A DNA stretch of 64,000 bases from a candidate division FCPU426 bacterium. GTDB taxonomy: Bacteria > Oederibacteriota > Muellerivitia > Muellerivitales > Muellerivitaceae. Under the pieces are notes generated by a model, which was not told where the DNA came from, did not search any database, and was given only the letters and a program-made list of their open reading frames with translations. The translations under genes and the position numbers were made by a program. Shown piece after piece: positions 1-64,000 of the stretch. How positions within the stretch are numbered: position 1 is the stretch's first letter; every line of letters starts with the position of its first letter. The stretch covers positions 96,001-160,000 of the forward strand of contig CAVYSE010000003.1 in the NCBI GenBank assembly GCA_963771075.1, read 5' to 3'.

Positions 1-411
1 CAGGGTGGTGAATATCTCATAGCCAATTTCAGGGTTATTCTTGAGAAACTTTTTGAAATCCTCACCCTTTATCACGTGGACAGCGCAATTCCCACAAGCC
101 TTGATGGTGGCCGAATAGGGGGCCTCGTCAAAAACGCTCATTTCCCCAAACATCGCCCCCCGCCCCAGGTCATTGAGGTATTTAAGCTTTGAATTGGCTT
201 CCTTACCGGATTTATAAACCTCCGCCCGGCCGTCGATCATGATATGGAGGTTTCCGCCTTCCTGGCCTTCTTTGAGGATGATATCCCCCAGCTTGAAATT
301 CACGACCTTGCCGAGCTTAAAAAGCAGGGCCAAATGATTGTCCGACAAACCATCAAAGAGGCTGACTTCGCGCAAGAAATCTTTCGTAACGGTTTGTTTC
401 CGTGTCGCCAT
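1..411 (-). CDS. cyclic nucleotide-binding domain protein (runs off window start)
   Basis: Manual translation MATRKQTVTKDFLREVSLFDGLS...EGQEGGNLHIMIDGRAEV...FGEMSVFDEAPYSATIKA; GGAGG RBS upstream. Confidence 0.85.
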   Translation of the reverse strand, partial: MATRKQTVTKDFLREVSLFDGLSDNHLALLFKLGKVVNFKLGDIILKEGQEGGNLHIMIDGRAEVYKSGKEANSKLKYLNDLGRGAMFGEMSVFDEAPYSATIKACGNCAVHVIKGEDFKKFLKNNPEIGYEIFTTL

Positions 412-465
412 AACGCCTCCCAATGATATAAAGCTTGGGTAAAATTTAAGGATTAATGTACGGTC

Positions 466-636
466 CTAAGGCTCTTTGAGGTTTTCATTTCCCCTTCGGT
501 GACGGCCATGTAGGGGCTCGGATTCTCTCTCTTTATTCAGCTTCCAAAGCCGGTAGTAGGTTCGGCCCAGGGCGAAAAGCAAACCGGCGATGCCTATCCC
601 ATAGAAAACAAAGGATAACCGGAAAAGTCCCACCAA
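466..636 (-). CDS. possible small single-TM protein (56 aa)
   Basis: Manual translation LVGLFRLSFVFYGIGIAGLLFALGRTYYRLWK..; fills the gap between two co-oriented genes. Confidence 0.35.
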   Translation of the reverse strand: MVGLFRLSFVFYGIGIAGLLFALGRTYYRLWKLNKERESEPLHGRHRRGNENLKEP

Positions 637-644
637 CCGGCCTT

Positions 645-1673
645 TTATTCGTCAGCCGTTTCCTGCGGCCGGTGAAATGGCGCGGTCCAATCCCGGACCA
701 CCCGGATTTCGTGGGGCAACAAGCGTCCTTTTAAATGGTGGCGAAGAATTTGAAGCGCCTTCCAGTCCTCGTTTTTGAGCTGGACCACCTTGGCCATCTT
801 TTCACCGGCGGGGGGCTCATCCGGTCCCACCCTCACCCAGACCCTTTTGCCCTCGGGTTTGACGTAAACCTGGACCGTCACTTTGGTTTTGGGGGCTTTG
901 AAGAACAATGAACGCCATTGGTCGCCAGGTTGTCCCTGGTAATTTCCCTTTTCCTGATCTGCTAAATTTTTGTATCCCTTGAAGATCAAAGCGTTTAACA
1001 CTTCCTGGGATGCCCAGGCAATGCGGGCGGTGGGATTTGAACCCTTGCCCTTAACCCATCCCCCAAAAATCACGTTGGGTTGGGCCGGAGGTACTGGCCA
1101 AGCGGAGCGGGGAGGCCCTTTTTTCTTGGGTTCCTCGCCAGTGCCGGTGACCCCTTCAGTCGCTGCGGGCAAGGCCTTGGTTTCAGGCGGTTGGGTCGTT
1201 TCCGTGGCGGCGGAACCGGGCAAGGGAGGCAAAGCGGGGGCGGTCGTTGTGGAAGACGAACCTGGCAAGGGCGGCAAGGAAGGCGCCGAGGTACTGGGAG
1301 CCGCGTTTTGCGGCGGCACCGGAGCCGATCCCTGATCCGGCAAAGGAGGCAAGGCGGGCCCGGAGGAAGCAGGTGTGGATGGGGACGCGGCAGGTGCCGC
1401 TGAACCTGGCAAAGGCGGAAGAACAGGGCCACCGCTTGTAGATGAGGAAGCTGAAGTATCGGGCAAGGGCGGCAAGGCAGGCCCTGAGGCGGCGGGTGTC
1501 GAGGTGGAGGGATTGCTGTTTGGAAGGGCTGGCATGGGTGGCGCGGAACCGCCCGATGGAGCCGCGGCGGCTTGGTCCGAACCCGGCATGGCTGGAAGGG
1601 GTGGCATATCCTGTGCTTGAACCCAACCCACGAAAGTCAAAAACATTGTCACTGCTAAAAATCGTTTTAACAT
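645..1673 (-). CDS. secreted Pro/Ser/Ala-rich hypothetical protein
   Basis: Signal peptide ending VQA, repeated (A/V/S)LPPLP motifs, globular C-terminus; RBS upstream. Confidence 0.75.
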   Translation of the reverse strand: MLKRFLAVTMFLTFVGWVQAQDMPPLPAMPGSDQAAAAPSGGSAPPMPALPNSNPSTSTPAASGPALPPLPDTSASSSTSGGPVLPPLPGSAAPAASPSTPASSGPALPPLPDQGSAPVPPQNAAPSTSAPSLPPLPGSSSTTTAPALPPLPGSAATETTQPPETKALPAATEGVTGTGEEPKKKGPPRSAWPVPPAQPNVIFGGWVKGKGSNPTARIAWASQEVLNALIFKGYKNLADQEKGNYQGQPGDQWRSLFFKAPKTKVTVQVYVKPEGKRVWVRVGPDEPPAGEKMAKVVQLKNEDWKALQILRHHLKGRLLPHEIRVVRDWTAPFHRPQETADE

Positions 1674-1794
1674 TCCTCGGCTCCTTGCCCCGGCAGGCGA
1701 AAAAGTGCTTTATTTTAGACTGATTTCCAGCCTAATCCGATAAAAAAAGTTAACTTTTCCTTACCTTGTTTTAGGTTTATCTCAAGGTTTTATC

Positions 1795-1928
1795 TAGCAG
1801 ACTGCTAAAAGTTTAAAAGGGCTACAAAGCAGCCTGCCTACCCCAAAGATTCCGCAGGAATCGTGGGGTTTCCACAAATGTCGTCAGCTGAAAAAGTCCG
1901 CTTTAGGGACTTTTTCAGCTTCCTGCTA
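1795..1928. mobile_element. small MITE-like element
   Basis: Imperfect inverted ends TAGCAGACTGCTAAAA / TTTTCAGCTTCCTGCTA; internal perfect 14-bp stem at 1886-1920. Confidence 0.45.
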
Positions 1929-1999
1929 TGGTTTTGAAATCTCAATAAACATGCCTTTCTAAACGCCTTGGTGTATTGGTGGTAAATCTTTAATTTTCG

Positions 2000-2488
2000 C
2001 TAAAACTTTGCCGTCAGAAGCGGTACTTCAAAAGCCAAGGCTTTTGGCTGTAAGGAATTGTCCGAAAAGGTCGTCTGGTGCGGAGGTGGATAGTTGTTAC
2101 TTAACACCGATACGCAGGCAACCGTCGTTGAACCGGCCAGGGCCGTGCCAACGAAATACCAGAAGTTATCCCCCACGGTGAAGGTCCCATTCGTAAAAAG
2201 GCCGATGGTGGCCCAAACTCCGAAACTGGCGAAGGCGGTAAAGGGGGTCGCGGTAATAAAAACGACCTGGAAATCCTCAACTTTGTTTTCTTTATACTCC
2301 ACCCCTTCTGGGTCGTACCCATTGGCCTCTCTTTCGTATTCGTAAGGCGGGGCGAAGCCATTGACCACATTGGGGTCTTCCTCATCCGTAACCGCGGCGG
2401 AATGCGCGCTCTGGGCATTACATATATGAGGCAATCCGAAACCCATGAGAATAAGGATGGTGAATAGGGTTAAAAGTCTTGAAAACAT
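2000..2488 (-). CDS. hypothetical membrane protein
   Basis: N-terminal signal plus two hydrophobic segments; start chosen at MFSRLL. Confidence 0.65.
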   Translation of the reverse strand: MFSRLLTLFTILILMGFGLPHICNAQSAHSAAVTDEEDPNVVNGFAPPYEYEREANGYDPEGVEYKENKVEDFQVVFITATPFTAFASFGVWATIGLFTNGTFTVGDNFWYFVGTALAGSTTVACVSVLSNNYPPPHQTTFSDNSLQPKALAFEVPLLTAKF

Positions 2489-2563
2489 GGGGTCATTGTA
2501 ATGGGGGGAGCGAGCAATCAAAAGGGGGAAAGACTTGAAAACCTTCCGAGTCATGCGTTTTTC

Positions 2564-2603
2564 GGTAGTGTCTCAGTTTAAACGGGCTATTAATTTAAGT
2601 CGT
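2564..2603 (+). repeat. isolated end of the MITE seen at 12735 and 23352
   Basis: GGTAGTGTCTCAGTTTAAACGGGCTATTAATTTAAGTCGT matches the MITE terminus. Confidence 0.7.
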
Positions 2604-2949
2604 AACTGTTCAGCGTAGCTTAAAAAAACATCCAACACATGCCGACCTTCCATGAAACCCTTTTATGAGGTCGGTATAGTCCTGGTTTCATTTGCTCCCA
2701 GGGAGCAAATGAGGACAAAGATACGAAGACACCCCATATGATTCACCGTGAATCATATGGGGTAGTACCGCCATCATTAAACCAATCAAATGGAGGGGCG
2801 GCACACAAAGGACAGCAAAAGAAGAATAAATACCTAAAAAATCTAAAACCAGGGCCTTATTTGCCTTTCTTCGTGGCTTAGTGGCTTCGTGTTGGCTGTG
2901 GGTTTGTCGGGCCTGAACTATTACGAATTGTCTATATCGGGGTTTGAAC

Positions 2950-3438
2950 CTAAAAAGCCTTGTTTTTGCATAGGAGAATGGCGTCGGGTGCTGGCCAAGC
3001 GGTCGAGACGGGTTCTTCAATGTTTACGGTGAATTCCTTAACACTGACGGTGGATGAAGGGGGGGCGATTTTTTCCACCTGGCCGACCAGGTGAAATTGC
3101 CTATGGACTACCCAGTCCCCCACCTCGATGACGTCTTGCCCCTTTTCGGGCTCACGCTGAAAAAGGGAAAGGATCGTTTTTTTCAACCGGTCCTGGCGTG
3201 ATTCCAGGTAGGCAAGGGCCCGCCCCTTGACGAAGGCCACTTCAAGGGGTGTTAGGTTCCGTTTAAAAGATAGTTCGATTTCCTTGAAGCACTTGATGAT
3301 AGCTGCCGTCCGTAAGGCTTTGGGGTCATCGGCGCTGATTCGGGACCCAGCCAAAAGCGTTTGCGGCCATTGGTATTCGGGTTTCTGAAAGGCTTGCCTC
3401 AGGTTTTTAAGGATATTGCCCGCGCAGCGTTCATCCAT
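2950..3438 (-). CDS. hypothetical protein, possible SH3-like C-terminus
   Basis: 162-aa ORF; IEVGDWVVHRQFHLVGQVEKI motif. Confidence 0.55.
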   Translation of the reverse strand: MDERCAGNILKNLRQAFQKPEYQWPQTLLAGSRISADDPKALRTAAIIKCFKEIELSFKRNLTPLEVAFVKGRALAYLESRQDRLKKTILSLFQREPEKGQDVIEVGDWVVHRQFHLVGQVEKIAPPSSTVSVKEFTVNIEEPVSTAWPAPDAILLCKNKAF

Positions 3439-3885
3439 TTACGGGTTACTTTCTACCCTTCAATTGGCCATCGAGAAGAAGGGTTTTGAGAGGTAACTTA
3501 AATATAAGATTATTGTAATGGCGGGCTTCTGTAATCAAAAGCGGGAAAGGTTTCATTATTTTTGGCTTTCTAAAACTTCAACCCTTTTCCGACTTCCCCT
3601 TCGGGAAAACCGGGCCACCCTGGTTTTTTCTTCCAGTCGTTACGCCGTCATCTCACCGCCGGTTTCCTCTGGAACTTCCGCCATATCTCGCCCATCTCGC
3701 CTTCCTGTTAGCGTAGGAAGAAGCGATTGGAATAGTTTCTATAAAATGAAGACTTGACCCCATTTTTCTCACCCATCCCGACCCACCCAAACAAAAAAAC
3801 CCCGTCCATCCGCGAGGATAAACAGGGTCGTTTTTGTTGAGAACAGGCTCTAATTTTAACGAAAACCAAGGTCGTAGGGTAAAAG

Positions 3886-3940
3886 TGGTGCCCGAGGTCG
3901 GACTTGAACCGACATGACCGTGAGGTCGATAGATTTTGAA
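3886..3940 (-). tRNA. 3' half of tRNA-Leu(CAA), from anticodon loop to CCA; 5' half absent
   Basis: Minus strand TTCAAAATCTATCGACCTCACGGTCATGTCGGTTCAAGTCCGACCTCGGGCACCA: CAA anticodon, long variable arm, T-loop GTTCAAGTC, CCA end. Confidence 0.85.
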
Positions 3941-4051
3941 CATTGGGGTCAGGTCTTTATTTTATATTGTCTATCCGGACCTTGAACCTCGTCTCTCCCT
4001 CCATCCTCTTCTTTACCATCGCCATCCGGTTCCCCACTGCCGAACACATTA
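3939..4051. repeat. 113-bp tandem unit, copy 1 (copy 2 = 4052-4064 + 5389-~5483, split by IS110); resembles the 3' end of a RAYT element
   Basis: AACATTGGGGTCAGGTCTTTATTTTATATTGTCTATCCGG.. repeated with few substitutions; GGGGTCAG also starts the RAYT TIR at 7830. Confidence 0.8.
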
Positions 4052-4099
4052 AACATTGGGGTCACCTATGAAAAAGAATGTCCAGGCAAAAGCGTAGTA

Positions 4100-4230
4100 T
4101 CACGGCCCCAAGTCCAACCTGAGTCTCAAAGGACTACAAGTCAGTCACCTATTCGCGGTTGTTTCACCGCACGATAACGTTGGACCCGGCCGCTCAATCA
4201 GGCCAAGGACCTCAACTCTTGCGGGTTGTG
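4100..4230 (-). ncRNA. candidate bridge/seek RNA of the IS1111-type element
   Basis: Contains GTTATC and ATAGGTGA, matching opposite strands of the predicted circle junction and flanking a hairpin. Confidence 0.6.
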
Positions 4231-5253
4231 TCAGACCCCGTCGGAGCTGGCCGGGCAGTCCTCAAAAGCTTCCTTCTTTCGTAACATATGAAAGATGCTT
4301 TTCAGCATAGCCCTTGCTACTGCTATTCGTCCCGCGTTATTCCCATGCTTCTTCTTCACCCTCGTGTATAAGGTCCCATACCGTCGGGTTTTGCGAATGG
4401 CATGAAGCGAGTTCTCAACCAATATCCAGCGAATCCATTTAGAACCCTGTTTGGTGATGTGGCCGTTGTGGCTTTTTCCCCCTGATGCGTGAACACTGGG
4501 GACCAATCCACCATAAGAACATAGATGTTCCGCGTCCGGGAACCGGCGAATATCCCCAATCTCGCTCAAAATTAATAAAGCCGAAAAGGCACCCACGCCT
4601 GGCATGGTCATCATCAGCTGGGCTTCCGGGCTTTCTGCTGCCATTTTCTTGATCACCTCTTCTGATTTGGCGATCTCTTGGCCTAGTTCCCGGATTACTT
4701 CCATATATCCGTCCAGTTCCAAACGGTAGCAAGGCCGGGTACCTACCGTGGCAAGTTCGCGGAAGTTCTTTATTCCGAATCGGTTTTTAGTAACGGGTTC
4801 GATTCCCGCCTTGGTCATGACCGAAGTCATCCGGTTTTTGGCTTGTGTTCTCAATTGCACCAGGGAAGCCCGGTACCTAAGGATTTCCCGTAAGTCGCGG
4901 ATCTCTCGGGGTGGCACATAGGCTCGTGGCAGCAGATCCACCCGCAAAAGTTGAGCCAGGATTCCCGAATCAATTTTATCCGTCTTGATCTTGGCCGAGG
5001 CTATGGCTTTGACCTTTTGGGGGTGGGCCAATACCAGGTTGGGGAATCGATCCTCGATGAGTTCGTAAAAGTGATACCAATGACCTGTGGCTTCTACTAC
5101 GACCTGGCTACTCACGGGTTGCTTCTTGAAATAAGCCTTTAAAGTATCCGCGTCGTTCTTCAGATCGACTTGTTCCAGCACCTTTCCTTTCTCATTCACT
5201 CTCGTGACGTAGGATGTTTTCTGGTGTAGGTCTACTCCGATATACTGTCCCAC
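4231..5253 (-). CDS. IS110 family transposase (DEDD recombinase)
   Basis: YIGVDLH, VVEATG, KTDKIDS, MPGVG, GLVPSVHASGGK motifs. Confidence 0.95.
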   Translation of the reverse strand: MGQYIGVDLHQKTSYVTRVNEKGKVLEQVDLKNDADTLKAYFKKQPVSSQVVVEATGHWYHFYELIEDRFPNLVLAHPQKVKAIASAKIKTDKIDSGILAQLLRVDLLPRAYVPPREIRDLREILRYRASLVQLRTQAKNRMTSVMTKAGIEPVTKNRFGIKNFRELATVGTRPCYRLELDGYMEVIRELGQEIAKSEEVIKKMAAESPEAQLMMTMPGVGAFSALLILSEIGDIRRFPDAEHLCSYGGLVPSVHASGGKSHNGHITKQGSKWIRWILVENSLHAIRKTRRYGTLYTRVKKKHGNNAGRIAVARAMLKSIFHMLRKKEAFEDCPASSDGV

Positions 5254-5531
5254 GGCTGCACCTCCTAAGCGTTTTGCACCACCTGCAAAGGTGAGTGCCT
5301 TTTCGACTCTGGGTTTATCCTAGAGCCTCGTCCCACTTAAGTGGAGACGCTCTACGCTTGGAGCTCTGCAGCCTTTTTCATGTTATCAGGTCTTTATTTT
5401 ATATTATCTATCCGGGCCTTGAACCGCGTCTCTCCCTCCATCCGCTTCTTTACCATCGCTATCCGGTTCCCCACTGCCGAACAAAAAAAGGCCACCATTA
5501 TCCACTTTAGACCCTTCCGCCCTCCACCGCA

Positions 5532-5645
5532 TTATCGCACCCGATAGGCCGCCTTCGGTTCCTCAATAAACCCGATCTTCCGAGCAGGTTTATTCGGTTC
5601 TTCATACCGCTTCTAATTGAAAGCTAATTGGAATGCGGCATCGTC
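5532..5645 (-). pseudogene. C-terminal remnant resembling ORF6N-family proteins
   Basis: ..DAAFQLAFN*KRYEEPNKPARKIGFIEEPKAAYRVR*; recognised by eye only. Confidence 0.35.
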
Positions 5646-5699
5646 CCCCCTTTTGACCTTTCGGGCAAAAGGGGACATTGGGTCCCCGTCGTGGAAAAC

Positions 5700-6107
5700 C
5701 TATTTTCTGATAACAAAGTTTTCCATTGAAACAGTCAGACCCGGGGTGGCACGGCGTAGGGCGCGATCCTCGGTCACGCAAGGCACCCCAAGCTGCTGGG
5801 CCAACAAGACATATTGGGCGTCGTAGGCTGATATTTTGTAATGAAGGGCGATTTCTAAGGTTTCAATGGGCCCCAATTCAACTTCGTTTGGAAGGAAATG
5901 GGCATAAACATCTTCTAATGCCTTGGCCGCTTTTTCTTTGGTTAATCCGCCCTGCCGGACATAGGTGGTGAATATGTTGAGAATTTCATGGCGCCAAAGA
6001 CTCGGAAGTCGCCAATACGGATCCCGATCACGCACTTGGAGGGCTAAAGGCGTCAGCGACCCTTCGATAATGGAATAAGCTAAGACATTCGCATCCACGA
6101 CAATCAA
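5700..6107 (-). CDS. vapC: PIN-domain VapC toxin
   Basis: IVVDANVL..HEILN..ISAYDAQY..VTEDRAL; TTG start overlaps the antitoxin stop. Confidence 0.9.
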   Translation of the reverse strand: MIVVDANVLAYSIIEGSLTPLALQVRDRDPYWRLPSLWRHEILNIFTTYVRQGGLTKEKAAKALEDVYAHFLPNEVELGPIETLEIALHYKISAYDAQYVLLAQQLGVPCVTEDRALRRATPGLTVSMENFVIRK

Positions 6108-6322
6108 GCGCGGCCCTCTTGGATGGTCTTTTTCAACCATGCGGGAGTGATGGGAAATTTCCCCTTGATGGGTTCGGGCCAAGGACGCTCGGAATGCCCG
6201 GACAAAGCTTCCTCCAGGAGAGCCAACGCTTCTTTGGTCATAGACCTTCGATGTTGGGTCGCGAATTCCTTGAGTTTCTTATGCACTGGGCCCGGAACGT
6301 TTTTGATCAAAATATCAGGCAT
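6104..6322 (-). CDS. ribbon-helix-helix (FitA/Arc-like) antitoxin
   Basis: MPDILIKNVPGPVHKKLKEFATQHRRSMTKEAL; GGAGG RBS; coupled to the PIN gene. Confidence 0.88.
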   Translation of the reverse strand: MPDILIKNVPGPVHKKLKEFATQHRRSMTKEALALLEEALSGHSERPWPEPIKGKFPITPAWLKKTIQEGRA

Positions 6323-6563
6323 ATCCGCCTCCTATCCAAACGATATCATAACAATATCATTACAATAGTTAAGTTTCAAGGCTCTTCCATAACTCGGGTT
6401 GTCTGCTAGGCCTCCCCGTCGTGGACAAAGAAACTTTAGAAAAGGTCCTACTCGGGAATCCAAATGCAATGGTTTATTGGGCTTATATTCATATTATTTT
6501 ATCCACGGGACCCCAGACCCGGTTCGATTTCAAGTTGAGTCGTAAATTACAACAGAGGTTCCC

Positions 6564-7330
6564 TCACGGCACGTCCAAAGCCAGCTTTTCCCTTTTCGGG
6601 TTGAAGCCATCGGACGATTGGGGGTCCTCCAAGCGGTGAGCGTCGTCCCACTCCTTCGGGTTCACGACATAAAGGCTGTGCTTGCCCGGCGCGAGGCCCT
6701 GCAGGGCCGCTTCCAGGTTTTCCCGGTGGGGCTGCTGGTCGGTATCCATATCCACGTTCCAAACCCTGTCCCCGAATAGGAAGCCCGACTTTTCCATGGG
6801 AGAGTTGTCCCACATCATCACGGCCTCGCCGCCGCCATCCAGCAAAACACCCTGGTTCGGGTAAGGCATACCGCGAACAGGCACCGCTTTGCCGTTTTGC
6901 GAGGTCTTGATAAAAAATTCCATGGCCGAAACCAGGTGCTCCATGGCCTCCGCGTTGGCGCAGAACATCGTGAAGGGCTTTTTCAGGCTGGACGCCACCA
7001 CGCCGCAATAGTAGGAAGTCCCCGGGTGGTCCGACACCGTTTCGATTTTGGAGCAATGGATGGCCCGGACGTCTTCCCAAAAGAACGCGGTTTTCGCCGG
7101 GCTGGCGCCCACCCCCAGGAAATTGCCCGCCAGGTTTCCCAGCGCGTCCCCCGGCAGGTTCAGGGTGAGCCCCGTGGCGCCCACTTGGACCGACTGGATC
7201 TGTTTCTTGTCGTGCCCCTGCACGAGGATGTATTTGTCCGGGTCCGCCAGGTCTTGCAGGCGTCCCGTGGCCATGCCCTCGCCCATTGCGCTATCGGCCG
7301 TGATTGGGCAATCCAGGACCCGGCATGACG
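6564..7330 (-). pseudogene. 5'-truncated gene fragment with PDZ-like C-terminus
   Basis: High-GC coding-like codon use only in this part; NSPMEKSGFLFGDRVWNVD is PDZ-like; the upstream part of the 426-aa ORF runs through repeats. Confidence 0.45.
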
Positions 7331-7829
7331 GGGGGAGAACGGCTATTTCAGCTTCGAGGTAACTCTTATCTTCGTCGCTCTCTTTCCAAGCGCAGGCGGA
7401 AATATAGGTAAGATTAGTCGACAGTCGACGGTCTGCAGCCAGAGCACCAATTCCCTTTTCCGGAATTGGCGCGCTCAAACCTTGTTCCCCGGTTTGAGAC
7501 CTCGGAACAGAGGACAGGGAAGCTTTGGGTTTAGCCGGCAGTCGACGGTCCGCAGTCTGCCCTGAGCCCCGTCGAAGGGTTGGCAGGGGCGCCTTTGGCG
7601 ATGATTGAACCTGAGAAGTCGTGTCGTTCTTTGTGTCTTCGTGTCTTTGTGTTGGATTTGAAGTTCCCGGGGTTGGAATTGTCGTGGGTAGTGGTTGAGG
7701 AAAAGCCTTACTATCGCCTTCCCAAGGGTTTACCCAAGACCCTACCCAATGGATTGCCCCGGAGGCGGTCCGGCTCAACAAGCCCCTTAGCCCTGCCGGG
7801 TGGAAGAAGAATAGTCGACCAGCTATAAA

Positions 7830-8851
7830 GGGGTCAGTCATCAATTATTAATATTTACAAGTTGGAGGCAATCGGTTAGCTTGTCGGGGCTATGAGAAAA
7901 CCTAGACTTCTTTATCTCGGCGGCTTGTACCACGTGATTGCCAGGGGAAATCAAAGGCAAAAAACATTTTTGGCCAAGGTTGATTTTCTTAAATATCTGG
8001 AACTATTAGGCGAGCATTTGGAAACGCGTGAAATAAGGCTTTATGCCTATTGCCTGATGCCCAACCATGTTCATCTGTTGGTAGAACAAGCCGGTGATTA
8101 TCCCTTGTCCCGGTATATGCATCGGCTCCAAACGGCTTATACCCAATTCTTCAACCGGACCCATAAGAAAGTAGGCCATCTTTTTCAGGGTCGGTATAAG
8201 GCCATATTGGTGGACAAGGATTCATATCTGTTGGAATTGGTTCGATACATTGGGTTGAATCCGTTCAGGGCGAAATTGGAGGAAAAGCCGGGAATATATC
8301 CCTGGACCAGCCACCAACAATATTTGGGCCGAGAGAATAAGCCATTGGCGAAAGTGGAAGTTGAACCAGTTTTGGCTCTTTTCAGCAAAATGAAGAAAGA
8401 AGCCCAAAAGGCCTATTTGAGGTTCGTCAAGGAAGGCATGGGGGAAGGCCATCGGGAGGATTTGTATGATGTCCGGCAGGGACATATTTTGGGGGACCAG
8501 GAATTCGAACAAAAAGCGCATCAAAAGGCCCAACGTCCGCTGTCAGGTGCGAGTTTGAAGGTGAAGAAAACATTACCTGAAATATGGAAAGTACTTTTGA
8601 AACGGGAAGGGCATAGTGAAGATCCGACAGGCCATCGCCGAAGCCGTTTAATGGAAGAAGCGGCCTATCTAGCGTTTGAGGGTTGTGGGATAAGCCAAAG
8701 AGAGATAGGGGTATATTTTGGGAAAAATCAAAGCGCAGTCAGCCAGGCCATTAGGCGTTTGGAGATGAAGTGGAAAGAACAGCCCGGGGAAAAGGAGAAG
8801 TGGTTTCGATGGGCGCGACACTTAGAATATTAATAAATGATGACTGACCCC
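7830..8851 (+). mobile_element. RAYT/Y1 HUH transposase element with 26-bp terminal inverted repeats
   Basis: GGGGTCAGTCATCAATTATTAATATT (7830-7855) versus the inverted copy at 8826-8851, 25/26 identical. Confidence 0.85.
7892..8833 (+). CDS. REP-associated tyrosine transposase (Y1_Tnp) with C-terminal HTH
   Basis: YHVIARGN, YCLMPNHVHLL (HUH), GHLFQGRYK, RYIGLNP, YPWTS. Confidence 0.92.
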   Translation: MRKPRLLYLGGLYHVIARGNQRQKTFLAKVDFLKYLELLGEHLETREIRLYAYCLMPNHVHLLVEQAGDYPLSRYMHRLQTAYTQFFNRTHKKVGHLFQGRYKAILVDKDSYLLELVRYIGLNPFRAKLEEKPGIYPWTSHQQYLGRENKPLAKVEVEPVLALFSKMKKEAQKAYLRFVKEGMGEGHREDLYDVRQGHILGDQEFEQKAHQKAQRPLSGASLKVKKTLPEIWKVLLKREGHSEDPTGHRRSRLMEEAAYLAFEGCGISQREIGVYFGKNQSAVSQAIRRLEMKWKEQPGEKEKWFRWARHLEY

Positions 8852-9233
8852 GTTCACCAAGACTTTTAGGAAATTATTTTGATCCGCGTGTTAATTTAGC
8901 AAACGACCTAGCCGGAGGGTTATCTTTTTTCAGAGTTTAGATGATGAGCTTTTGGGATTGCCAGGTTTTTTAAGTGCTGTTGTCAAAGTTGTAGCAGGAG
9001 TTATATGAATCAATTAGAAAATCTCTTCAAATTTTACAGCCAGGTGAAAAAAACTAAATCATTTGTATTTAGTGCGGCCCTATTGGGTGGTGTAGTCGTA
9101 ATATTCAACTATTGTTTTTATCACTACTATTTGAGGTTTCGAATTCCTTTTATAACAGATTTGGATTCATTTGAATTTGATTTCTTGGGATATTTTTTAA
9201 ATATTACTACTTGTATGATTTTTTATATATTCT

Positions 9234-10506
9234 CATGTGTGTCTAAATTAGCCCGAACAAGAAAGGCCTAACCAACCCGGAGAAATATAATAAGTGGGTG
9301 CGAAACCCTTATTATTCCAGGAGGTCCGGCCTTGGCTCATTCTTCCACAATCCTTTCCCAGATGCTCAAGTTTTTTTCGAGACATGAATTTCAAAAGCTG
9401 GTTTTGAAGCACCAGGCCGAGTACCACGCAAGAGGCGTTACATCCTGGTCCCACTTTGTGGCTATGCTCTACGGCCAACTGGCCGGACAAGATGCGCTCC
9501 GGGGCATTGAAGCCGGGCTCGCCACACAAGGGAACAACCTCTATCACATGGGTGCCCAACCCGTCTCCCGACCCACCCTGTCCTACGCCAACGCCCATCG
9601 TCCCGCCAGCCTTTTTGAGGACTTGTTCTCCCTCATGCTGTCCAAATGTCAGACGGTGGCACCCCATCACAAGTTCAGGTTCAAGAATCCCCTCTATTCC
9701 CTGGACGCCTCCACCATCAGCCTTTGCTTGTCACTATTCGATTGGGCCATGTTCCGTAAAACCAAAGGAGCCGTCAAACTTCACGTGAAGTTCAACCACT
9801 CCGGCTACCTGCCCACCTTCCTACGTGTAACCACCGGCAAGCTGCATGAAAAGAAAATCCTTCCGCTGGTTCCCTTGGAAAAAGGCGATGTCCTAGTCAT
9901 GGATCGGGGTTACCTTGATTTCACCCTTCTCCAAAACCTCACAAAACAAGGCGTTTTCTTCGTCACTCGTCTCAAATCCAACTCGGCTTTCCGGGTGGTT
10001 GAACGCCATGAAAAAAAACACCCCAACATCCTGGCGGATCAAACCATCCGAATGATCGGCTTCAACACCCGCCGAAAATACCCTTACCCCCTGCGACGTG
10101 TAGTGGCGCGTGATCCCAAAACAAAAAAACGAGTCGTCTTAGTTACCAATCAGTTCCAATGGGCCGCTTCCACCATCGCCGCCGTCTACAAAGACCGTTG
10201 GCAGATCGAACTCTTTTTCAAAACCCTCAAGCAACAGCTCAAGGTTAAAAGCTTCGTGGGAACCTCCTTGAACGCCCTGCTGTCTCAATTGTGGACTGCC
10301 ATGATTGCTTACTTGATGCTCAGCTACATGAAATTCAAATCGAAATTCGCTTGGTCGCTTTATACCTTGAGCAGTATTCTGCCCACGAACCTTTTCAGCC
10401 GTAGAAACCTGTGGGATTGGCTAAACCAGCCTTTCAAAGCTACGTCGGAAGTCTTTCTGCTTACAAAACAAGCTGGTTTTGATTTCGGCTAATTCAGACA
10501 GCTATG
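9234..10506 (+). mobile_element. IS4 family insertion sequence
   Basis: TIRs CATGTGTGTCTAAATTAGCC / CATAGCTGTCTGAATTAGCC; 9-bp TSD ATATATTCT at 9225-9233 and 10507-10515. Confidence 0.95.
9332..10492 (+). CDS. IS4 family DDE transposase (DUF4372 N-terminus)
   Basis: LDASTI, MDRGY, YKDRWQIELFFK (YREK) motifs. Confidence 0.95.
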   Translation: MAHSSTILSQMLKFFSRHEFQKLVLKHQAEYHARGVTSWSHFVAMLYGQLAGQDALRGIEAGLATQGNNLYHMGAQPVSRPTLSYANAHRPASLFEDLFSLMLSKCQTVAPHHKFRFKNPLYSLDASTISLCLSLFDWAMFRKTKGAVKLHVKFNHSGYLPTFLRVTTGKLHEKKILPLVPLEKGDVLVMDRGYLDFTLLQNLTKQGVFFVTRLKSNSAFRVVERHEKKHPNILADQTIRMIGFNTRRKYPYPLRRVVARDPKTKKRVVLVTNQFQWAASTIAAVYKDRWQIELFFKTLKQQLKVKSFVGTSLNALLSQLWTAMIAYLMLSYMKFKSKFAWSLYTLSSILPTNLFSRRNLWDWLNQPFKATSEVFLLTKQAGFDFG

Positions 10507-10687
10507 ATATATTCTATTTGAATATCTATACCTTTTTTTATTGGTTTATTCATATTAGAAAATCGAAAAATAATTTCGTATAGAGTAATGATATTTGTAG
10601 TGTCCACTAAATATCTTCTAGCATTTTGGGGTGAGCACGAGTAGATATTCAGACAAGCACAAGCCAAACTAAAAACCAGCTTTTAGC

Positions 10688-12587
10688 TTAAGCCCTCGGG
10701 TTGGCCTGCCCAGAACGACCAGCAGGTGTCGAACCGGCCTGTTCCATGGCCTGACGAAGCGAAGACTTGGCCGTTTGTTTCTCCGACTTCATGCGCTCGT
10801 TATTGTTCAAAATCTTTTTGCGCATGCGCAGGTTCAGGGGCGTGACTTCCAAAAGTTCGTCGTCCTGGATGTATTCCAGGCATTGCTCCAGCGAGAAAAT
10901 CGTCGGCGGCTCCATGGTCAAGGCCTCGTCGGAGGACTTGCTCCGCATGTTGCTCAAATGCTTGGTTTTGCAGGGGTTCACCGCGATATCATTCTCGCGC
11001 GTATGTTCGCCCACGATCATGCCCTCATAGACTTCCAAGCGGGGGTGGATGAAAAACTTTCCCCGGTCGGCCAATTGGAACATGCCATAGGCCGCCGTGA
11101 CGCCCGCCTCAAAAGCCACCAGAACGCCCCGGCTTCTGCCCCCGATATCGCCCTTGTACTCGCCGTAGCCGGAGAAGACATGGTGAAGAACGCCTTCACC
11201 CTTGGTGTCGGTCATGAACTCGGTTCGGAAACCCAGCAGACAGCGGGAAGGGATCAAAAACTCGATGCGGGTCGCCACTTCGGAAAGGGGCGCCATGTTC
11301 TTCATCTCACCCTTGCGGGCCCCCAGTTTTTCCATCGCGATGCCCACGCAATTGTTAGGAACGTCGACGATCAAATGCTCATAAGGTTCCTCGAGTTTTC
11401 CCTCTTTCATCTTGAAAATGACCTGGGGTCGTGGAAACCTGGAACTCGAATCCCTCACGGCGCATGGTCTCGATCAGGATGCCCAAATGCAGTTCGCCCC
11501 GGCCCGCGACCTGGTAGGCGTCCGGACTTTCCGTATCGCTGATTTTCAAGGTCGGGTTGGCTTCGGCTTCTTTATATAAACGGTCCCGCAAGTGGCGGGA
11601 AGTGACGAATTTTCCTTCCTTGCCGGCGAAGGGGCTGTTGTTGACGGAAAAAACCATGGACATGGTGGGTTCGTCGATGGCGATGGAGGGCAAAGGGGTT
11701 GGATCGTCGCTGGAAGCCACCGTTTCCCCGATCTGCACGTCTTCCAAACCGGCCAGGAGGATGATATCGCCCGCCATGGCTTCCGGGCACTCGACCTGTT
11801 TGATGCCGCTGTACGTAAAAAGCTTGGTGGCGTTGCTGGTGACCTTCCGGCCGTCCAGCTTGATGAGGGTGATGGGGTCGTTGAGCTTGATCTTGCCCCG
11901 GGCGATGCGGCCCACGGCCATACGGCCCAGGTATTCATTATAGGAAGTCGTGGTGACCAGCATCTGGAAAGGCGATGTGACATCCACTTCCAAGGGTTTG
12001 AAATGCTTCACGATGGTTTCAAAAAGGGGCTTCAGGTCCGTACCGGGCACATCCAGGCTCAACGAGGCCTTGCCCTCCCGGGCGATGGCGTAAAGGACTG
12101 GATAGCTGATCTGGTGCTCATTGGCGCCCAGGGCGATGAAGAGGTCCAGCACGGCGTCCACCACTTCGTGGGGCCGGGCGTCCTTCCGGTCGATCTTGTT
12201 GATGACCACGATGGGGTCCAGGTTTTGTTCCAGGCTCTTGCGCAGGACGAACTTGGTCTGGGGCAGGGGGCCTTCGGCGGCGTCCACCAACAGCAAAACC
12301 CCGTCCACCATGGAAAGAATGCGCTCCACTTCCCCGCCGAAATCGGCGTGGCCCGGCGTATCCACGATGTTGATGCGCACCCCGTTCCAGACGACCGAGG
12401 CGTTCTTGGAGAAAATGGTGATGCCGCGTTCTTTTTCCAGGTCGTTGGAATCCATGACCCGCTCTTCCATGTGCTCATTGGCCCGAAACACGCCGGATTG
12501 CCGGAACAAAGCGTCCACGAGCGTGGTTTTGCCATGGTCGACATGGGCGATGATGGCGATATTTCGTAAATCTTCCCTACGAGTCAT
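10688..12587 (-). CDS. typA: translational GTPase TypA/BipA, one frameshift near 11430
   Basis: [31 protein letters not shown]; removing one base restores EFQVSRPQVIFK. Confidence 0.95.
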
Positions 12588-12734
12588 GAAGCTAACCTCT
12601 TTGAACCGCTGTTTTTCGGTTTATTTTTTGGCTGTTCGTTGACGAAACTTGCGCGTTAAAAACAACGAAATCCGCCTTTGGGGAGGCGAGAGTATACAGA
12701 AAAGGGGTCAGAATGGAAAGGAGTTAAGATTCTT

Positions 12735-13064
12735 GGCAGTGTCTCAGTTTTAAAGGGATATTAAATTAAGTCGTCATTGCGAGGGTCAGCCCCAACCCTT
12801 CGACTTTGCTCACGGCCCTGAGGCTCTCGAAGGGTCGGGGAGGCATGAACAAGGCATGTAGTAGGTTGTACACCTTGAACCTACGACAAAACCTGAGATT
12901 CCCACGTCGCATACCGCTTTTCTACCTGATGTTTATTGAATGCGGTATTGCCCAGTCTTCCGTTGCCCTAAAGGGCAACGGGGGCAAATCGTACTGATCT
13001 CCTAATTTCAAGGATATGGAAATCAGCACTGCTCCTCGGAATGACTTCAAACTGAGACACTACC
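12735..13064. mobile_element. MITE copy A (GGTAGTGTCTCAGTTT-type TIRs, 8-bp TSD)
   Basis: TIRs at both ends; flanks AGATTCTT / CGATTCTT; inverted homologue at 23352-23641. Confidence 0.85.
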
Positions 13065-13877
13065 CGATTCTTGGGTTTTTCCCAAAAACCCCAATAAGAC
13101 TCTGCGAAAACCATCCGGGTTGTCCACGAAAACCCCGTGACCGGCCTTTTCAACCCCCACAAGCCGGCCCTGACGGATCAATTTTTCAATTTTGTCCGCT
13201 TCCTCCGGCGAAACATACGCGCTCTCCAGGCCCTTCATGAAAAGCACCGGGCATTGAACCTTTTCCAGCCAAGGGGAGTAATCCACGGCCCTTCCCCATT
13301 TTTGCGTTTCCACAATAGCGGGGATGGAGAAGACCCAATCCCATTTCCCATTTTCTTTTTTCTCGAACTGGGTCTTTTCATGGGCGATCTTTCTTTCCCG
13401 GCCGGGAAAGAGAATTTCGAGGAACCGATCCAAGCTGGGCTCATCGTCAAAAGGCGCGGGATATCGGGCGAACTCTTCCACATGTTTCTTCCAACGGTCG
13501 GGCGCGGGCATAAGGGTTTGGTCGATGATGGTTAGGCTGAGGGCCATGCCGGGGTACAGACCCGCGAAAACCAGGGCGTTCCGTCCCCCCGTGGAGTGGC
13601 CCACGATGTGGGCTTGGGGGATTAACAGTTCATTTAGGATTGCGGCCAAATCCTGGGCGTGGTCCTCGGGCGTGTAACCCCTTTCCGGCTTGTCGCTCTT
13701 CCCGTGGCCCCTCATGTCCGGCGCCCAGACCCGGAAGCCTTCGCTTGAAAGCCATTGGGCGGTTTCCTTCCAAGTGAAACAGCGGGACGTAAGACCGTGG
13801 AGAAGCAAAACCACGGGTCCCGCCTTGCCCCAGGTCTCGTAATAAAACTTGCCGCGTGGCGTCAGGGTGAATGGCAT
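13047..13877 (-). CDS. alpha/beta fold hydrolase
   Basis: LLHG, DMRGHGKS, GHSTGG nucleophile motif, AGH. Confidence 0.92.
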   Translation of the reverse strand: MPFTLTPRGKFYYETWGKAGPVVLLLHGLTSRCFTWKETAQWLSSEGFRVWAPDMRGHGKSDKPERGYTPEDHAQDLAAILNELLIPQAHIVGHSTGGRNALVFAGLYPGMALSLTIIDQTLMPAPDRWKKHVEEFARYPAPFDDEPSLDRFLEILFPGRERKIAHEKTQFEKKENGKWDWVFSIPAIVETQKWGRAVDYSPWLEKVQCPVLFMKGLESAYVSPEEADKIEKLIRQGRLVGVEKAGHGVFVDNPDGFRRVLLGFLGKTQESGSVSV

Positions 13878-13980
13878 GTCGAACCTTTGATCCCGATTGA
13901 TGCCGGACAGTTTATTTCATCCCGCCCGTTCTTTCTATTTTTCCCCATCGCCCCTAAAATGCGCAGCCATGAGGAAAGCC

Positions 13981-15195
13981 ATGGCAAAACACGACCCCTA
14001 CGCGGCCTTCCGGTTCACCAACTACCGTTATTATTCCCTTGGCAGCTTCCTGTCCGTGGCGGGCCAGCAGATGCTTCGCCTGGCGGTCAACCTGGAAGTA
14101 TACCGCCTGACCCATTCCGTGATGGCGTCCGGCCTGATCGGCCTTTTCATCTGGATACCCATATTCCTCTTCATGCTTCCCGGCGGAATGATGGCGGACC
14201 GTTACAACCGCAAGGCGCTGGTGTTGGCCTGCAACCTATTATTCGCCCTATGCGCCGTGGGCCTGGCGGTGGCCGACCGTTTTCCCCAGCCGGTCACCCT
14301 GATCTTCGCGATCCTCTTCTTCATCGGGCTCGCCCGGGCCTTCAGCGACCCGCCCAAGAACGCACTCTTGCCCGAACTGGTGCCGGCGAAGCATTTTTCC
14401 AACGCCATCGCGTGGAACAGCAACATATTCCAGGTCGCATCCCAGCTCGGGCCAGCCTTGGGGGGAATGCTTTATAACTCCATCGGATTCGCGGGGGTCT
14501 GCTGGATCGACGCTTCCATCGAGGCCGCTTTCTTCCTGTTCATCCTCTCGGTCAAGCAATCCATCCGTTACAAAAGCGAACCCATCAGCCTTAAATCGCT
14601 CCTGGAAGGCTTGAAGTTCGTGCGGGATACCAAGCTCATATTGGCCACCATCACCATGGATCTTTTCGCGGTCATCCTGGGCGGGGCGACCGCCCTCTTC
14701 CCCGCCTTCGACGACAAGGTGCTCCATTGCGGGCCCGCCGGAGTGGGGTGGCTTCAATCGGCCATCGCCATGGGGGCCTTCACTACTTCTTTCCTGGTTG
14801 CCCATATACCCCTCAAAAAGGCCGGCCAAACCCTGCTTTGGGCCGTGGCGGGTTTCGGCGTCGTTACCATCCTCTTCGGGTTATCCCACTGGTACTGGTT
14901 GTCCTTCGCCATGATGTTCCTGGCCGGGGCCTTCGACAATATCAGCGTACTGGTCCGCCACACGCTGGCCCAGGTGCTCACCCCCCATTCCATGCGGGGC
15001 CGCATCAATTCGGTAAGCTATATCTTTATCCACTCATCCAACGAACTGGGCGGGTTCGAGTCCGGCGCGGTGGCGGCCCTGGTGGGTTTGGTGCCCTCGG
15101 TCATCATCGGCGGGATCGGGAGTCTTTTGGTGGTATGGGCGGTCAACAAGGTCTGGCCCGAGGTGGCGAAAATCAAGAAGCTCTCAAACCCTTAA
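13981..15195 (+). CDS. MFS transporter
   Basis: About 12 hydrophobic segments, GMMADRYNRK motif A. Confidence 0.92.
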   Translation: MAKHDPYAAFRFTNYRYYSLGSFLSVAGQQMLRLAVNLEVYRLTHSVMASGLIGLFIWIPIFLFMLPGGMMADRYNRKALVLACNLLFALCAVGLAVADRFPQPVTLIFAILFFIGLARAFSDPPKNALLPELVPAKHFSNAIAWNSNIFQVASQLGPALGGMLYNSIGFAGVCWIDASIEAAFFLFILSVKQSIRYKSEPISLKSLLEGLKFVRDTKLILATITMDLFAVILGGATALFPAFDDKVLHCGPAGVGWLQSAIAMGAFTTSFLVAHIPLKKAGQTLLWAVAGFGVVTILFGLSHWYWLSFAMMFLAGAFDNISVLVRHTLAQVLTPHSMRGRINSVSYIFIHSSNELGGFESGAVAALVGLVPSVIIGGIGSLLVVWAVNKVWPEVAKIKKLSNP

Positions 15196-15370
15196 CACCC
15201 TATTCACCGCCAAGAACGCCAAGAACACCTAAACCATAAAGGGATTTGATTTTCGACCCAATATTTACCACAGATAGCTAGACTATACCGACCTCCTTAT
15301 GGGTTTATGGAAGGTCGGCATGTGGCCGCCAAAGGCGGCCTGTGGTGAAATTAGATTTTGTTGTAGTCTT

Positions 15371-16741
15371 TTAGCCTTTTCCCAGTTGCCAGCGGAGGGC
15401 GGAAACCAAATTCGGGTATAAAAACTCAAATCCCGCCTTTTGCAGTTTGGCGGGCTGGACCCTCTGGCCTTCCAACAACAGCGCCTCCCCCATTTCCCCG
15501 AAAAGCATCTTCACCACGAACCCCGGAAGGGGCGCGATCGTGGGGCGACGGAGGACCTTGCCCAACACCTTGGTAAATTCCCGGTTCGTGACCGACTCAG
15601 GAGCTGTGGCGTTCACGGGGCCGTCAAGGTCTTTCCGGTAAAGCAATTCGTGAAAGATGCCGACCAGGTCCTCTAAGGCGATCCAGCTCATCCATTGTTC
15701 ACCGGAGCCGATGACGCCGCCTGCCCCCATCAAAAAGGGCGGTAGCATCCTGGGAAGCGCCCCGCCGGAAAGGGACAAAACGATGCCGGTACGCACGTGA
15801 CAGACCCGGATATTCTGCCAACGGGCCGGGTCTGCCGCCCTTTCCCATTCTTGGCAGGAATCGGGGAGAAATCCCCGGCCCGACGGGCTTTCTTCCGTTA
15901 ACACCTCATCCCCCCGGTTCCCATAAAAGCCGATGGCCGAGGCCACGATAAAAACCTTCGGTTTGTCCTTGAGTTTAGCCAAGGTCTCCGCGAGGAACCT
16001 CGTGCTTTGCACCCGGCTTTCCCGGATGGCGTCCTTTCGCTCCGGGGTCCACCGGGATGAGCCGATATTCTCCCCGCCCAGATGGATGACCGCGTCCATG
16101 CCTTCCAATGCGTTTGGATCAATTTCCCTTTTTATCGGGTCCCATTGGATTTCCCCCTTGAGGGGATCGGGCGCCCGGCGCACGAGTGTTTTCACCTCAT
16201 GCCCCGCGCATTGAAGAAAACATTTCAACTCGCTCCCCACCATGCCTGAGGCCCCCGCCAGGACGACCTTCAGGGGTTTTTCTTTTATATAGGGATAGAG
16301 CCTTTTTAAATCCTGCGAGGTTCTCGTATGTCGAAATTGAAAGAGCCGGTCCAACTTCCGCTTCATCCAATTCCCCGCCACCAGGTTCCCCAAAGGGCCC
16401 AGGGGAAGGGCGTAATCCACCTGATCCGAAAGGTGGCTGGCTTCGACGTAGAGGGGCTTGAACCCGTGGGTATGGACCCACTTCGCGAAGGGGCCCTTGG
16501 TCTGTTTATCCCTGAATTGCCGTCCCGGGATAAAGTCATAATGAACCGCTTCCCACCTTTGCCGGAAGGGTCCCACCTCGAGGACCACCTTTCCCCCTTC
16601 TTCAAAACCACCGCTTTTTTCGACCAGCCTCGCCCTTTCAAATGGCGGGGTCAGACGCACCAGCGCCTGGGGCCGACTATACCAGTTGAACAGAGCCTCC
16701 ACGGGGACCGGTATTTCGGAAGTTTTTTCGAACAAGGGCAT
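15371..16741 (-). CDS. TIGR01777 family oxidoreductase with N-terminal SRPBCC domain
   Basis: GPFAKWVHTH; GASGMVG Rossmann motif; ASAIGFYG; LLEGQRVQP. Confidence 0.92.
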   Translation of the reverse strand: MPLFEKTSEIPVPVEALFNWYSRPQALVRLTPPFERARLVEKSGGFEEGGKVVLEVGPFRQRWEAVHYDFIPGRQFRDKQTKGPFAKWVHTHGFKPLYVEASHLSDQVDYALPLGPLGNLVAGNWMKRKLDRLFQFRHTRTSQDLKRLYPYIKEKPLKVVLAGASGMVGSELKCFLQCAGHEVKTLVRRAPDPLKGEIQWDPIKREIDPNALEGMDAVIHLGGENIGSSRWTPERKDAIRESRVQSTRFLAETLAKLKDKPKVFIVASAIGFYGNRGDEVLTEESPSGRGFLPDSCQEWERAADPARWQNIRVCHVRTGIVLSLSGGALPRMLPPFLMGAGGVIGSGEQWMSWIALEDLVGIFHELLYRKDLDGPVNATAPESVTNREFTKVLGKVLRRPTIAPLPGFVVKMLFGEMGEALLLEGQRVQPAKLQKAGFEFLYPNLVSALRWQLGKG

Positions 16742-16933
16742 GAAAAGCCTCACGCAAGAAATGTTACCCATTGGAAGATAGGCTCTAGGCCCAAGGATTA
16801 TCAAGCTTCCACGATTTAAATCGACCCCAACAACCTTATTTTTCATCGTTATTCAAGCCGGGAACCTGTTTGCAACTTTCTAATTCCTCCGTTCGTCTTA
16901 TTTAACGAAGTTTAATAACCCAAGGAGAAGAAA

Positions 16934-17266
16934 ATGAGAAAGTTAATCGTTGTGTTATGCGGTTTGTTTTTCATCGGCGCGACCGGATTGGCCCTGGCGC
17001 AAGACGCGAATGGCAAGAACCCCGCGATGAGCCCCAAGGCCCGCCTGAAGAGGCAGCACAAGCGCATTGCGAACGGCGTGAAGAGCGGCAAGATCAGCAA
17101 GGCCCAGCACAAGCAATTGGCCCAGGAAGGCAAGGACATCAACCAAGAACGCAAAGCGGATTTAGCGGCTAATGGCGGAAAGATGGACAAGTCGGACCGC
17201 AAGTCCCTGGAATCCCAGGAGAACCTCCGTTCCGAGCAGATCAAGCAGGACAAGACCGGACAGTAA
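16934..17266 (+). CDS. small secreted helical protein
   Basis: Signal peptide ALA; RIANGVKSGKIS motif; AAGGAG RBS; terminator follows. Confidence 0.8.
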   Translation: MRKLIVVLCGLFFIGATGLALAQDANGKNPAMSPKARLKRQHKRIANGVKSGKISKAQHKQLAQEGKDINQERKADLAANGGKMDKSDRKSLESQENLRSEQIKQDKTGQ

Positions 17267-17284
17267 ACTTCAACCAGTCGAAAT

Positions 17285-17322
17285 AAAAAAAAGGGCGTGG
17301 GGTTTTCCCCTCGCCCTTTTTT
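17285..17322 (+). terminator. intrinsic (bidirectional-looking) terminator
   Basis: A-tract, AGGGCGTGGGG-TTTT-CCCCTCGCCCT stem-loop, T-tract. Confidence 0.8.
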
Positions 17323-17360
17323 ATTTTCAGAACTATGCATTGGCATAAATTAAAAACAAA

Positions 17361-17616
17361 CCCTCTCCCCTTGAGGGAGAGGGCATGCCGACCTTCCAAT
17401 TAGTTAGTTTTTATGGAGGTCGGTATGGTCCCATATGTCCTTTTTATATTCCCAAAAGGGAAATATGGGACAGGGTGAGGGGTGCTTTACCACGGGGTTC
17501 CCCCCTCATGCCGACATTCCATAAAACTTTTAAAGATGTCGGTATCGTACCGATCACCTTGATTTAATAAATAGAGGATCGGCACATCCCATCCTTCTCC
17601 CTCCAGGGGAGAAGGT
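17361..17616. repeat. mosaic of palindromic repeats (CCCTCTCCC and CATGCCGAC families)
   Basis: CCCTCTCCC..GGGAGAGGG; two CATGCCGAC..GTCGGTAT copies; GTCCCATAT..ATATGGGAC. Confidence 0.65.
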
Positions 17617-17793
17617 GAAAACCACAACAACTAAACCTTTCTTGAACGACTTTATGTCAAAGCCATAACCCCGTTTGTTTTAAGCACCCATCAACAAAAC
17701 CCCGCGATAACGTATTAGCCACAAAATGGATAATTCGAATCCCAACGTGTATAGTTTCAAAATCATATTCAACCGAAAACCAATACAAATGGG

Positions 17794-19647
<1,854 letters not shown>

Positions 19648-19713
19648 GAGAATCGGCCAACCCAAGCGGTGGGCCAGTCGAACTGTTCGAGTCCAACCCT
19701 GGGAATCTTATAA

Positions 19714-20020
19714 GGACTCGAACAGTGGGAAAGACCCATGACAGTGCGGAGCACTGAGGGTGCAGGGAGAATCCCTGCGAATTTGAAGGGTACATAGGGG
19801 TAATTCCCTATGAGCGCTTTGCGCAAAACGGGTTTTTTCCATGAACGGTTTTAAAGGGTACAACTTATTTCGCGATGTACTTCCCGATGTGGACCTGGTT
19901 GGCTGTGGCGCCCTGCACATATTCCAGGGCAAGTTTGGCCTTGGGGGTTTCCCCCGGCGCCAATTCCAGGTATTTCTGCCAGCATTCCACCGCCTTCTCC
20001 TTGTGGCCACGGTTCAGGTA
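19714..20020 (+). repeat. ~308-bp direct repeat, copy 1 (includes 3' fragment of the TPR gene)
   Basis: Aligns by eye to 22620-22928 with scattered substitutions. Confidence 0.9.
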
Positions 20021-20121
20021 AATTGCCGATCAGGGCTAATATCCCCATGAAAAACGAGGGTTTTCGCGGGAATCCAGGAAGAAGTTGCAGATTTTACCTG
20101 GCAGGTTAAAATTGCGATACC

Positions 20122-21282
20122 ATGAACTACCTGCCGCGCCTTTTTCCAAAATCAGAACATAGTTATTTTTTGTTCGGCCCCAGGGGCTCGGGCAAATCCA
20201 CTTGGCTTAAACACGCCTACCCAAGGGCGCTTTACATCGACTTGCTGGACCCCGTCCTCTTCAGGGATTTTTCATCCCATCCAGAGCGCTTAGGCGGGGC
20301 CATTGATAAAGCCGCGCTCCATGAGCCCGTGATCATCGATGAAATCCAAAAAGCGCCCGCGCTCCTGGATGCCGTGCACCAGTCCTTGGAAGGACATGGC
20401 CGGGGCCGGCAATTCATATTGACGGGTTCAAGCGCGCGGAAGCTTCGCCGGACCGGGGTGAACCTGCTGGGAGGCCGCCTCCTTTGGCGGCAGTTTCATC
20501 CGTATCTCGCCTCGGAATTGGGGCCGAAATTCGACCTGGACCGTTCCATGTCGATTGGGATGTTGCCGCTCGTGCGGGCCGCCAAGAACCCCGCGGAAAC
20601 CTTAAGGGCTTACGCCGCCCTCTATATTCACCAGGAAGTCAGGGAAGAGGCTTCCGTGCGGGATTTGGGGGCTTTTTCGCGCTTCTTGGAGGCGGTGTCC
20701 CTGAGCCATGGGGGCCAATTGAACCTCAGCGCCGCCGCCGCCGAATGTTCCGTCACCCGCCGCAGCGCCGAGGGATACATGGAGGTCTTGGAAGACATGA
20801 TGCTGTCCTTCAGGCTCAAGGTATTCGAGAAGCGCGCCCAACGCCAGTTGGCGGCCCATCCCAAGTTTTATTTCTTCGATTCCGGCGTTTACCAGGCGAT
20901 CCGGCCGCGCAATCCCCTTGACTCGGACAGCGAAATCGGCGGGGGCGTCTTGGAGGGGTTGGTGGCCCAGCATTTGAAGTCTTGGCTCTCGCACCGGGAG
21001 GGTAAAAACGAGCTTTTCTTTTGGCGAACGAGAACCGGGTTGGAGGTCGACTTTGTCGTTTTCGGGGAAGCGGGCCTCTGGGCCTTTGAGGTCAAGTCGG
21101 GGGCGGTTGGCCATTCCGGGGACGCAGCAGGTTTGAAGGCCTTCTTAAAGGATTACCCGGAAGCCAAGGCGGCGCTCCTTTCGCCCTCTCCCACGCGAAA
21201 AACGCTGGATGGAATCCCCTGGCTGGATGTGCGGGACTTTCTTTTGGGATTGATTCCCGGAAAGCCGCTTCCGTTCAATTAA
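20122..21282 (+). CDS. AAA+ ATPase, AAA_14 + DUF4143 type
   Basis: GPRGSGKS, IIDEIQ, LTGSSA, PKFYFFDSG, EVDFV..FEVK. Confidence 0.9.
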   Translation: MNYLPRLFPKSEHSYFLFGPRGSGKSTWLKHAYPRALYIDLLDPVLFRDFSSHPERLGGAIDKAALHEPVIIDEIQKAPALLDAVHQSLEGHGRGRQFILTGSSARKLRRTGVNLLGGRLLWRQFHPYLASELGPKFDLDRSMSIGMLPLVRAAKNPAETLRAYAALYIHQEVREEASVRDLGAFSRFLEAVSLSHGGQLNLSAAAAECSVTRRSAEGYMEVLEDMMLSFRLKVFEKRAQRQLAAHPKFYFFDSGVYQAIRPRNPLDSDSEIGGGVLEGLVAQHLKSWLSHREGKNELFFWRTRTGLEVDFVVFGEAGLWAFEVKSGAVGHSGDAAGLKAFLKDYPEAKAALLSPSPTRKTLDGIPWLDVRDFLLGLIPGKPLPFN

Positions 21283-21398
21283 GGGAGCCTCTATTTATTC
21301 ACCACTAAGGCACCAAGACACCAAGACACCAAGAAAACCTTTTTTTTGATACCGACAAAACCGAAAAAGCAATTATTAGAGGTGCCCTTAATACAAAT

Positions 21399-21420
21399 AT
21401 GGTATCATATATAATACCAT
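21399..21420 (+). promoter_or_regulatory. palindromic operator overlapping the -10 box; probable leaderless TA transcript
   Basis: ATGGTATCATATATAATACCAT is a near-perfect palindrome; TATAAT ends 6 nt before the GTG. Confidence 0.6.
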
Positions 21421-21421
21421 C

Positions 21422-21850
21422 GTGAAACCATTGCGAATTGTGCTGGACACCAACATTCTTGTCTCCGCTTTAAGGTCGCGCTTAGGTGCTTCGCACCGCT
21501 TGTTATTGGCGGTGGGCGACAAACGGTTTCAAGTTCAATTGTCGGTGTCGTTGCTTTTGGAATACGAAGCGGCGATTAAAAACCCCAAAAGCGGCATCAA
21601 GCTTTCAGCTGATGAAAAGGACGATATTCTGGATTATCTCTGCTCCGAAGCCCGGCATTGTAAAGTTCACTTTCTTTGGAGGCCGTGCCTAAAAGACCCA
21701 GGAGATGACATGGTCCTGGAATTGGCCGTTGCTTCGGAAGCGGGTGGAATCGTTACTTTTAACAGACGGGATTTCAAGGGCATCGAGGCTTGGGGTTTAA
21801 AAGTTTATTCGCCCCAGGAATTTTTGACGATCTTAGGAGGACGAAAATGA
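21422..21850 (+). CDS. PIN family toxin
   Basis: IVLDTNILVSAL, KDPGDDMVLELAV, IVTFNRRDF. Confidence 0.9.
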   Translation: MKPLRIVLDTNILVSALRSRLGASHRLLLAVGDKRFQVQLSVSLLLEYEAAIKNPKSGIKLSADEKDDILDYLCSEARHCKVHFLWRPCLKDPGDDMVLELAVASEAGGIVTFNRRDFKGIEAWGLKVYSPQEFLTILGGRK

Positions 21851-22086
21851 GTGCTATCAGTTTGAGGCTGCCAAACACCCTTCACCGATCCGTTCGAGAA
21901 ATGGCCGACAAGGAACATGTTTCAATCAACCAAATGATAACTTTGGCTCTCGCGGAGAAAGTTTCGGCTTTGATGACGGATGAATATTTAGTCCACCGGG
22001 CAAAGCGGGGAAGCAAGGCGAAATTCCTGAAAGCGATGGGCAAGGTGGCTAAAACCGAGCCGGAACCGAAGGATAAACTTCATTAA
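21847..22086 (+). CDS. RHH antitoxin (HicB-like DNA-binding domain)
   Basis: MSAISLRLPNTLH..VSINQMITLALAEK; ATGA overlap; AGGAGG RBS. Confidence 0.85.
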   Translation: MSAISLRLPNTLHRSVREMADKEHVSINQMITLALAEKVSALMTDEYLVHRAKRGSKAKFLKAMGKVAKTEPEPKDKLH

Positions 22087-22441
22087 TTGTTCAGCCTCTT
22101 TCCTGAATTTGTAGATAGAGTCTGTTTTAAATCTTGCTTTATTTGGTTGTCATTGCGACGAGTGGCCGCCGATATCCCGCATTTCCTTATTTACCCTTAA
22201 AGAAAAACGGGGCTAGGGGGACGTTCACGAGAGGCTTGTGGTAGTTGGCCTAAATTCGGCCAACCATCCATGGGCTTTAGCCCATGGACAATCCCAGTTT
22301 AAAAAGCCTTTAAAAAGGCCAAGACGAACATCGAACTGAGATCGCGACGTCGGCAACCGCCCCGATTGGGGCGCCCCCTCTCGATGACAGACCACAAAAA
22401 GTACTTCAAAACCCTTTATCTGCAAATTCGGGAAAGGCCCA

Positions 22442-22515
22442 TTGTTCACGATGGGCCTGGTTGGTTCTATTTAGCCAAATGGGTCATCCGTTAGGTTGCA
22501 CGACGGGGACCCGTC
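22442..22515 (+). repeat. degenerate GTCCAC/GTGGAC-family palindrome
   Basis: TTGTTCACGATGGGCC...CACGACGGGGACCCGTC. Confidence 0.5.
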
Positions 22516-22619
22516 TTTAAAAGTGGAATATGGGAAGTAAGTGGGAACTTACCGGGAATCTGGGAATTCCCTCTTGGGTTCGCGGTTCTAAACTCGTCCA
22601 ATGCGGGGATGCATAAAAG

Positions 22620-22928
22620 GGACTCGAACAGTTGGAAAGGCCCATGACAGTGCGAAGCACTGAGGGTGCAGGGAGAATCACTGCGAATTTGAAGGGTACA
22701 TAGGGGTAATTCCCTATGAGCGCTTTGCGCAAAACGGGATGTTTCCCATGAACGGTTTTAAAGGGGTACAACTTATTCGGCGATGTACTTCCCGATGTGG
22801 ACCTGGTTGGCTGTGGCGCCCTGCACATATTCCAGGGCAAGTTTGGCCTTGGGGGTTTCCCCCGGCGCCAATTCCAGGTATTTCTTCCAGCAATCCACCG
22901 CCTTGTCCTTGTTGCCCCGGTTCAGGTA
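22620..22928 (+). repeat. ~308-bp direct repeat, copy 2
   Basis: Matches 19714-20020. Confidence 0.9.
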
Positions 22929-23273
22929 GATGCCCCCGAGCGAGAAATGAACGTCAATATGCTTGGGGTCCAGTTCCATGACCCTTTCGTATTCCACCAG
23001 GGCCTCTTCCCACCACATCTTGGCGTAATAGGCGTTGCCCAGGTGAAAATGGGCGGAAGGATGGCCGGGATTGAGGGCGACCGCCTTGGTGCATTCCTTG
23101 ATGGAATCTTCGTAATGGCCGGTCTTGAAAAGCAGGATTCCCAGGTTGAGCTGGGCCGGAAAATAGTTCGGGTTTAGCTCGAGGGCCTGGCGATAAAGCT
23201 CCTCAGCCCCGGGGAAATCCTGGTTCTTGTACAGGATGACTGCTTGTTTGTTGATTTCGGACACGTCCGTCAT
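22773..23273 (-). CDS. tetratricopeptide repeat protein
   Basis: Four TPR-like repeats (ALELNPN, AHFHLGNAY). Confidence 0.9.
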   Translation of the reverse strand: MTDVSEINKQAVILYKNQDFPGAEELYRQALELNPNYFPAQLNLGILLFKTGHYEDSIKECTKAVALNPGHPSAHFHLGNAYYAKMWWEEALVEYERVMELDPKHIDVHFSLGGIYLNRGNKDKAVDCWKKYLELAPGETPKAKLALEYVQGATANQVHIGKYIAE

Positions 23274-23351
23274 GCCTATATCCTAGCGGAAAAAGTTCAA
23301 CACCGACATCTAACACAAAGCCACAAAGAACGGCAAATAAGGAAAAGTCTG

Positions 23352-23641
23352 GGAAGTGTCTCAGTTTGAAGTCATTCCGAGGAGCAGTGCTGATTTCCAT
23401 ATCCTTGAAATTAGGAGATCAGTACGATTTGCCCCCGTTGCCCTAAAGGGCAACGGAAGACTGGGCAATACCGCTTCAATAAATACCTAATAGAAAAGCG
23501 GTATGCGACGTCGGAATCCCAGGTTTTTCCGTAGGTTCAAAGTGTACAACCTGAGATTGCTACGGTTCAAACCGCCCCGATTGGGGCTGACCCTCGCAAT
23601 GACGACTTGAATTAATAGCCCTTTTAAACTGAGACACTACC
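23352..23641. mobile_element. MITE copy B (inverted relative to copy A)
   Basis: TIRs GGAAGTGTCTCAGTTT / AAACTGAGACACTACC; flanks AAAGTCTG / AAATTCTG. Confidence 0.85.
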
Positions 23642-23729
23642 AAATTCTGACTTTTCAAAAAATCAGGTCTTACTTCGCCTCCCTGAGTGTCTTTGTGCCT
23701 TGGTGATAGCCTTGGTTTTTACTCTTGGT

Positions 23730-24605
23730 TTAAGGGATGACTTTATTCAGGGGATATTCCACGATTCCCTCGGCGCCCTGGTCCTTAAGCTTCGGGATCA
23801 TGTCCCGGACCGTCTTCTCATTGACCACCGTATCCACGTCCACCCAGTTCTTGTCCTGAAGCTCGGAGATGGTGGGCGAATTGAGCGAAGGAAGGACCTT
23901 CAGCACCGATTCCAGCTTGGCCCGGGGCACGTTCATCTTCAACCCCACCTTTTCCTCGGCCGCCAGGGCTCCCTTCAATAATAGCACCATGTCCTCGATT
24001 TTCTTTTTCTTCCAGGGGTCCGCCCAGGCCGCCTTATTGGCGATGACCAGGGTGTTGGATTCCATCAGGGTTTCCAGGATTACCAGGTTGTTCGCCCGCA
24101 GGGAGGAGCCGGTTTCGGTCACCTCGATGATGGCGTCGGCCAGCTCGGGAGGCTTGGCTTCGGTGGCGCCCCAGGAAAATTCCACAGTGGCCTTGACCCC
24201 GTTCTTTTTCAGGTATTCCTTCGAGACGTTCACCAGCTCGGTGGCGATCTTTTTGCCTTCCAGGTCCTTCACCGATTTGATATTGGAACTGGCCGGGGCC
24301 GCCAGGACCCAACGGACGGGCCGTAGGCCCGCTTTCGCGTAGATCAATTCCGCCACCTCATGCACCTGGGAGCCGTTTTCCATGACCCAATCCCGGCCGG
24401 TCATGCCCACGTCCAGGGTGCCGTCCTCGACGTAGCGGCTCATTTCCTGGGCCCGGATCAGCATGGCCTTCATCTCGGGGTCGTCGATATTGGGAAAATA
24501 GGAACGGGAGGTGGATGAGATTTTGTAACCGGCCTTGGCGAACAGGTGAAAGGTGGATTCCTGGAGGCTTCCCTTGGGCAGTCCCAGCTTTAACAGATTA
24601 GGCAT
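23730..24605 (-). CDS. hisG: ATP phosphoribosyltransferase (long form)
   Basis: [38 protein letters not shown]. Confidence 0.96.
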
Positions 24606-24749
24606 TTTGGGTTTCCTTGCGTTTGGTGGTAAGACTCGCTTATTTAACAAAAGGCGCTGGGCTTTGGCAACCGTTTCATTCTTATAATTCGTCGGTGTCT
24701 TTTGATAGACTAGCCGCCGTTCAAACCGACGGAAAGGCGGACTTTAACC

Positions 24750-25826
24750 GTGCCGATGGACCTCTACAACCTCAACCGGGACGAACTGACCCGCCACTTC
24801 GTGGCATCGGGCGCGCCCCGCCATACCGGCGGGCAGGTCTTCCACTGGCTGTACCAAAAAAAATGCGGGTCCTTCCAGGACATCACGGACATTCCCCAAT
24901 CCACCCGGGAGGAACTGAACCGCCAGGCCCGCGTGACGCCGCTCCAACTCGACTCCAAACAAACCTCGGCCGATGGGACAGTCAAATATCTCTGGTCCCT
25001 CCCGGCCCTGGAGCAGGGCCCCGGCGGCCGGGTGGAAAGCGTCCTTCTTCCCATGTCGCGCGACGAGGAAGGCGAAGCCGGTTTTTACACAGCCTGCATC
25101 TCCACCCAGGCCGGTTGCCGCATGAAATGCGCCTTTTGCGCCACCGGGGTCCCCAAGTTCGGCCGCCACCTTTCCACCGCCGAGATTGTCGGCCAGGTAT
25201 TGGGGATGGAACGGGATTCGGGAATGAAATTCAGCAATATCGTGGTCATGGGGATGGGGGAACCCCTGGACAATTACGAGCCCACCCAAAAGGCCATGCG
25301 CATCTTCCATGACCCCGAGGGGCTCAACCTCGGACGGCGCCGGATGACCGTTTCCACCTCCGGGTTATTGGAACCCCTGAAAAGGTTCATCAAGGACGAC
25401 TGGCCGGTCTCACTGGCCCTTTCCCTGCACAGCGCCGATCCGGAAATCCGCAGCCGCCTGATGCCGGTCAACCGTTCCAACCCGCTGGAAAAACTGAAAA
25501 AACTCCTGAGGGAATTCACCTTTACCCGGCGCCTGCCCGTGACCCTGGAATATATCCTCCTGAAGGGGGTGAATGACGGCCCCGAGGACGCCCGAAAGCT
25601 GGCGGCCTTCTGCAAGGACCTGCTTTGCAAGGTCAACTTGATCCGATACAACCCAGTCCCGACCCTCCCCTTCCAATCGCCGGGCGAGGAGGCGGTGGAA
25701 GCCTTCAAGCAATCCCTGAGGGAAAAGGGCATGATGGTTTTCCTGCGGGAACGCAAAGGGGTGGATATCGACGCGGCCTGCGGGCAACTGGGATTCAAGG
25801 AAAGCCTGGCGGGGGCGGAACCATGA
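24750..25826 (+). CDS. rlmN: 23S rRNA m2A2503 methyltransferase
   Basis: CISTQAGCRMKCAFC, MGMGEP, DIDAACGQL. Confidence 0.96.
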   Translation: MPMDLYNLNRDELTRHFVASGAPRHTGGQVFHWLYQKKCGSFQDITDIPQSTREELNRQARVTPLQLDSKQTSADGTVKYLWSLPALEQGPGGRVESVLLPMSRDEEGEAGFYTACISTQAGCRMKCAFCATGVPKFGRHLSTAEIVGQVLGMERDSGMKFSNIVVMGMGEPLDNYEPTQKAMRIFHDPEGLNLGRRRMTVSTSGLLEPLKRFIKDDWPVSLALSLHSADPEIRSRLMPVNRSNPLEKLKKLLREFTFTRRLPVTLEYILLKGVNDGPEDARKLAAFCKDLLCKVNLIRYNPVPTLPFQSPGEEAVEAFKQSLREKGMMVFLRERKGVDIDAACGQLGFKESLAGAEP

Positions 25827-26815
25827 TGAAAGACGCTTTCCGTTCTTACCGGCAGGCCCTGACCGATTCCGAAAAGATCCTGATCCGCAGGGCCCTGAAC
25901 CTGCTGGGTGTTTTCACCCTGGTGGCGCTTTCCTGCGGCGGGGTATCCCTTTTGTTCACCCAGCTGCACCAGCCCATGATCGTTCCCAAGATCGTCGGTT
26001 TGAGCGAGTCCCAGGCGAAGGATGCCCTTTCCTCCAAGGGACTGAGGCTGAAGATCTTGAGGTCCCAGTATGACGACCATGTTCCAGAGGGGCTTTTGAG
26101 CGAACAAAACCCCCGGGCCAACGCCTATCTGAAGCGGGGCAAGGAGGTCGGGGCGGTCCTGAGCAAGGGAAACCCCAAGGTCAAGGTTCCCTATGTGGTT
26201 CAGCTTTCGTTCCGGGAGGCCCAGATCCTCTTGGCCGCCAACCGCCTTCGCGTGGGGAGGGAATCCCTCGTGGCCGACAACCTGGAACCCAAGGACACGG
26301 TCCTCGCCCAGGTCCCCGATCAAGGGGAGGCGGCCGGGGCCTTCGACACCGTGGACCTATTGGTTTCCACCGGGCCGGACAACCCGAGTTTCCTGATGCC
26401 CAACCTCGCCCAACAGCCCCTGGAAACCGCGTTCAAGCTCCTGCGGCCCGCCGGGATCACGCTTCAAAAGATCAAGATCGAGGTGCATGACGACCTGGAT
26501 TCGGAAACCATCCTCTCGCAAACTCCCGCCGCCGGTTCCCGGGTGCTTCACGGCGACAACGCCTCCCTGGTCGTGAGCGCGAAAAGCTCGGACGCTTCCC
26601 TCAAGGCCCGCCTCGCCAAGGTCGACTTCGACATGCCCGTGGGGAACCCCCACCGGCTCCAGATCGACGTGTTCGATTCCACCGGAACCCGCACCGTTTT
26701 TAACCGCATGCAGGGCCCCCTGGACCACGTGGAGGTGGAGGTGAGCGTCACGGGCAAGGCCTCGGCCCAGATCTACCTGAACCAGGAATATGTTAAGGAG
26801 ATTCCCATCGAGTAG
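25823..26815 (+). CDS. PASTA domain membrane protein
   Basis: One TM segment then three repeats (VPKIVG, VPYVVQ, MPNLAQ); ATGA overlap with rlmN. Confidence 0.88.
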   Translation: MMKDAFRSYRQALTDSEKILIRRALNLLGVFTLVALSCGGVSLLFTQLHQPMIVPKIVGLSESQAKDALSSKGLRLKILRSQYDDHVPEGLLSEQNPRANAYLKRGKEVGAVLSKGNPKVKVPYVVQLSFREAQILLAANRLRVGRESLVADNLEPKDTVLAQVPDQGEAAGAFDTVDLLVSTGPDNPSFLMPNLAQQPLETAFKLLRPAGITLQKIKIEVHDDLDSETILSQTPAAGSRVLHGDNASLVVSAKSSDASLKARLAKVDFDMPVGNPHRLQIDVFDSTGTRTVFNRMQGPLDHVEVEVSVTGKASAQIYLNQEYVKEIPIE

Positions 26816-26863
26816 CGCGGCGGAAGGCAAAGGCGAGGCGGGGCGGCCAACCCTAAGATCGGG

Positions 26864-27610
26864 TTACCTTAAATTGGAGATATTTTTCAGCTTCGCGCGG
26901 GCCTGGCCGATCTTACCTTGGACATCCGTGTTATCCGGATCTTCCTGGAGACATTCCTCCCACTTCCGGATCGCGTCCCTGAGTTGCCCATTGATATAGA
27001 GGGTGATCCCCTCGAAATAAAGCGCCTTCACCTTGGAGGCGTCCACCTTGTTGTAAATTTTGGCGATCTGCATGAGCTGGGCCCTTAGGGTAAGCCCCGC
27101 TTTTTTCACCGATTTGGGGTTCACCACCAGCCCAATCCGGTCCCCCTCCTGGTCGAAGGTGATCATGCCGCCCAGGGACGGAAATTGGTCGATCTCCGAA
27201 ACCGTGAGGAGGTTCGCCCCCCTCACGGAGGAGAGCACTTCCCTCATGTTGTCTTTTTCCGAATCGGAGATGAACAGGATCTGGCAGCTTCGCAGGGTGT
27301 CCAAGGGGGTCGTATCCGGATCGCTGAAGCGCCTGACAATCAGGGATCGGCCTTCGACCACCTTTCCCTTGATCACGTCGTCCAGGGTCGTCCCGAAGGG
27401 ATCTTCCCCCAGGACACCCAGGACAATGGGGGCGTCGCTGCTGACGAAAACGCTTGGGGGCCATTCCACGAACTTGGCGAAATTGTACAGGTACTCCGCC
27501 TTGACCGCGTATTCGGAAATATTGGCGCTGAAGGCCGGGGTAATCAGGATCAAGACAATTGCGAACAGGAATGGTTTGGTTTTTCCCACGATCGTCCCCT
27601 CCTTCCTCAT
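26864..27610 (-). CDS. YfiR family protein with C-terminal TPR
   Basis: EYAVKAEYLYNFAKFVEWP, CQILFIS, GGMITF; TPR-like tail; start uncertain. Confidence 0.88.
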   Translation of the reverse strand: MRKEGTIVGKTKPFLFAIVLILITPAFSANISEYAVKAEYLYNFAKFVEWPPSVFVSSDAPIVLGVLGEDPFGTTLDDVIKGKVVEGRSLIVRRFSDPDTTPLDTLRSCQILFISDSEKDNMREVLSSVRGANLLTVSEIDQFPSLGGMITFDQEGDRIGLVVNPKSVKKAGLTLRAQLMQIAKIYNKVDASKVKALYFEGITLYINGQLRDAIRKWEECLQEDPDNTDVQGKIGQARAKLKNISNLR

Positions 27611-27690
27611 TCGCTTTCGGCCAGGTTTAGGAACCGGTCCCATGACAAAAAATAAACCGTCCTAAAACTACTCTTAAACTTCCCCGAGAC

Positions 27691-29754
27691 TCACAATTTA
27701 AGGCTTAATTTTCCCCAAACGAGGAGCCCGTCCTGTTGAAGCGTGTTTTCCAACAGCGTGCCCGCCGTGGGTTGGTAATAGGTCGTGTTGAGCAGGTTAT
27801 AGGCCGATAGCGTGGCTTCGACGTTATCCCAAATGAAATGCGGGGAATAGAGTTTCAGGTTGAGGAGCGTGTAATCCGGCGCCCAAACGTCATTGAACCC
27901 ATAGCTCGCCGCCGTGAACTGGCACTCCGCGGTCACGGTGAGGAGCCGGGGGTCGATGGGAACCTGCAGGCTGGCCTTCCCCAGGTTTTGGGGGGAGTCG
28001 GGGAGCACATACTCCGCGTTCTCATCCTCGTCATACTGGTAGGACCAGCTCAAACGTCCCTGGATCCCGCTGTCGTCGCTGTATTGGTATTCAAACTCCG
28101 CGCCGTTGACCTCCACATGGCCGACGTTCTCGTAGATCGTGAGCAAGGGGTTATCCGCGGCGGGCACGCCCAGGATCAGGTTGCTTCCCGAATAATGAAA
28201 CAGGGAAAAGATCGTCCGGTGGTTCTGGCTGATGTTTTGTTCCCAGTCGAACTCGTAGGTCTCAAAGACCTCGTTTTTCAAGCTGGGATTGGATTCCTCG
28301 CTAAGGCCCCCGTCCTGGTAATACAGCTCAAAAGGCGTGGGGGCCCGGAATCCCTCTCCCGCGATTAATTTCAAAACCGTGGGTTGAACCGGCTGCCAGA
28401 TGATGGAACCCCGGGGTATCCACTGGGAACCGGTCACGGAGAAATAGTCGTACCGGCCGCCCAGGTTCAGGATCAGGTTGGAAGTGAACTTGACCTCGTC
28501 CTCGGCGTAGAGGGACCATTGGGTGGATTGGCGGGAATCGTCCAGGGCGGGCGCGGATCCCACATCGTAATTTTTCTGGTATTACTCGAAATTGTCAGTG
28601 AATTCGGTGCCCAGGCTGAGCTTGTTTTTCTCAAAGGGCGCGAAGGTAAATCGGAGTTCCGCGCCCCCCCAAGCCCCGTTTCCGATATCCACGTTCGGTA
28701 TGCCGCTATAGATGTAATTGCCGGTGTAATTGGCCGCGTCCGCGTAAAGCCGGGCCAGCCATTGCCCGCTTTCCACGTCCCCGTGGTGGTAGGCCAACTC
28801 GGCGAAAGAATTCAGGTCATCGGTATAGTTATTGGGGTTGTTGAAGTCGGATCCGTAGGAACCCGTGGGGATGACCTTGAAGCGGTGCATGACCGCCCCC
28901 TCCAGTGACCAATCGTCGAGTTGTAAAGAGGCGAACCCATGCTGGGCGTTTTCCGAATCGCAATCATGGGCGACGCCGTTGTTGGCGGAAAGCGGGTTGG
29001 CGGGATCGTTGTATTCGGGAAAATAAAGGTTCCCATTCCCGGCGCTGTAATAATCGGAGCCTTCCAGGGTCCACTGAAAGCCCGAATCGGTGATTCCCCC
29101 GTATTGGATTTCGTTGCCCAGGGTACCCAAGCTGGCCTCCTGGGCGGTCAGGACCACGCCATTAATGTCTTTTCCCTTTTTGGTGATGACGTTGATGACC
29201 CCGAACACGGCGTTGCTTCCATAGCTGGCGGCGGCGGGCCCCCGAATGATCTCCACGTGATCCACCATGTCCATGTCGATCGTGGCGTCTTCCCCGGAGT
29301 AAAACTCGCCATAGACGTCGTCATTGATCCGGTGCCCGTCGATCATCAGCAGAACACGGGAGTTATAGCCCCCCAGGCTTCCCATTCCCCGAAGGCCCAG
29401 GTAGGTATAGTTTCGGTCGGAGGTCACCCAAAAACCCCGAACTGCGTTGAAGAGGTCGTCCAGGGTCCGGTACCCGCCCGCCTTGATCTCGGAGGAGGTC
29501 AGGATGGTGGTGGTGCCGGGGGCTTCGGTGGTTTTTTGCTCGCTTTTGGAAGAGGAATAGACCACTTCGGTTTTATTCAGGTCGTTCAGGCTCGTATCAT
29601 CCGCGTTAGAGGAATCAGGGGTGGAAACAGCTGAAACGGCGGAACCGTCCGGGGACTCGCACCAGGAATGGGAGGGGAGTAAAAGGACCGGAAAGACCAT
29701 GGATAAGATTATTATTTTTAAACCCAGCCGATCCGCAACCAAAACCTTCAACAT
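27691..29754 (-). pseudogene. TonB-dependent receptor with an in-frame TAA at 28582-28584
   Basis: Plug motifs (LLMIDG, VEIIRGPAAASYG..GVINVITK) and the barrel ORF are in the same frame on either side of one stop. Confidence 0.85.
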
Positions 29755-29956
29755 ACAACGACCTCCGCTAAGGATTTCCGCGAGGCGCCCAACTTAATTT
29801 AAAAAAACGGGTTCAACCAAGGTAATCGATTTAACAAAACCCATTCCAAACGGATCACAATATTTGCCGGTTAATTTTTTAAATTGTACTACCCTTTTTC
29901 CCTTTCGCCTATCCTGCTATGGCATTTCCATTCTTTCGAAGAAACGAGGGCTGATC

Positions 29957-30505
29957 TTGGCGCTGCCATCGACGATCTATCGTTTCCAGGTCGATCTATC
30001 CGACGTGGACCGGGGCCTGTATGGGAAGATTGAGTTCCGCGCGGCCATGCATCCTTCCGAATCGATTCCTTTTTTCGTCGCGCGGATCCTTGCCTTTTGC
30101 CTTAATTTCCGGGAGGGTTTAGAATTCTCCGCGGGTATCAGCACCCCCGAGGAGCCCGCCCTGTTCTTGAAGGGCATGACGGGCGGTTACGATCTATGGG
30201 TGGACATCGGCAACCCCTCCGCGAAAAGGGTCCACAAAGCTTCCAAATCGTCTAAAACGGTCCGGATCTACACCCACAAGGACGCGCGAATGCTGGCGAA
30301 AGAATTGAAAGAGGAAAGGGTCCACCGGCTGGGCGAAATCGGGCTTTTTTCATTCGAACAAAAGTTCCTGAACGATCTGGGGGCCCGTCTAGGAAGGGAC
30401 AATCGTTGGGAGTTCACCCATCAAGAGGGAGAATTATACCTCGGGATCGGCCAAGCCTCTTTCCAGGGTCGAATGGATCGTATCGTTTGGGAAGAGGACC
30501 CCTGA
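29957..30505 (+). CDS. yaeQ: YaeQ family protein
   Basis: ALPSTIYRFQVDLSDVDR, AMHPSE, EEPAL, LWVDIGNP. Confidence 0.9.
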   Translation: MALPSTIYRFQVDLSDVDRGLYGKIEFRAAMHPSESIPFFVARILAFCLNFREGLEFSAGISTPEEPALFLKGMTGGYDLWVDIGNPSAKRVHKASKSSKTVRIYTHKDARMLAKELKEERVHRLGEIGLFSFEQKFLNDLGARLGRDNRWEFTHQEGELYLGIGQASFQGRMDRIVWEEDP

Positions 30506-30542
30506 TTCCCGCGAAAAGGATGACCACGAACCTTTCGTTTAT

Positions 30543-30932
30543 TTAGGAGGCGGACAGATCGCCATTTAAAAGTTGCCCAGCCAAATCGGCGATTTCCCCG
30601 GGAGCGGCGGGTTTCTGGACAAACCACACCATGGGGTCTTTCTTGTATTCCACCAACAGACCCGGGGTGATCCGGTTGGACAGGGCCACGACCCGCTGAT
30701 TCGCCGCGTCCCTCGCGTTGCGCAGCTGATGGAGAAATTTCTCGCCGTCCATCCCGGGCGTTTCCAGGTCCGCGATGATGAGTTCCATATCCCGTTGATC
30801 CATTTCCCGCAGGGCCGTTCTTGGGTCCTTTTCTTCCCACAGGACCATTTCTCCCAACGTTTGCGCGAGGGATGCCTTCAAGGCTTCCCCGCTTTCCGAG
30901 TTCGGGTTTAGGACCAGCACGTTCAATGACAT
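30543..30932 (-). CDS. single-domain response regulator
   Basis: LIIADLETPGMDG, FVQKP. Confidence 0.8.
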   Translation of the reverse strand: MSLNVLVLNPNSESGEALKASLAQTLGEMVLWEEKDPRTALREMDQRDMELIIADLETPGMDGEKFLHQLRNARDAANQRVVALSNRITPGLLVEYKKDPMVWFVQKPAAPGEIADLAGQLLNGDLSAS

Positions 30933-31292
30933 TTAAACTACCTCCTCAAGCCCACCGGCTTTTGCCCTATCCCTCTTTTCGATCCGATCCGCTTCCGCGG
31001 TCATGACCTTGATCCGGCTGGAAGCTTCCACCAGGCATCGAAGGAGCGGTTCGAACAGTTCCTCTTCCGGCTGACCTCCCTGTAGACCCAGGGACATTTC
31101 CCTTATCTTTGAGTCCAATTCCCGAACCCACCCTTCATCAAGGGCGGAAGCCTTCCCCACCCAGGCGGACAACTCGCGAATCGACTCTTTAACCTCTCCC
31201 TTTCTTTTCCCGTTGGAAAAGCTGACGCGGGTACCCAAAGCGTAGAGTTGACAATCCAGTTGGCGAACCAGATTCATTTCCCGGTCGGTCAA
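30933..31292 (-). CDS. hypothetical helical protein
   Basis: ORF packed between a CheX-like gene and a receiver gene; start uncertain. Confidence 0.5.
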   Translation of the reverse strand: MTDREMNLVRQLDCQLYALGTRVSFSNGKRKGEVKESIRELSAWVGKASALDEGWVRELDSKIREMSLGLQGGQPEEELFEPLLRCLVEASSRIKVMTAEADRIEKRDRAKAGGLEEVV

Positions 31293-31855
31293 AGTCCGGT
31301 TCCTTTCTCCACCCAAAAACGGATCTCGACGGGACATTGACTCAAAAGCAGCGCCACGGCGGCCTGGGTCTTGCCCTTGGGCCAGGATTGCGGGGTGCAG
31401 GTTTGGGAGGGGATCGCGTGGATGCCCTCCCTATTCCAGAATGAGGACAACAAATGGCCGCAGAAGGTTTGAAAAAGCTCCTGGAAAGCCTCGTCGCTGG
31501 TTTGTATCTGCGGAAGGGAGCCTTCTTTCCTCTCCAGCAGCAATCCCCCCAGGGAGTTATGGGCCCTCAGATTCACCAGGCCGCGGATCGTTCCGGCCAG
31601 GTAGGAACAGCGTTCCAGGGACATGACCGAGGGTCCCTCGACGGGCGGGCCGAGCGGCTGGCAAGGAAGGTGCAGCCATGACCGTGAAACGGCCTGAAAG
31701 GCTTGGAAAAGATCCTCACTCGTAGGCAAAAGCGTGGAAGCCACGGCAGGGGCGGAAAAGCCTGTGTTGCTGTAAACGCTGGATTCGGTCGTGGTTTTCC
31801 TCGAAAGGGATTTTAATTTTCGGGAGATAACCATGCCTTGGTTGAGGCAAGCCAT
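31289..31855 (-). CDS. CheX-like phosphatase family protein
   Basis: GTIRGLVNLRA..DEAFQELFQTFCGHLL resembles the CheX ExxN region (Asn not conserved). Confidence 0.5.
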   Translation of the reverse strand: MACLNQGMVISRKLKSLSRKTTTESSVYSNTGFSAPAVASTLLPTSEDLFQAFQAVSRSWLHLPCQPLGPPVEGPSVMSLERCSYLAGTIRGLVNLRAHNSLGGLLLERKEGSLPQIQTSDEAFQELFQTFCGHLLSSFWNREGIHAIPSQTCTPQSWPKGKTQAAVALLLSQCPVEIRFWVEKGTGL

Positions 31856-32119
31856 ATGCCAATATTCCCGTGAGAAAAAGCCAATGTTGGCCGAGGTTGA
31901 GCCGGTTCGTCAGGAGGGTAAAACGGTAAACGTCCCAAAAGAGGTAAGGGGTATTCCCAAGTTGAGTAATGGAAAATGCCGAGAACTACCGGGAAGCCGC
32001 GAAGAACATCGAACGATAGACTGCATGCGAAACTACGAAATCATTTTTAAGGGCTTTTGTCCATTCCAACGAGCGCTGGATAAAACTTTTCCGCTCTCAG
32101 CGGGGAAAGTCTTCATTTT

Positions 32120-33469
32120 TCAGAGGGAATATTTTTTTATTTTATTAAAAAGGGTCTTCCTGGAAATTCCCAGCAGTTCCGCGGCCTTGGATTTGTTCCA
32201 CTTCATTTCCAGCAAGGCCTTTTCGATCCTGCTTTTCTCGTCCGGGTTGGTAGGCGTCATATCGTCCCCCTCCGGCGGGAGATGGGAGGTCTCCTCCTCA
32301 AACATCATGATCTCGTCGGGAATGTCACCCACGGTGATCTTGGGACCCCGGGTATTGATGACCATCCGGTTGATGGCGTTTTTCAATTCCCGCACGTTGC
32401 CCGGCCAGGAATAGGCCTGCAATTCCTGAATGACCTCCGCCGGCAGGACATCGAGTTTTTTATCGAACGCCTGGCAGGCTTCCTTCCAGAAAAAGCGGGC
32501 CAATTCGGTCACGTCGTTGGGCCGGCTCCGGAGGGGGGGAAGTTTCAAGGGGATGACATTGAGACGGTAATAAAGATCGGCGCGGAACTTGCCTTCCCGG
32601 GTTTCCTTTTCCAGGTCCCGGTTGGTCGCTGCGATGATCCGGACGTCCAGTAGGACCTCCTTCACCCCGCCCAAGCGGCGCAACTTGTGGTCTTCCAATA
32701 CCTTTAAAAGCTTGGTCTGGGTGGAAAGGGGCATTTCCCCCACCTCATCCAGGAACAGGCTCCCTCCTTGGGCGGCCTCGAAAAGCCCGAGCTTCTGCTT
32801 GCGCGCGTCCGTGAAGGCGCCGGCCTCGTATCCGAAAAGCTCGGATTCCATGAGGGTCTCGGGGAGGGCTCCACAATGAAGTTCCACGAAGGGCTTGGCC
32901 GAACGGGGGGAAAGGTAATGGATGAGCTTGGCCGCGTGTTCCTTGCCCGTGCCCGTTTCCCCCAGGATCAGGGCCGTCACCTTGTCGAGCTGGGCCAGTT
33001 TCTCGATTTTCTCGTAGACCTGGGCCATGGCGGGATCGGAAAGGAACAGGTATTCGTGGGCGAACTGGTCCTGGAGGTACTTCTTCAAGACAGCGACTTC
33101 CTTCCGCAAGCCGAGCTTCTCGCTCGAGCGGTTCAAAACAATTTGCAAGTCGTCCAGGTTCAGGGGTTTTTGGAGATAGTCCTCCGCGCCGGAGCGGATG
33201 GCTTCCACCGCGGTCTTGATGGCCGCGGCCGCGGTCATGATCACGACGCCCACATTGGGATGGTCCTTGCGAAAACCGTCCAGGAGTTCCAGTCCATTGA
33301 TGTCGGGCAGGTAGAGGTCGAGCAGGATCAGGTCCGGCTTAAAGTCCCGGGCCATCTGCTTACCTTCCGCCCCCGTGTAAGCCGAGAAGGTTTCATGGCC
33401 CAATTCCAACAAGAAGGGGGACAGGGCCACATGCATGGATTTCTCATCGTCAATAAGTAGTATTTTCAT
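32120..33469 (-). CDS. sigma-54-dependent NtrC-type response regulator
   Basis: Receiver, GETGTGKE, ESELFGYEAGAFTDA, WPGNVRELKN, Fis-type HTH. Confidence 0.96.
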   Translation of the reverse strand: MKILLIDDEKSMHVALSPFLLELGHETFSAYTGAEGKQMARDFKPDLILLDLYLPDINGLELLDGFRKDHPNVGVVIMTAAAAIKTAVEAIRSGAEDYLQKPLNLDDLQIVLNRSSEKLGLRKEVAVLKKYLQDQFAHEYLFLSDPAMAQVYEKIEKLAQLDKVTALILGETGTGKEHAAKLIHYLSPRSAKPFVELHCGALPETLMESELFGYEAGAFTDARKQKLGLFEAAQGGSLFLDEVGEMPLSTQTKLLKVLEDHKLRRLGGVKEVLLDVRIIAATNRDLEKETREGKFRADLYYRLNVIPLKLPPLRSRPNDVTELARFFWKEACQAFDKKLDVLPAEVIQELQAYSWPGNVRELKNAINRMVINTRGPKITVGDIPDEIMMFEEETSHLPPEGDDMTPTNPDEKSRIEKALLEMKWNKSKAAELLGISRKTLFNKIKKYSL

Positions 33470-36400
33470 AGTGGATCCCCCTCAAGCGGACCACTATTTT
33501 GCTCTTGCCAGACGGGCAGTTCAACCAGTAAAGCCGTCCCCCGCGGGAGGCTTTCCACACGGATAGCCCCACCATGGTCTTCCACGATCCTTTTGCTGAC
33601 CGAAAGGCCCAATCCGGACCCGCTTTTCTTGGTGGTGAAAAAAGGCTCAAACAGGCGCGCGCGGGCCTCCGGGGTGATACCCGAGCCGTTATCCTCGACC
33701 CTTACGATCACCTTTTGGCCTTCCGCCGCGCATCCCAGGGTCAGCTGTCCTTCCCGTTCCATCGCCTGGTAGGCGTTCAGGATCAAGTTCACCATGACCT
33801 GGCGGATCCGGTTGGCATTCACCCAAACGAAAAACTGTCCCGTTTCAAGGGTCCACCGCACCTGAACGCGGGATTGACGCGGGCCGAATTGCACCTGCAC
33901 GAACCGCAGGGACGTTTGCAGGAGGTCCCGGATATCCATCCTCTCCCGTTCCTGGGTCGTGTTTTCCCGGGACATGTCCAGCGTGTCGTTCACCAGCTGC
34001 TTCAACCGTTCGGCCTGGTCCAGGATATTCTGGACCTGGATCTCGGCCTCGGGCTGTTCCTTCAGTTTCCGTTTCAGGTATTGGGCGGACAGACCAATGC
34101 CGGATAAGGGATTCCGGATCTCATGGGCCAGGCCCGCCGCCATTTCGCCGATGGCTCCCAGCCGGGTGTATTTGAGCAGGATCTGCTCGGCGTTCTTGCG
34201 CTCGGTCAAATCGCGGAAAACGGCGGCGGCCGCCATTTGTCCCTCGAAGAGGATCCCGAAACTGATCACCTCCACCGGGATGGATTGTCCGTTCTTCTTA
34301 AGGATCCGCCTTTCCACCGGCGGGTTCACCGCGGCAATATCTCCCAGCGTCCGGATCCTGCCATGAATCTTTTCCTTTTCCTCGGCCGGTACCACCTTAT
34401 CCCAGGGCTCACCCGCCAATTCCTCCAATTCCGAATAACCCAGCATCCTTAAAAAGGCGGGGTTCACATAAAGGACCAGATCCTGGGTATGAATCATCAT
34501 CGCATCCGGCGACCGTTCGATGAGGTTTCGGAAACTCTGTTCCGATTTGATCAATTCCGACTGGGCCAGGACGCTTTCGGTCACGTCGCGGTAATTAAAA
34601 ACCAGCCCCCCGACGGAAGGATACTCCATCAGGTTGTAGCCCGACCCCTCGATGTATCTCCAGGACCCATTTTTATGTTTCAAGCGCAACCGGGTGGTCG
34701 GGGAAGGGTTGGTCTTGTTAATCAATGTTTTGAATTCATCATTCAATCGTTCCAAATCATCCGGATGGATCCGGTCCCGAAAATCGACCCCGACCCTCTC
34801 CGTGGGATCGAAACCCAGGACCCGGTGAATGGAAGGGCTGATATAACGGATTTTCCCCTCCGGGCTCAGCAGAATGATCACGTCATAGGCGTTCTCGATC
34901 AGGCTCCGGAAATAATCCTCGGAATTCTTCAGGGCCTCCTCGGCAACGACCCTTTCCGTCACGTCCCGGTAATTCAGGATGATGCCCTGGACCGCCGGGC
35001 TGTGGAGCAAATTGGTACCCATGCCCTCGATATTCCTCCAGGTCCCGTCCTTATGGCGTACCCGGGCGCGGGCATGAAGCGTCTCCCCTGGGCGTAGGAC
35101 GAGCTTCTCCAATTTGCGGAACAGTTCCAGGCGATCGTCCGGATGGACGATCTCCAGGAACTGCCGGCCCGCCCTTTCCGCGGGCGTATAACCCAATATC
35201 TTCTCGATGGAGGGGCTGATGTATTGATTCGTGCCATCCTTCGCGATGAGGGTAATGATGTCGTGGGAATTTTCGATCAAACCCCTGAATTTTTCTTCCG
35301 ATTGCCTTAAGGCCCTTTCCGAGTTCTTTTTCTCGGTCAAATCGTAGAGAACGGCCATCGAGGCGGTTTCACCCTGGAAGGTCACGGAAAGGCTGACCGT
35401 CTCGGTCTCCAACACGCTTCCGTCCTTCCTCAAAAACCTTCGTTCGACCGGGGGATTGGAAATCCCGGGTGATTTTAATTGCGCGATCCGGGCCGCCACC
35501 TCATCCCGTTCCTCGGGATGGACATCGAGGAGGGGGGACCGTCCGAGGAGTTCCTCGGCCCTTTGATAGCCCAACAGCTTGAGGAAGGCCTCGTTCATAT
35601 ATTTGTTTTTAAGCTGGCTGTGGATCACGATGGCGACGGGAAGCTTGTCCATCACGGTCCGGAAGCTTTCTTCCGAACGCCGTAGGGCGTCTTCCACCCT
35701 TTTCCGTTCGGTCACGTCCCTGAAGTTGAGGATGATCCCCCGGACCAGGGGATTGTCCAGGTGATTGGTGGCCGAGGCCTCAAAATGTCTCCATTCGCCC
35801 TGGGCGTTCTTCAGCCGGAGGAAGCCGTTAAAGATGGCTTTCGGTTTTTTCATCAATTCCAGGTAGGAATGGCGGATGGGCGCTTGGTCCTCGGGATGGA
35901 CGATCTCGAAAAAGGACCGGCCCAATCGGTCTTGAATTCGATATCCGAGGATCTTCTCGTAGAAGGGGCTGATATAGGTGGACCGCCCCCGGTCGTCCAC
36001 CAAAGCCACCACGTCATGGGAATTCTCGATCAGGCTCCTGAACTTTTCCTCGGATTCGCGCAATTCGGTTTCCGCCCGATGGCGCTCCGTGATGTCACGC
36101 GCGTTGATGACGACCCCCCGGATCAGGGGATCCATCATCAAATTCTTCCCGGCGATCTCCATGGCGACCCATCGGCCGTCCTTGTGCCTTACGCGCGCCG
36201 TGAAAACGATCATCCCCCCTGGTTTTTCGAGGGTCTTTCGGATGGGGCCCCGCACCTTTTCGCTATCATCGGGGTGGAGAAAATCAAAAATCGTGGTGCC
36301 GGACCGCTCGCCCGGCTGATAGCCCAACAAACGTTCCACCGAGGGGCTCTCATAAACCCTTTTCCCGTCCCGGTCGAGGATATAAACCAGATCGTGCGAG

Positions 36401-37275
36401 TGGTCGATCAGGGCCCGGAAATACCTTTCCTTTTGCCTTAGATCCTCCACCGACAGGAGATTATCGGTCACATCCCGGTAATTGACGATGATTCCCTGGA
36501 CCGCCGGGTTATCCATCCGGTTCGTGGCCGTTACATCCATAGAACGCCAGGAACCATCCTGGTGCTTTACCCTCACCAGGTCCCGGAGGGTCATTCCAGG
36601 TTTTCGGGCCAGCGACCGCAGTTTTTGTTGGACCTTTTTCAAGTCATCGGGATGGATAAGCTCAAAAAAATTCTTTCCTTTTCGAATTTCGTTTTTATAC
36701 CCCAGGACCTTCTCGTAGGAAGGGCTGGTATAAAGGGAAAACCCGTCCGGCCTGATGAGGGAAACGACGTCGTGGATGTTCTCGATGAGACTACGGAATT
36801 TATCCTCGGAAGCCCTTAAAGCGGACTGCGCTTCCTTTTGGGAACTGACATCCCTGAAACTCACCACCACGCCACGAATGGAAGGGTCGTTCAAGCGATT
36901 GATCGCGGTTACTTCGGTATGAACCCAGTGGCCCTTTTTGTGGCGGGTGCGCACTTCCAAGGAATAGGATCTTCCCGGGTGGGCCAGGAGGTTTTTAAAG
37001 GTCTCCCGGACCTTCCCCACATCATCCGGATGGGTGGTTTGATAGACCGTTTTGCCTTTGCGTTCCCCGGGCCTGTAACCCAAGACTTTTTCGGTCGAGG
37101 GGCTTTCATATAACCCCAGGCCCTTACGGTCGAGAATCAAAATGGCATCCTGGACATTTTCGATCAATCCCCGGAACCTTTTTTCGGAAATGGGACTGGA
37201 TTCCCCGGGGATGGGGGCCGGAGGGCGCGTTTTTTTCCTTTTTGGGGAATTCAACCGTTTGGAAGGTTTTTTCAT
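33466..37275 (-). CDS. cytoplasmic sensor histidine kinase with 8 PAS domains
   Basis: Eight FRxxxE/D-led PAS repeats; AHEIRNPL, NLILNA, DNGSG, GSGLGL. Confidence 0.95.
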   Translation of the reverse strand: MKKPSKRLNSPKRKKTRPPAPIPGESSPISEKRFRGLIENVQDAILILDRKGLGLYESPSTEKVLGYRPGERKGKTVYQTTHPDDVGKVRETFKNLLAHPGRSYSLEVRTRHKKGHWVHTEVTAINRLNDPSIRGVVVSFRDVSSQKEAQSALRASEDKFRSLIENIHDVVSLIRPDGFSLYTSPSYEKVLGYKNEIRKGKNFFELIHPDDLKKVQQKLRSLARKPGMTLRDLVRVKHQDGSWRSMDVTATNRMDNPAVQGIIVNYRDVTDNLLSVEDLRQKERYFRALIDHSHDLVYILDRDGKRVYESPSVERLLGYQPGERSGTTIFDFLHPDDSEKVRGPIRKTLEKPGGMIVFTARVRHKDGRWVAMEIAGKNLMMDPLIRGVVINARDITERHRAETELRESEEKFRSLIENSHDVVALVDDRGRSTYISPFYEKILGYRIQDRLGRSFFEIVHPEDQAPIRHSYLELMKKPKAIFNGFLRLKNAQGEWRHFEASATNHLDNPLVRGIILNFRDVTERKRVEDALRRSEESFRTVMDKLPVAIVIHSQLKNKYMNEAFLKLLGYQRAEELLGRSPLLDVHPEERDEVAARIAQLKSPGISNPPVERRFLRKDGSVLETETVSLSVTFQGETASMAVLYDLTEKKNSERALRQSEEKFRGLIENSHDIITLIAKDGTNQYISPSIEKILGYTPAERAGRQFLEIVHPDDRLELFRKLEKLVLRPGETLHARARVRHKDGTWRNIEGMGTNLLHSPAVQGIILNYRDVTERVVAEEALKNSEDYFRSLIENAYDVIILLSPEGKIRYISPSIHRVLGFDPTERVGVDFRDRIHPDDLERLNDEFKTLINKTNPSPTTRLRLKHKNGSWRYIEGSGYNLMEYPSVGGLVFNYRDVTESVLAQSELIKSEQSFRNLIERSPDAMMIHTQDLVLYVNPAFLRMLGYSELEELAGEPWDKVVPAEEKEKIHGRIRTLGDIAAVNPPVERRILKKNGQSIPVEVISFGILFEGQMAAAAVFRDLTERKNAEQILLKYTRLGAIGEMAAGLAHEIRNPLSGIGLSAQYLKRKLKEQPEAEIQVQNILDQAERLKQLVNDTLDMSRENTTQERERMDIRDLLQTSLRFVQVQFGPRQSRVQVRWTLETGQFFVWVNANRIRQVMVNLILNAYQAMEREGQLTLGCAAEGQKVIVRVEDNGSGITPEARARLFEPFFTTKKSGSGLGLSVSKRIVEDHGGAIRVESLPRGTALLVELPVWQEQNSGPLEGDPL

Positions 37276-37495
37276 TTGAATCCGTTTTCCGGAATATAAA
37301 CTCCGCTCCCCCAATGGAAAGCTTTCTCGAACGCTCCTAGTATAAATCAAAAATTCAAGGCCCCTGCGGCCCAAAGTTCGCCGCAAAAACCAAAGTTTCT
37401 TTGGATCTGCCGGATAGGATTCACTTCCAGGTTTTGTTACCATGGACCCGCTTTTGAGTCCCCGCGCTTCAAGCCTTAACCAACCCGAGGAAAGC

Positions 37496-38161
37496 ATGAA
37501 ATCCCTTCAAGTCTCCGCGTCCGTCCTATCCGCCGATTTCGGCCAATTATTGGCCGATGCGCTCAAGGCCGTGGAAGCGGGGGTGGATATGCTTCACATG
37601 GACGTCATGGACGGCCATTTTGTCCCCAACCTCACCTTTGGCGCCCCCGTCATCAGCTCCCTCAAGGGCAAGGTCCCGGTTCCCATCGACAGCCACCTCA
37701 TGATCGAGAACGCCGACAAATACATCCCCGATTTCGCCAAGGCGGGTTCCTCCTATATTCTCTTTCACGCGGAGGCGGTGCTGGAACCCAAACAAGTGAT
37801 CTCGCAGATCCTGTCCCATGGTTGTAAACCCGGAATGGTCCTGAACCCGGACACAAGCGAGGACATGGTCAAGCCCTTCGCCTCCAAGCTGGAATATGTG
37901 CTTTTCATGTCGGTCTTTCCAGGATTCGCGGGGCAATCTTTTATTCCTTCGGTCGTTCCCAAAATCGCCCGTTTCTCCCGTTGGTGCCGGGAGGAGGGTT
38001 TGGACCCGGTCATTGGCGTGGACGGGGGTATTTCCCCCAAAACCGCGCCCCTAGTCGTGGAGGCGGGGGCGAACCTGTTGGTGGCGGCGACGGCGATCTT
38101 TAAGGCCCCAGACATGGCCCAGGCCGTACGAGAATTGAAAAAAGCGGGACAAAAGACTTAG
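37496..38161 (+). CDS. rpe: ribulose-phosphate 3-epimerase
   Basis: SVLSADF, HMDVMDGHFVPNLTFG, DSHLMI, VDGGI. Confidence 0.96.
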   Translation: MKSLQVSASVLSADFGQLLADALKAVEAGVDMLHMDVMDGHFVPNLTFGAPVISSLKGKVPVPIDSHLMIENADKYIPDFAKAGSSYILFHAEAVLEPKQVISQILSHGCKPGMVLNPDTSEDMVKPFASKLEYVLFMSVFPGFAGQSFIPSVVPKIARFSRWCREEGLDPVIGVDGGISPKTAPLVVEAGANLLVAATAIFKAPDMAQAVRELKKAGQKT

Positions 38162-38218
38162 AAGCCGGAACAAACCTCAAATATTCACCGCGAAAACGCG
38201 AAGAAAGCATGATGAAAT

Positions 38219-40270
38219 ATGAAATTCCTTAGGCATGGAATAGTCTTCAATACTAAATTATCCGTCTTTGCCTTCCTATGCGTCTTCGCGGTTCCATTTT
38301 GCCTTTTGTTTTCCGGGTGCGCCACCGAACCTCCCCTTCCGACCGAAAAAGCGGAAACCGACCCGACCCTCGCCTTGCTGTCCCAGGCCTCCACCCAATT
38401 GTCCGCCCCGGACGCACCCGAATGGATCCGGGCCACAGATGAGGCGGCCGCCGAATGGGGCATCGACAAAAGCCTGAAAATCTCCGTCCGGGAGATTTGG
38501 GCGGCTCGGGCGAAGCCCAGCCAGCCCCTTCCGCCCTTATTCGTCGTCAATACCGACTCCCAAGAATTTAAGGTCGATTCCCTGAAGCGCTATAGCTTGA
38601 ACGCGGATGGCTCCGTTTCCCCATCCTCCGACCCGGGAGAATGCAGATATTCGCCGGTTGCCCCCGATCTTCCGCCCGGCTTGGCTTGCGTCACCATGGT
38701 CCAACTACCCGAGTTAAACGCGGGCGAGGCCCTTGAAGTGCGCTATACCCTCCGAACGAAAACCCTCAACCTGTCCCCCAGCAAGCCCGTTTCCGATGTT
38801 TCCGCTTCCCTGCGTCCCGTCCGGAGCGAGGGAAGTTTCGCCTTTTCATGGAATGATTTCGTTCCGGCCATGGACCGGGGCTTGACCGTGACGTTTCCGA
38901 AAGACCTGCGCCTTTACGCGGTCAACCTGAGATTTCCCGGTAATGACCAACCGCTGGATACGATCGAAGGCACCCAACACCGCCTGGGTTTCAGCCTTCC
39001 TTCCTCTCCCGCCACCCTGACCCAGGAAATCTTCGCTCCTCCCCGGTGGGATCTCTCCCCCTTTACGGGTTTCACCTTGAATAAAAATTGGGAAGAATCG
39101 GTCATGCCCTACCGCAAACGCCTGCAACAATTCCTGAACGGGGACCTCAAGGCGGTCAACGAGCAACTGGCGGACGCTTTGGGCAACACGACCTTGGCCT
39201 TGGCCGACCGCTTAGGCAAAATGAAGACGGCGGTTCATCAAAAGGTGGAATTCGTGGATACCGGCCTCCCGGTCTACTTGAATCCGGACCGGAGCCTGGC
39301 CGACATATTGGCCAGCGGTAAGGGTTCCGCCCACGATATGGCCATGCTTTTCGCCTGTGCCCTGAAAGCCATGCGGTTGAACCCCCAGGTCTATTTGTTC
39401 CGCAAGACGGATTCGGGGGACTTGGTGGGTAATCTGCCGGCCCTGGCCCAGCTCGACGGGGTCCTGGTGGCGGTGGAGGCTTCGGATAAAAGCCTGATCT
39501 GGATGGACCCCACCGAACCCCTGGCCGTTCCCAATGTTTTGCCCCTCAACGCGCTGGACCGGCAAGCCCTGGCGGTCCTTTCTCCCCTTTTCTGGAAAAA
39601 CACCCCCGCCTTCATTACCAAGGATCACCGCAAGGAAAGGGATGTGACCACCCAATTGACGGCCGACGGGAGCGTGAATTGCTCGGTGGACTTGAGCGCT
39701 TACGGCTCGGCGGACCTGGCCCTGCGGCAGTTTTTCCGCCAAACCAGCCAGGAGACCCGACGCTCCCTGGTGCTTCGGGGTTTATCCAGGCGATACCCGG
39801 GTGTGGCGCTGATGGACTATCAGTCGGGTGATTACCTGGATCTTTCCAAACCCCTGACCCTTCACTACTCGTTCTCCGTACCCCATTACGCGGAGCCACT
39901 TCCCAAAAAGGGGTGGAAAATATTCCCAATGGTGTTTGATGACGTTGAGGAATTCTTGACGGGCTTGAGGGAAACGAGGATCAACCCGGTGGTGGCGCCC
40001 CAAAATTTCAACTCCATTACCCGTGAGGTCTTCACCCTTCCCATCGGATTTGTTTGGGGGGAACTGCCCAAGGGAATCACCTATTCCAACAGCGTGGCCG
40101 AATTCAACAATGACTCCAAACTTCAATTCGGCGCCCTATCGCTCGATAGGGACTTGGGTCTTAAACAACGCGTGGTCAAACCTGGCAAGGATTACGAGGA
40201 GCTCCAGGCTTTTTATCAAGTTCTTTTGACCCAGGACCGGACGCCCTTTAAGGCCTTGTTCAACAAGTAA
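38219..40270 (+). CDS. transglutaminase-like (DUF3857/DUF3858-type) lipoprotein, catalytic Cys apparently absent
   Basis: Lipobox LFSGC; ILASGKGSAHDMAML in place of G-x-C-x-D; IWMDPT. Confidence 0.7.
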   Translation: MKFLRHGIVFNTKLSVFAFLCVFAVPFCLLFSGCATEPPLPTEKAETDPTLALLSQASTQLSAPDAPEWIRATDEAAAEWGIDKSLKISVREIWAARAKPSQPLPPLFVVNTDSQEFKVDSLKRYSLNADGSVSPSSDPGECRYSPVAPDLPPGLACVTMVQLPELNAGEALEVRYTLRTKTLNLSPSKPVSDVSASLRPVRSEGSFAFSWNDFVPAMDRGLTVTFPKDLRLYAVNLRFPGNDQPLDTIEGTQHRLGFSLPSSPATLTQEIFAPPRWDLSPFTGFTLNKNWEESVMPYRKRLQQFLNGDLKAVNEQLADALGNTTLALADRLGKMKTAVHQKVEFVDTGLPVYLNPDRSLADILASGKGSAHDMAMLFACALKAMRLNPQVYLFRKTDSGDLVGNLPALAQLDGVLVAVEASDKSLIWMDPTEPLAVPNVLPLNALDRQALAVLSPLFWKNTPAFITKDHRKERDVTTQLTADGSVNCSVDLSAYGSADLALRQFFRQTSQETRRSLVLRGLSRRYPGVALMDYQSGDYLDLSKPLTLHYSFSVPHYAEPLPKKGWKIFPMVFDDVEEFLTGLRETRINPVVAPQNFNSITREVFTLPIGFVWGELPKGITYSNSVAEFNNDSKLQFGALSLDRDLGLKQRVVKPGKDYEELQAFYQVLLTQDRTPFKALFNK

Positions 40271-40382
40271 TTCCCCGTCGCTTCCCTTCTATTTTCTTAA
40301 TCCTTTGATAAAATTTTAACGTTTAAAACAAAGAATTGTACGAGAGCCCAACATCCAAAGTTTTTCCTCCAACCTAATCTTA

Positions 40383-42452
40383 TTGACCTTTTGCATGACA
40401 AGCGCCGTTCAGGCTGCTTCCATTTTTTTTACCGTGGATCCATCCCAAAATAACAGTCACATTTCTCCTTATAGTTACGGCTCCAATGATCGGATAACCA
40501 ATAATCCAACGACCGTGACGACTCCCACCGTCCTGCTCGTGAACAGCATTCCTTTATACAGGTTGGGGGGAAACCGCCTGACCGCTTACAACTGGGAGAA
40601 CAATGCTTCCAACGCCGGCAACGATTACGGCCCTAACCATGAGGACTGGTATATGGTCCCTGGGGGCGTGACACCCCCCGGCATGCCCGCCACGACCTTG
40701 ACCACCTTCATTCAGGCCAATAACGCCGTTACCGCCTCTTCCTTGGTCACCTTGCAAATGGCGGGTTACGTCTCCGCGGATGGGAACTGCAACTGCGATG
40801 TCACAGTGACCGGACCCAATGATACCTCCGGGACCTATTGGAAGGCGGTCAGTTTCTCAGGTGGCCCCATCTCGGGAAATCCCGTGACCACTGACAACGT
40901 TGTTTATATGGACGAGGAAGTCAATTACCTCTTGAGCGCGGTAGGTGATTCGACCTCGGGAGGCGCCAAATTTTATGATTTGGACAACGAGCCGGCCCTT
41001 TGGAATAGCACCCATCCCATGGTCCATCCGAGCCAGCCTACCTGCGCCGAAGTATCCTCCAAGGGGATCAGCCTCTCCACGGTCATCACCCGTATTGACC
41101 CCAACGCCCAAATTTTGGGGCCGGTGGCTTATGGTTGGAGTGAGTACGTCAACAACCAGGGCGCACCCGACGTGAATGTCCTGACCCCTTACACGAACGG
41201 TAACGATATCGCCTACATCAATTATTACCTGGCCCAAATGCAAACCGCCTCGGCCTCGCAGGGCCGGAGGCTTTTACACTACCTAGATTTGCATTGGTAC
41301 CCGGAAGCCACGGGTTCGCACGGAACCACCGCAGTGCGTATCACAAACAATGACACCTCCCAGGGGGTCGCCATCGCCCGAATGCAGGCGCCCCGAAGCC
41401 TGTGGGATCCCACTTATGTGGAAACCAGCTGGATTACCGCCGATTCCACCGGCAACAAACCGATCACCCTGATTCCCCGTTTACAGGCCGCTGTGAACCA
41501 GTATTACCCAGGTACCCAACTTTCCTTCTCGGAATACAATTACGGTTCAGGTGAGGACATTTCCGGGGGCGTGGCCCAGGCCGATGTCTTGGGAATCTTC
41601 GGGAAATACGGGGTTGCCGCCTGCCGTTGGGATGACGGGACCAGCAATAATTATGTGGCCGCCGCCTACAACATGTATTTGAACTACGACGGGGCCAATT
41701 CGGGTTTCGGCGACACATCCATCCTTTCCACCACGAGTTCGGTCACCGAAACATCCATTTATGCCGCCAAAGACAGCTCCCACCCCGATCTTATCAACGT
41801 GATTCTGTTGAACAAGGATTACAGCAACAGCAACACGGCCTCGGTAAACCTGAACAACCTCCTGGCGGGCCAACAAATCGCGAGCATTCGGGTTTTCCGC
41901 TTTGATACCACCACCGCTACCCTCTATACCCCTGGCGCAGCCCCCACTTTCACGTCCAATGGTTTTTCCGATACCCTGCCCTTCCGTTCAGCGACCCTCT
42001 ATGAGGTCACTTTGAACGAGGGCTTTCCCACCGCAACGCCTTCCCTCACCCCCACCCAGACCTTTACCCCAACCATCACCTGGACGCCCACCGTAACGGG
42101 TACACCGACCCAGACCGGCACGCCCACCCTCTCGCCCACCATCACATCCACGCCCATATTAAACAGCCCCAATTTGCAGCCCATTCCCTTCCCCAATCCC
42201 GTCAAATATCCCGGCCCGGTTTATGTGGCCTTCAATCTCCAAAACCAAACCCCGGTTTTGGACGTGAAGCTGTTCACCACCGCGTTCCGAAAGGTCTGGC
42301 AAACCACCGTTTATAATCTGGGGCCCGGTTACCATCAGGTACCCCTGACCCTGACCGCGACCGACGGAAACCCACTCGCCAATGGCCTTTATTACGTCGT
42401 GCTCACCGACCGAAAAAACCAGGCGGTCGGGAAATGGCTGATTTTCCTTTAA
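40383..42452 (+). CDS. glycoside hydrolase family 44 with PT linker and C-terminal Ig-like domain
   Basis: RLGGNRLTAYNWENNASNAG, LDNEP, DLHWYPE, RSLWDPTY, FSEY; TPT repeats; PFPNP tail. Confidence 0.92.
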   Translation: MTFCMTSAVQAASIFFTVDPSQNNSHISPYSYGSNDRITNNPTTVTTPTVLLVNSIPLYRLGGNRLTAYNWENNASNAGNDYGPNHEDWYMVPGGVTPPGMPATTLTTFIQANNAVTASSLVTLQMAGYVSADGNCNCDVTVTGPNDTSGTYWKAVSFSGGPISGNPVTTDNVVYMDEEVNYLLSAVGDSTSGGAKFYDLDNEPALWNSTHPMVHPSQPTCAEVSSKGISLSTVITRIDPNAQILGPVAYGWSEYVNNQGAPDVNVLTPYTNGNDIAYINYYLAQMQTASASQGRRLLHYLDLHWYPEATGSHGTTAVRITNNDTSQGVAIARMQAPRSLWDPTYVETSWITADSTGNKPITLIPRLQAAVNQYYPGTQLSFSEYNYGSGEDISGGVAQADVLGIFGKYGVAACRWDDGTSNNYVAAAYNMYLNYDGANSGFGDTSILSTTSSVTETSIYAAKDSSHPDLINVILLNKDYSNSNTASVNLNNLLAGQQIASIRVFRFDTTTATLYTPGAAPTFTSNGFSDTLPFRSATLYEVTLNEGFPTATPSLTPTQTFTPTITWTPTVTGTPTQTGTPTLSPTITSTPILNSPNLQPIPFPNPVKYPGPVYVAFNLQNQTPVLDVKLFTTAFRKVWQTTVYNLGPGYHQVPLTLTATDGNPLANGLYYVVLTDRKNQAVGKWLIFL

Positions 42453-42507
42453 CCGGGCCCGCTCTCCGACCTTGCAATTTGCAATTTATAAGCTTTATAA
42501 GATTCCA

Positions 42508-42891
42508 ATGAAACGTTCCCATTCTTCATTCCTGTTGATTTTCCTGGCTTTCTGGATCACCGGGGGCCAATGGATGCTCCTCCAATCGGCGGCATGGATC
42601 CACATGGTACGGGACTATTCCCAAACCGAAAGTCTGTGCCAAGCCTTTTCCAAAACCTTCGATGGGAACCATCCCTGTCCGCTTTGCCGCTTGATCCAAA
42701 AAGAAAAGGCGGCCCAAAATTCCCAGAAGGTCGCTCCGACCATCCAGAAGTATTCATTCTTACCCATTCCATTTGCCCTGCTTGAAATCACTCTTTTTTC
42801 CAAACCGAATCTTTTTTACAACCATCCCCCGCCTCACAAGTTATTTTCAGAACCACTCTCTCCCCCTCCCGAAGCAATTTCCCAAGCCTAA
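42508..42891 (+). CDS. DUF2946-like CxxC / poly-Pro leader protein
   Basis: N-terminal hydrophobic segment, HPCPLC, C-terminal PLSPPP; precedes an outer-membrane transporter gene. Confidence 0.7.
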   Translation: MKRSHSSFLLIFLAFWITGGQWMLLQSAAWIHMVRDYSQTESLCQAFSKTFDGNHPCPLCRLIQKEKAAQNSQKVAPTIQKYSFLPIPFALLEITLFSKPNLFYNHPPPHKLFSEPLSPPPEAISQA

Positions 42892-42971
42892 AGCTAAGCC
42901 GAATCCAAGTCCGAAGGGCCTGAATTCAACAGCCCTTTTCATCCACATTCACCATTCAAAGGAGAATCCAA

Positions 42972-44009
42972 ATGTCACGATTTCTAAACCGTTTCACCCT
43001 TGCCGTAGGACTCATCGCCCTGATCTTACTTGGGGGCCCATGCCCAGCCAGCGCCTGCTCCGTTTGCGGTTGCGGCGATCCATTGGCTTCTTCAGGAACC
43101 GCCCATCCCCTCGCGGGGTCTTTCCGCTTGGACTTTGAGAGTATTTATCTCAATGCCAGCGCGGCCAGCGACAATCCTTTCGACACGACCCAGATGGAAT
43201 CGTTGGTCCAGGTCAACTTAAACACCACGTTAACCTTCAGTCCAACGGACGATTTGACATTGACCGCCATGCTGCCCCTGGTCCAAAAGTACTGGACCCT
43301 GGAAGCCGGGGACGCTCCCATCGTGGAAGGGGCAACTATCGCGGATACCGGGACGAACTTCGGCATGGGCGACCTCAACTTGGGGATGCGGTACTTCTTC
43401 TGGCAGGAGACTGATTTTAAGGCGATTGAACACCAAGCCCTGGCCCTCTCCATCGGGTCCTTTCTGCCGACGGGCGCCACGAATCGGGTCTCCCCACTCA
43501 CGGGGGGCCCCATCGATACCCACGCCCAATTGGGAACAGGCGCTTTTGGATTTTACGGGGGCTTGTTGTACAACCATATTTGGGATAATTTCACTTTGAG
43601 CGCCAACGCGAACGTGGTTTACCATACCCAAGCCCTGACGAACGATATCACTTCCCCGGTTTATGAATATACTTTCGGAACTTCCACCACGGGCGGCATT
43701 TCAGGACAATGGAAGGCAGGAGACTCTTTGGCCGTGGGTTTAGCCGTGGAAGGCCGTTATACAAACCCAGACACCGAACCCAATCCATACTTGAATGACA
43801 TGGACGGAAACGTTACTTCCGGGCAAGCGACTTGGAACACCCCTAACACCGGCGGTACGGTCATCGACCTGTCCCCGGCGGTTTATTGGAACGTCTCAGG
43901 TGACTCCACGCTCTACGGCAAGGTTCAAATTCCCGTCCTCACCTCCTTTAACGGAACCCAAACCTTGAGTCCTACCTATGTTTTCGGCACCCAGTTTCTT
44001 ATCCATTAA
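42972..44009 (+). CDS. outer-membrane beta-barrel transporter (MetA-pathway/COG4313-like) with CxxCxC N-terminus
   Basis: ASACSVCGCG, GMGDLNLG, LPTG, QLGTG. Confidence 0.75.
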   Translation: MSRFLNRFTLAVGLIALILLGGPCPASACSVCGCGDPLASSGTAHPLAGSFRLDFESIYLNASAASDNPFDTTQMESLVQVNLNTTLTFSPTDDLTLTAMLPLVQKYWTLEAGDAPIVEGATIADTGTNFGMGDLNLGMRYFFWQETDFKAIEHQALALSIGSFLPTGATNRVSPLTGGPIDTHAQLGTGAFGFYGGLLYNHIWDNFTLSANANVVYHTQALTNDITSPVYEYTFGTSTTGGISGQWKAGDSLAVGLAVEGRYTNPDTEPNPYLNDMDGNVTSGQATWNTPNTGGTVIDLSPAVYWNVSGDSTLYGKVQIPVLTSFNGTQTLSPTYVFGTQFLIH

Positions 44010-44037
44010 ATAAATCATAGGAAAAAACGGAAAACCG

Positions 44038-44070
44038 GCCGCTCGGGTCCTACCGAGCGGCTTTTCTTTT
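44038..44070 (+). terminator. intrinsic terminator
   Basis: GCCGCTCGG-N6-CCGAGCGGC followed by TTTTCTTTT. Confidence 0.8.
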
Positions 44071-44126
44071 AGTGTGAATCCCCTTAAAATTCCTCCCCCT
44101 ATCATCCACTTGACCAAAGGCGACCC

Positions 44127-45497
44127 TTGTTCGACCAACTGACGGAAAAGATCCAAAAAGTTTTCAAGGACCTCCGGGGCCAGGGAAAACTGACCGAAAC
44201 CAATATCGAGGATGCCCTGGAACAGGTCCGCCTGGCCCTGTTGGACGCCGACGTGCACCTGGAAACCGCCAAGCTCTTCCTGGAAAGGGTGAAGGCCAAG
44301 GCCTTGGGTCGGGATGTTTCCTTAAGCCTGAACCCGGGCCAGGTCTTCATCAAGATCGTTCACGAGGAATTGATCCAGCTCCTGACGCCCAAAGACCGCA
44401 ACGCCACCAAACTTCGCTTCGCTCCCGCCCCGCCTACCCTGATCCTTTTGGCGGGCCTCCAGGGAACGGGGAAAACCACCACCGCCGCGAAGATCGCCCT
44501 GTGGCTCAAAAAGGATGGACGCCGCCCCGGCCTGGTCGCCGCGGACCTGGTCCGCCCGGCGGCCATTGACCAACTGGAGGTATTGGCCTCCCAGATCGGG
44601 GTCCCTTTCTTCAAACCGGGCGCGGGAGAAGGGCCGTTGGAAGTTTGCCAAAGGGCGGTCAAGACCTGCCTGCAGAACGACTGCAACATCCTGCTGCTGG
44701 ACACCGCGGGCCGCCTTCAAATCGATGAGGCGATGATGGCGGAGATCACCACCCTGGCCCAAAAACTGAAACCTCAAAATATTCTTTTCACCGTCGACGC
44801 CATGACCGGCCAAAACGCGGTGGCGGTGGCCAAGGCCTTTCACGAAAGACTGCAACTGACGGGACTCGTATTAACGAAAGCCGACGGGGACGCCCGTGGC
44901 GGCGCCCTTTTTTCCATCACGTCGGCGACGGGCCTGCCCATCCAGTTCGTGGGTGTGAGCGAGAAAATGGAGGGCCTGGAGCCCTTTTACCCCGACCGGA
45001 TGGCCTCCCGCATCCTGGGCATGGGCGACCTGTTGTCCCTGGTGGAAAAGGCCGAAGCGGTCGCCCGGCAGTCGGCCGCCGAAAGACAGCGTCCCCCGAA
45101 ACCCTCGGACTTCAACCTGGACAGCCTCCTGGACCAGATCCGGCAGTTGAAAAAAATGGGTTCCATGGATGAACTGGTTTCCATGCTTCCCGGCAACCCG
45201 GCGCAAAAAAAACAGATGTTGTCCCAGGCCCCGGACGAGAAAAAGATCAAGCGCATGGAGGCTATTCTTTTATCCATGACGGCCAAGGAGAGGCTGTTTC
45301 CCCAGCTTTTGGACGGATCGCGCAAAAAGCGCATCGCGGCCGGCTCCGGGACACGCCCCGACGAGATCAACGCGCTGTTGAAACAATATGACATGATGAG
45401 AAAAGTCATGAAAAAGGGCCTAACGGGAAAGTTTCCACCCATGCCGGGAGCCGGGTTCAACCCCGGAGCCGGTTTTCCGCCGGGTTTCCCCCGGTAA
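44127..45497 (+). CDS. ffh: signal recognition particle protein
   Basis: GLQGTGKTT, DTAGR, DGDARGG, RILGMGD, M domain. Confidence 0.97.
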   Translation: MFDQLTEKIQKVFKDLRGQGKLTETNIEDALEQVRLALLDADVHLETAKLFLERVKAKALGRDVSLSLNPGQVFIKIVHEELIQLLTPKDRNATKLRFAPAPPTLILLAGLQGTGKTTTAAKIALWLKKDGRRPGLVAADLVRPAAIDQLEVLASQIGVPFFKPGAGEGPLEVCQRAVKTCLQNDCNILLLDTAGRLQIDEAMMAEITTLAQKLKPQNILFTVDAMTGQNAVAVAKAFHERLQLTGLVLTKADGDARGGALFSITSATGLPIQFVGVSEKMEGLEPFYPDRMASRILGMGDLLSLVEKAEAVARQSAAERQRPPKPSDFNLDSLLDQIRQLKKMGSMDELVSMLPGNPAQKKQMLSQAPDEKKIKRMEAILLSMTAKERLFPQLLDGSRKKRIAAGSGTRPDEINALLKQYDMMRKVMKKGLTGKFPPMPGAGFNPGAGFPPGFPR

Positions 45498-45732
45498 TCG
45501 GGTCTTTTCAAACGGCGGGCCGGGACAAGCCGGGGTTCCACGAAATCCTGGCTTCGCTTGCCCTGCCTTCGGCGGGGGCGGCTTTCAACGACCGGTTCCT
45601 TTCCCTGTCCCTTCCAAAGCATTTCCATCTTTCCCGCGGTTCGGGTTCGCATTGACGTTCAAGAAGAAGCGGGGCTAGAATGTGCCCCTCCTTTCCAACT
45701 CCCCACTTTTTTCAAGGTTAAACGGCCAAAAC

Positions 45733-47577
45733 ATGGGACTTTTCGGAAGCAAAGACGACAAGAAAAAAGAGTTATTGGAAACCGCTGAGAAGCTGGCTTC
45801 CCAGGGCGAAACCGCCAAGGCCATGAAGGAACTTCAAAAAGCCGTCGAGCTGGACCCCCAATTCAAGGAAGCCTATACCGCCATGGCCTTCCTTTATTCC
45901 GACCTGGGCCAGCCGGACAACGCCATCGAGCTTTTCCGAAAAGTCATCACGATTGACAACAATTCCCCCGAGGCTTGGAACAACTTGGGTCTGACCCTCG
46001 CCCGGTCCGAGCGGTACAACGAGTCCATCAAGACCTTCGAGGACGCCATTTCCCGCAATCCCAAAACCGCGACCTTCTTCAACAATCTGGGAAACGTCTA
46101 CTACGAACTGGGGCAGTACGCGCAGGCCATGCAGGTTTTCCAAACCGCCGTGGAACTCGATCCCTCCTATGCCGAGTCCTACCATCGACTGGGCATCGAC
46201 AAGGATACGGCCGGAAATATGGATGTGGCGCTCAAGCGGCTGGAGGAAGCGGCCAAGACCGGGAAAAACAAGGCGAAGGTCGCATTCGACATGGGCACCC
46301 TCTACGCCAAACAGGAGCTCGAGGACAAGTCGATCAAATCCTTCCAGGAAGCCTGCCGCCTGGACCCCCGCTACGAGCAGGCCTTCATGGCCCTCGGGTT
46401 CGCCTATGAGCGGAAAGGCGACCTGCAAAAGGCCCTGGAAACTTTCGGAACCGTGATCACCCTGAACCCGCAAAGCGCCAAGGTCCACAACACGATGGGC
46501 CTGATCTTCGACAAGCTCAAGTTATACAAGCAGGCCATCAACGAATACCGGGTCGCCATCAAGCTGGAACCCAGTTATTCCAACGCCCACTTCGTCCTGG
46601 GCCAGGTCTATGAAAACAAGGGGATCATCCAGAAGGCCGTGGCGGAATATGAAAAGTTCGTGCGCATCCATGAAACGGGCGCCATGGTGGAGGAGGCCAA
46701 ATCGAGGATCGCCCGGATCCGCAATACGTCGATGGAAGAGGTGGAGCAATCCCTGGCCCTGAAGAAGCAGGACTCGGCCGGCGGTCCCGCCCAGGCGGAA
46801 AGGGCCGCCTCATCCGTTGCGGCGGCCGAAACCGCGAAATCCCAGGCCGAGTCCACCTCCGCCCCAACCCCCGTTGAACCAGGCGGGGTCAAACTGACCG
46901 ACCCCAAGGAATACCTCAAGCAGGTGCTGGCGAAAGCCCGCGCGGCGAAAAACCCACCCCCCCCCGCGGCAGCTTCCGAGGCGGTGACCACCCCTTCCCC
47001 GGCTCCCCAGCCGAAAGCGGCACCTAAGCCCGCTGCGGTTCCGGCCGATCTTTCCCATCTGGGCGACCCTCCGCCGCCGCCATTCGTTTCTGCCCCCGCG
47101 GCCGCGGTTCCCCCGCCGGCCGTTCCGGAAGCTCCAACCGTGCCCGAACCTAAACCCGTTACGGCCGCTCCCTTGACCCCTGACGCGCCCTTGGTCTCAC
47201 ACCCGGAACCGCTCTCCACGCCCTTTGATTCCCCGACGCCGGTGGTCCACCCCGCCCCGCCTCAACCGGCCGCCCCCACCCCTTCCCCAGCGCCCCCGGC
47301 TGAGACCGAGTTCAGCTTTGACAACCTGCCCGCCTCGGCCTTGGACGGCTTTCAATTGGATGAACAGGACGTGTTGGACGCCATCGCCCGGGTCGATACC
47401 CAAAGCGTCGAGCAGGAAGCCCAGGTCTTGGAAACGGTGGAGGCCATCGGCCTTTCTTCGTCCGATGAAATGTTGGAGGATCCCCCCGAGGAACCCACGG
47501 CTCCTTCCCATCCCACAACGCCCTCATCCGCCCCGCCTCCCGGCGGCAAACCGGGTATTCGAAGGGGTTTTTATTGA
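45733..47577 (+). CDS. TPR protein with long Pro/Ala-rich C-terminal region
   Basis: About 9 TPR repeats followed by a low-complexity tail. Confidence 0.88.
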   Translation: MGLFGSKDDKKKELLETAEKLASQGETAKAMKELQKAVELDPQFKEAYTAMAFLYSDLGQPDNAIELFRKVITIDNNSPEAWNNLGLTLARSERYNESIKTFEDAISRNPKTATFFNNLGNVYYELGQYAQAMQVFQTAVELDPSYAESYHRLGIDKDTAGNMDVALKRLEEAAKTGKNKAKVAFDMGTLYAKQELEDKSIKSFQEACRLDPRYEQAFMALGFAYERKGDLQKALETFGTVITLNPQSAKVHNTMGLIFDKLKLYKQAINEYRVAIKLEPSYSNAHFVLGQVYENKGIIQKAVAEYEKFVRIHETGAMVEEAKSRIARIRNTSMEEVEQSLALKKQDSAGGPAQAERAASSVAAAETAKSQAESTSAPTPVEPGGVKLTDPKEYLKQVLAKARAAKNPPPPAAASEAVTTPSPAPQPKAAPKPAAVPADLSHLGDPPPPPFVSAPAAAVPPPAVPEAPTVPEPKPVTAAPLTPDAPLVSHPEPLSTPFDSPTPVVHPAPPQPAAPTPSPAPPAETEFSFDNLPASALDGFQLDEQDVLDAIARVDTQSVEQEAQVLETVEAIGLSSSDEMLEDPPEEPTAPSHPTTPSSAPPPGGKPGIRRGFY

Positions 47578-47657
47578 GGGGGGCCTTGTTTTCCCTTGCC
47601 AGATGAAATAACAATTCTAAAATTACTTTCATTCCATCCGCCTCAAGGAGACCACCC

Positions 47658-48113
47658 ATGCCCGATGTGACCTACCTGTCCAAATACGCGCCTTTTAAAA
47701 CCTTCGACGGGAACGACCTGGACGCCCTCGGGACCTTCGGGGTGGAAAAAGAGGTCAAGAAGGACGAGTTGGTCTTCGACGAGGATTCCAAGGGCGACAG
47801 CATGTATATCCTCAAGTCGGGGGCGGTGAAGATCCTGAAGAAGGTCAAAAACCAGGAAAACACCATCGCCGTCTTGAACCCCGGGGAATTTTTCGGGGAA
47901 ATGGCCCTGTTGGATGGACTTCCCCGGTCCGCCGCGGTTCGAGCCACGACCGATAGCGAGGTTTTCCAGGTGACCCTGGAGGGTTATCAAAAACTAAGGT
48001 TGGAAAAGCCCCATACCGCCTTGAAACTCATGGACATCATCATCAAGGTTCTCTCCAACCGCCTGCGCCAGGCCAACAAAAACCTGGAAGTCATCAGTTT
48101 CTGGATCGAGTAG
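47658..48113 (+). CDS. cyclic nucleotide-binding domain protein
   Basis: GDSMYILKSG, GEFFGEMALLDGLPRSA. Confidence 0.92.
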   Translation: MPDVTYLSKYAPFKTFDGNDLDALGTFGVEKEVKKDELVFDEDSKGDSMYILKSGAVKILKKVKNQENTIAVLNPGEFFGEMALLDGLPRSAAVRATTDSEVFQVTLEGYQKLRLEKPHTALKLMDIIIKVLSNRLRQANKNLEVISFWIE

Positions 48114-48309
48114 CACCAGCTTGCGGCTGACAGTTCGCAGTCGGCAGCCAGGCCGGTAGTGGTCGATTCCTTTTCTTTCCTGGGGACTGCCAACTCGATC
48201 GCCGACTGGTTTAAATAAAAAACCCCGGATGGGGTCCGGGGTTTCTAGAGGGGGGTTCCCCTCGGTGTCCGGCTGGGGGGCCGGAACACGGTGTTCTTTT
48301 ACAGTCGGC

Positions 48310-48600
48310 TCAATTGTTCTGAACCTTCTCCTGTTGTTTCTTGGCTTCCTGCTCCAATTGGCGTTGTCGTTTCTTTTCTTCCCGGTCCAAATCTTCCTGC
48401 AAGGCGGAAAGGACATTCGCGATACGGGCCTGAACATTGCGCAGGGCCCGGTCCCTTCCACCGCCCAGGTCGGGAACGGTGATCTCGCCAAAATTGTTGA
48501 TGTGCGCCCTGGCGAAGACCTTGCCCTTTTCTTCGAACAGAACCACCTCATATTCCTTCTCGTGGACCATCACCTTCAGTTTCTCGCCGGTTGAGTTCAT
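48310..48600 (-). CDS. small hypothetical protein with coiled-coil tail
   Basis: AAGGAG RBS; hairpin at 48221-48245 downstream. Confidence 0.65.
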   Translation of the reverse strand: MNSTGEKLKVMVHEKEYEVVLFEEKGKVFARAHINNFGEITVPDLGGGRDRALRNVQARIANVLSALQEDLDREEKKRQRQLEQEAKKQQEKVQNN

Positions 48601-48765
48601 GAAAAAAGCTCCTTGGGGTTTCTTTGGGAGCGACATAGTACCTTTCCAAAGGTTCTTTTGCAAGTTTCCGCATGGTGCCATCCCAAAAACTGCCTTGTTT
48701 TTGTTGCAACTTTTCCATCCCACGATAACAATAATCCCGTTCAATCCAATCTCGAGGTTCGAACC

Positions 48766-50300
48766 ATGCTCGCGAATATTCCAAGCGCCGCGCTCCTCGG
48801 CATCGACGCCTACCCGGTGGAATGCGAGGTGGACATCGCGCCCGGCCTCCCCACTTTCCAAACGGTCGGCCTCCCCGACGCGGCCGTCAAGGAATCCAAG
48901 GACCGGGTCAAGAGCGCCCTGACCAACAGCCAGTTTCCCTTTCCCGTCCAGAGGATCACCGTTAATTTGGCCCCCGCGGATACGAAAAAGGAGGGTCCTT
49001 CTTTCGATCTGCCCATGGCGGTGGGCATCCTGGTGGCGTCGGGCAAGCTTCCCGCCCAGGCGGTGGAAGGCTGTTGGATGGTAGGGGAACTGGCCCTGGA
49101 GGGCAGGGTAAGGCCCGTCCGGGGAAGCCTTCCCATTTCCCTGGCGGCCCGGGACGCCAAGGCCCGGGTCCTGATGGTTCCGCCCGAGAACGGCAAGGAA
49201 GCTGCGGTGGTGGAAGGAACCCAGGTGATCCCCGTGCGTTCACTTAGGGAAGCCTATGAGTTTCTCGCCGGATTCAAGAAAATAAACCCCATTCAGGTGG
49301 ACCTGAACGCGGAGTTTAAACAGCTCTCGTCTTACAAAGTGGATTTTTCGGACGTCAAGGGCCAGGAAAACGCGAAAAGGGCCCTGGAAGTGGCCGCCGC
49401 GGGGGGGCATAACATCCTGCTGGTAGGACCTCCGGGATCGGGCAAGACCATGCTTGCCAAGCGCCTGCCCACCATCCTTCCCCCGCTCACGCTGGAAGAG
49501 GCGATCCAGACGACCAAAATCCATTCCATAGCGGGCACCCTCAGCCGCCGAAAAGCGCTCCTGGCCACCCGGCCCTTCCGTTCGCCCCACCACACCATTT
49601 CCGATGCCGGCCTGATCGGGGGGGAACCATTCCCCGCCCAGGGGAAGTAAGCCTCTCCCATCACGGGGTGCTTTTTTTGGATGAATTCCCCGAGTTCAAC
49701 AAGAACGTGTTGGAGGTCCTGCGCCAGCCCTTGGAAGACGGGATGGTCACGATATCAAGGGTCCAGTCCAGCCTGACCTTCCCCGCCCAATTCATGCTGG
49801 CGGCCGCGATGAACCCCTGCCCCTGCGGCTACTTCACCGATCCCTCGCGGGAATGCGTCTGCACGCCCCGGCAGATCCAAAAATACTTGAGCCGCATCTC
49901 CGGGCCCTTATTGGACCGCATCGACCTGCACATCGAGGTACCCGCCCTCAAGTGGAAGGAAATCGCCGATACCACCCCCGCGGAACCTTCCGTCTCGGTG
50001 CGTGAAAGGGTCTGCCAAGCCAGGGTCATCCAAGAAAAAAGGTTCGAAGGAACCGGCATCCACAATAACGCCCAGATGACCCCCGCCCTCCTGCGGGAGC
50101 ACTGCCGCCTGGACGGGCCATCCCAAAACCTTCTTCAAAACGCCATGGAAAAATTCGGCCTCTCCGCCCGGGCCTACGACCGCATCCTGAAGGTCTCCCG
50201 CACCCTCGCCGATCTTGACGGAAACCCGAACTTAGAATCCCGCCACATAGCGGAAGCTATCCAATATCGTAATCTCGATCGAAGCGTGTGGCGAAATTAG
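48766..50300 (+). CDS. comM: YifB/ComM Mg-chelatase-like ATPase, frameshift in G-run at ~49620
   Basis: [38 protein letters not shown]; one extra G restores [10 protein letters not shown]. Confidence 0.93.
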
Positions 50301-50973
50301 GTCATTATCAAAAAAAATCCGTCGATCTTCTGAAAAACATCAGGTGTTCCTCATTCAAGTCCTGACCCTTAAAATTCACTACCGAAAATATTTTCGTGAG
50401 GCCTTCCGTTTTTTGTTTGTGAATATTTTTACTCGATGGTCAACAATTCATCACCGCCTTAAATATGAATATTTCTTATTGTCACGCTTGCACTTCGAGA
50501 CAAAAAGAAAAGTATTATTCGCGCTAACCATTCGGGGCTTTTCGATCGCGGTATAATGCGCCTGTTGCTACTACGAGGTGCGCCGCCATGAACTCATTCG
50601 CTTACTCAAGCCAAGTCCTTCCGCTGTCCCTCACTCCGCCCTAGTTTATTTTCCCATACCAAGCCAGCGTTCCCTCCCATTCCCCGCGGCGCTCCGTAAT
50701 CGGGCCCGGAGGGAGGAATCTCCTTTTGAACCCGTTTCACGCAAGGAAAAATCACGCCATGTTTTTAAAACTATCTTTCACATCCAGGACGGAACCTGCC
50801 GATCCACTTCCCGGGCCAAGGTCCCGTTACAAGCCGGGGAGGCGGTTAAGGCCACCCCCTGGCCGGTTTCCATCCGAAAGCGGGGCCCCATCGCTGGGGG
50901 GCGGCGCAAACGATGGGGCTGAAAATGTCAAAGTGTGCCGGGAAAGAGCCGACTCCAGGAAGGCGGAAACAGC

Positions 50974-51396
50974 ATGAAGACGGCAACGATGTTGAAACCG
51001 AAAAGCGGGTACGGACCCAAGGCGGGGCCGATCCGGAGCCTATTATTGACGAAAAGAAGTGGTTTCCGGGCTTATGCCGGGGCCTTTATGCGCCGGGCGC
51101 TGCGCCGTTGCGCTATCCAGGTCATCGCCGGCGAGGCCGCCGCCCTGGAGACCCTGCGGCTGGCCAAATTCCATTTCGTCATCATCGACATGGATCTGTT
51201 GGGAATGGGGGGCGGGGCCCACTTGGAGCAATGGGGCGACCGGGTGGACCGGATGGAGAAAACGGAATTTCTTTTCATAGGCCCGGCTGTTCCGGACCTG
51301 AAACTGCGGTTCACCAACTACAACAACGTCTGGTTCCTGGAATACGACCTGCCGAAGGATGTGGTCGCCAGTCTGGTCAAGTGCCTGCGGGAATGA
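50974..51396 (+). CDS. hypothetical protein, degenerate receiver-like
   Basis: ALETLRLAKFHFVIIDMDL. Confidence 0.5.
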   Translation: MKTATMLKPKSGYGPKAGPIRSLLLTKRSGFRAYAGAFMRRALRRCAIQVIAGEAAALETLRLAKFHFVIIDMDLLGMGGGAHLEQWGDRVDRMEKTEFLFIGPAVPDLKLRFTNYNNVWFLEYDLPKDVVASLVKCLRE

Positions 51397-51499
51397 GTGG
51401 ATTGGGAGCCACTCGGACCCTTCGCCGCCTGGTCCAGGGCGGTTTCGGGAGGAAGGGAACCCCGGACGTCAGCCACCCTTAACGAAAGGAAACAGAGCC

Positions 51500-52438
51500 A
51501 TGATGATCAAACGCAGTGATGCCGGAAAATTGGTGACCTTGCCGATCAAGCCGGATTGGGGTCCCGGGAAGATCGTGAAGATCGAGGCCGGATATGCCTA
51601 TATCCGCTTCCGGGATTGCGAGGACAGGATGGCGAAAAAATACTCGGTTACCGAGAATCCGCTGGCCTTGTCCCAGGTCCAGACGGACGCCGTCTTGGAT
51701 GACCTCATCCAGCAATCCGAGAAGAAGAAGCGCATGCGCAAGCCCGCCGAACCCATCCGTCGGGTCACGTTCCAGGAGGCCGTCGTGCTTTTCAAGGCGA
51801 AGTATCCCCAGGCCTTCGGAGACGCCCTTTATAAAGGAGGGGCCCAGGTAGGTGGGCAGTACGCCATCGAGGATTTGGCCCGAACCTTCCATTCCTCCTT
51901 CGGGGACGGCCAACTGCGCAAAATGGTTGACAACCATTCAGCGAGGGTCATCGCGGACCGGGCGGTGGCCCTCCTGGACCGCCAGGACCTGATCTACCGG
52001 GGTGAGCTGAAGAGCTTCAAGAATCTGCTCAAGGATGAGGCCCAAACCCTGGCCTATTTCAGGGCGCTGGCTTTCGCGCTGGAGGCCGGGGCCGTCACCG
52101 AGACTTCCATGCGGCCCTATTTCGAGGCCGTGAACGCCTGCCCAATACCGGGGTTCGCCAAATGGCCCAACGCGACCCTGTTCCTTTTCCTGGCCCGGCC
52201 CGAATGCCACATGCTCCTGAAGCCCCAGGTGACGAAAAGATTCGCCGCGATGCTGGGAAACGCGCTGATTTACGAGGCCCATCCCAACTGGATGACCTAC
52301 GTGAACCTGTTGGAGATGTCGGCGGGAACCTTGGGCATGCTGAAGCCCCTTGGCGCGAGGGATTACCTGGACCTGTTGACCTTCATGCAGGTCGTCCAGG
52401 AAACCGCTTCCCAAAAAGAAGCCGCGGGCTTGAACTGA
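51500..52438 (+). CDS. DUF3553-like domain protein
   Basis: KPDWGPGKI N-terminal motif; KWPNATLFLF..LKP..RDYLD C-terminal region; AAAGGA RBS. Confidence 0.65.
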   Translation: MMIKRSDAGKLVTLPIKPDWGPGKIVKIEAGYAYIRFRDCEDRMAKKYSVTENPLALSQVQTDAVLDDLIQQSEKKKRMRKPAEPIRRVTFQEAVVLFKAKYPQAFGDALYKGGAQVGGQYAIEDLARTFHSSFGDGQLRKMVDNHSARVIADRAVALLDRQDLIYRGELKSFKNLLKDEAQTLAYFRALAFALEAGAVTETSMRPYFEAVNACPIPGFAKWPNATLFLFLARPECHMLLKPQVTKRFAAMLGNALIYEAHPNWMTYVNLLEMSAGTLGMLKPLGARDYLDLLTFMQVVQETASQKEAAGLN

Positions 52439-52658
52439 CGGGCTCCTTGTCCAGGGCGACGCCTATTGCGAGCCAACCAGGCGAGAAGTGAGGTTTGGCT
52501 TCTCCGAATTTTAAAACGGCTGGGGCAAGCCGAGGACTGGATCGATGGGTGCCGGGGCGGGCTAATTAAGAGCCCCGGCACTTGGGTCCTGGTTTCTTGC
52601 CAGTTTAAAAGAAAAACGAACAACAAAATGCCTGTCCACCATGATCCATTATTCATTT

Positions 52659-52724
52659 TGTCCACGACAGGTCCCCGCCATGTTGCATGTGCTTGCGTTT
52701 AGCTACATGGCCCGTTGTGGATAA
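52659..52724 (-). repeat. GTCCAC/GTGGAC palindrome, long form
   Basis: Minus strand TTATCCACAACGGG CCATGTAGC..GCAACATGG CGGGGA CCTGTCGTGGACAA. Confidence 0.85.
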
Positions 52725-52748
52725 CCAATTCCAGGTTTAAGGCGCGAG

Positions 52749-53075
52749 CTATTTATTACGGCGGGCTAAAGCGGAAAACTGATAAAAATATTTTCGTAGG
52801 TCGGAAGTTACGGGTCCGGGTTCCATGATGCGGCAGGCTTCCCCCCTTAACCGCGCTATTTCCTTGAGGCGGTGCCTCCATCGTGGATCCGCAAGGGTCA
52901 GGTCCAAAAGCTCCAACATCCGGTCAAATGCTTTTTGCGCCTGTTCCGGATTGTTTTTATTTTTCCAGTTCAAGGCCCGTTCGTACTCACTACCCACGTT
53001 GCCCAACTGTTCCGGAAGGGTCAGGGTGAACCAACGGCCCGAGGATAAACCCGGATGCAAGGGTTCGGGGCTCAT
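52749..53075 (-). CDS. conserved helical hypothetical protein (typical DUF5674 partner)
   Basis: LSSGRWFTLTLPEQLGNVGSEYERA..ELLDLT..LKEIARLR. Confidence 0.8.
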   Translation of the reverse strand: MSPEPLHPGLSSGRWFTLTLPEQLGNVGSEYERALNWKNKNNPEQAQKAFDRMLELLDLTLADPRWRHRLKEIARLRGEACRIMEPGPVTSDLRKYFYQFSALARRNK

Positions 53076-53199
53076 AGCACTAGTTTCCTTACGATTGACT
53101 CGATTTCCCGTCTGATACCATATCCCCAAAACACATTTTGGCGATTTCCCTCAAGCGTTGGAGCGTTATGGGGGCGGTGATCAGTTCAATATTGTCCAT
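53072..53199 (-). pseudogene. DUF5674-like gene with internal deletion
   Basis: N-terminus MDNIELITAPITLQRLREIAKMCFGDMV fused out of frame to C-terminus IRREIESIVRKLVL*, whose stop overlaps the next ATG. Confidence 0.6.
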
Positions 53200-53255
53200 A
53201 AGTCCGGATTATAACATTCTTTCCCGAAAATCATGTTTAGACCCCCTATCCTTTC

Positions 53256-53322
53256 GTGATCCGAGATGGGTCCCCGCCATGCAGCATGCGCTTGCCCTTA
53301 GCTACATGGCCCGTCGCGGACC
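53256..53322 (-). repeat. GTCCAC/GTGGAC palindrome, long form
   Basis: Near-copy of 52659-52724. Confidence 0.85.
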
Positions 53323-53331
53323 ATTAACAGC

Positions 53332-53508
53332 CTAAGGTTTATAAACGAGCATCGCCTTGATATACATGGCGATGGCGCCCACAATCCAGCCCGCGAAAAA
53401 TATGGCGACGTCCCTGGTTTGTGCCGGATTACCCTTGAGCCAAAATCCGCCGAGAACGACGGCCATCACGATGACCACCGCGATCCCCCAACTGACGAAT
53501 GGATTCAT
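53332..53508 (-). CDS. 58-aa two-TM membrane protein (not in ORF track)
   Basis: MNPFVSWGIAVVIVMAVVLGGFWLKGNPAQTRDVAIFFAGWIVGAIAMYIKAMLVYKP*; GGAGG RBS. Confidence 0.75.
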   Translation of the reverse strand: MNPFVSWGIAVVIVMAVVLGGFWLKGNPAQTRDVAIFFAGWIVGAIAMYIKAMLVYKP

Positions 53509-53528
53509 AACGCAACCTCCGATTTGGC

Positions 53529-53558
53529 CGTCCTCAATGGTTACTCCCCGCGGACAAG
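53529..53558 (-). repeat. GTCCAC/GTGGAC palindrome, short degenerate form
   Basis: Plus strand ..CCCCGCGGACAAGGTTT, compare CCCATCGTGGACAAGGTTT at 57059. Confidence 0.55.
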
Positions 53559-53586
53559 GTTTTAGGCATTTTTTGAAACTTCAAAT

Positions 53587-54291
53587 TTACATTTTTTCTT
53601 TTACGCCCTTCATTGCTTTTTCTGTCATCGGGGCGGTTTTTGACATGCCGTTGATAACTTCAAATGTTAGTAAAAGTGCCACACCCGGATTCATTACTTC
53701 ATGAATCTTCTCCAACAGATCAACCAAGCTGCGAACGGAAGCCCTTAACGCCTCTTTTTTATTTTTTAACGGACCCAAAATCGCATCCACCTTAGGGCGG
53801 GTTTCGTATCCGATTTTCAACGGAATCACGAAGGGATTATTATCCGGGGGCACAGATAATGGCACCTTGCCCCAATCCTCCGGTTTTCCAATCCCGGCGG
53901 CGTAATTTTCTAATACTTTCTTCATCGGGGGAAAGTCGCCTTGGGCGTAAACGCCTGGCGTTAATTGGTCTCGCAGCATTCCTACAACCGAATCCGAGGG
54001 AAACGAATCTAATTCCTTGCTCAGGGATTCGCCGTAAATAATCGAATTGACCTTATCGGAAAACACTCTCGCCCCGGGGACCAAGTCGTGATCACGAAGG
54101 GAGAAATCCCCCGCTAGGTCTATGCACCGTTCCGCGACAATGGTTGAGATTAGGGCTAGGGCATCTTCTGAACGAATTCGTTTATTTTTCTCGGACAAGG
54201 CTTCAATGACAAAGGCGGTAAGTCTGGCTTGGGCTATATCAGGTTTTGAGGAAAATCCCGTCATATCCATCAGTAAATCTTTAATTCCCAT
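53587..54291 (-). CDS. hypothetical protein (234 aa)
   Basis: Lower-GC ORF with GGAGG RBS, bounded by repeats. Confidence 0.8.
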   Translation of the reverse strand: MGIKDLLMDMTGFSSKPDIAQARLTAFVIEALSEKNKRIRSEDALALISTIVAERCIDLAGDFSLRDHDLVPGARVFSDKVNSIIYGESLSKELDSFPSDSVVGMLRDQLTPGVYAQGDFPPMKKVLENYAAGIGKPEDWGKVPLSVPPDNNPFVIPLKIGYETRPKVDAILGPLKNKKEALRASVRSLVDLLEKIHEVMNPGVALLLTFEVINGMSKTAPMTEKAMKGVKEKM

Positions 54292-54308
54292 ACGACCTCC
54301 TATATTCC

Positions 54309-54338
54309 TTGACCACGACAGGTCCCCATAGGGGGACT
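54309..54338 (-). repeat. GTCCAC/GTGGAC palindrome, half copy
   Basis: TTGACCACGACAGGTCCCC is 18/19 identical to 52659-52677. Confidence 0.75.
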
Positions 54339-54339
54339 A

Positions 54340-54774
54340 TTATCCGTTCCGATTGGCAGAGCGGGCATGCCGAACATAGCTTTCCACTTCCAATTGGGTA
54401 TGTGTAGCGATTTTGTCCATGTCCGCATCGGCATGAAGCAGGATCAGATGGTGTTTATGCGCTTTATAGGCGATCAAAGCATCAACTGTTTTTATCTTGT
54501 GCCCTTTTTGGCGATGTTCCCGCACCCACTCGGCCGCCTCCACCCACTCATGGGGAAATAAGGGGAAAGTGTGAAGCGCGGATAAATGAGCCGCCAACAG
54601 GGCCGAATGAGCCTGGGATTTCTCCGAGGAAACAAGCTCAAAGAAGATAGGGGATGTGATGGCCGCAAGATTGTTTTCCACCAATTTCTCCACCCTAGCC
54701 CGTATAACCTCCAACGGGTGAGAACCTAAGGCAAAAATCCACGCGGAACTATCGATCAGGTAAAGTTTATTCAA
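54340..54774 (-). CDS. vapC: PIN-domain VapC toxin
   Basis: LIDSSAWI, FFEL, TVDALIA, LHADADM. Confidence 0.9.
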   Translation of the reverse strand: MNKLYLIDSSAWIFALGSHPLEVIRARVEKLVENNLAAITSPIFFELVSSEKSQAHSALLAAHLSALHTFPLFPHEWVEAAEWVREHRQKGHKIKTVDALIAYKAHKHHLILLHADADMDKIATHTQLEVESYVRHARSANRNG

Positions 54775-54968
54775 CCCCTGGACTCTTTTAGGGATTTAGG
54801 CGTGAGATTAAGGCGGAACTTATCGAAATCCTTCACGAAACTCTTCCTTTGGATTTCCGACAATAAGTTGCGCAAGCCCGCCTCAAGGACTTCCCGTTGA
54901 GTAGCGATTCCCGTTTCCCGCTTGGCCTGTTTTAAAAGGCCTTCATCGATATGGGTTGTGATTTTCAT
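54771..54968 (-). CDS. vapB: VapB antitoxin
   Basis: MKITTHIDEGLLKQAKRETGIATQREVLEAGLR; GGAGG RBS; 4-nt overlap with the toxin. Confidence 0.88.
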   Translation of the reverse strand: MKITTHIDEGLLKQAKRETGIATQREVLEAGLRNLLSEIQRKSFVKDFDKFRLNLTPKSLKESRG

Positions 54969-54981
54969 ATTAACCTCCGTG

Positions 54982-55004
54982 AGTATGGCATTGCTTGCCA
55001 TACT
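54982..55004 (-). promoter_or_regulatory. inverted-repeat operator of vapBC
   Basis: AGTATGGCA-N5-TGCCATACT perfect 9-bp IR next to a TATAAG -10-like box. Confidence 0.6.
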
Positions 55005-55064
55005 TATATCAAATTCAGGGGGTATAGACAATCGGGCAAAATTACAGACCAGGCCCAAATTCTT

Positions 55065-57044
55065 GCAGAGTAGAGCGCTGGCGCGTATGCCTTAGAGTAC
55101 GGTGGCGAATCCAACCCTTTCGGATTGGGCCTCAGTCCGGCTCTCATCACCACGTTTCCAGCGCCCCCTCATCAAACCGTACGTGACCTTTTCGATCATA
55201 CGGCTTTCCGACAACCTTTCAACCGGCAGCATTCAAGGCAAAAGCTGGAATCCAGTTCAAACCAAGGCGTTTCACTTCCTCGATCGACCATGTTCGTCCT
55301 TCCCAGGCGTACTTATGCCTCCGAAACAAAGTCAGCCTTTCGAGTACGTAAAATTGAAGCTTGGAAAAGTATGGCTGGCTGTCCCCAATTCGGAAATAGT
55401 TGGCCCACCCCCTTAACACCGGGTTCAAAGCCTTCGCTACATCCTCCATTGGAGATAAGAGCCGCTCTCGGCCCGCCGTCATCTGCTTCACTTTCTCGGC
55501 GATTTTCTTCATGGCCTTCCGGCTCGGCCAGCTCAGGCAACAGGTCTTACCCAATCCTACCACCGGCATACCTACTCGAAAGTGGAACCCAAGGAAGTCA
55601 AACCCTTCCTTCCCAGGCCCCATTTCCACCAGCCGTGTCTTTTCGGGGTGCAGTTCAAGCCCTAGTCGTCCCATCAATTCCTTGATGACTTCCAGGCTCT
55701 TTTCCGCATGGGCTTGGCTTCCGCACAACACCACAAAATCGTCGGCGTAGCGCACCAGCCTACCCAGTTTCCTGTGCCTCTTATTCCAAACCTTGTCCAG
55801 CAAGTGAAGGTAAACATTGGATAACAGCGGTGAGATCACCCCGCCTTGCGGTGTCCCTCGGAGAGTCGGCGTAAGCCTTCCTTCCTCAAACACACCCGCC
55901 TTCAGCCACCCTCGGATCAGTTTCAAAACCTTCCGGTCACTGATCCTCTGGCGCACCAGCACCATCAGTTTGTCGTGGTCGATGGAATCGAAATACTTCC
56001 GAATATCTCCATCCACCACCCATCTGTACCCGCCATTGATCCACTTCTTGATCTCCCGGTGGGCCTGCTGGGCTCCGCGTTTTGGCCGAAATCCAAACGA
56101 GCCTTCCAGAAAGTCCGCCTCAAAGATGGGTTCCACCACCTTCCGGCAAGCCGCTTGAACTACCCGATCCCGAATTACCGGGATTCCCAACGGTCTCTTG
56201 CTTCCATCAGGCTTGGGTATTTCCACTCGTCTCACAGGTTTAGGCAGATACTTCCCAGCTTTGAGTTCTTCCTGGATGCCCTTCAGGAATGGAATAATTC
56301 CCACCTTCTCTTCGATCCATTCCAGCGTTTCCCCGTCCACTCCTCCTTGGCCTTTATTAGCCTTCACCTGTTTCCATGCCGCTGTCAGGACATCCCATCG
56401 GGTCATCCTGTCATGCAGTACATGAAATCTCCGGCTTGGGCTCCTCTTGGCCGCTCGGTATAGCGCCCTTTGAAGGGTTCGCGCCTTGTCTTCGGAGTTG
56501 TTGGCCCTTTGGGGCATGCTCCAGCGCCTCCCTTTTGAAGGTTGCTTGGTTGAAGCAGGGGTCCTTCCCTCCAGGTGGTTTTGTTGTCCACCCTTCACAG
56601 GTATTGTGACCCCCTCCGACTTCCTCCCGCCCTTGCCCCTTTTCGGTTTTAGCCTTATAGCGGCAAGTCTTTTGGCGGGTAGGATCTCCCAGGTTGCTTG
56701 CAAAGCCTTTCCAGCATTCCGTTCCCCATACGCCGGAGGACTTGCCCCGCTTGCTCCAGATTCTTCAGCGGGATCGTGGCCTTCGCCGGTAGACACGCGG
56801 CTCGGCATCCTCTTGCACCTTTCGGTGTCCCATTCACGACGCGGCAGGATTCACTTGATGTTGCGGACTGCTAGATTGTTCCCTCACTGAATGAGGTTTA
56901 TGACCCCGTTTCGGGCAGAACCTCTCGGTCCTACGCCGGGGGCTGACTTCCAGGCTCTCTGGCGATTACCTGGTCAGGATTTGGGCTGGCCCTCTTCGGC
57001 CTACTCCCTCACCTGCTGGCTCTACAAACCTTCGCTGGCACGAT
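55065..57044 (-). mobile_element. group II intron
   Basis: D5 AAGCCGTATGATCGAAAAGGTCACGTACGGTTT (55174-55207); D6 with A 7 nt from the end; EBS1 GTCTAC at 56789-56794; excision restores a perfect 13-bp stem. Confidence 0.92.
55219..56517 (-). CDS. ltrA: group II intron reverse transcriptase/maturase, no HNH domain
   Basis: RPLGIP, GTPQGGVISPLLSN, RYADD, GFDFLG, LNPVLRGWANYF. Confidence 0.96.
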   Translation of the reverse strand: MPQRANNSEDKARTLQRALYRAAKRSPSRRFHVLHDRMTRWDVLTAAWKQVKANKGQGGVDGETLEWIEEKVGIIPFLKGIQEELKAGKYLPKPVRRVEIPKPDGSKRPLGIPVIRDRVVQAACRKVVEPIFEADFLEGSFGFRPKRGAQQAHREIKKWINGGYRWVVDGDIRKYFDSIDHDKLMVLVRQRISDRKVLKLIRGWLKAGVFEEGRLTPTLRGTPQGGVISPLLSNVYLHLLDKVWNKRHRKLGRLVRYADDFVVLCGSQAHAEKSLEVIKELMGRLGLELHPEKTRLVEMGPGKEGFDFLGFHFRVGMPVVGLGKTCCLSWPSRKAMKKIAEKVKQMTAGRERLLSPMEDVAKALNPVLRGWANYFRIGDSQPYFSKLQFYVLERLTLFRRHKYAWEGRTWSIEEVKRLGLNWIPAFALNAAG

Positions 57045-57073
57045 GTCCACGATGAGGACCCATCGTGGACAAG
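57045..57073 (-). repeat. GTCCAC/GTGGAC palindrome interrupted by the intron
   Basis: CTT(55062-55064)|GTCCACGATG-AGGACC-CATCGTGGACAAG. Confidence 0.88.
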
Positions 57074-58278
57074 GTTTAAATTATAGCCGTTTCATATTTT
57101 TGAAATCCCTTGTAGGGGAAAGCGGGAGGCATTTGGGTTCCAGCTCATCGTGAATTCGTAAATGATTTTCATGGACTTGGTAATGGCGTGGTCCCCAGCC
57201 CCGGGGCCGTCCTTCCCAACTGCCTGAGCAATTTTCCATTCCCGGTTTGCTCGTCCTTGTTCACGCCCAGGCCCCAAAGGTAATCGCCCAGGGGGATTCC
57301 GCCGCAGGTCGAGGGCCTTTTCCAGACCATCGGGTAAAAGCGCAGTTTCACCTCCTCCGACCGCCACACCGGGCCAGATCTTGGTTCTCGGGAGGGATAG
57401 GGGGGCCAAAGCCTTTGGGGTTCTTCCCCCTCGGCCAGGGTTTTCTTGGGGCGACCGGGCTTGAGCCCGGTCCCAGTGCCCAAGTCGGCCAGATGAATGG
57501 CGGCACTCACGGAAATACCCCAAATTCCCTTATTTTGATTTGCGGAGTATCCGCCAATCAAATCCCTTGATTTCGAGATTCAAGAGAGGAAGGAGACCTA
57601 ATGCCTCTCGGATAGATCGCTGAAGCCCTTCCCCCTGCCGCAAAAGAACTGATTTACCAAAATCTTCAAAAAACCCTTAAAAACGATCCCCCGATTCGGG
57701 GGACGAAAAATAAGGGTTTTTTGATAACCGAGTACCATCTGCTGGCTTTGGCTGATCTGGTGGATCCGCTCCAGGTCGAAAAGCCCTTCACCTGGCTCAA
57801 AAGTGGGTTCAGGGTCCAAATCGGTTAAATGGGTTACAGAAGCCTCTGAAATCCCTTTATTTACCATCGTACAATTTGTACGAAGTACCTCCTCGGGAGC
57901 CTCGTTTAAGAGGGTAAGACGCCATAAGCTTTGCTAACTCTTGGTCTAGTCATCCGCAACCGCTTGGAAACCTGATCCAAATTTAAGGTCAACTCGTCCT
58001 TGATCCGGTTCTCGATGGCCTGGTAGGCGGCCCACCATCCCCTATCCCTGTTGATTTTGTCTCAAACTGATAAAAAGGCGTATATTGGATTTCTTGAAGG
58101 GACAGGGGATGAACTATAAAAGTAACAAGCAGTTGGCGGTTGGCAGGTAAGACCTAACACCAACATCCAACACGACCCATCAGCCCCCTGACTGAGGGCG
58201 ATAAAAACCATCGAGACGCCAATCCGCCAAGCCTTTCGATGCGATAAAGCTTACCTGGCGGGAAGGGCTTATATAAAA

Positions 58279-58554
58279 ATGGGCACCAAGGCTGACCGGA
58301 ACAAAATCATCACCCGTTATGTAGATGATTTCCTTAAAAACCAGGGCCTTATTCTTTTCGAAAAGTGGTATTCGGTCCTGCAAAATCTGAATTCCCCCCA
58401 AAAAGTCCATGACTTTGAAGTCCGCGACAAAATGCTCGAGGAAATCCTTGCCTTAGTGGCCCAGGATAATTCCCTGATTTTGAACAAGAAGGACAAGGGT
58501 ATGGTGGAGGAGCTTTTGAACAAGTTCCTTTTGGGATCAAACCTTTTGAAATAA
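58279..58554 (+). CDS. hypothetical protein
   Basis: 91-aa ORF with plausible helical composition. Confidence 0.55.
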   Translation: MGTKADRNKIITRYVDDFLKNQGLILFEKWYSVLQNLNSPQKVHDFEVRDKMLEEILALVAQDNSLILNKKDKGMVEELLNKFLLGSNLLK

Positions 58555-58732
58555 AAGTCAACCAAGGATTGGGACCAAGCTTTTTCGGTTTTTTAGGGGG
58601 GGTAGGGTAATGCCACTACGGGTTGTGGACTAGTGTGTTAAGTGTTGGCAGGCCCCTCGGTTTTTGGTGGGGCAGGCTCCGCTGGAAATCCGCTTGTGGA
58701 TGGATTGATTCAACCAACGGGATGGGGATTAA

Positions 58733-59089
58733 TTAAATACGTTCACCTCTGAGGGGATCCAGGTTCCGAATGGTCCTCAGAACCTCGTTACTCGTTATTA
58801 TAAATCGCATCCCGCAATCATCCTCTTTGACCCAAACCACCTTGGCGTATAAATCGAAGGATTTTTCCATTTCCAAAGCTAAATCCACTATGAGAATGTC
58901 GCTTTCTTTAAGAGGAATGGGCGTTTTTAGCTTAAGACCACCCTCGCTGATATTTTGAGCGCGTCCGCGAAAAGGGGTTTTGGCGGTTTGATAGATATTG
59001 AGCGACGGCGAGGGTTGGACGAGATAGATCTGAATGGATTTTAAGTATTTGAACCGTTCATGAAGGCGTTCGTTTTTTGTTTTACTCAT
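58733..59089 (-). CDS. PilZ domain protein
   Basis: RLHER (RxxxR) and NISEGG motifs, AKVVW, CGMRF. Confidence 0.88.
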   Translation of the reverse strand: MSKTKNERLHERFKYLKSIQIYLVQPSPSLNIYQTAKTPFRGRAQNISEGGLKLKTPIPLKESDILIVDLALEMEKSFDLYAKVVWVKEDDCGMRFIITSNEVLRTIRNLDPLRGERI

Positions 59090-59696
59090 TCCCGGGTTAC
59101 CTGGCACAGTTTTTTCAAGCGAAAGTGTTGAAAATAGGTTGGCGCTTATTGACCGCAATGGTAGAGGAGGTGTCCAGAGGGTCAGCCCCCTTGATCGACG
59201 GAGGCTTCACTTCCCTGTCCAGATAACCGGGTTCTTTATAGGTTATTTAGTTTTTTGGCGCAATAAACTTTTTTAATGGCTTGGAAGTTCATACAAGAAT
59301 TATGTAAAGGAAATACATATTTGTAGGAGAGCGTAAGACCTTAGGTTGGTTTAGCCTATTTTGTTTTGCGGTTATTCATCCTAACAATGTATTCGGCCTC
59401 GATAGCCCAATGGATTTAAACAGTTCTCGTGCAGCCTGATCGCTTCTGCTTTCTCCCCAAGGGGCCTGCTTCCACTTCTGGGCCCGGCCCTGAGCAGAGC
59501 AAAACTCTTTCGAAGGGCCCCTAACCGTCCTTAGCTTAGAGGCTCAACGCCAACCCGCCGAAGTTCCCGAAGTAACCCGCCGACAGGTTCCAATCGGGCC
59601 CGAAAATGAGCTGGAACCCCGCTCCCACACCGTAAAGCATGTGGGCGGGTGGGGTAATGCCACAGCCAACCCCATGAGATTTTTCAAGCCCCCCCT

Positions 59697-60155
59697 TTAA
59701 AACCCTTTGGGAACAATCTTCTTCATCCAAAATGATTCGACATATTTCATGGCCATCATGAAGGGTTCCGGGTCCGGCGGCTTCACGAAATACAAGTCGG
59801 CCTTGAAGTCATGGGCCTCGATCACATCCTGCTCCCAAGTGGAGGTGGTCATGACTACGACGGGAATATCCGCGAATTCCGGGTTTTCCTTTATTTCACC
59901 CAGGATAATCCTGCCGTCCTTGCGGGGCAGGTTCAAATCCAGAAATACCAGGTCGGGCCGCTGGACGCGGGTGTGGCGACCCTTTTGGCTGAAATAATCG
60001 GAGGCATCCTGGCCATCCCGGATGAGGACAGCGTGATTCGTGACTTCCGAGCCCTTCAGGAACTCCAGCAATAAATAAGCGTCCCCCACATTGTCTTCCA
60101 CCACCAGAATTTCAATCGGCCGTGCCGCGCCCGAAATTTCCGTCTGAACGCTCAT
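59697..60155 (-). CDS. single-domain response regulator (Rcp1-like)
   Basis: ILVVEDN, PDLVFLDLNLPRKDG, FVKP. Confidence 0.92.
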   Translation of the reverse strand: MSVQTEISGAARPIEILVVEDNVGDAYLLLEFLKGSEVTNHAVLIRDGQDASDYFSQKGRHTRVQRPDLVFLDLNLPRKDGRIILGEIKENPEFADIPVVVMTTSTWEQDVIEAHDFKADLYFVKPPDPEPFMMAMKYVESFWMKKIVPKGF

Positions 60156-60613
60156 GGCTTTCCCCCCGAATGACCCCAAAGCTTCTCGAGCCAAAAATCC
60201 TCTATGTATTTCATGATTCCCAGGTAGTCCCCCATGTCCATGGGCTTAACGATAAAGAAGTTGGCGTTGTTGGCGTAAGACTGCTCCAGGTCTTTCGGGT
60301 CTTTGGAGGAAGTCATGATCAGGACGGGGATTTCGCAAAGTTCCCGGTCGCTCTTGATCGCCCCCAGCAATTCCCGGCCGCCCATTTTGGGCAGGTTCAA
60401 ATCCAGCAGGATCAGGTCCGGCTCACCCGCGTTGGGGTAAGGTTCCTGGCGGCGGAGGTAATGGAGGGCGTCCAGCCCGTTGCGCGCCACGTTCAGCCGG
60501 ATGGGGAACCGGGAGTATTTGATCATCTCCTTCATCAAGACGACGTCCCCCAGGTTATCCTCCACCAGCAGGATCTGGACTTCCTTGGGCTTCACTTCCA
60601 CTTGATAGGCCAT
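60152..60613 (-). CDS. single-domain response regulator (Rcp1-like)
   Basis: ILLVEDN, PDLILLDLNLPKMGG, IVKP, FW. Confidence 0.92.
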   Translation of the reverse strand: MAYQVEVKPKEVQILLVEDNLGDVVLMKEMIKYSRFPIRLNVARNGLDALHYLRRQEPYPNAGEPDLILLDLNLPKMGGRELLGAIKSDRELCEIPVLIMTSSKDPKDLEQSYANNANFFIVKPMDMGDYLGIMKYIEDFWLEKLWGHSGGKP

Positions 60614-61724
60614 GCTCCCCTCCTTTGGTTTTCCGAGGGATCGTAAAGCAAAAAATCGACCCCTTGCCCGGTTCCGACTCGACCCAAATCCTTCCCTTGT
60701 GCTGCTCCACGATCCGCTTGCATAGCGCCAGCCCGATGCCGGTGCCCGGGTATTGGTCCCGGTGGTGCAGGCGCTGGAACACCTCAAAAATCTTGTCGAA
60801 ATATTGCGGTTCGATTCCGATGCCATTGTCTTTCACCCGGATCACCCATTGGTCCGGTTCCTCCCAGGCGAACAAATGGACCCGGGGCTTTTTGGCGCCA
60901 TGGAACCGGATTGCGTTTTCAAGCAGGTTTTGCAAAAGAAGCCCCATTTGGGCGGAATCCGCCTCCACCTCGGGGAGGAAACCGTGGGTGACCTCCGCCC
61001 CTTTCTCCTCCACGAGCAGCTTCAGGTTTTCCATCGTCTCGTGGAACACCCGGATCAGGGGGACGGGCCGCCGGACCAGGGACTGGGCCCCTAGGTGGGT
61101 ATATGAAAGAAGGTCGTCGATGAGCTGCTGGAGGCGGTGGGCCGCGTCCAGGGTGATGCGCAGGTACTCCTCGATGCGGTGGTCCATATGGTCGATCAGG
61201 TGGGTTTTCAGGAGCTGGACGAAACAGCTGATCATCCGGAGGGGTTCCTTCAAGTCGTGGGACACCGCGTAAACGAACTGCTGGAGTTCCGAATTGGACC
61301 GGGCCAGTTCCAGGGCCTTTTCCTCCACTGCCTGGGTCCTTTCCCGGACTTTTTGCTCCAAAGACTCGTTCATTTCCCGGAGGCGCCCGTTGGCGGCCCT
61401 CAAATCCTCCGCCCGTTCCCGGAGGACCGACAGGGTGTCCTGGTAGCCTCGGTGGAGGGTATGGAAGGGGGAAAGGGCTTCCCGGAGGAAATCCCCGGCG
61501 GCTCCGAGGGCCCAGGCCCCAGGGTCCCATCCCTCCAGGGCGGAAAAAATCCCCCTCAGGGCCTCATGGTGGGCGTCCGCCAGTTCCAGGGGGCCCAGCC
61601 CCTCCGCCAGGGCCTTCCGGCCCAGCTCATAGCCCCGCCTCAGGGCCCCCTCGTTCCGGGTTTGCAGGTAGCCCATCAGCGCCTGGGAATAGTCGTCCTG
61701 GAGTTTCACTTGGAGCGGGCTCAT
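60555..61724 (-). CDS. histidine kinase with RsbU N-terminal-like domain
   Basis: YSQALMGYL..YELGRKALAEGLGPLELADAH; SHDLKEPLR, NLLENAIRF, GTGIGL. Confidence 0.9.
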   Translation of the reverse strand: MSPLQVKLQDDYSQALMGYLQTRNEGALRRGYELGRKALAEGLGPLELADAHHEALRGIFSALEGWDPGAWALGAAGDFLREALSPFHTLHRGYQDTLSVLRERAEDLRAANGRLREMNESLEQKVRERTQAVEEKALELARSNSELQQFVYAVSHDLKEPLRMISCFVQLLKTHLIDHMDHRIEEYLRITLDAAHRLQQLIDDLLSYTHLGAQSLVRRPVPLIRVFHETMENLKLLVEEKGAEVTHGFLPEVEADSAQMGLLLQNLLENAIRFHGAKKPRVHLFAWEEPDQWVIRVKDNGIGIEPQYFDKIFEVFQRLHHRDQYPGTGIGLALCKRIVEQHKGRIWVESEPGKGSIFCFTIPRKTKGGEHGLSSGSEAQGSPDPAGGG

Positions 61725-62353
61725 GGCTTCCCTCCCAGGTAACGGACGGCCAACACCAGCGCGTCGTCCGTGTCTTTCTTGTTTTGGGCCAGGATGCGCT
61801 CGGCGATTCGCGGGGGCGGCTCGTGCAGGCTCTGGATGAGGGCCTGGGAAAAATTACTGCGCAGCCCGTCCGTGGCGAGGATGAGCGTGTCGCCCGGCAT
61901 GACGGGGATCACCGTGGCCCGCAGTTCGGGCAGGTTGAACCCCACCCCCCCGGATCGCAACAGCAGGTACTCGGCGGCGGGGCTGGCGTTGGCGCCGGCC
62001 CGGTAGAGAAGGCCCTCGACGTTCCCCACCCCGGCCCAGGTCATGGTACCGTCCGTTTTATTGAAGGAAGCCAGGCTCATCACGACCCCCCGGGTTTTCT
62101 GGGCGGCCTCGTGGCAGTGCCGGAAAAGGGAGATCGGCGATTCCTGGGCGAAATCCGAGAGGGTGGCCGCCACCGTGCGGCCCGCCACGGCCGCGTCCGT
62201 CCCGTGGCCCAGGCCGTCCACGACCGCCGCCAACGCGCCCTGGGGAAAGCACTTCACCACGTAGGTATCCCCGGACTCGCTCTCTCCGGCCATCGTTTGG
62301 GAAGCCACCCCCCACTCGATGCAATCGCAGCGCCCGGAATTTCCCACGTTCAC
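61721..62353 (-). CDS. rsbX: RsbX-like PP2C/SpoIIE phosphatase
   Basis: ESGD, VVDGLGHG, GVGNV, ATDGL, DDAL. Confidence 0.85.
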   Translation of the reverse strand: MNVGNSGRCDCIEWGVASQTMAGESESGDTYVVKCFPQGALAAVVDGLGHGTDAAVAGRTVAATLSDFAQESPISLFRHCHEAAQKTRGVVMSLASFNKTDGTMTWAGVGNVEGLLYRAGANASPAAEYLLLRSGGVGFNLPELRATVIPVMPGDTLILATDGLRSNFSQALIQSLHEPPPRIAERILAQNKKDTDDALVLAVRYLGGKP

Positions 62354-62754
62354 AGGTACCTCCATTTGCGCATGGTTACCGTGGTCCCCTGGCCCACCTG
62401 GGACTGGACCTCGAACTCGTCCATCAGGCGCTTGGACCCGGGAAGCCCCAGCCCCAGCCCCTTGCCGGTCGAGAACTCGTCCTGCATGGCCCTCGCCACG
62501 TCCGGGATGCCCGGGCCCTTGTCCCTCGCCACGATCTGGATGCCCTGTTTGGGCCCGTGCTGGCACTCGGTGAGGACCATCTCGCCCGATTTGGCGTGCT
62601 CCACGATGTTGCGCGCGATTTCCGAGATGGCCGTGGCGATGACCGTCAGTTCCACCTGGGAAAAGCCGATCTTTCCCGCCAGCACCCGGCCCTGCTCGCG
62701 GGCGGTCACGATGTCCGTGTCGGAGCGGATGGGGACTTGGATGGCGCCATCCAT
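62350..62754 (-). CDS. rsbT: stressosome Ser/Thr kinase RsbT
   Basis: IATAISEIARNIVEHA, DKGPGI, GLGLGLPGSKRLMDEF. Confidence 0.95.
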   Translation of the reverse strand: MDGAIQVPIRSDTDIVTAREQGRVLAGKIGFSQVELTVIATAISEIARNIVEHAKSGEMVLTECQHGPKQGIQIVARDKGPGIPDVARAMQDEFSTGKGLGLGLPGSKRLMDEFEVQSQVGQGTTVTMRKWRYL

Positions 62755-62755
62755 G

Positions 62756-63121
62756 TCAGCTCCCGCTTTTCTTGGTCAGCGTGTCGAGGTAGGCCAGGCC
62801 CTCCTCCAGATCCAGGGCGGTGGCCACGTCCTCCAGCGTCAGGCCCAGCTGGACCATGGCGAAGGCCACCTCGGGTTGGATGCCCACGATCACCGTTTCC
62901 GCGCCCCTCAAGCGCAGCATGTGGGCGATGGACCGCAGCGTCCTCACCGCGAAGGAATCCATGACGTCCAGGGCGGTCACGTCCACAATGGCGCCCCGGG
63001 ACCGGTACTGGCCCACCTTGCTGGACAGGTCGTCCTGCAATTGCAGCAGGTCGGCGTCGGTCAGGGCCGCCTGGATGGAGGCGATCAGGTAGCTCCCCTG
63101 CTTGTGGATCGGGACGCGCAT
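62756..63121 (-). CDS. rsbS: stressosome STAS protein RsbS
   Basis: RVPI, DVMDSF, GIQPEVA, TALDLEEG. Confidence 0.95.
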   Translation of the reverse strand: MRVPIHKQGSYLIASIQAALTDADLLQLQDDLSSKVGQYRSRGAIVDVTALDVMDSFAVRTLRSIAHMLRLRGAETVIVGIQPEVAFAMVQLGLTLEDVATALDLEEGLAYLDTLTKKSGS

Positions 63122-63127
63122 GGCGGG

Positions 63128-64000
63128 CTAGACCTGTTTCTGCTCGCTCAAGGGCGTCTCGGTGATGATGACCTTGTAGCCCAGCAGGCGCTCGGCCTCC
63201 TCGATGCCCCCCTGCAGGTCGCCGACCGCGTTGATCTTGCCCAGGTCGACCCCGATGGTCACCAGGGTTTGGGCGATCTCGGAGGAAAGCCCCGTCACGA
63301 TGACGCTGGCCCCCATCAGGCGGGAGGCGTCCACCGTCTGCACCAGGTGGTTGGCCACGGTGGCGTCCACCGAGGGCACGCCGGTGATGTCGATGACGAC
63401 CACCTTGGCGCGGTTGGCCCGGATGCCCCGCAAAAGCTGTTCCGTGACCTGGCGGGCGCGCTGGGAATCGATGACGCCGATGATGGGAAGGATCAGGAGC
63501 CTCTCGCGCACCTGCAGGACCGGGGTGGAAAGCTCCCGGATGGCCTCCTGCTGTTGGCGGATGATGCGCTCGCGCTCCTGGACGAAACCCACGCCCACCG
63601 TGTTGGCGATGCGGTTGGCGGCCGGTTCGTAGGCGTCCAAGACCCGGTTCAACAGCGCGAAATCGGTTTGGTATTTGCCGAAAAGGGACCGAGCCAGCAC
63701 GTCACGAAGGAGAAGCACGATCCCCAGCACTTCCTGGGTTTCCACGCCCCGGGGAATGATGCGTTCCGAGAGGTTGCGGGCGTAGGCCTGGAGGGCCTCC
63801 ACCGATCCCGATTCCAGGACTTCCACGTAGTTGTCGTAGACCGAGGTGGCCTCGGCGAAGATCTCCTCCTTCGTCATGGCCATGAGCAGTTTGGCCTCGA
63901 TGATGCGCCGCACCCACTCTTCCCGGAGCTGGGTGCGGTTTTGCCTCAAGTGGGCCACCAGTTCCCTCAGACAGGTCGGCGGTGGACTCGGGGGAAAGCC
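63128..64000 (-). CDS. rsbR: stressosome STAS protein RsbR (start at or beyond window end)
   Basis: ELSTPV, LPIIGVIDSQRA, IDITGV, AQTLV; helical N-terminal domain. Confidence 0.93.
   Translation of the reverse strand, partial: GFPPSPPPTCLRELVAHLRQNRTQLREEWVRRIIEAKLLMAMTKEEIFAEATSVYDNYVEVLESGSVEALQAYARNLSERIIPRGVETQEVLGIVLLLRDVLARSLFGKYQTDFALLNRVLDAYEPAANRIANTVGVGFVQERERIIRQQQEAIRELSTPVLQVRERLLILPIIGVIDSQRARQVTEQLLRGIRANRAKVVVIDITGVPSVDATVANHLVQTVDASRLMGASVIVTGLSSEIAQTLVTIGVDLGKINAVGDLQGGIEEAERLLGYKVIITETPLSEQKQV

Follow-up and report, generated by a model that had tools for sequence, protein, structure and literature searches.

Integrons are the textbook gene-cassette system, in which a tyrosine enzyme acts on folded single strands by an unusual chemistry. 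In the window, by which we mean the whole 64,000-nucleotide stretch of DNA that was analysed, five copies of one palindrome divide a row of small genes, which the first-pass annotation had read as an integron-like array built on a different, hairpin-type site. This raises the question of what the repeats are, whether the units between them move, and which enzyme might move them.

The array in the window

All five palindrome copies were found, with slightly corrected coordinates (Table 1). As annotated, the stop codons lie close to the next repeat (24, 8, about 29 and 1 nt for cassettes 1 to 4), and the ribosome-binding sites of the 58-aa and 234-aa genes are no more than about 10 nt away from the upstream site. 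The absence of attC boxes was also borne out, since neither RYYYAAC nor GTTRRRY occurs on either strand around the five copies, and the absence of intI extends to the whole genome, where no IntI passes the cut-off (TIGR02249, best 41.8 bits against 265). The GA asymmetry had been placed on the gene strand; this is true of s1 to s4 but not of s5, the best copy, whose GA core is on the plus strand. The toxin-antitoxin unit had been credited with its own operator. A palindrome does precede vapB, and judging from its sequence it is likely that operator. The DUF5674-like label of one gene pair was not confirmed: PF18924 has no match in the window, the fragments match nothing, and the upstream ORF is broken. 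The 108-aa protein of cassette 1 has no Pfam match and reaches an Atlas score of 0.96 to unnamed clusters.

Table 1 Features in the window (positions counted from its first nucleotide)
Feature	Position	Strand	Remarks
Two-site mini-array	5669-6428	-	apart from the main array; sites at 5669 and 6399
s1	52658-52724	-	67-bp long form: left arm, 37-nt internal hairpin, GGG-GA-CCT core, right arm; the array's final site
Cassette 1 gene	52749-53075	-	108 aa (126 aa from TTG at 53129); conserved hypothetical; stop 24 nt before s1
Cassette 1, interrupted upstream ORF	53075-53199	-	36 codons, then a short out-of-frame tail
s2	53257-53323	-	67-bp long form, arms decayed
Cassette 2 gene	53332-53508	-	58-aa hydrophobic protein; homologs in loci L076 and L075
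s3	53528-53557	-	decayed, with indels; scores under the weight-matrix threshold
Cassette 3 gene	53587-54291	-	234-aa hypothetical; RBS 7 nt after s4; weak Atlas lead only
s4	54309-54338	-	left arm lost; core and right arm retained
vapC, cassette 4	54340-54774	-	PIN domain (PF01850); stop 1 nt before s4
vapB, cassette 4	54771-54968	-	antitoxin (PF09957), Pfam match
9-5-9 palindrome	54982-55004		upstream of vapB
Group II intron	55065-57042	-	529-aa RT/maturase ORF at 55219-56808; inserted at the end of s5
s5	57043-57072	+	28/30 consensus matches; best-preserved copy; inverted relative to s1-s4

Two of the window's units, the 58-aa gene and vapBC, lie between intact sites in relatives. An 85%-identical counterpart of cassette 2 is flanked by two intact sites in locus L076, with different neighbours, and s3 is homologous to the intact upstream site of this counterpart; an 82% homolog in L075 ends at a site. 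The vapBC unit has site-bounded counterparts of 81% identity in L004 and L059, again with different neighbours. The group II intron, which separates s5 from the vapBC unit, is a passenger of the array. No recombinase gene was found within or near the array, which may be inert, given the inverted s5 and the decay of s3 and s4. The window's array is quite probably a decayed representative of a gene-cassette system that spans the family.

The 30-bp site and the units it bounds

The repeats in the window are degraded versions of a symmetric 30-bp site, composed of two 14-bp arms around GA and present in about 125 copies in the source genome. The site search of this genome returned 120 positions, against none in the reversed genome; 96 neighbour pairs were spaced by no more than 5.5 kb (random mean 17.7, maximum 30), and 88 of these 96 pairs were co-oriented. 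With counts and clustering so far above the null, the repeats are real and not chance matches. The sites form 36 clusters spread over many contigs with unrelated flanks. They were also present in 17 of 24 same-family genomes but in none of 16 genomes outside the family; five of five further family genomes carried them. Overall, 24 of 31 family genomes have sites.

Where an arm has an intact partner, the central dinucleotide is GA or TC in 60 of 66 occurrences in the source genome and 221 of 228 in relatives (281/294 in total). Positions 12-14 and 17-19 are palindromic among themselves, and the asymmetry is restricted to positions 15-16. The 67-bp long form, in which a 37-nt hairpin sits within the left arm, has 13 copies in the genome and none among the relatives' loci compared. 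We considered the inner hairpin as a free MITE and rejected this, as 13/13 copies sit inside sites. A terminal variant of the site also exists, with a weaker right arm and an adjoining 13-bp palindrome. All 12 group II intron 5' ends detected in the genome come after a site arm. An Rfam scan returned intron families only, and no site was found in viral contigs by either of two patterns.

The units bounded by these sites are gene-sized, with a median length of 804 bp and a median stop-to-site distance of 19 nt. Their longest ORF is sense to GA in 161 cases and antisense in 10, and in 71 of 107 single-gene units the stop codon is within 30 nt of the next site. Toxin-antitoxin families account for 29 of the 119 array ORFs in a Pfam scan, in which no ICE core-gene family was matched. 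Turnover is evident. Among 214 cassettes, 21 of 24 homologous pairs differ in both neighbours, the pairs not being independent (one 631-bp cassette supplies six of them). Individual units have moved on their own, unchanged, from array to array and across genera; one 386-bp unit is 100% identical between the source genome and G024, which belong to different genera. These are arrays of co-oriented, reshuffled gene cassettes, rich in toxin-antitoxin units, and in this the idea of a gene-cassette system without attC proved sound.

Homology between shared units stops inside the sites, and breakpoints at a fixed repeat position, a check proposed with the first-pass annotation, were indeed seen. In six cassette pairs of at least 95% identity, the last upstream difference is at position 12 or before and the first downstream difference at position 17 or after; of the near-identical pairs, one has a difference at position 12 and one at position 17. 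These two informative pairs place the crossover at positions 13-16, around GA. The interval rests on these two pairs because pooled arm inheritance over all pairs is flat at the upstream site (right arm 33/66 shared, left arm 28/60) and goes in the expected direction only at the downstream site (left 30/75, right 22/102). An 8-bp spacer of the tyrosine type would likewise hold the interval 13-16.

Circular cassette junctions, which had also been proposed as a check, did not appear: over window positions 47000-62000, no cassette-skipping or circularising joint was found among 15 of 26 joints listed from four runs' contigs, which drop rare forms. No sites were present in four relatives at the locus of the gene that lies to the left of the array, with synteny too poor to define an empty site. 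Two further candidates were dropped. Pairs with a shared left flank were not kept as cassette exchanges, since several were ends of IS110 or another multicopy element adjoining a site; and of 13 listed GA-GG half-sites considered as captures at ribosome-binding sites, one had, by eye, an obvious start codon at the appropriate distance.

The short serine recombinase and other candidate movers

The recombinase gene linked to such arrays, which had been put forward as something to look for, was found on a different contig from the window (C8:80002-80835). By its domains, PF00239 and PF07508 only, it is a serine recombinase gene, and its link to the site is positional. It encodes 277 aa and is the only PF00239 gene, and the only intact serine recombinase gene, of the source genome. 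Between the 3' end of this gene and a terminal site lie 13 nt, and the same spacing holds for three copies truncated at the 5' end; the gene stands tail-to-tail with its terminal site at the array's downstream end. The same position recurs for nine of nine genes or remnants with a 3' end in relatives and for two of two metagenome loci, so that 15/15 adjoin a site or half-site. At the loci of full-length relatives no site was found (0/6 in the family and 0/78 in outgroup metagenomes, 0/84 in total, many outgroup contigs being short and their flanks limited).

The 277-aa protein belongs to a uniformly short clade: 19 database clusters match at 68-96% identity, all of 275-283 aa and without PF13408, and they form one branch (100/100); the next matches are at 61% or less. 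The clade ends at the linker that precedes the CxxC of full-length relatives and shows no C-terminal CxxC in 19/19 clusters, so its members are predicted to lack both zinc ribbon and coiled coil. The catalytic-domain motifs (RVSS, DRLYR) are invariant in the clade, and dN/dS is 0.06-0.19 in 10/10 pairs. The best fold matches of the predicted structure, a model of moderate quality (pLDDT 67, pTM 0.44), are serine integrases. The stop codon precedes the site by 7-37 nt in five of five intact genes; the gene is therefore not split by its site, unlike in CIME, SCC and ssrA islands, and the idea that the enzyme is short for this reason was rejected.

Most arrays have no enzyme nearby. An intact short recombinase was found in only 5 of 31 family genomes, and several site-rich genomes, among them G003 (99% complete), G018 and G041, gave no clade match. 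By protein search, a clade gene or remnant is found in 8 of 24 site-bearing genomes and none of seven site-free ones, a weak co-occurrence among kin that are not independent. The plasmid collection held distant recombinases only (best-ranked about 32% identity, all below 60%). The positional evidence nonetheless makes the shortened serine recombinase the likely mover of the cassettes.

The same gene could be a plain ICE/IME integrase, and the arrays tandem accretions of decayed elements (CIMEs) at its att site, comparable to SCC composite islands or the ssrA islands of Dehalococcoides. The gene does flank an ICE-like block in the source genome (TraG/VirB4-type P-loop, ArdC, DUF2958), with a homologous block in G024; in G044 it sits with ArdC- and RadC-like genes in a unit of about 7 kb between two co-oriented sites; and CIME accretion is known from PMC5704250 and PMC3146451. 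We consider this explanation unlikely, because the units are gene-sized and polar, with stops close to the site; identical ones move one by one; the arrays occupy many unrelated loci, not one attB; their ORFs include no ICE core-gene family; and the enzyme clade is uniformly truncated, unlike DsiB of about 540 aa.

A host tyrosine recombinase is a still weaker candidate. In pdif or dif modules, on which XerC/D act, genes are likewise flanked by short palindromic sites of recombination, and our site can be parsed as 11+8+11; the lone XerC-like protein (C6:114198) of a genome without a XerC/XerD pair might act on it, the serine gene having merely landed beside sites, and arrays do occur in genomes without the short recombinase. 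Against this, all eight tyrosine recombinase genes are at least 26 kb from a kept site or on site-free contigs, so no linkage to the sites is seen; of the four phage-type genes, three have a tRNA gene as neighbour, and the tyrosine recombinases of relatives yielded no array-linked candidate. The asymmetry confined to positions 15-16 and the differences at 12 and 17, inside the would-be spacer, also speak against it, as do the 15/15 short-clade 3' ends. We would give even less weight to the HUH/RAYT (Y1) enzyme of the first-pass annotation, cutting the site as a single-stranded hairpin. The site is able to fold, its long form has an inner hairpin, group II introns home to site ends, and 4 of the 20 Y1 matches in the genome are within 1.5 kb of a site. 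Yet the arms show no covariation (Fisher p 0.86), wobbles have no strand bias (139 versus 167), and complementarity is not above random left-right pairing (p 0.10 linear, 0.23 circular), so the site shows no sign of a folded single-strand substrate. The exchange also maps to the central interval 13-16, where a hairpin would have its loop, and 0/20 Y1 genes adjoin a site (nearest 629 nt). RAYT-like copies carry their own terminal inverted repeats, and a RAYT gene flanked by its own REP hairpins was not found. It is least probable that the repeats are REP-like elements or terminators gathering in variable regions with no part in gene movement: they are GC-rich palindromes directly after stop codons, but TTTT follows within 10 nt in only 9 of 91 full sites, which does not fit plain terminators; clustering and polarity are strong; and breakpoints inside the sites contradict it.

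With good though incomplete confidence, then, we propose that units exchange at the central GA of the site, likely through the shortened serine recombinase whose gene adjoins a different array in this genome. A recombinase dimer would bind the double-stranded site, with one recombinase domain per 14-bp arm, and cut at GA. The non-palindromic dinucleotide would give polarity, and co-oriented sites would therefore release a unit as a circle, in which the unit's 3' left arm meets the 5' right arm of the same unit and which could re-enter any other site. An enzyme that has neither zinc ribbon nor coiled coil would not distinguish attP/attB from attL/attR, which fits one site type for every job. 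Riding an ICE-like element in several genomes, its gene would seed arrays that outlast its decay, and enzyme-less arrays like that of the window would be served in trans.

Known systems and the meaning of the arrays

Several features recall the integrons and CALINs described in PMC9024848: the units of an array share one orientation, mostly hold a single gene and leave little space for promoters; toxin-antitoxin cassettes are frequent; group II introns target the sites; and some arrays have an enzyme gene at one end, while many are enzyme-less. In contrast to integrons, the present system has no IntI and no attC motifs, its 30-bp symmetric repeat shows no sign of selection on folding, and the linked enzyme is by its domains a serine recombinase, tail-to-tail at the downstream end and not divergent at the array head. 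With a crossover at the site centre, as the pairs suggest, each neighbour would supply half of each junction, which is also unlike integrons.

The short enzyme has the catalytic and recombinase domains of large serine recombinases (LI/A118, Bxb1, phiC31, SPbeta), whose sites (PMC3783163, PMC5499577) likewise have inverted arms around a non-palindromic central dinucleotide. Those enzymes use an attP/attB pair of 40-50 bp, whereas we found one 30-bp consensus in more than 100 copies and no distinct directional pair; the zinc ribbon and coiled coil are absent in 19/19 clade clusters. According to the same sources, it is the zinc ribbon that recognises the outer portion of att sites (PMC3783163), and an LI integrase with its coiled coil deleted loses site selectivity and integrates poorly (PMC5499577), so that a still shorter enzyme may need help. 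The PLE integrase is not an example lacking the zinc ribbon (PMC6002521). The tandem att-bounded units of ICE/IME-CIME, SCC (CcrAB/CcrC) and ssrA (DsiB) islands, some enzyme-less and the latter two with serine recombinases, are also comparable (PMC5704250, PMC13739063 and PMC3146451), as is an enzyme gene beside an att site on a mobile element. Those are kilobase-scale islands stacked at one chromosomal gene with full-length enzymes; here the units are gene-sized, at many loci, and stacking at a single conserved chromosomal target gene was not seen. Our literature search found no paper describing such a cassette system.

On balance, we lean towards the view that the integron was invented a second time, independently: a large serine integrase of the tRNA-targeting kind would have lost its zinc ribbon and coiled coil, adopted a symmetric 30-bp double-stranded site and become a cofactor-free, bidirectional cassette shuffler. 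Carried by an ICE-like element, it would spread, start arrays at many loci, and exchange single-gene and toxin-antitoxin cassettes between the genera of one family. If true, the 277-aa protein would be a naturally minimal, Cre-like serine recombinase, whose catalytic and recombinase domains alone on a 30-bp polar site would allow a direct test of the roles of zinc ribbon and coiled coil, and which could serve as a compact engineering tool. The open question of how promoterless cassettes originate would gain a simpler setting, with a cassette-making route independent of attC folding.

In conclusion, this uncultured bacterium keeps small accessory genes in rows of swappable units divided by one 30-base palindromic site. 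As the likely mover is a shortened serine recombinase, this would be integron-like gene capture made from different parts. The same cassette anatomy, with serine chemistry on a short double-stranded site, would mean that cassette capture evolved more than once, and that surveys of the IntegronFinder type overlook a class of cassette reservoirs.

The site and its distribution

The repeat is a 30-bp site with the consensus TTGTCCACGAYGGG GA CCCRTCGTGGACAA, in which two 14-bp inverted arms flank a single asymmetric dinucleotide. Scanning the whole source assembly gave 120 site positions (none in the reversed genome), and 138 were obtained with a weight matrix when half-sites were admitted. Spacing and orientation were tested on the 125 sites retained at stricter thresholds. 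Among them, 96 neighbour pairs lay no more than 5.5 kb apart, where random expectation gives a mean of 17.7 and a maximum of 30; co-orientation held for 88 of the 96. The centre was examined in occurrences chosen by arm positions 2-11 alone. Among occurrences whose partner arm is intact, GA or TC was found there in 60/66 in the source genome and in 221/228 in relatives' loci. Of 24 same-family genomes, 17 carried the site, as against none of 16 genomes outside the family; all five additional family genomes had it too, and none was found in the viral contigs searched.

Several side observations concern the site itself. An identical 37-nt hairpin lies in the left arm of sites ending many different cassettes and was never seen free, which suggests template copying of left arms when cassettes are made or converted. 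The source genome has 13 of these long-form sites. A portion of one 17-site array close to a contig end is duplicated and inverted, and the inversion is either genuine or produced by the assembly. The 12 group II intron 5' ends found all come after an arm of the site, on one side of the palindrome or the other. The site is targeted by several unrelated kinds of mobile element, since the left edge of some copies also coincides exactly with the end of an IS110-family element or of a second multicopy element.

Coordinates of features in the window, the source genome (G000, with contigs C3 to C27) and relatives' or metagenome loci (L numbers)
Feature	Location	Remark
RAYT-like Y1 gene	window 7892-8833	311-317 aa; about 15 other places in G000
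Weak isolated site	window 22494-22523	+ strand
Long-form sites	window 52658-52724, 53257-53323	with 37-nt hairpin
Group II intron	window 55065-57042	near-identical at 11 other places in G000
Part of multicopy element	window 57574-57848	right of array; 275 bases swapped for 33 others in contigs of all four sequencing runs compared
Short recombinase gene	G000:C8:80002-80835	277 aa
13-bp palindrome	G000:C8:80836-80848 (L064:2299-2311)	between recombinase stop and terminal site
Another intron type	C8:88545	apparent start, after site
Terminal sites with variant arms	L086:1213; L085 end	metagenome; 14-GA-14 layout retained
17-site array	G000:C26:129393-144425	
Elements ending at sites	G000 C5:86948, C9:3203; C21:2852, C5:95990, C3:1763, C13:179	
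XerC-like gene	G000:C6:114198-115235	345 aa; AT-rich stretch
Related tyrosine integrases	G000 C7:97523, C7:108122, C27:55311, C3:383213	366-371 aa

The units as exchangeable cassettes

The first-pass annotation described five repeats and four minus-strand units in the window, and these are present in the sequence. Stop codons lie a short way from the repeat (24, 8, about 29 and 1 nt), RBSs occur near the repeat upstream, and vapB is preceded by an operator-like palindrome; vapB and vapC were both matched by Pfam. The 108-, 58- and 234-aa proteins gave no Pfam family above its cut-off; the DUF5674 label found no confirmation, and the ORF that bore it is broken. The window copies are worn: two are of the 67-bp long form, a third carries indels and another lacks an arm. 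The core of the fifth copy is oriented opposite to the others, and the group II intron separates this copy from the vapBC unit. Homologues of the 58-aa and vapBC units in three other loci (L076, L004, L059) sit between intact or near-intact sites with different neighbours.

We collected 194 non-redundant units from the source genome and its relatives, with a median length of 804 bp and a GC content of 0.47. Once 21 units with an intron and 2 without an ORF had been set aside, the longest ORF ran in the sense of GA in 161 units and against it in 10. In 71 of 107 single-gene units, no more than 30 nt separated the stop codon from the following site. Of 131 array ORFs called, 119 were scanned, the 12 omitted being short, antisense or overlapping IS frames; 29 of the 119 matched toxin-antitoxin families and 63 had no match at E 1e-8.

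Turnover of units between genomes, which had been proposed as a check, was borne out: the 214 distinct units included 24 homologous pairs of full length (not independent of each other), and both neighbours differed in 21. G024, a genome of a different genus, shares a 386-bp unit with the source genome at 100% identity. In six pairs of at least 95% identity, the last upstream-site differences fall no later than position 12 and the first downstream-site differences no earlier than position 17. The crossover therefore probably lies at site positions 13-16, a limit set by two pairs, which agrees with the anticipated breakpoint at a fixed repeat position. A test of arm inheritance pooled over all pairs was flat upstream and gave only partial support downstream. 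No circular or unit-skipping form was observed in the contig sets of four sequencing runs.

A short serine recombinase gene at the end of some arrays

A recombinase gene linked to such arrays had also been sought, and one was found. The sole resolvase-domain gene of the source genome encodes the short recombinase; it lies tail-to-tail with the cassettes of an array, and 13 nt separate its stop from the final site there. The 13-nt distance recurs at three 5'-truncated copies in this genome, and the sites they adjoin share the weakened right arm. The convergent layout is repeated in relatives, where a site or half-site adjoins all nine clade genes or remnants whose 3' end is kept. Four fragments lacking that end (L074, L079, L081, L084) and one weak match (L083) were left unscored. 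Both metagenome clade loci likewise abut a site; one of these sites is partial, lies at a contig end and was read by eye. No site was found at six family loci with full-length relatives or at 78 outgroup metagenome loci. A tRNA-like sequence, judged by eye, ends several of the family loci of full-length relatives.

The protein contains PF00239 and PF07508 and no other Pfam domains. Its 19 database clusters (68-96% identity) are all 275-283 aa without the zinc-ribbon family, and the next matches have 61% identity or less. The short proteins stop at the linker immediately ahead of the CxxC of full-length relatives. They formed a single branch (100/100) in a tree of 60 rows, made from the 21 short proteins, 5 longer relatives in the family and one in three of the remaining matches listed. 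dN/dS was 0.06-0.19 in all ten intact-gene pairs, whose dS approaches saturation. The predicted structure, of moderate quality (pLDDT 67), best matched the folds of SPbeta, Bxb1 and phiC31 integrases. The short recombinase is a serine-integrase derivative without a defining domain.

The genomic surroundings of the gene vary. It flanks an ICE-like block in G000 and G024, stands alongside ArdC- and RadC-like genes in G044 and G020, and has none of these neighbours in G004. In G002 and G014 nothing remains but the site, the 13-bp palindrome beside it and the last recombinase codons. This palindrome, TCAGTNNTACTGA, was found in 10 of 31 family genomes and is possibly an accessory or regulatory site.

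Alternatives and a model for the arrays

The cassette system works like an integron, yet it fails integron tests: there are neither attC boxes nor IntI, as the first-pass annotation had stated for the window. Its suggestion of a folded, asymmetric hairpin did not hold. Positions 11 and 20 showed no covariation (p 0.86), G-T wobbles had no strand preference (139 and 167 on the two strands), and arm complementarity was no greater than in random left-right pairings; a hairpin substrate was thus rejected. A T run, as in a terminator, follows only 9 of 91 full sites. Processing by an HUH/RAYT enzyme is not supported by the 20 Y1 matches, none of which abuts a site (4 lie within 1.5 kb). The RAYT-like Y1 genes act as a multicopy IS with short terminal inverted repeats, not REP hairpins. 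All eight tyrosine recombinase genes are at least 26 kb from a kept site or on site-free contigs. Among them is a sole XerC-like gene, the genome having no XerC/XerD pair, and this is possibly a one-enzyme dimer-resolution system; tRNA genes adjoin three of the four related integrases, and similar-sized ones occur in most family genomes.

In the portions of the literature available to us, the nearest known process is the tandem accretion of ICEs and CIMEs, SCC composites and Dehalococcoides ssrA islands (PMC5704250, PMC13739063, PMC3146451), although these are larger islands stacked at one target gene, unlike the cassette arrays here. Our literature search, with most subscription journals outside its coverage, found no description of such a system. 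Two reports that came up in it (10.1101/2024.07.02.601686, PMC8138268) deal with unrelated subjects.

According to PMC3783163, the zinc ribbon reads the outer portion of the att site and positions the coiled coil; LI integrase without the coiled coil is described as promiscuous between site types and poor in integration (PMC5499577). An enzyme with only the catalytic and recombinase domains would bind the 14-bp arms and exchange strands at GA. It would handle all sites alike, and units would be excised and inserted without a directionality factor. The main weakness of this model is the gap between the 5 of 31 family genomes with an intact short recombinase and the 24 with sites. This gap fits a carrier element that would seed arrays and then decay. 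Taken together, the repeats and their units are a real cassette system, quite probably driven by the shortened serine recombinase.

Follow-up and report, generated by a model that had tools for sequence, protein, structure and literature searches.

A 64,000-nucleotide stretch of a candidate division FCPU426 genome, hereafter the window, carries a group II intron that is F-like, lacks an endonuclease (En-minus) and does not belong to class IIC. It is one of ten near-identical genomic copies, each placed at the outer edge of a 28-bp gene-cassette boundary site. The account we consider probable is that the intron homes into this site by base pairing, and that a short serine recombinase carries out recombination at the centre of the site in an integron-like system. 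This account draws on direct observations of the intron copies and their insertion point, the covariation between exon-binding (EBS) and intron-binding (IBS) sequences, the cassette arrays and their shuffling, an exchange zone at site positions 12–15, and the linkage of a recombinase gene to the site.

The intron occupies positions 55065–57043 on the minus strand (1,979 nt), as delimited by Rfam matches, genome copies and empty alleles. An earlier interpretation made from the letters alone (the sequence-only reading) had called a group II intron here, and the call is upheld by minus-strand matches to RF02003 (56856–56992) and RF00029 (55065–55208) and by a reverse transcriptase (RT)/maturase ORF; a domain 5 (D5), a catalytic triad, a bulged A in domain 6 (D6) and a domain 1 scaffold are likewise present. 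D5 (55174–55208, minus strand; Rfam match and sequence) is full length with an AGC triad, as that reading had stated, and the predicted fold gives a long D6 (55066–55170, minus strand) with the bulged A at 55071 (−7). The 432-aa RT/maturase with a YADD motif (55219–56517, minus strand) starts at an ATG at 56517, preceded by a purine-rich motif resembling a ribosome site, and passes the cut-off of three profiles (PF00078, PF08388 and TIGR04416); its profile matches include no endonuclease family. Homologous RTs measure 430–433 aa. The 10 full copies in the genome are 99.4–100% identical and are accompanied by one ORF-less relative and two 5′ fragments. ORF-less relatives of 780–800 nt, with a different D6, occur at the same bond (G000:C2:57252-58050 and several in G044) and are likely mobilised in trans.

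Intron-free homologues correct the 5′ end from 57044, where it had been placed, to 57043, making the intron one base shorter. An A at the 5′ junction can be assigned to either side, and the earlier reading had put it in the intron. Among 31 occupied junctions with both ends, six have homologous intron-free sequence (four informative, two uninformative), and the A or G that follows GTGGAC or its equivalent belongs to the exon in all four informative homologues. In an independent metagenome, a relative starts directly after base 28 at a site that is empty in this genome. The empty alleles therefore assign the disputed A to the exon, so the intron spans 55065–57043 and the insertion lies at the outer edge of the site at 57044–57071. 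This site (13-GA-13; sequence and empty alleles) keeps its 28-bp core intact with the intron in place. The perfect 13-bp stem previously described was an artefact of deleting an extra base; the arms of the true empty site are perfect over 12 bp. The intron begins 5′ UCGUG and ends GC 3′, a variant of GUGYG...AY, and homologous introns begin GUGUG or GCGUG. We also considered a 3-nt 5′ extension or shifted 5′ splice site of the C.te.I1 type, with a spacer between IBS1 and GUGYG, which the empty alleles refute by placing the start at UCGUG. Contigs from the metagenome and RNA runs contained no intron-free junction of this locus and no spliced junction; RNA run X15 covers pieces of the intron only and gives no evidence of splicing. 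Scans of 2/64 of the genome collection and 1/64 of the metagenome collection returned only 40–60% relatives. The first and penultimate bases are known to interact in group II introns, and here they covary, U with G in 20 insertions and G with A in 5, with no exception among the 25. The same pair, U1 with a penultimate G, is described for UHB.I2 in the part of PMC7923331 available to us.

The site that receives the intron is abundant and bounds arrays of co-oriented genes. Its consensus is TGTCCACGAYGGG-GA-CCCRTCGTGGACA (389 sites, 13 genomes). A loose rule gives 102 matches in the genome (about 100 sites), and sites with 0–4 arm mismatches number 81 vs 0 in each of two shuffles. Thirteen more genome sites, some overlapping the 102, carry a central hairpin insert; one of these 13 copies is the composite site at 53258–53322, with an insert of ~34 bp at its centre, and the composite site at 52659–52723 (repeat family D10) has the same insert, which lies in the site core apparently with a 3-bp duplication. 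At three or fewer mismatches, the site occurs in 25 of 30 other family genomes, once in the one genome of the same order, and in none of 67 other genomes of the phylum; viral contigs held no exact match. Adjacent sites point the same way in 71 of 74 cases, and so do 79 of the 91 ORFs between them, with a median gap of 929 bp; the core of the site at 57044–57071 is oriented opposite to its neighbours. Many of the 266 proteins scanned, which comprised array and flanking ORFs with six integrase-region controls, are toxin–antitoxin, acetyltransferase or unknown proteins. The copy number of about 100, the shuffle control and the cassette arrays agree with the earlier suggestion of an abundant, functional repeat.

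The cassette downstream of the intron illustrates this organisation. It holds a vapB antitoxin gene (54771–55058, minus strand; PF09957) and a vapC toxin gene of the PIN family (54340–54774, minus strand; PF01850), and it is closed by a degenerate site at 54310–54337, recognised from its sequence and from its position, which is that of the full sites of homologous cassettes. Homologues of vapBC occur in 8 of the 30 other family genomes, in six of the eight with site-like sequence at both ends, and their neighbours differ. Judged by this comparison, the vapBC unit is a mobile cassette. Further degenerate sites in the window (5670–5697, 6400–6427 and 22495–22512) lie next to a PIN gene and unknown ORFs.

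Pairing between intron and exon probably accounts for the choice of target. The same palindrome is found at all 13 intron 5′ junctions of the genome, and all 10 full copies are inserted at one bond, directly after site base 28. Eight genomes give 32 distinct insertions, of which 30 follow base 28 directly, some of them at degenerate sites (29 were flagged by script, and L188, a degenerate site, was added by eye), and the remaining two, both in G004, lie in another repeat. Given these two G004 relatives, the lineage is not tied to the 28-bp site. The fold confirms the earlier placement of GUCUAC (56794–56789) in a hairpin loop and its pairing with GTGGAC, which includes one G-U; with the corrected 5′ boundary, EBS1 becomes UGUCUAC (56795–56789, minus strand), 7 nt that pair with exon positions −7 to −1, as judged by the predicted loop and by covariation. 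Over 27 insertions with a readable loop, 189 of 189 EBS1 positions are paired (164 Watson-Crick, 25 wobble), with compensatory variants in G008, G020 and G011. EBS2, AUGGG (56829–56833, minus strand), pairs with exon positions −13 to −9 and covaries with the exon in homologues from G044, G011 and G004. It is paired at 121 of 140 positions over 28 insertions; 12 of the 19 misses fall in one subgroup of four insertions of ambiguous register, and pairing at the standard register is poor in 4 of the 28. In the G004 relative on the other repeat, EBS1 and EBS2 are wholly different and both match its target. The +1 base is A in 30 of 31 occupied junctions, compared to 203/357 and 244/357 empty site ends (57–68%); no EBS3 was located. 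Both core orientations are used as targets, as expected of a palindrome, and the genome still offers no fewer than 43 empty site ends that combine full IBS1 and IBS2 with the A.

Targeting is likely to be sequence homing of the RmInt1 type rather than hairpin reading of the IIC type, because EBS1 and EBS2 change together with the exon, also where the target is a different repeat, and a half-site is enough. The intron-sense strand has positive local GC skew at 9 of the 10 full copies (one of the nine near zero), a faint hint of fork-dependent homing from a test weakened by the clustering of copies on few contigs and the lack of a mapped replication origin.

The intron combines features of several known groups. 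In a quick maximum-likelihood tree of 54 RTs, with references from Table S2 of PMC3552965 and without verified class D, class E or basal F references, its RT falls inside a 49-row clade that contains the g2 and g3 references, where it forms a separate subclade together with its family relatives. In the same tree it lies outside the class C clade, as the non-IIC claim had predicted, and is separate from the attC-linked Klebsiella RT (38% identity, separate branch, SH-aLRT 100). Its RNA features fit those given for IIE/IIF introns in the excerpted text of PMC3753933. As described in the accessible parts of PMC3552965 and PMC3753933, class F/g1–g4 introns are alike in having RT-X only, ~430 aa, ~2 kb, alpha-prime in a terminal loop, a 5-nt D5 loop, a long D6 and IIB-like RNA; no repeat-site specialisation is reported in those parts. 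The intron is not g1, not g2 (no FADD) and does not group with Ni.ha.I1 (g3). Class C introns, including IIC-attC, have a CGC triad, an EBS1 of 3–4 bp and no EBS2, and insert after a required stem-loop, at TTGT/T in attC; in contrast, this intron has an AGC triad, a 7-bp EBS1 and a covarying EBS2, and inserts at GTGGACA/A with degenerate left arms tolerated. RmInt1 targets an IS gene and has an RT of a different lineage, whereas the target here is a cassette boundary. What RmInt1 (class D, IIB-type) shares, according to the text of PMC4075523 at hand, is the En-minus state, IBS1 at −7 to −1, IBS2 at −13 to −9, a single-base IBS3 and a multi-copy target. IIC-attC introns, as far as the excerpts of PMC4424553 and PMC7923331 describe them, are alike in being En-minus, present in many copies and specialised on the repeated boundary site of cassette arrays; the intron studied here differs in that its target is not attC, in needing no hairpin and in inserting in either orientation, outside the core. 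The IIB introns of integron arrays (UHB.I2 and H.ha.F1/F2) are also non-IIC and next to cassette sites, but appear in the part of PMC7923331 used here as isolated cases at attC, compared to 30 insertions at one bond with covariation in our data. The known group II specificities given in the excerpt of PMC4424553 are homing, terminators and attC; the present case counts as homing, with a multi-copy cassette site as its target. The intron resembles IIC-attC introns in ecology and RmInt1 in mechanism and belongs to neither class, and the proposal that a non-IIC intron has specialised on this repeat family agrees with the 30 of 32 insertions, the EBS covariation and the RT tree.

Flanking sequences indicate that the site is a shuffling point with central exchange. 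A comparison of 352 empty full-flank sites (50 nt at ≥90%) gives 25 pairs with just the left flank in common, 29 with just the right flank in common and 2 in which both agree. These collapse to 20 left-sharing and 16 right-sharing independent families, and in 21 of the 36 the partners come from different genomes. In the left-sharing set the left arm differs by 0.35 bases and the right arm by 2.35; the corresponding values are 0.62 and 0.31 in the right-sharing set and 1.45 and 3.14 at random. Arm variants travel with their own flank, and differences at position 11 and at positions 16–17 bracket the exchange to positions 12–15, which include the central GA; a 2-bp overlap is predicted. Neighbours switch at site edges in independent metagenome contigs as well. 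Exchange at attC is not central, and the site appears to behave as a double-stranded site with a central crossover rather than as an attC hairpin. Integron attC sites have RYYYAAC/GTTRRRY cores and variable length, whereas the 389 sites form a fixed 28-bp consensus without those motifs. Integrons also carry the IntI tyrosine integrase beside the array, and none of the eight PF00589 genes in this genome is array-adjacent, as judged with the PF00589 profile. The likeness to integrons lies in co-oriented mobile gene cassettes that are shuffled at a site. Integrons, CALINs and the pdif modules of Acinetobacter are arrays of co-oriented single-gene or toxin–antitoxin cassettes with a repeated site between them; a recombinase gene stands beside a distinct end site, and arrays also occur without a recombinase. 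The arrays described here share all of these traits. They differ in that the candidate enzyme is a serine recombinase, with its 3′ end facing the array, and in having no adjacent tyrosine integrase. In the open-access literature, we found no description of this site, this system or this intron target.

A conserved short serine recombinase is the likely mover of the cassettes, as suggested by its genomic position. The genome has four PF07508 matches, and each of them stops shortly ahead of a hybrid site at an array end; of these four short-recombinase copies, three are 5′-truncated and one is intact, and a 277-aa recombinase is encoded at G000:C8:80002-80835. The same site linkage is seen in G044, G024, G004, G020 and G021 and with a broken copy in G046, while none of the full-length relatives, serine integrases 55–58% identical to the short enzyme, is site-linked. 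The short clade comprises 19 proteins of 275–283 aa that are 68–96% identical, with invariant catalytic-motif residues, and all 19 contain PF00239 and PF07508 only, without a zinc ribbon or coiled coil. Among the 26 family genomes that bear sites, just 7 yielded the recombinase (5 intact), and the site-rich G002, G003, G008, G018 and G041 gave no match. Its predicted single-sequence fold is of low confidence (mean pLDDT 42.5). Large serine integrases, as presented in the excerpt of PMC3783163, likewise have catalytic and recombinase domains and a central dinucleotide that sets orientation. Unlike the short enzyme, they possess the zinc ribbon and coiled coil, which are the source of 25-bp half-sites and directionality: the recombinase and zinc-ribbon domains jointly cover a 25-bp half-site, and deletion of the coiled coil permits attL × attR excision (PMC3783163, same excerpt). 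The missing zinc ribbon and coiled coil would be expected to lead to a short symmetrical site and lost directionality.

Three other readings of these data were weighed. It is quite improbable that the intron reads a folded hairpin, as IIC and IIC-attC introns do, with base pairing secondary. Most targets are indeed near-perfect palindromes that fold as DNA hairpins, and the accessible part of PMC7923331 raises such a role speculatively for IIB introns close to attC. However, the stem contains both IBS1 and IBS2, which folding would conceal, EBS2 is present and covaries, and insertions occur at sites with decayed left arms (G000 C9 and C2, L242, L316, L204 and L206), so a hairpin is not required for insertion. 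The IIC-like hairpin recognition implied by the sequence-only reading thus gives way to EBS1 and EBS2 pairing with the 3′ arm and an A at +1, which explain the targeting.

The other two readings concern the site. In the first of them the account of the intron stands, but the site could be an 11-6-11 tyrosine-recombinase site, dif- or pdif-like, worked by a host enzyme, with the short serine recombinase a once-integrated passenger. We regard this as unlikely, although the geometry can also be read as 11-6-11 by analogy to pdif, eight PF00589 proteins are encoded and many site-rich genomes lack the short recombinase. Against it, no PF00589 gene adjoins an array, and a non-exhaustive search saw no second hybrid end of an integrated element. 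Five sites that are non-CC at positions 16–17 share their left flank with CC sites, which a short overlap fits better than a 6-bp homology rule. Very improbable, finally, is that the repeat is a REP-like element whose flank exchange reflects homologous recombination or assembly joins instead of a dedicated cassette system. In favour of this, the palindrome is short, lies between genes and is specific to the family, Y1 transposases are common (20 matches) and metagenome assemblies can be mis-joined at repeats; yet co-orientation is strict and set by a 2-bp core, each interval holds one or two genes, homologous site-bounded cassettes recur in different genomes (the between-genome pairs above), and neighbours change at site edges in independent metagenome contigs.

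Several other elements were noted, at the site and elsewhere. Two other intron lineages strike it at other bonds. A 3′-truncated g2-type (FADD) remnant sits in a site centre at L003:8386-9990 (G000:C3 about 168386–169990), and a third lineage, including ORF-less forms, inserts after base 19 and splits the site (L298 about 5560–7500 in G004, L252 in G014, and run X2 at L013:5625). A 73%-identical relative of the intron (L189, L205, G004) homes into a different repeat, which is present empty on G000 C7 and C18. Many relatives of ~50% identity have an ATG or GTG triplet immediately in front of them and CAU or CAC in their EBS1 loop (L033, L107, L108, L113, L116 and others, by eye), and are possibly a start-codon-targeting lineage. 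Identical D6-only remnants with shared flanks lie off-site at G000:C11:337047-337150 and C8:93777-93880. Insertion of IS110 at the site was ruled out for the 340-aa family examined near arrays; the IS110 element at window positions 3949–5483 lies between two 98-nt direct repeats of a larger repeat family, and a second IS110 family adjoins sites at C5:86949 and C9:3204. A Y1 transposase gene (313 aa) within 29-bp terminal inverted repeats occupies window positions 7827–8854, with about 15 similar genome copies. Inverted repeats of ~300 bp lie 10 kb apart in the window (12733–13065 and 23351–23643), with shorter relatives at 2559–2608 and 22333–22388. Three adjacent tyrosine recombinase genes at G000:C5:132584-134984 resemble a RIT element.

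Under the favoured account of intron homing and serine recombination, the spliced lariat with its RT would select an A at +1 on either strand of the palindrome, EBS1 pairing with −7 to −1 and EBS2 with −13 to −9. The lariat would then reverse-splice into DNA opened at the replication fork, and the inserted intron would be copied from a nascent-strand primer, as in RmInt1. Since the insertion leaves the 28-bp core unbroken, the intron is added to the adjacent cassette and would move along with it. The 275–283-aa serine recombinase, for its part, may bind ~13 bp to either side of the GA and would recombine like sites with no control over direction.

The intron is ordinary in its chemistry and unusual in its target, and the cassette system is the more novel part. 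On balance, we lean towards the view that this bacterial family possesses a counterpart of the integron whose parts are a naturally shortened serine recombinase and a double-stranded site of 28 bp. The system would be so old and active that group II introns of three unrelated lineages have each evolved homing into it; the present one rides the cassettes and leaves the site unbroken. The intron is a non-IIC counterpart of the IIC-attC introns that probably reaches a cassette site by nothing more than base pairing. Its insertions mark a system of cassette shuffling likely to be missed by integron searches that rely on attC. If the short serine recombinase is the mover, it would be a natural minimal and likely bidirectional enzyme with a 28-bp site, a candidate for a compact tool, and the system would represent a second origin of integron-like gene storage.
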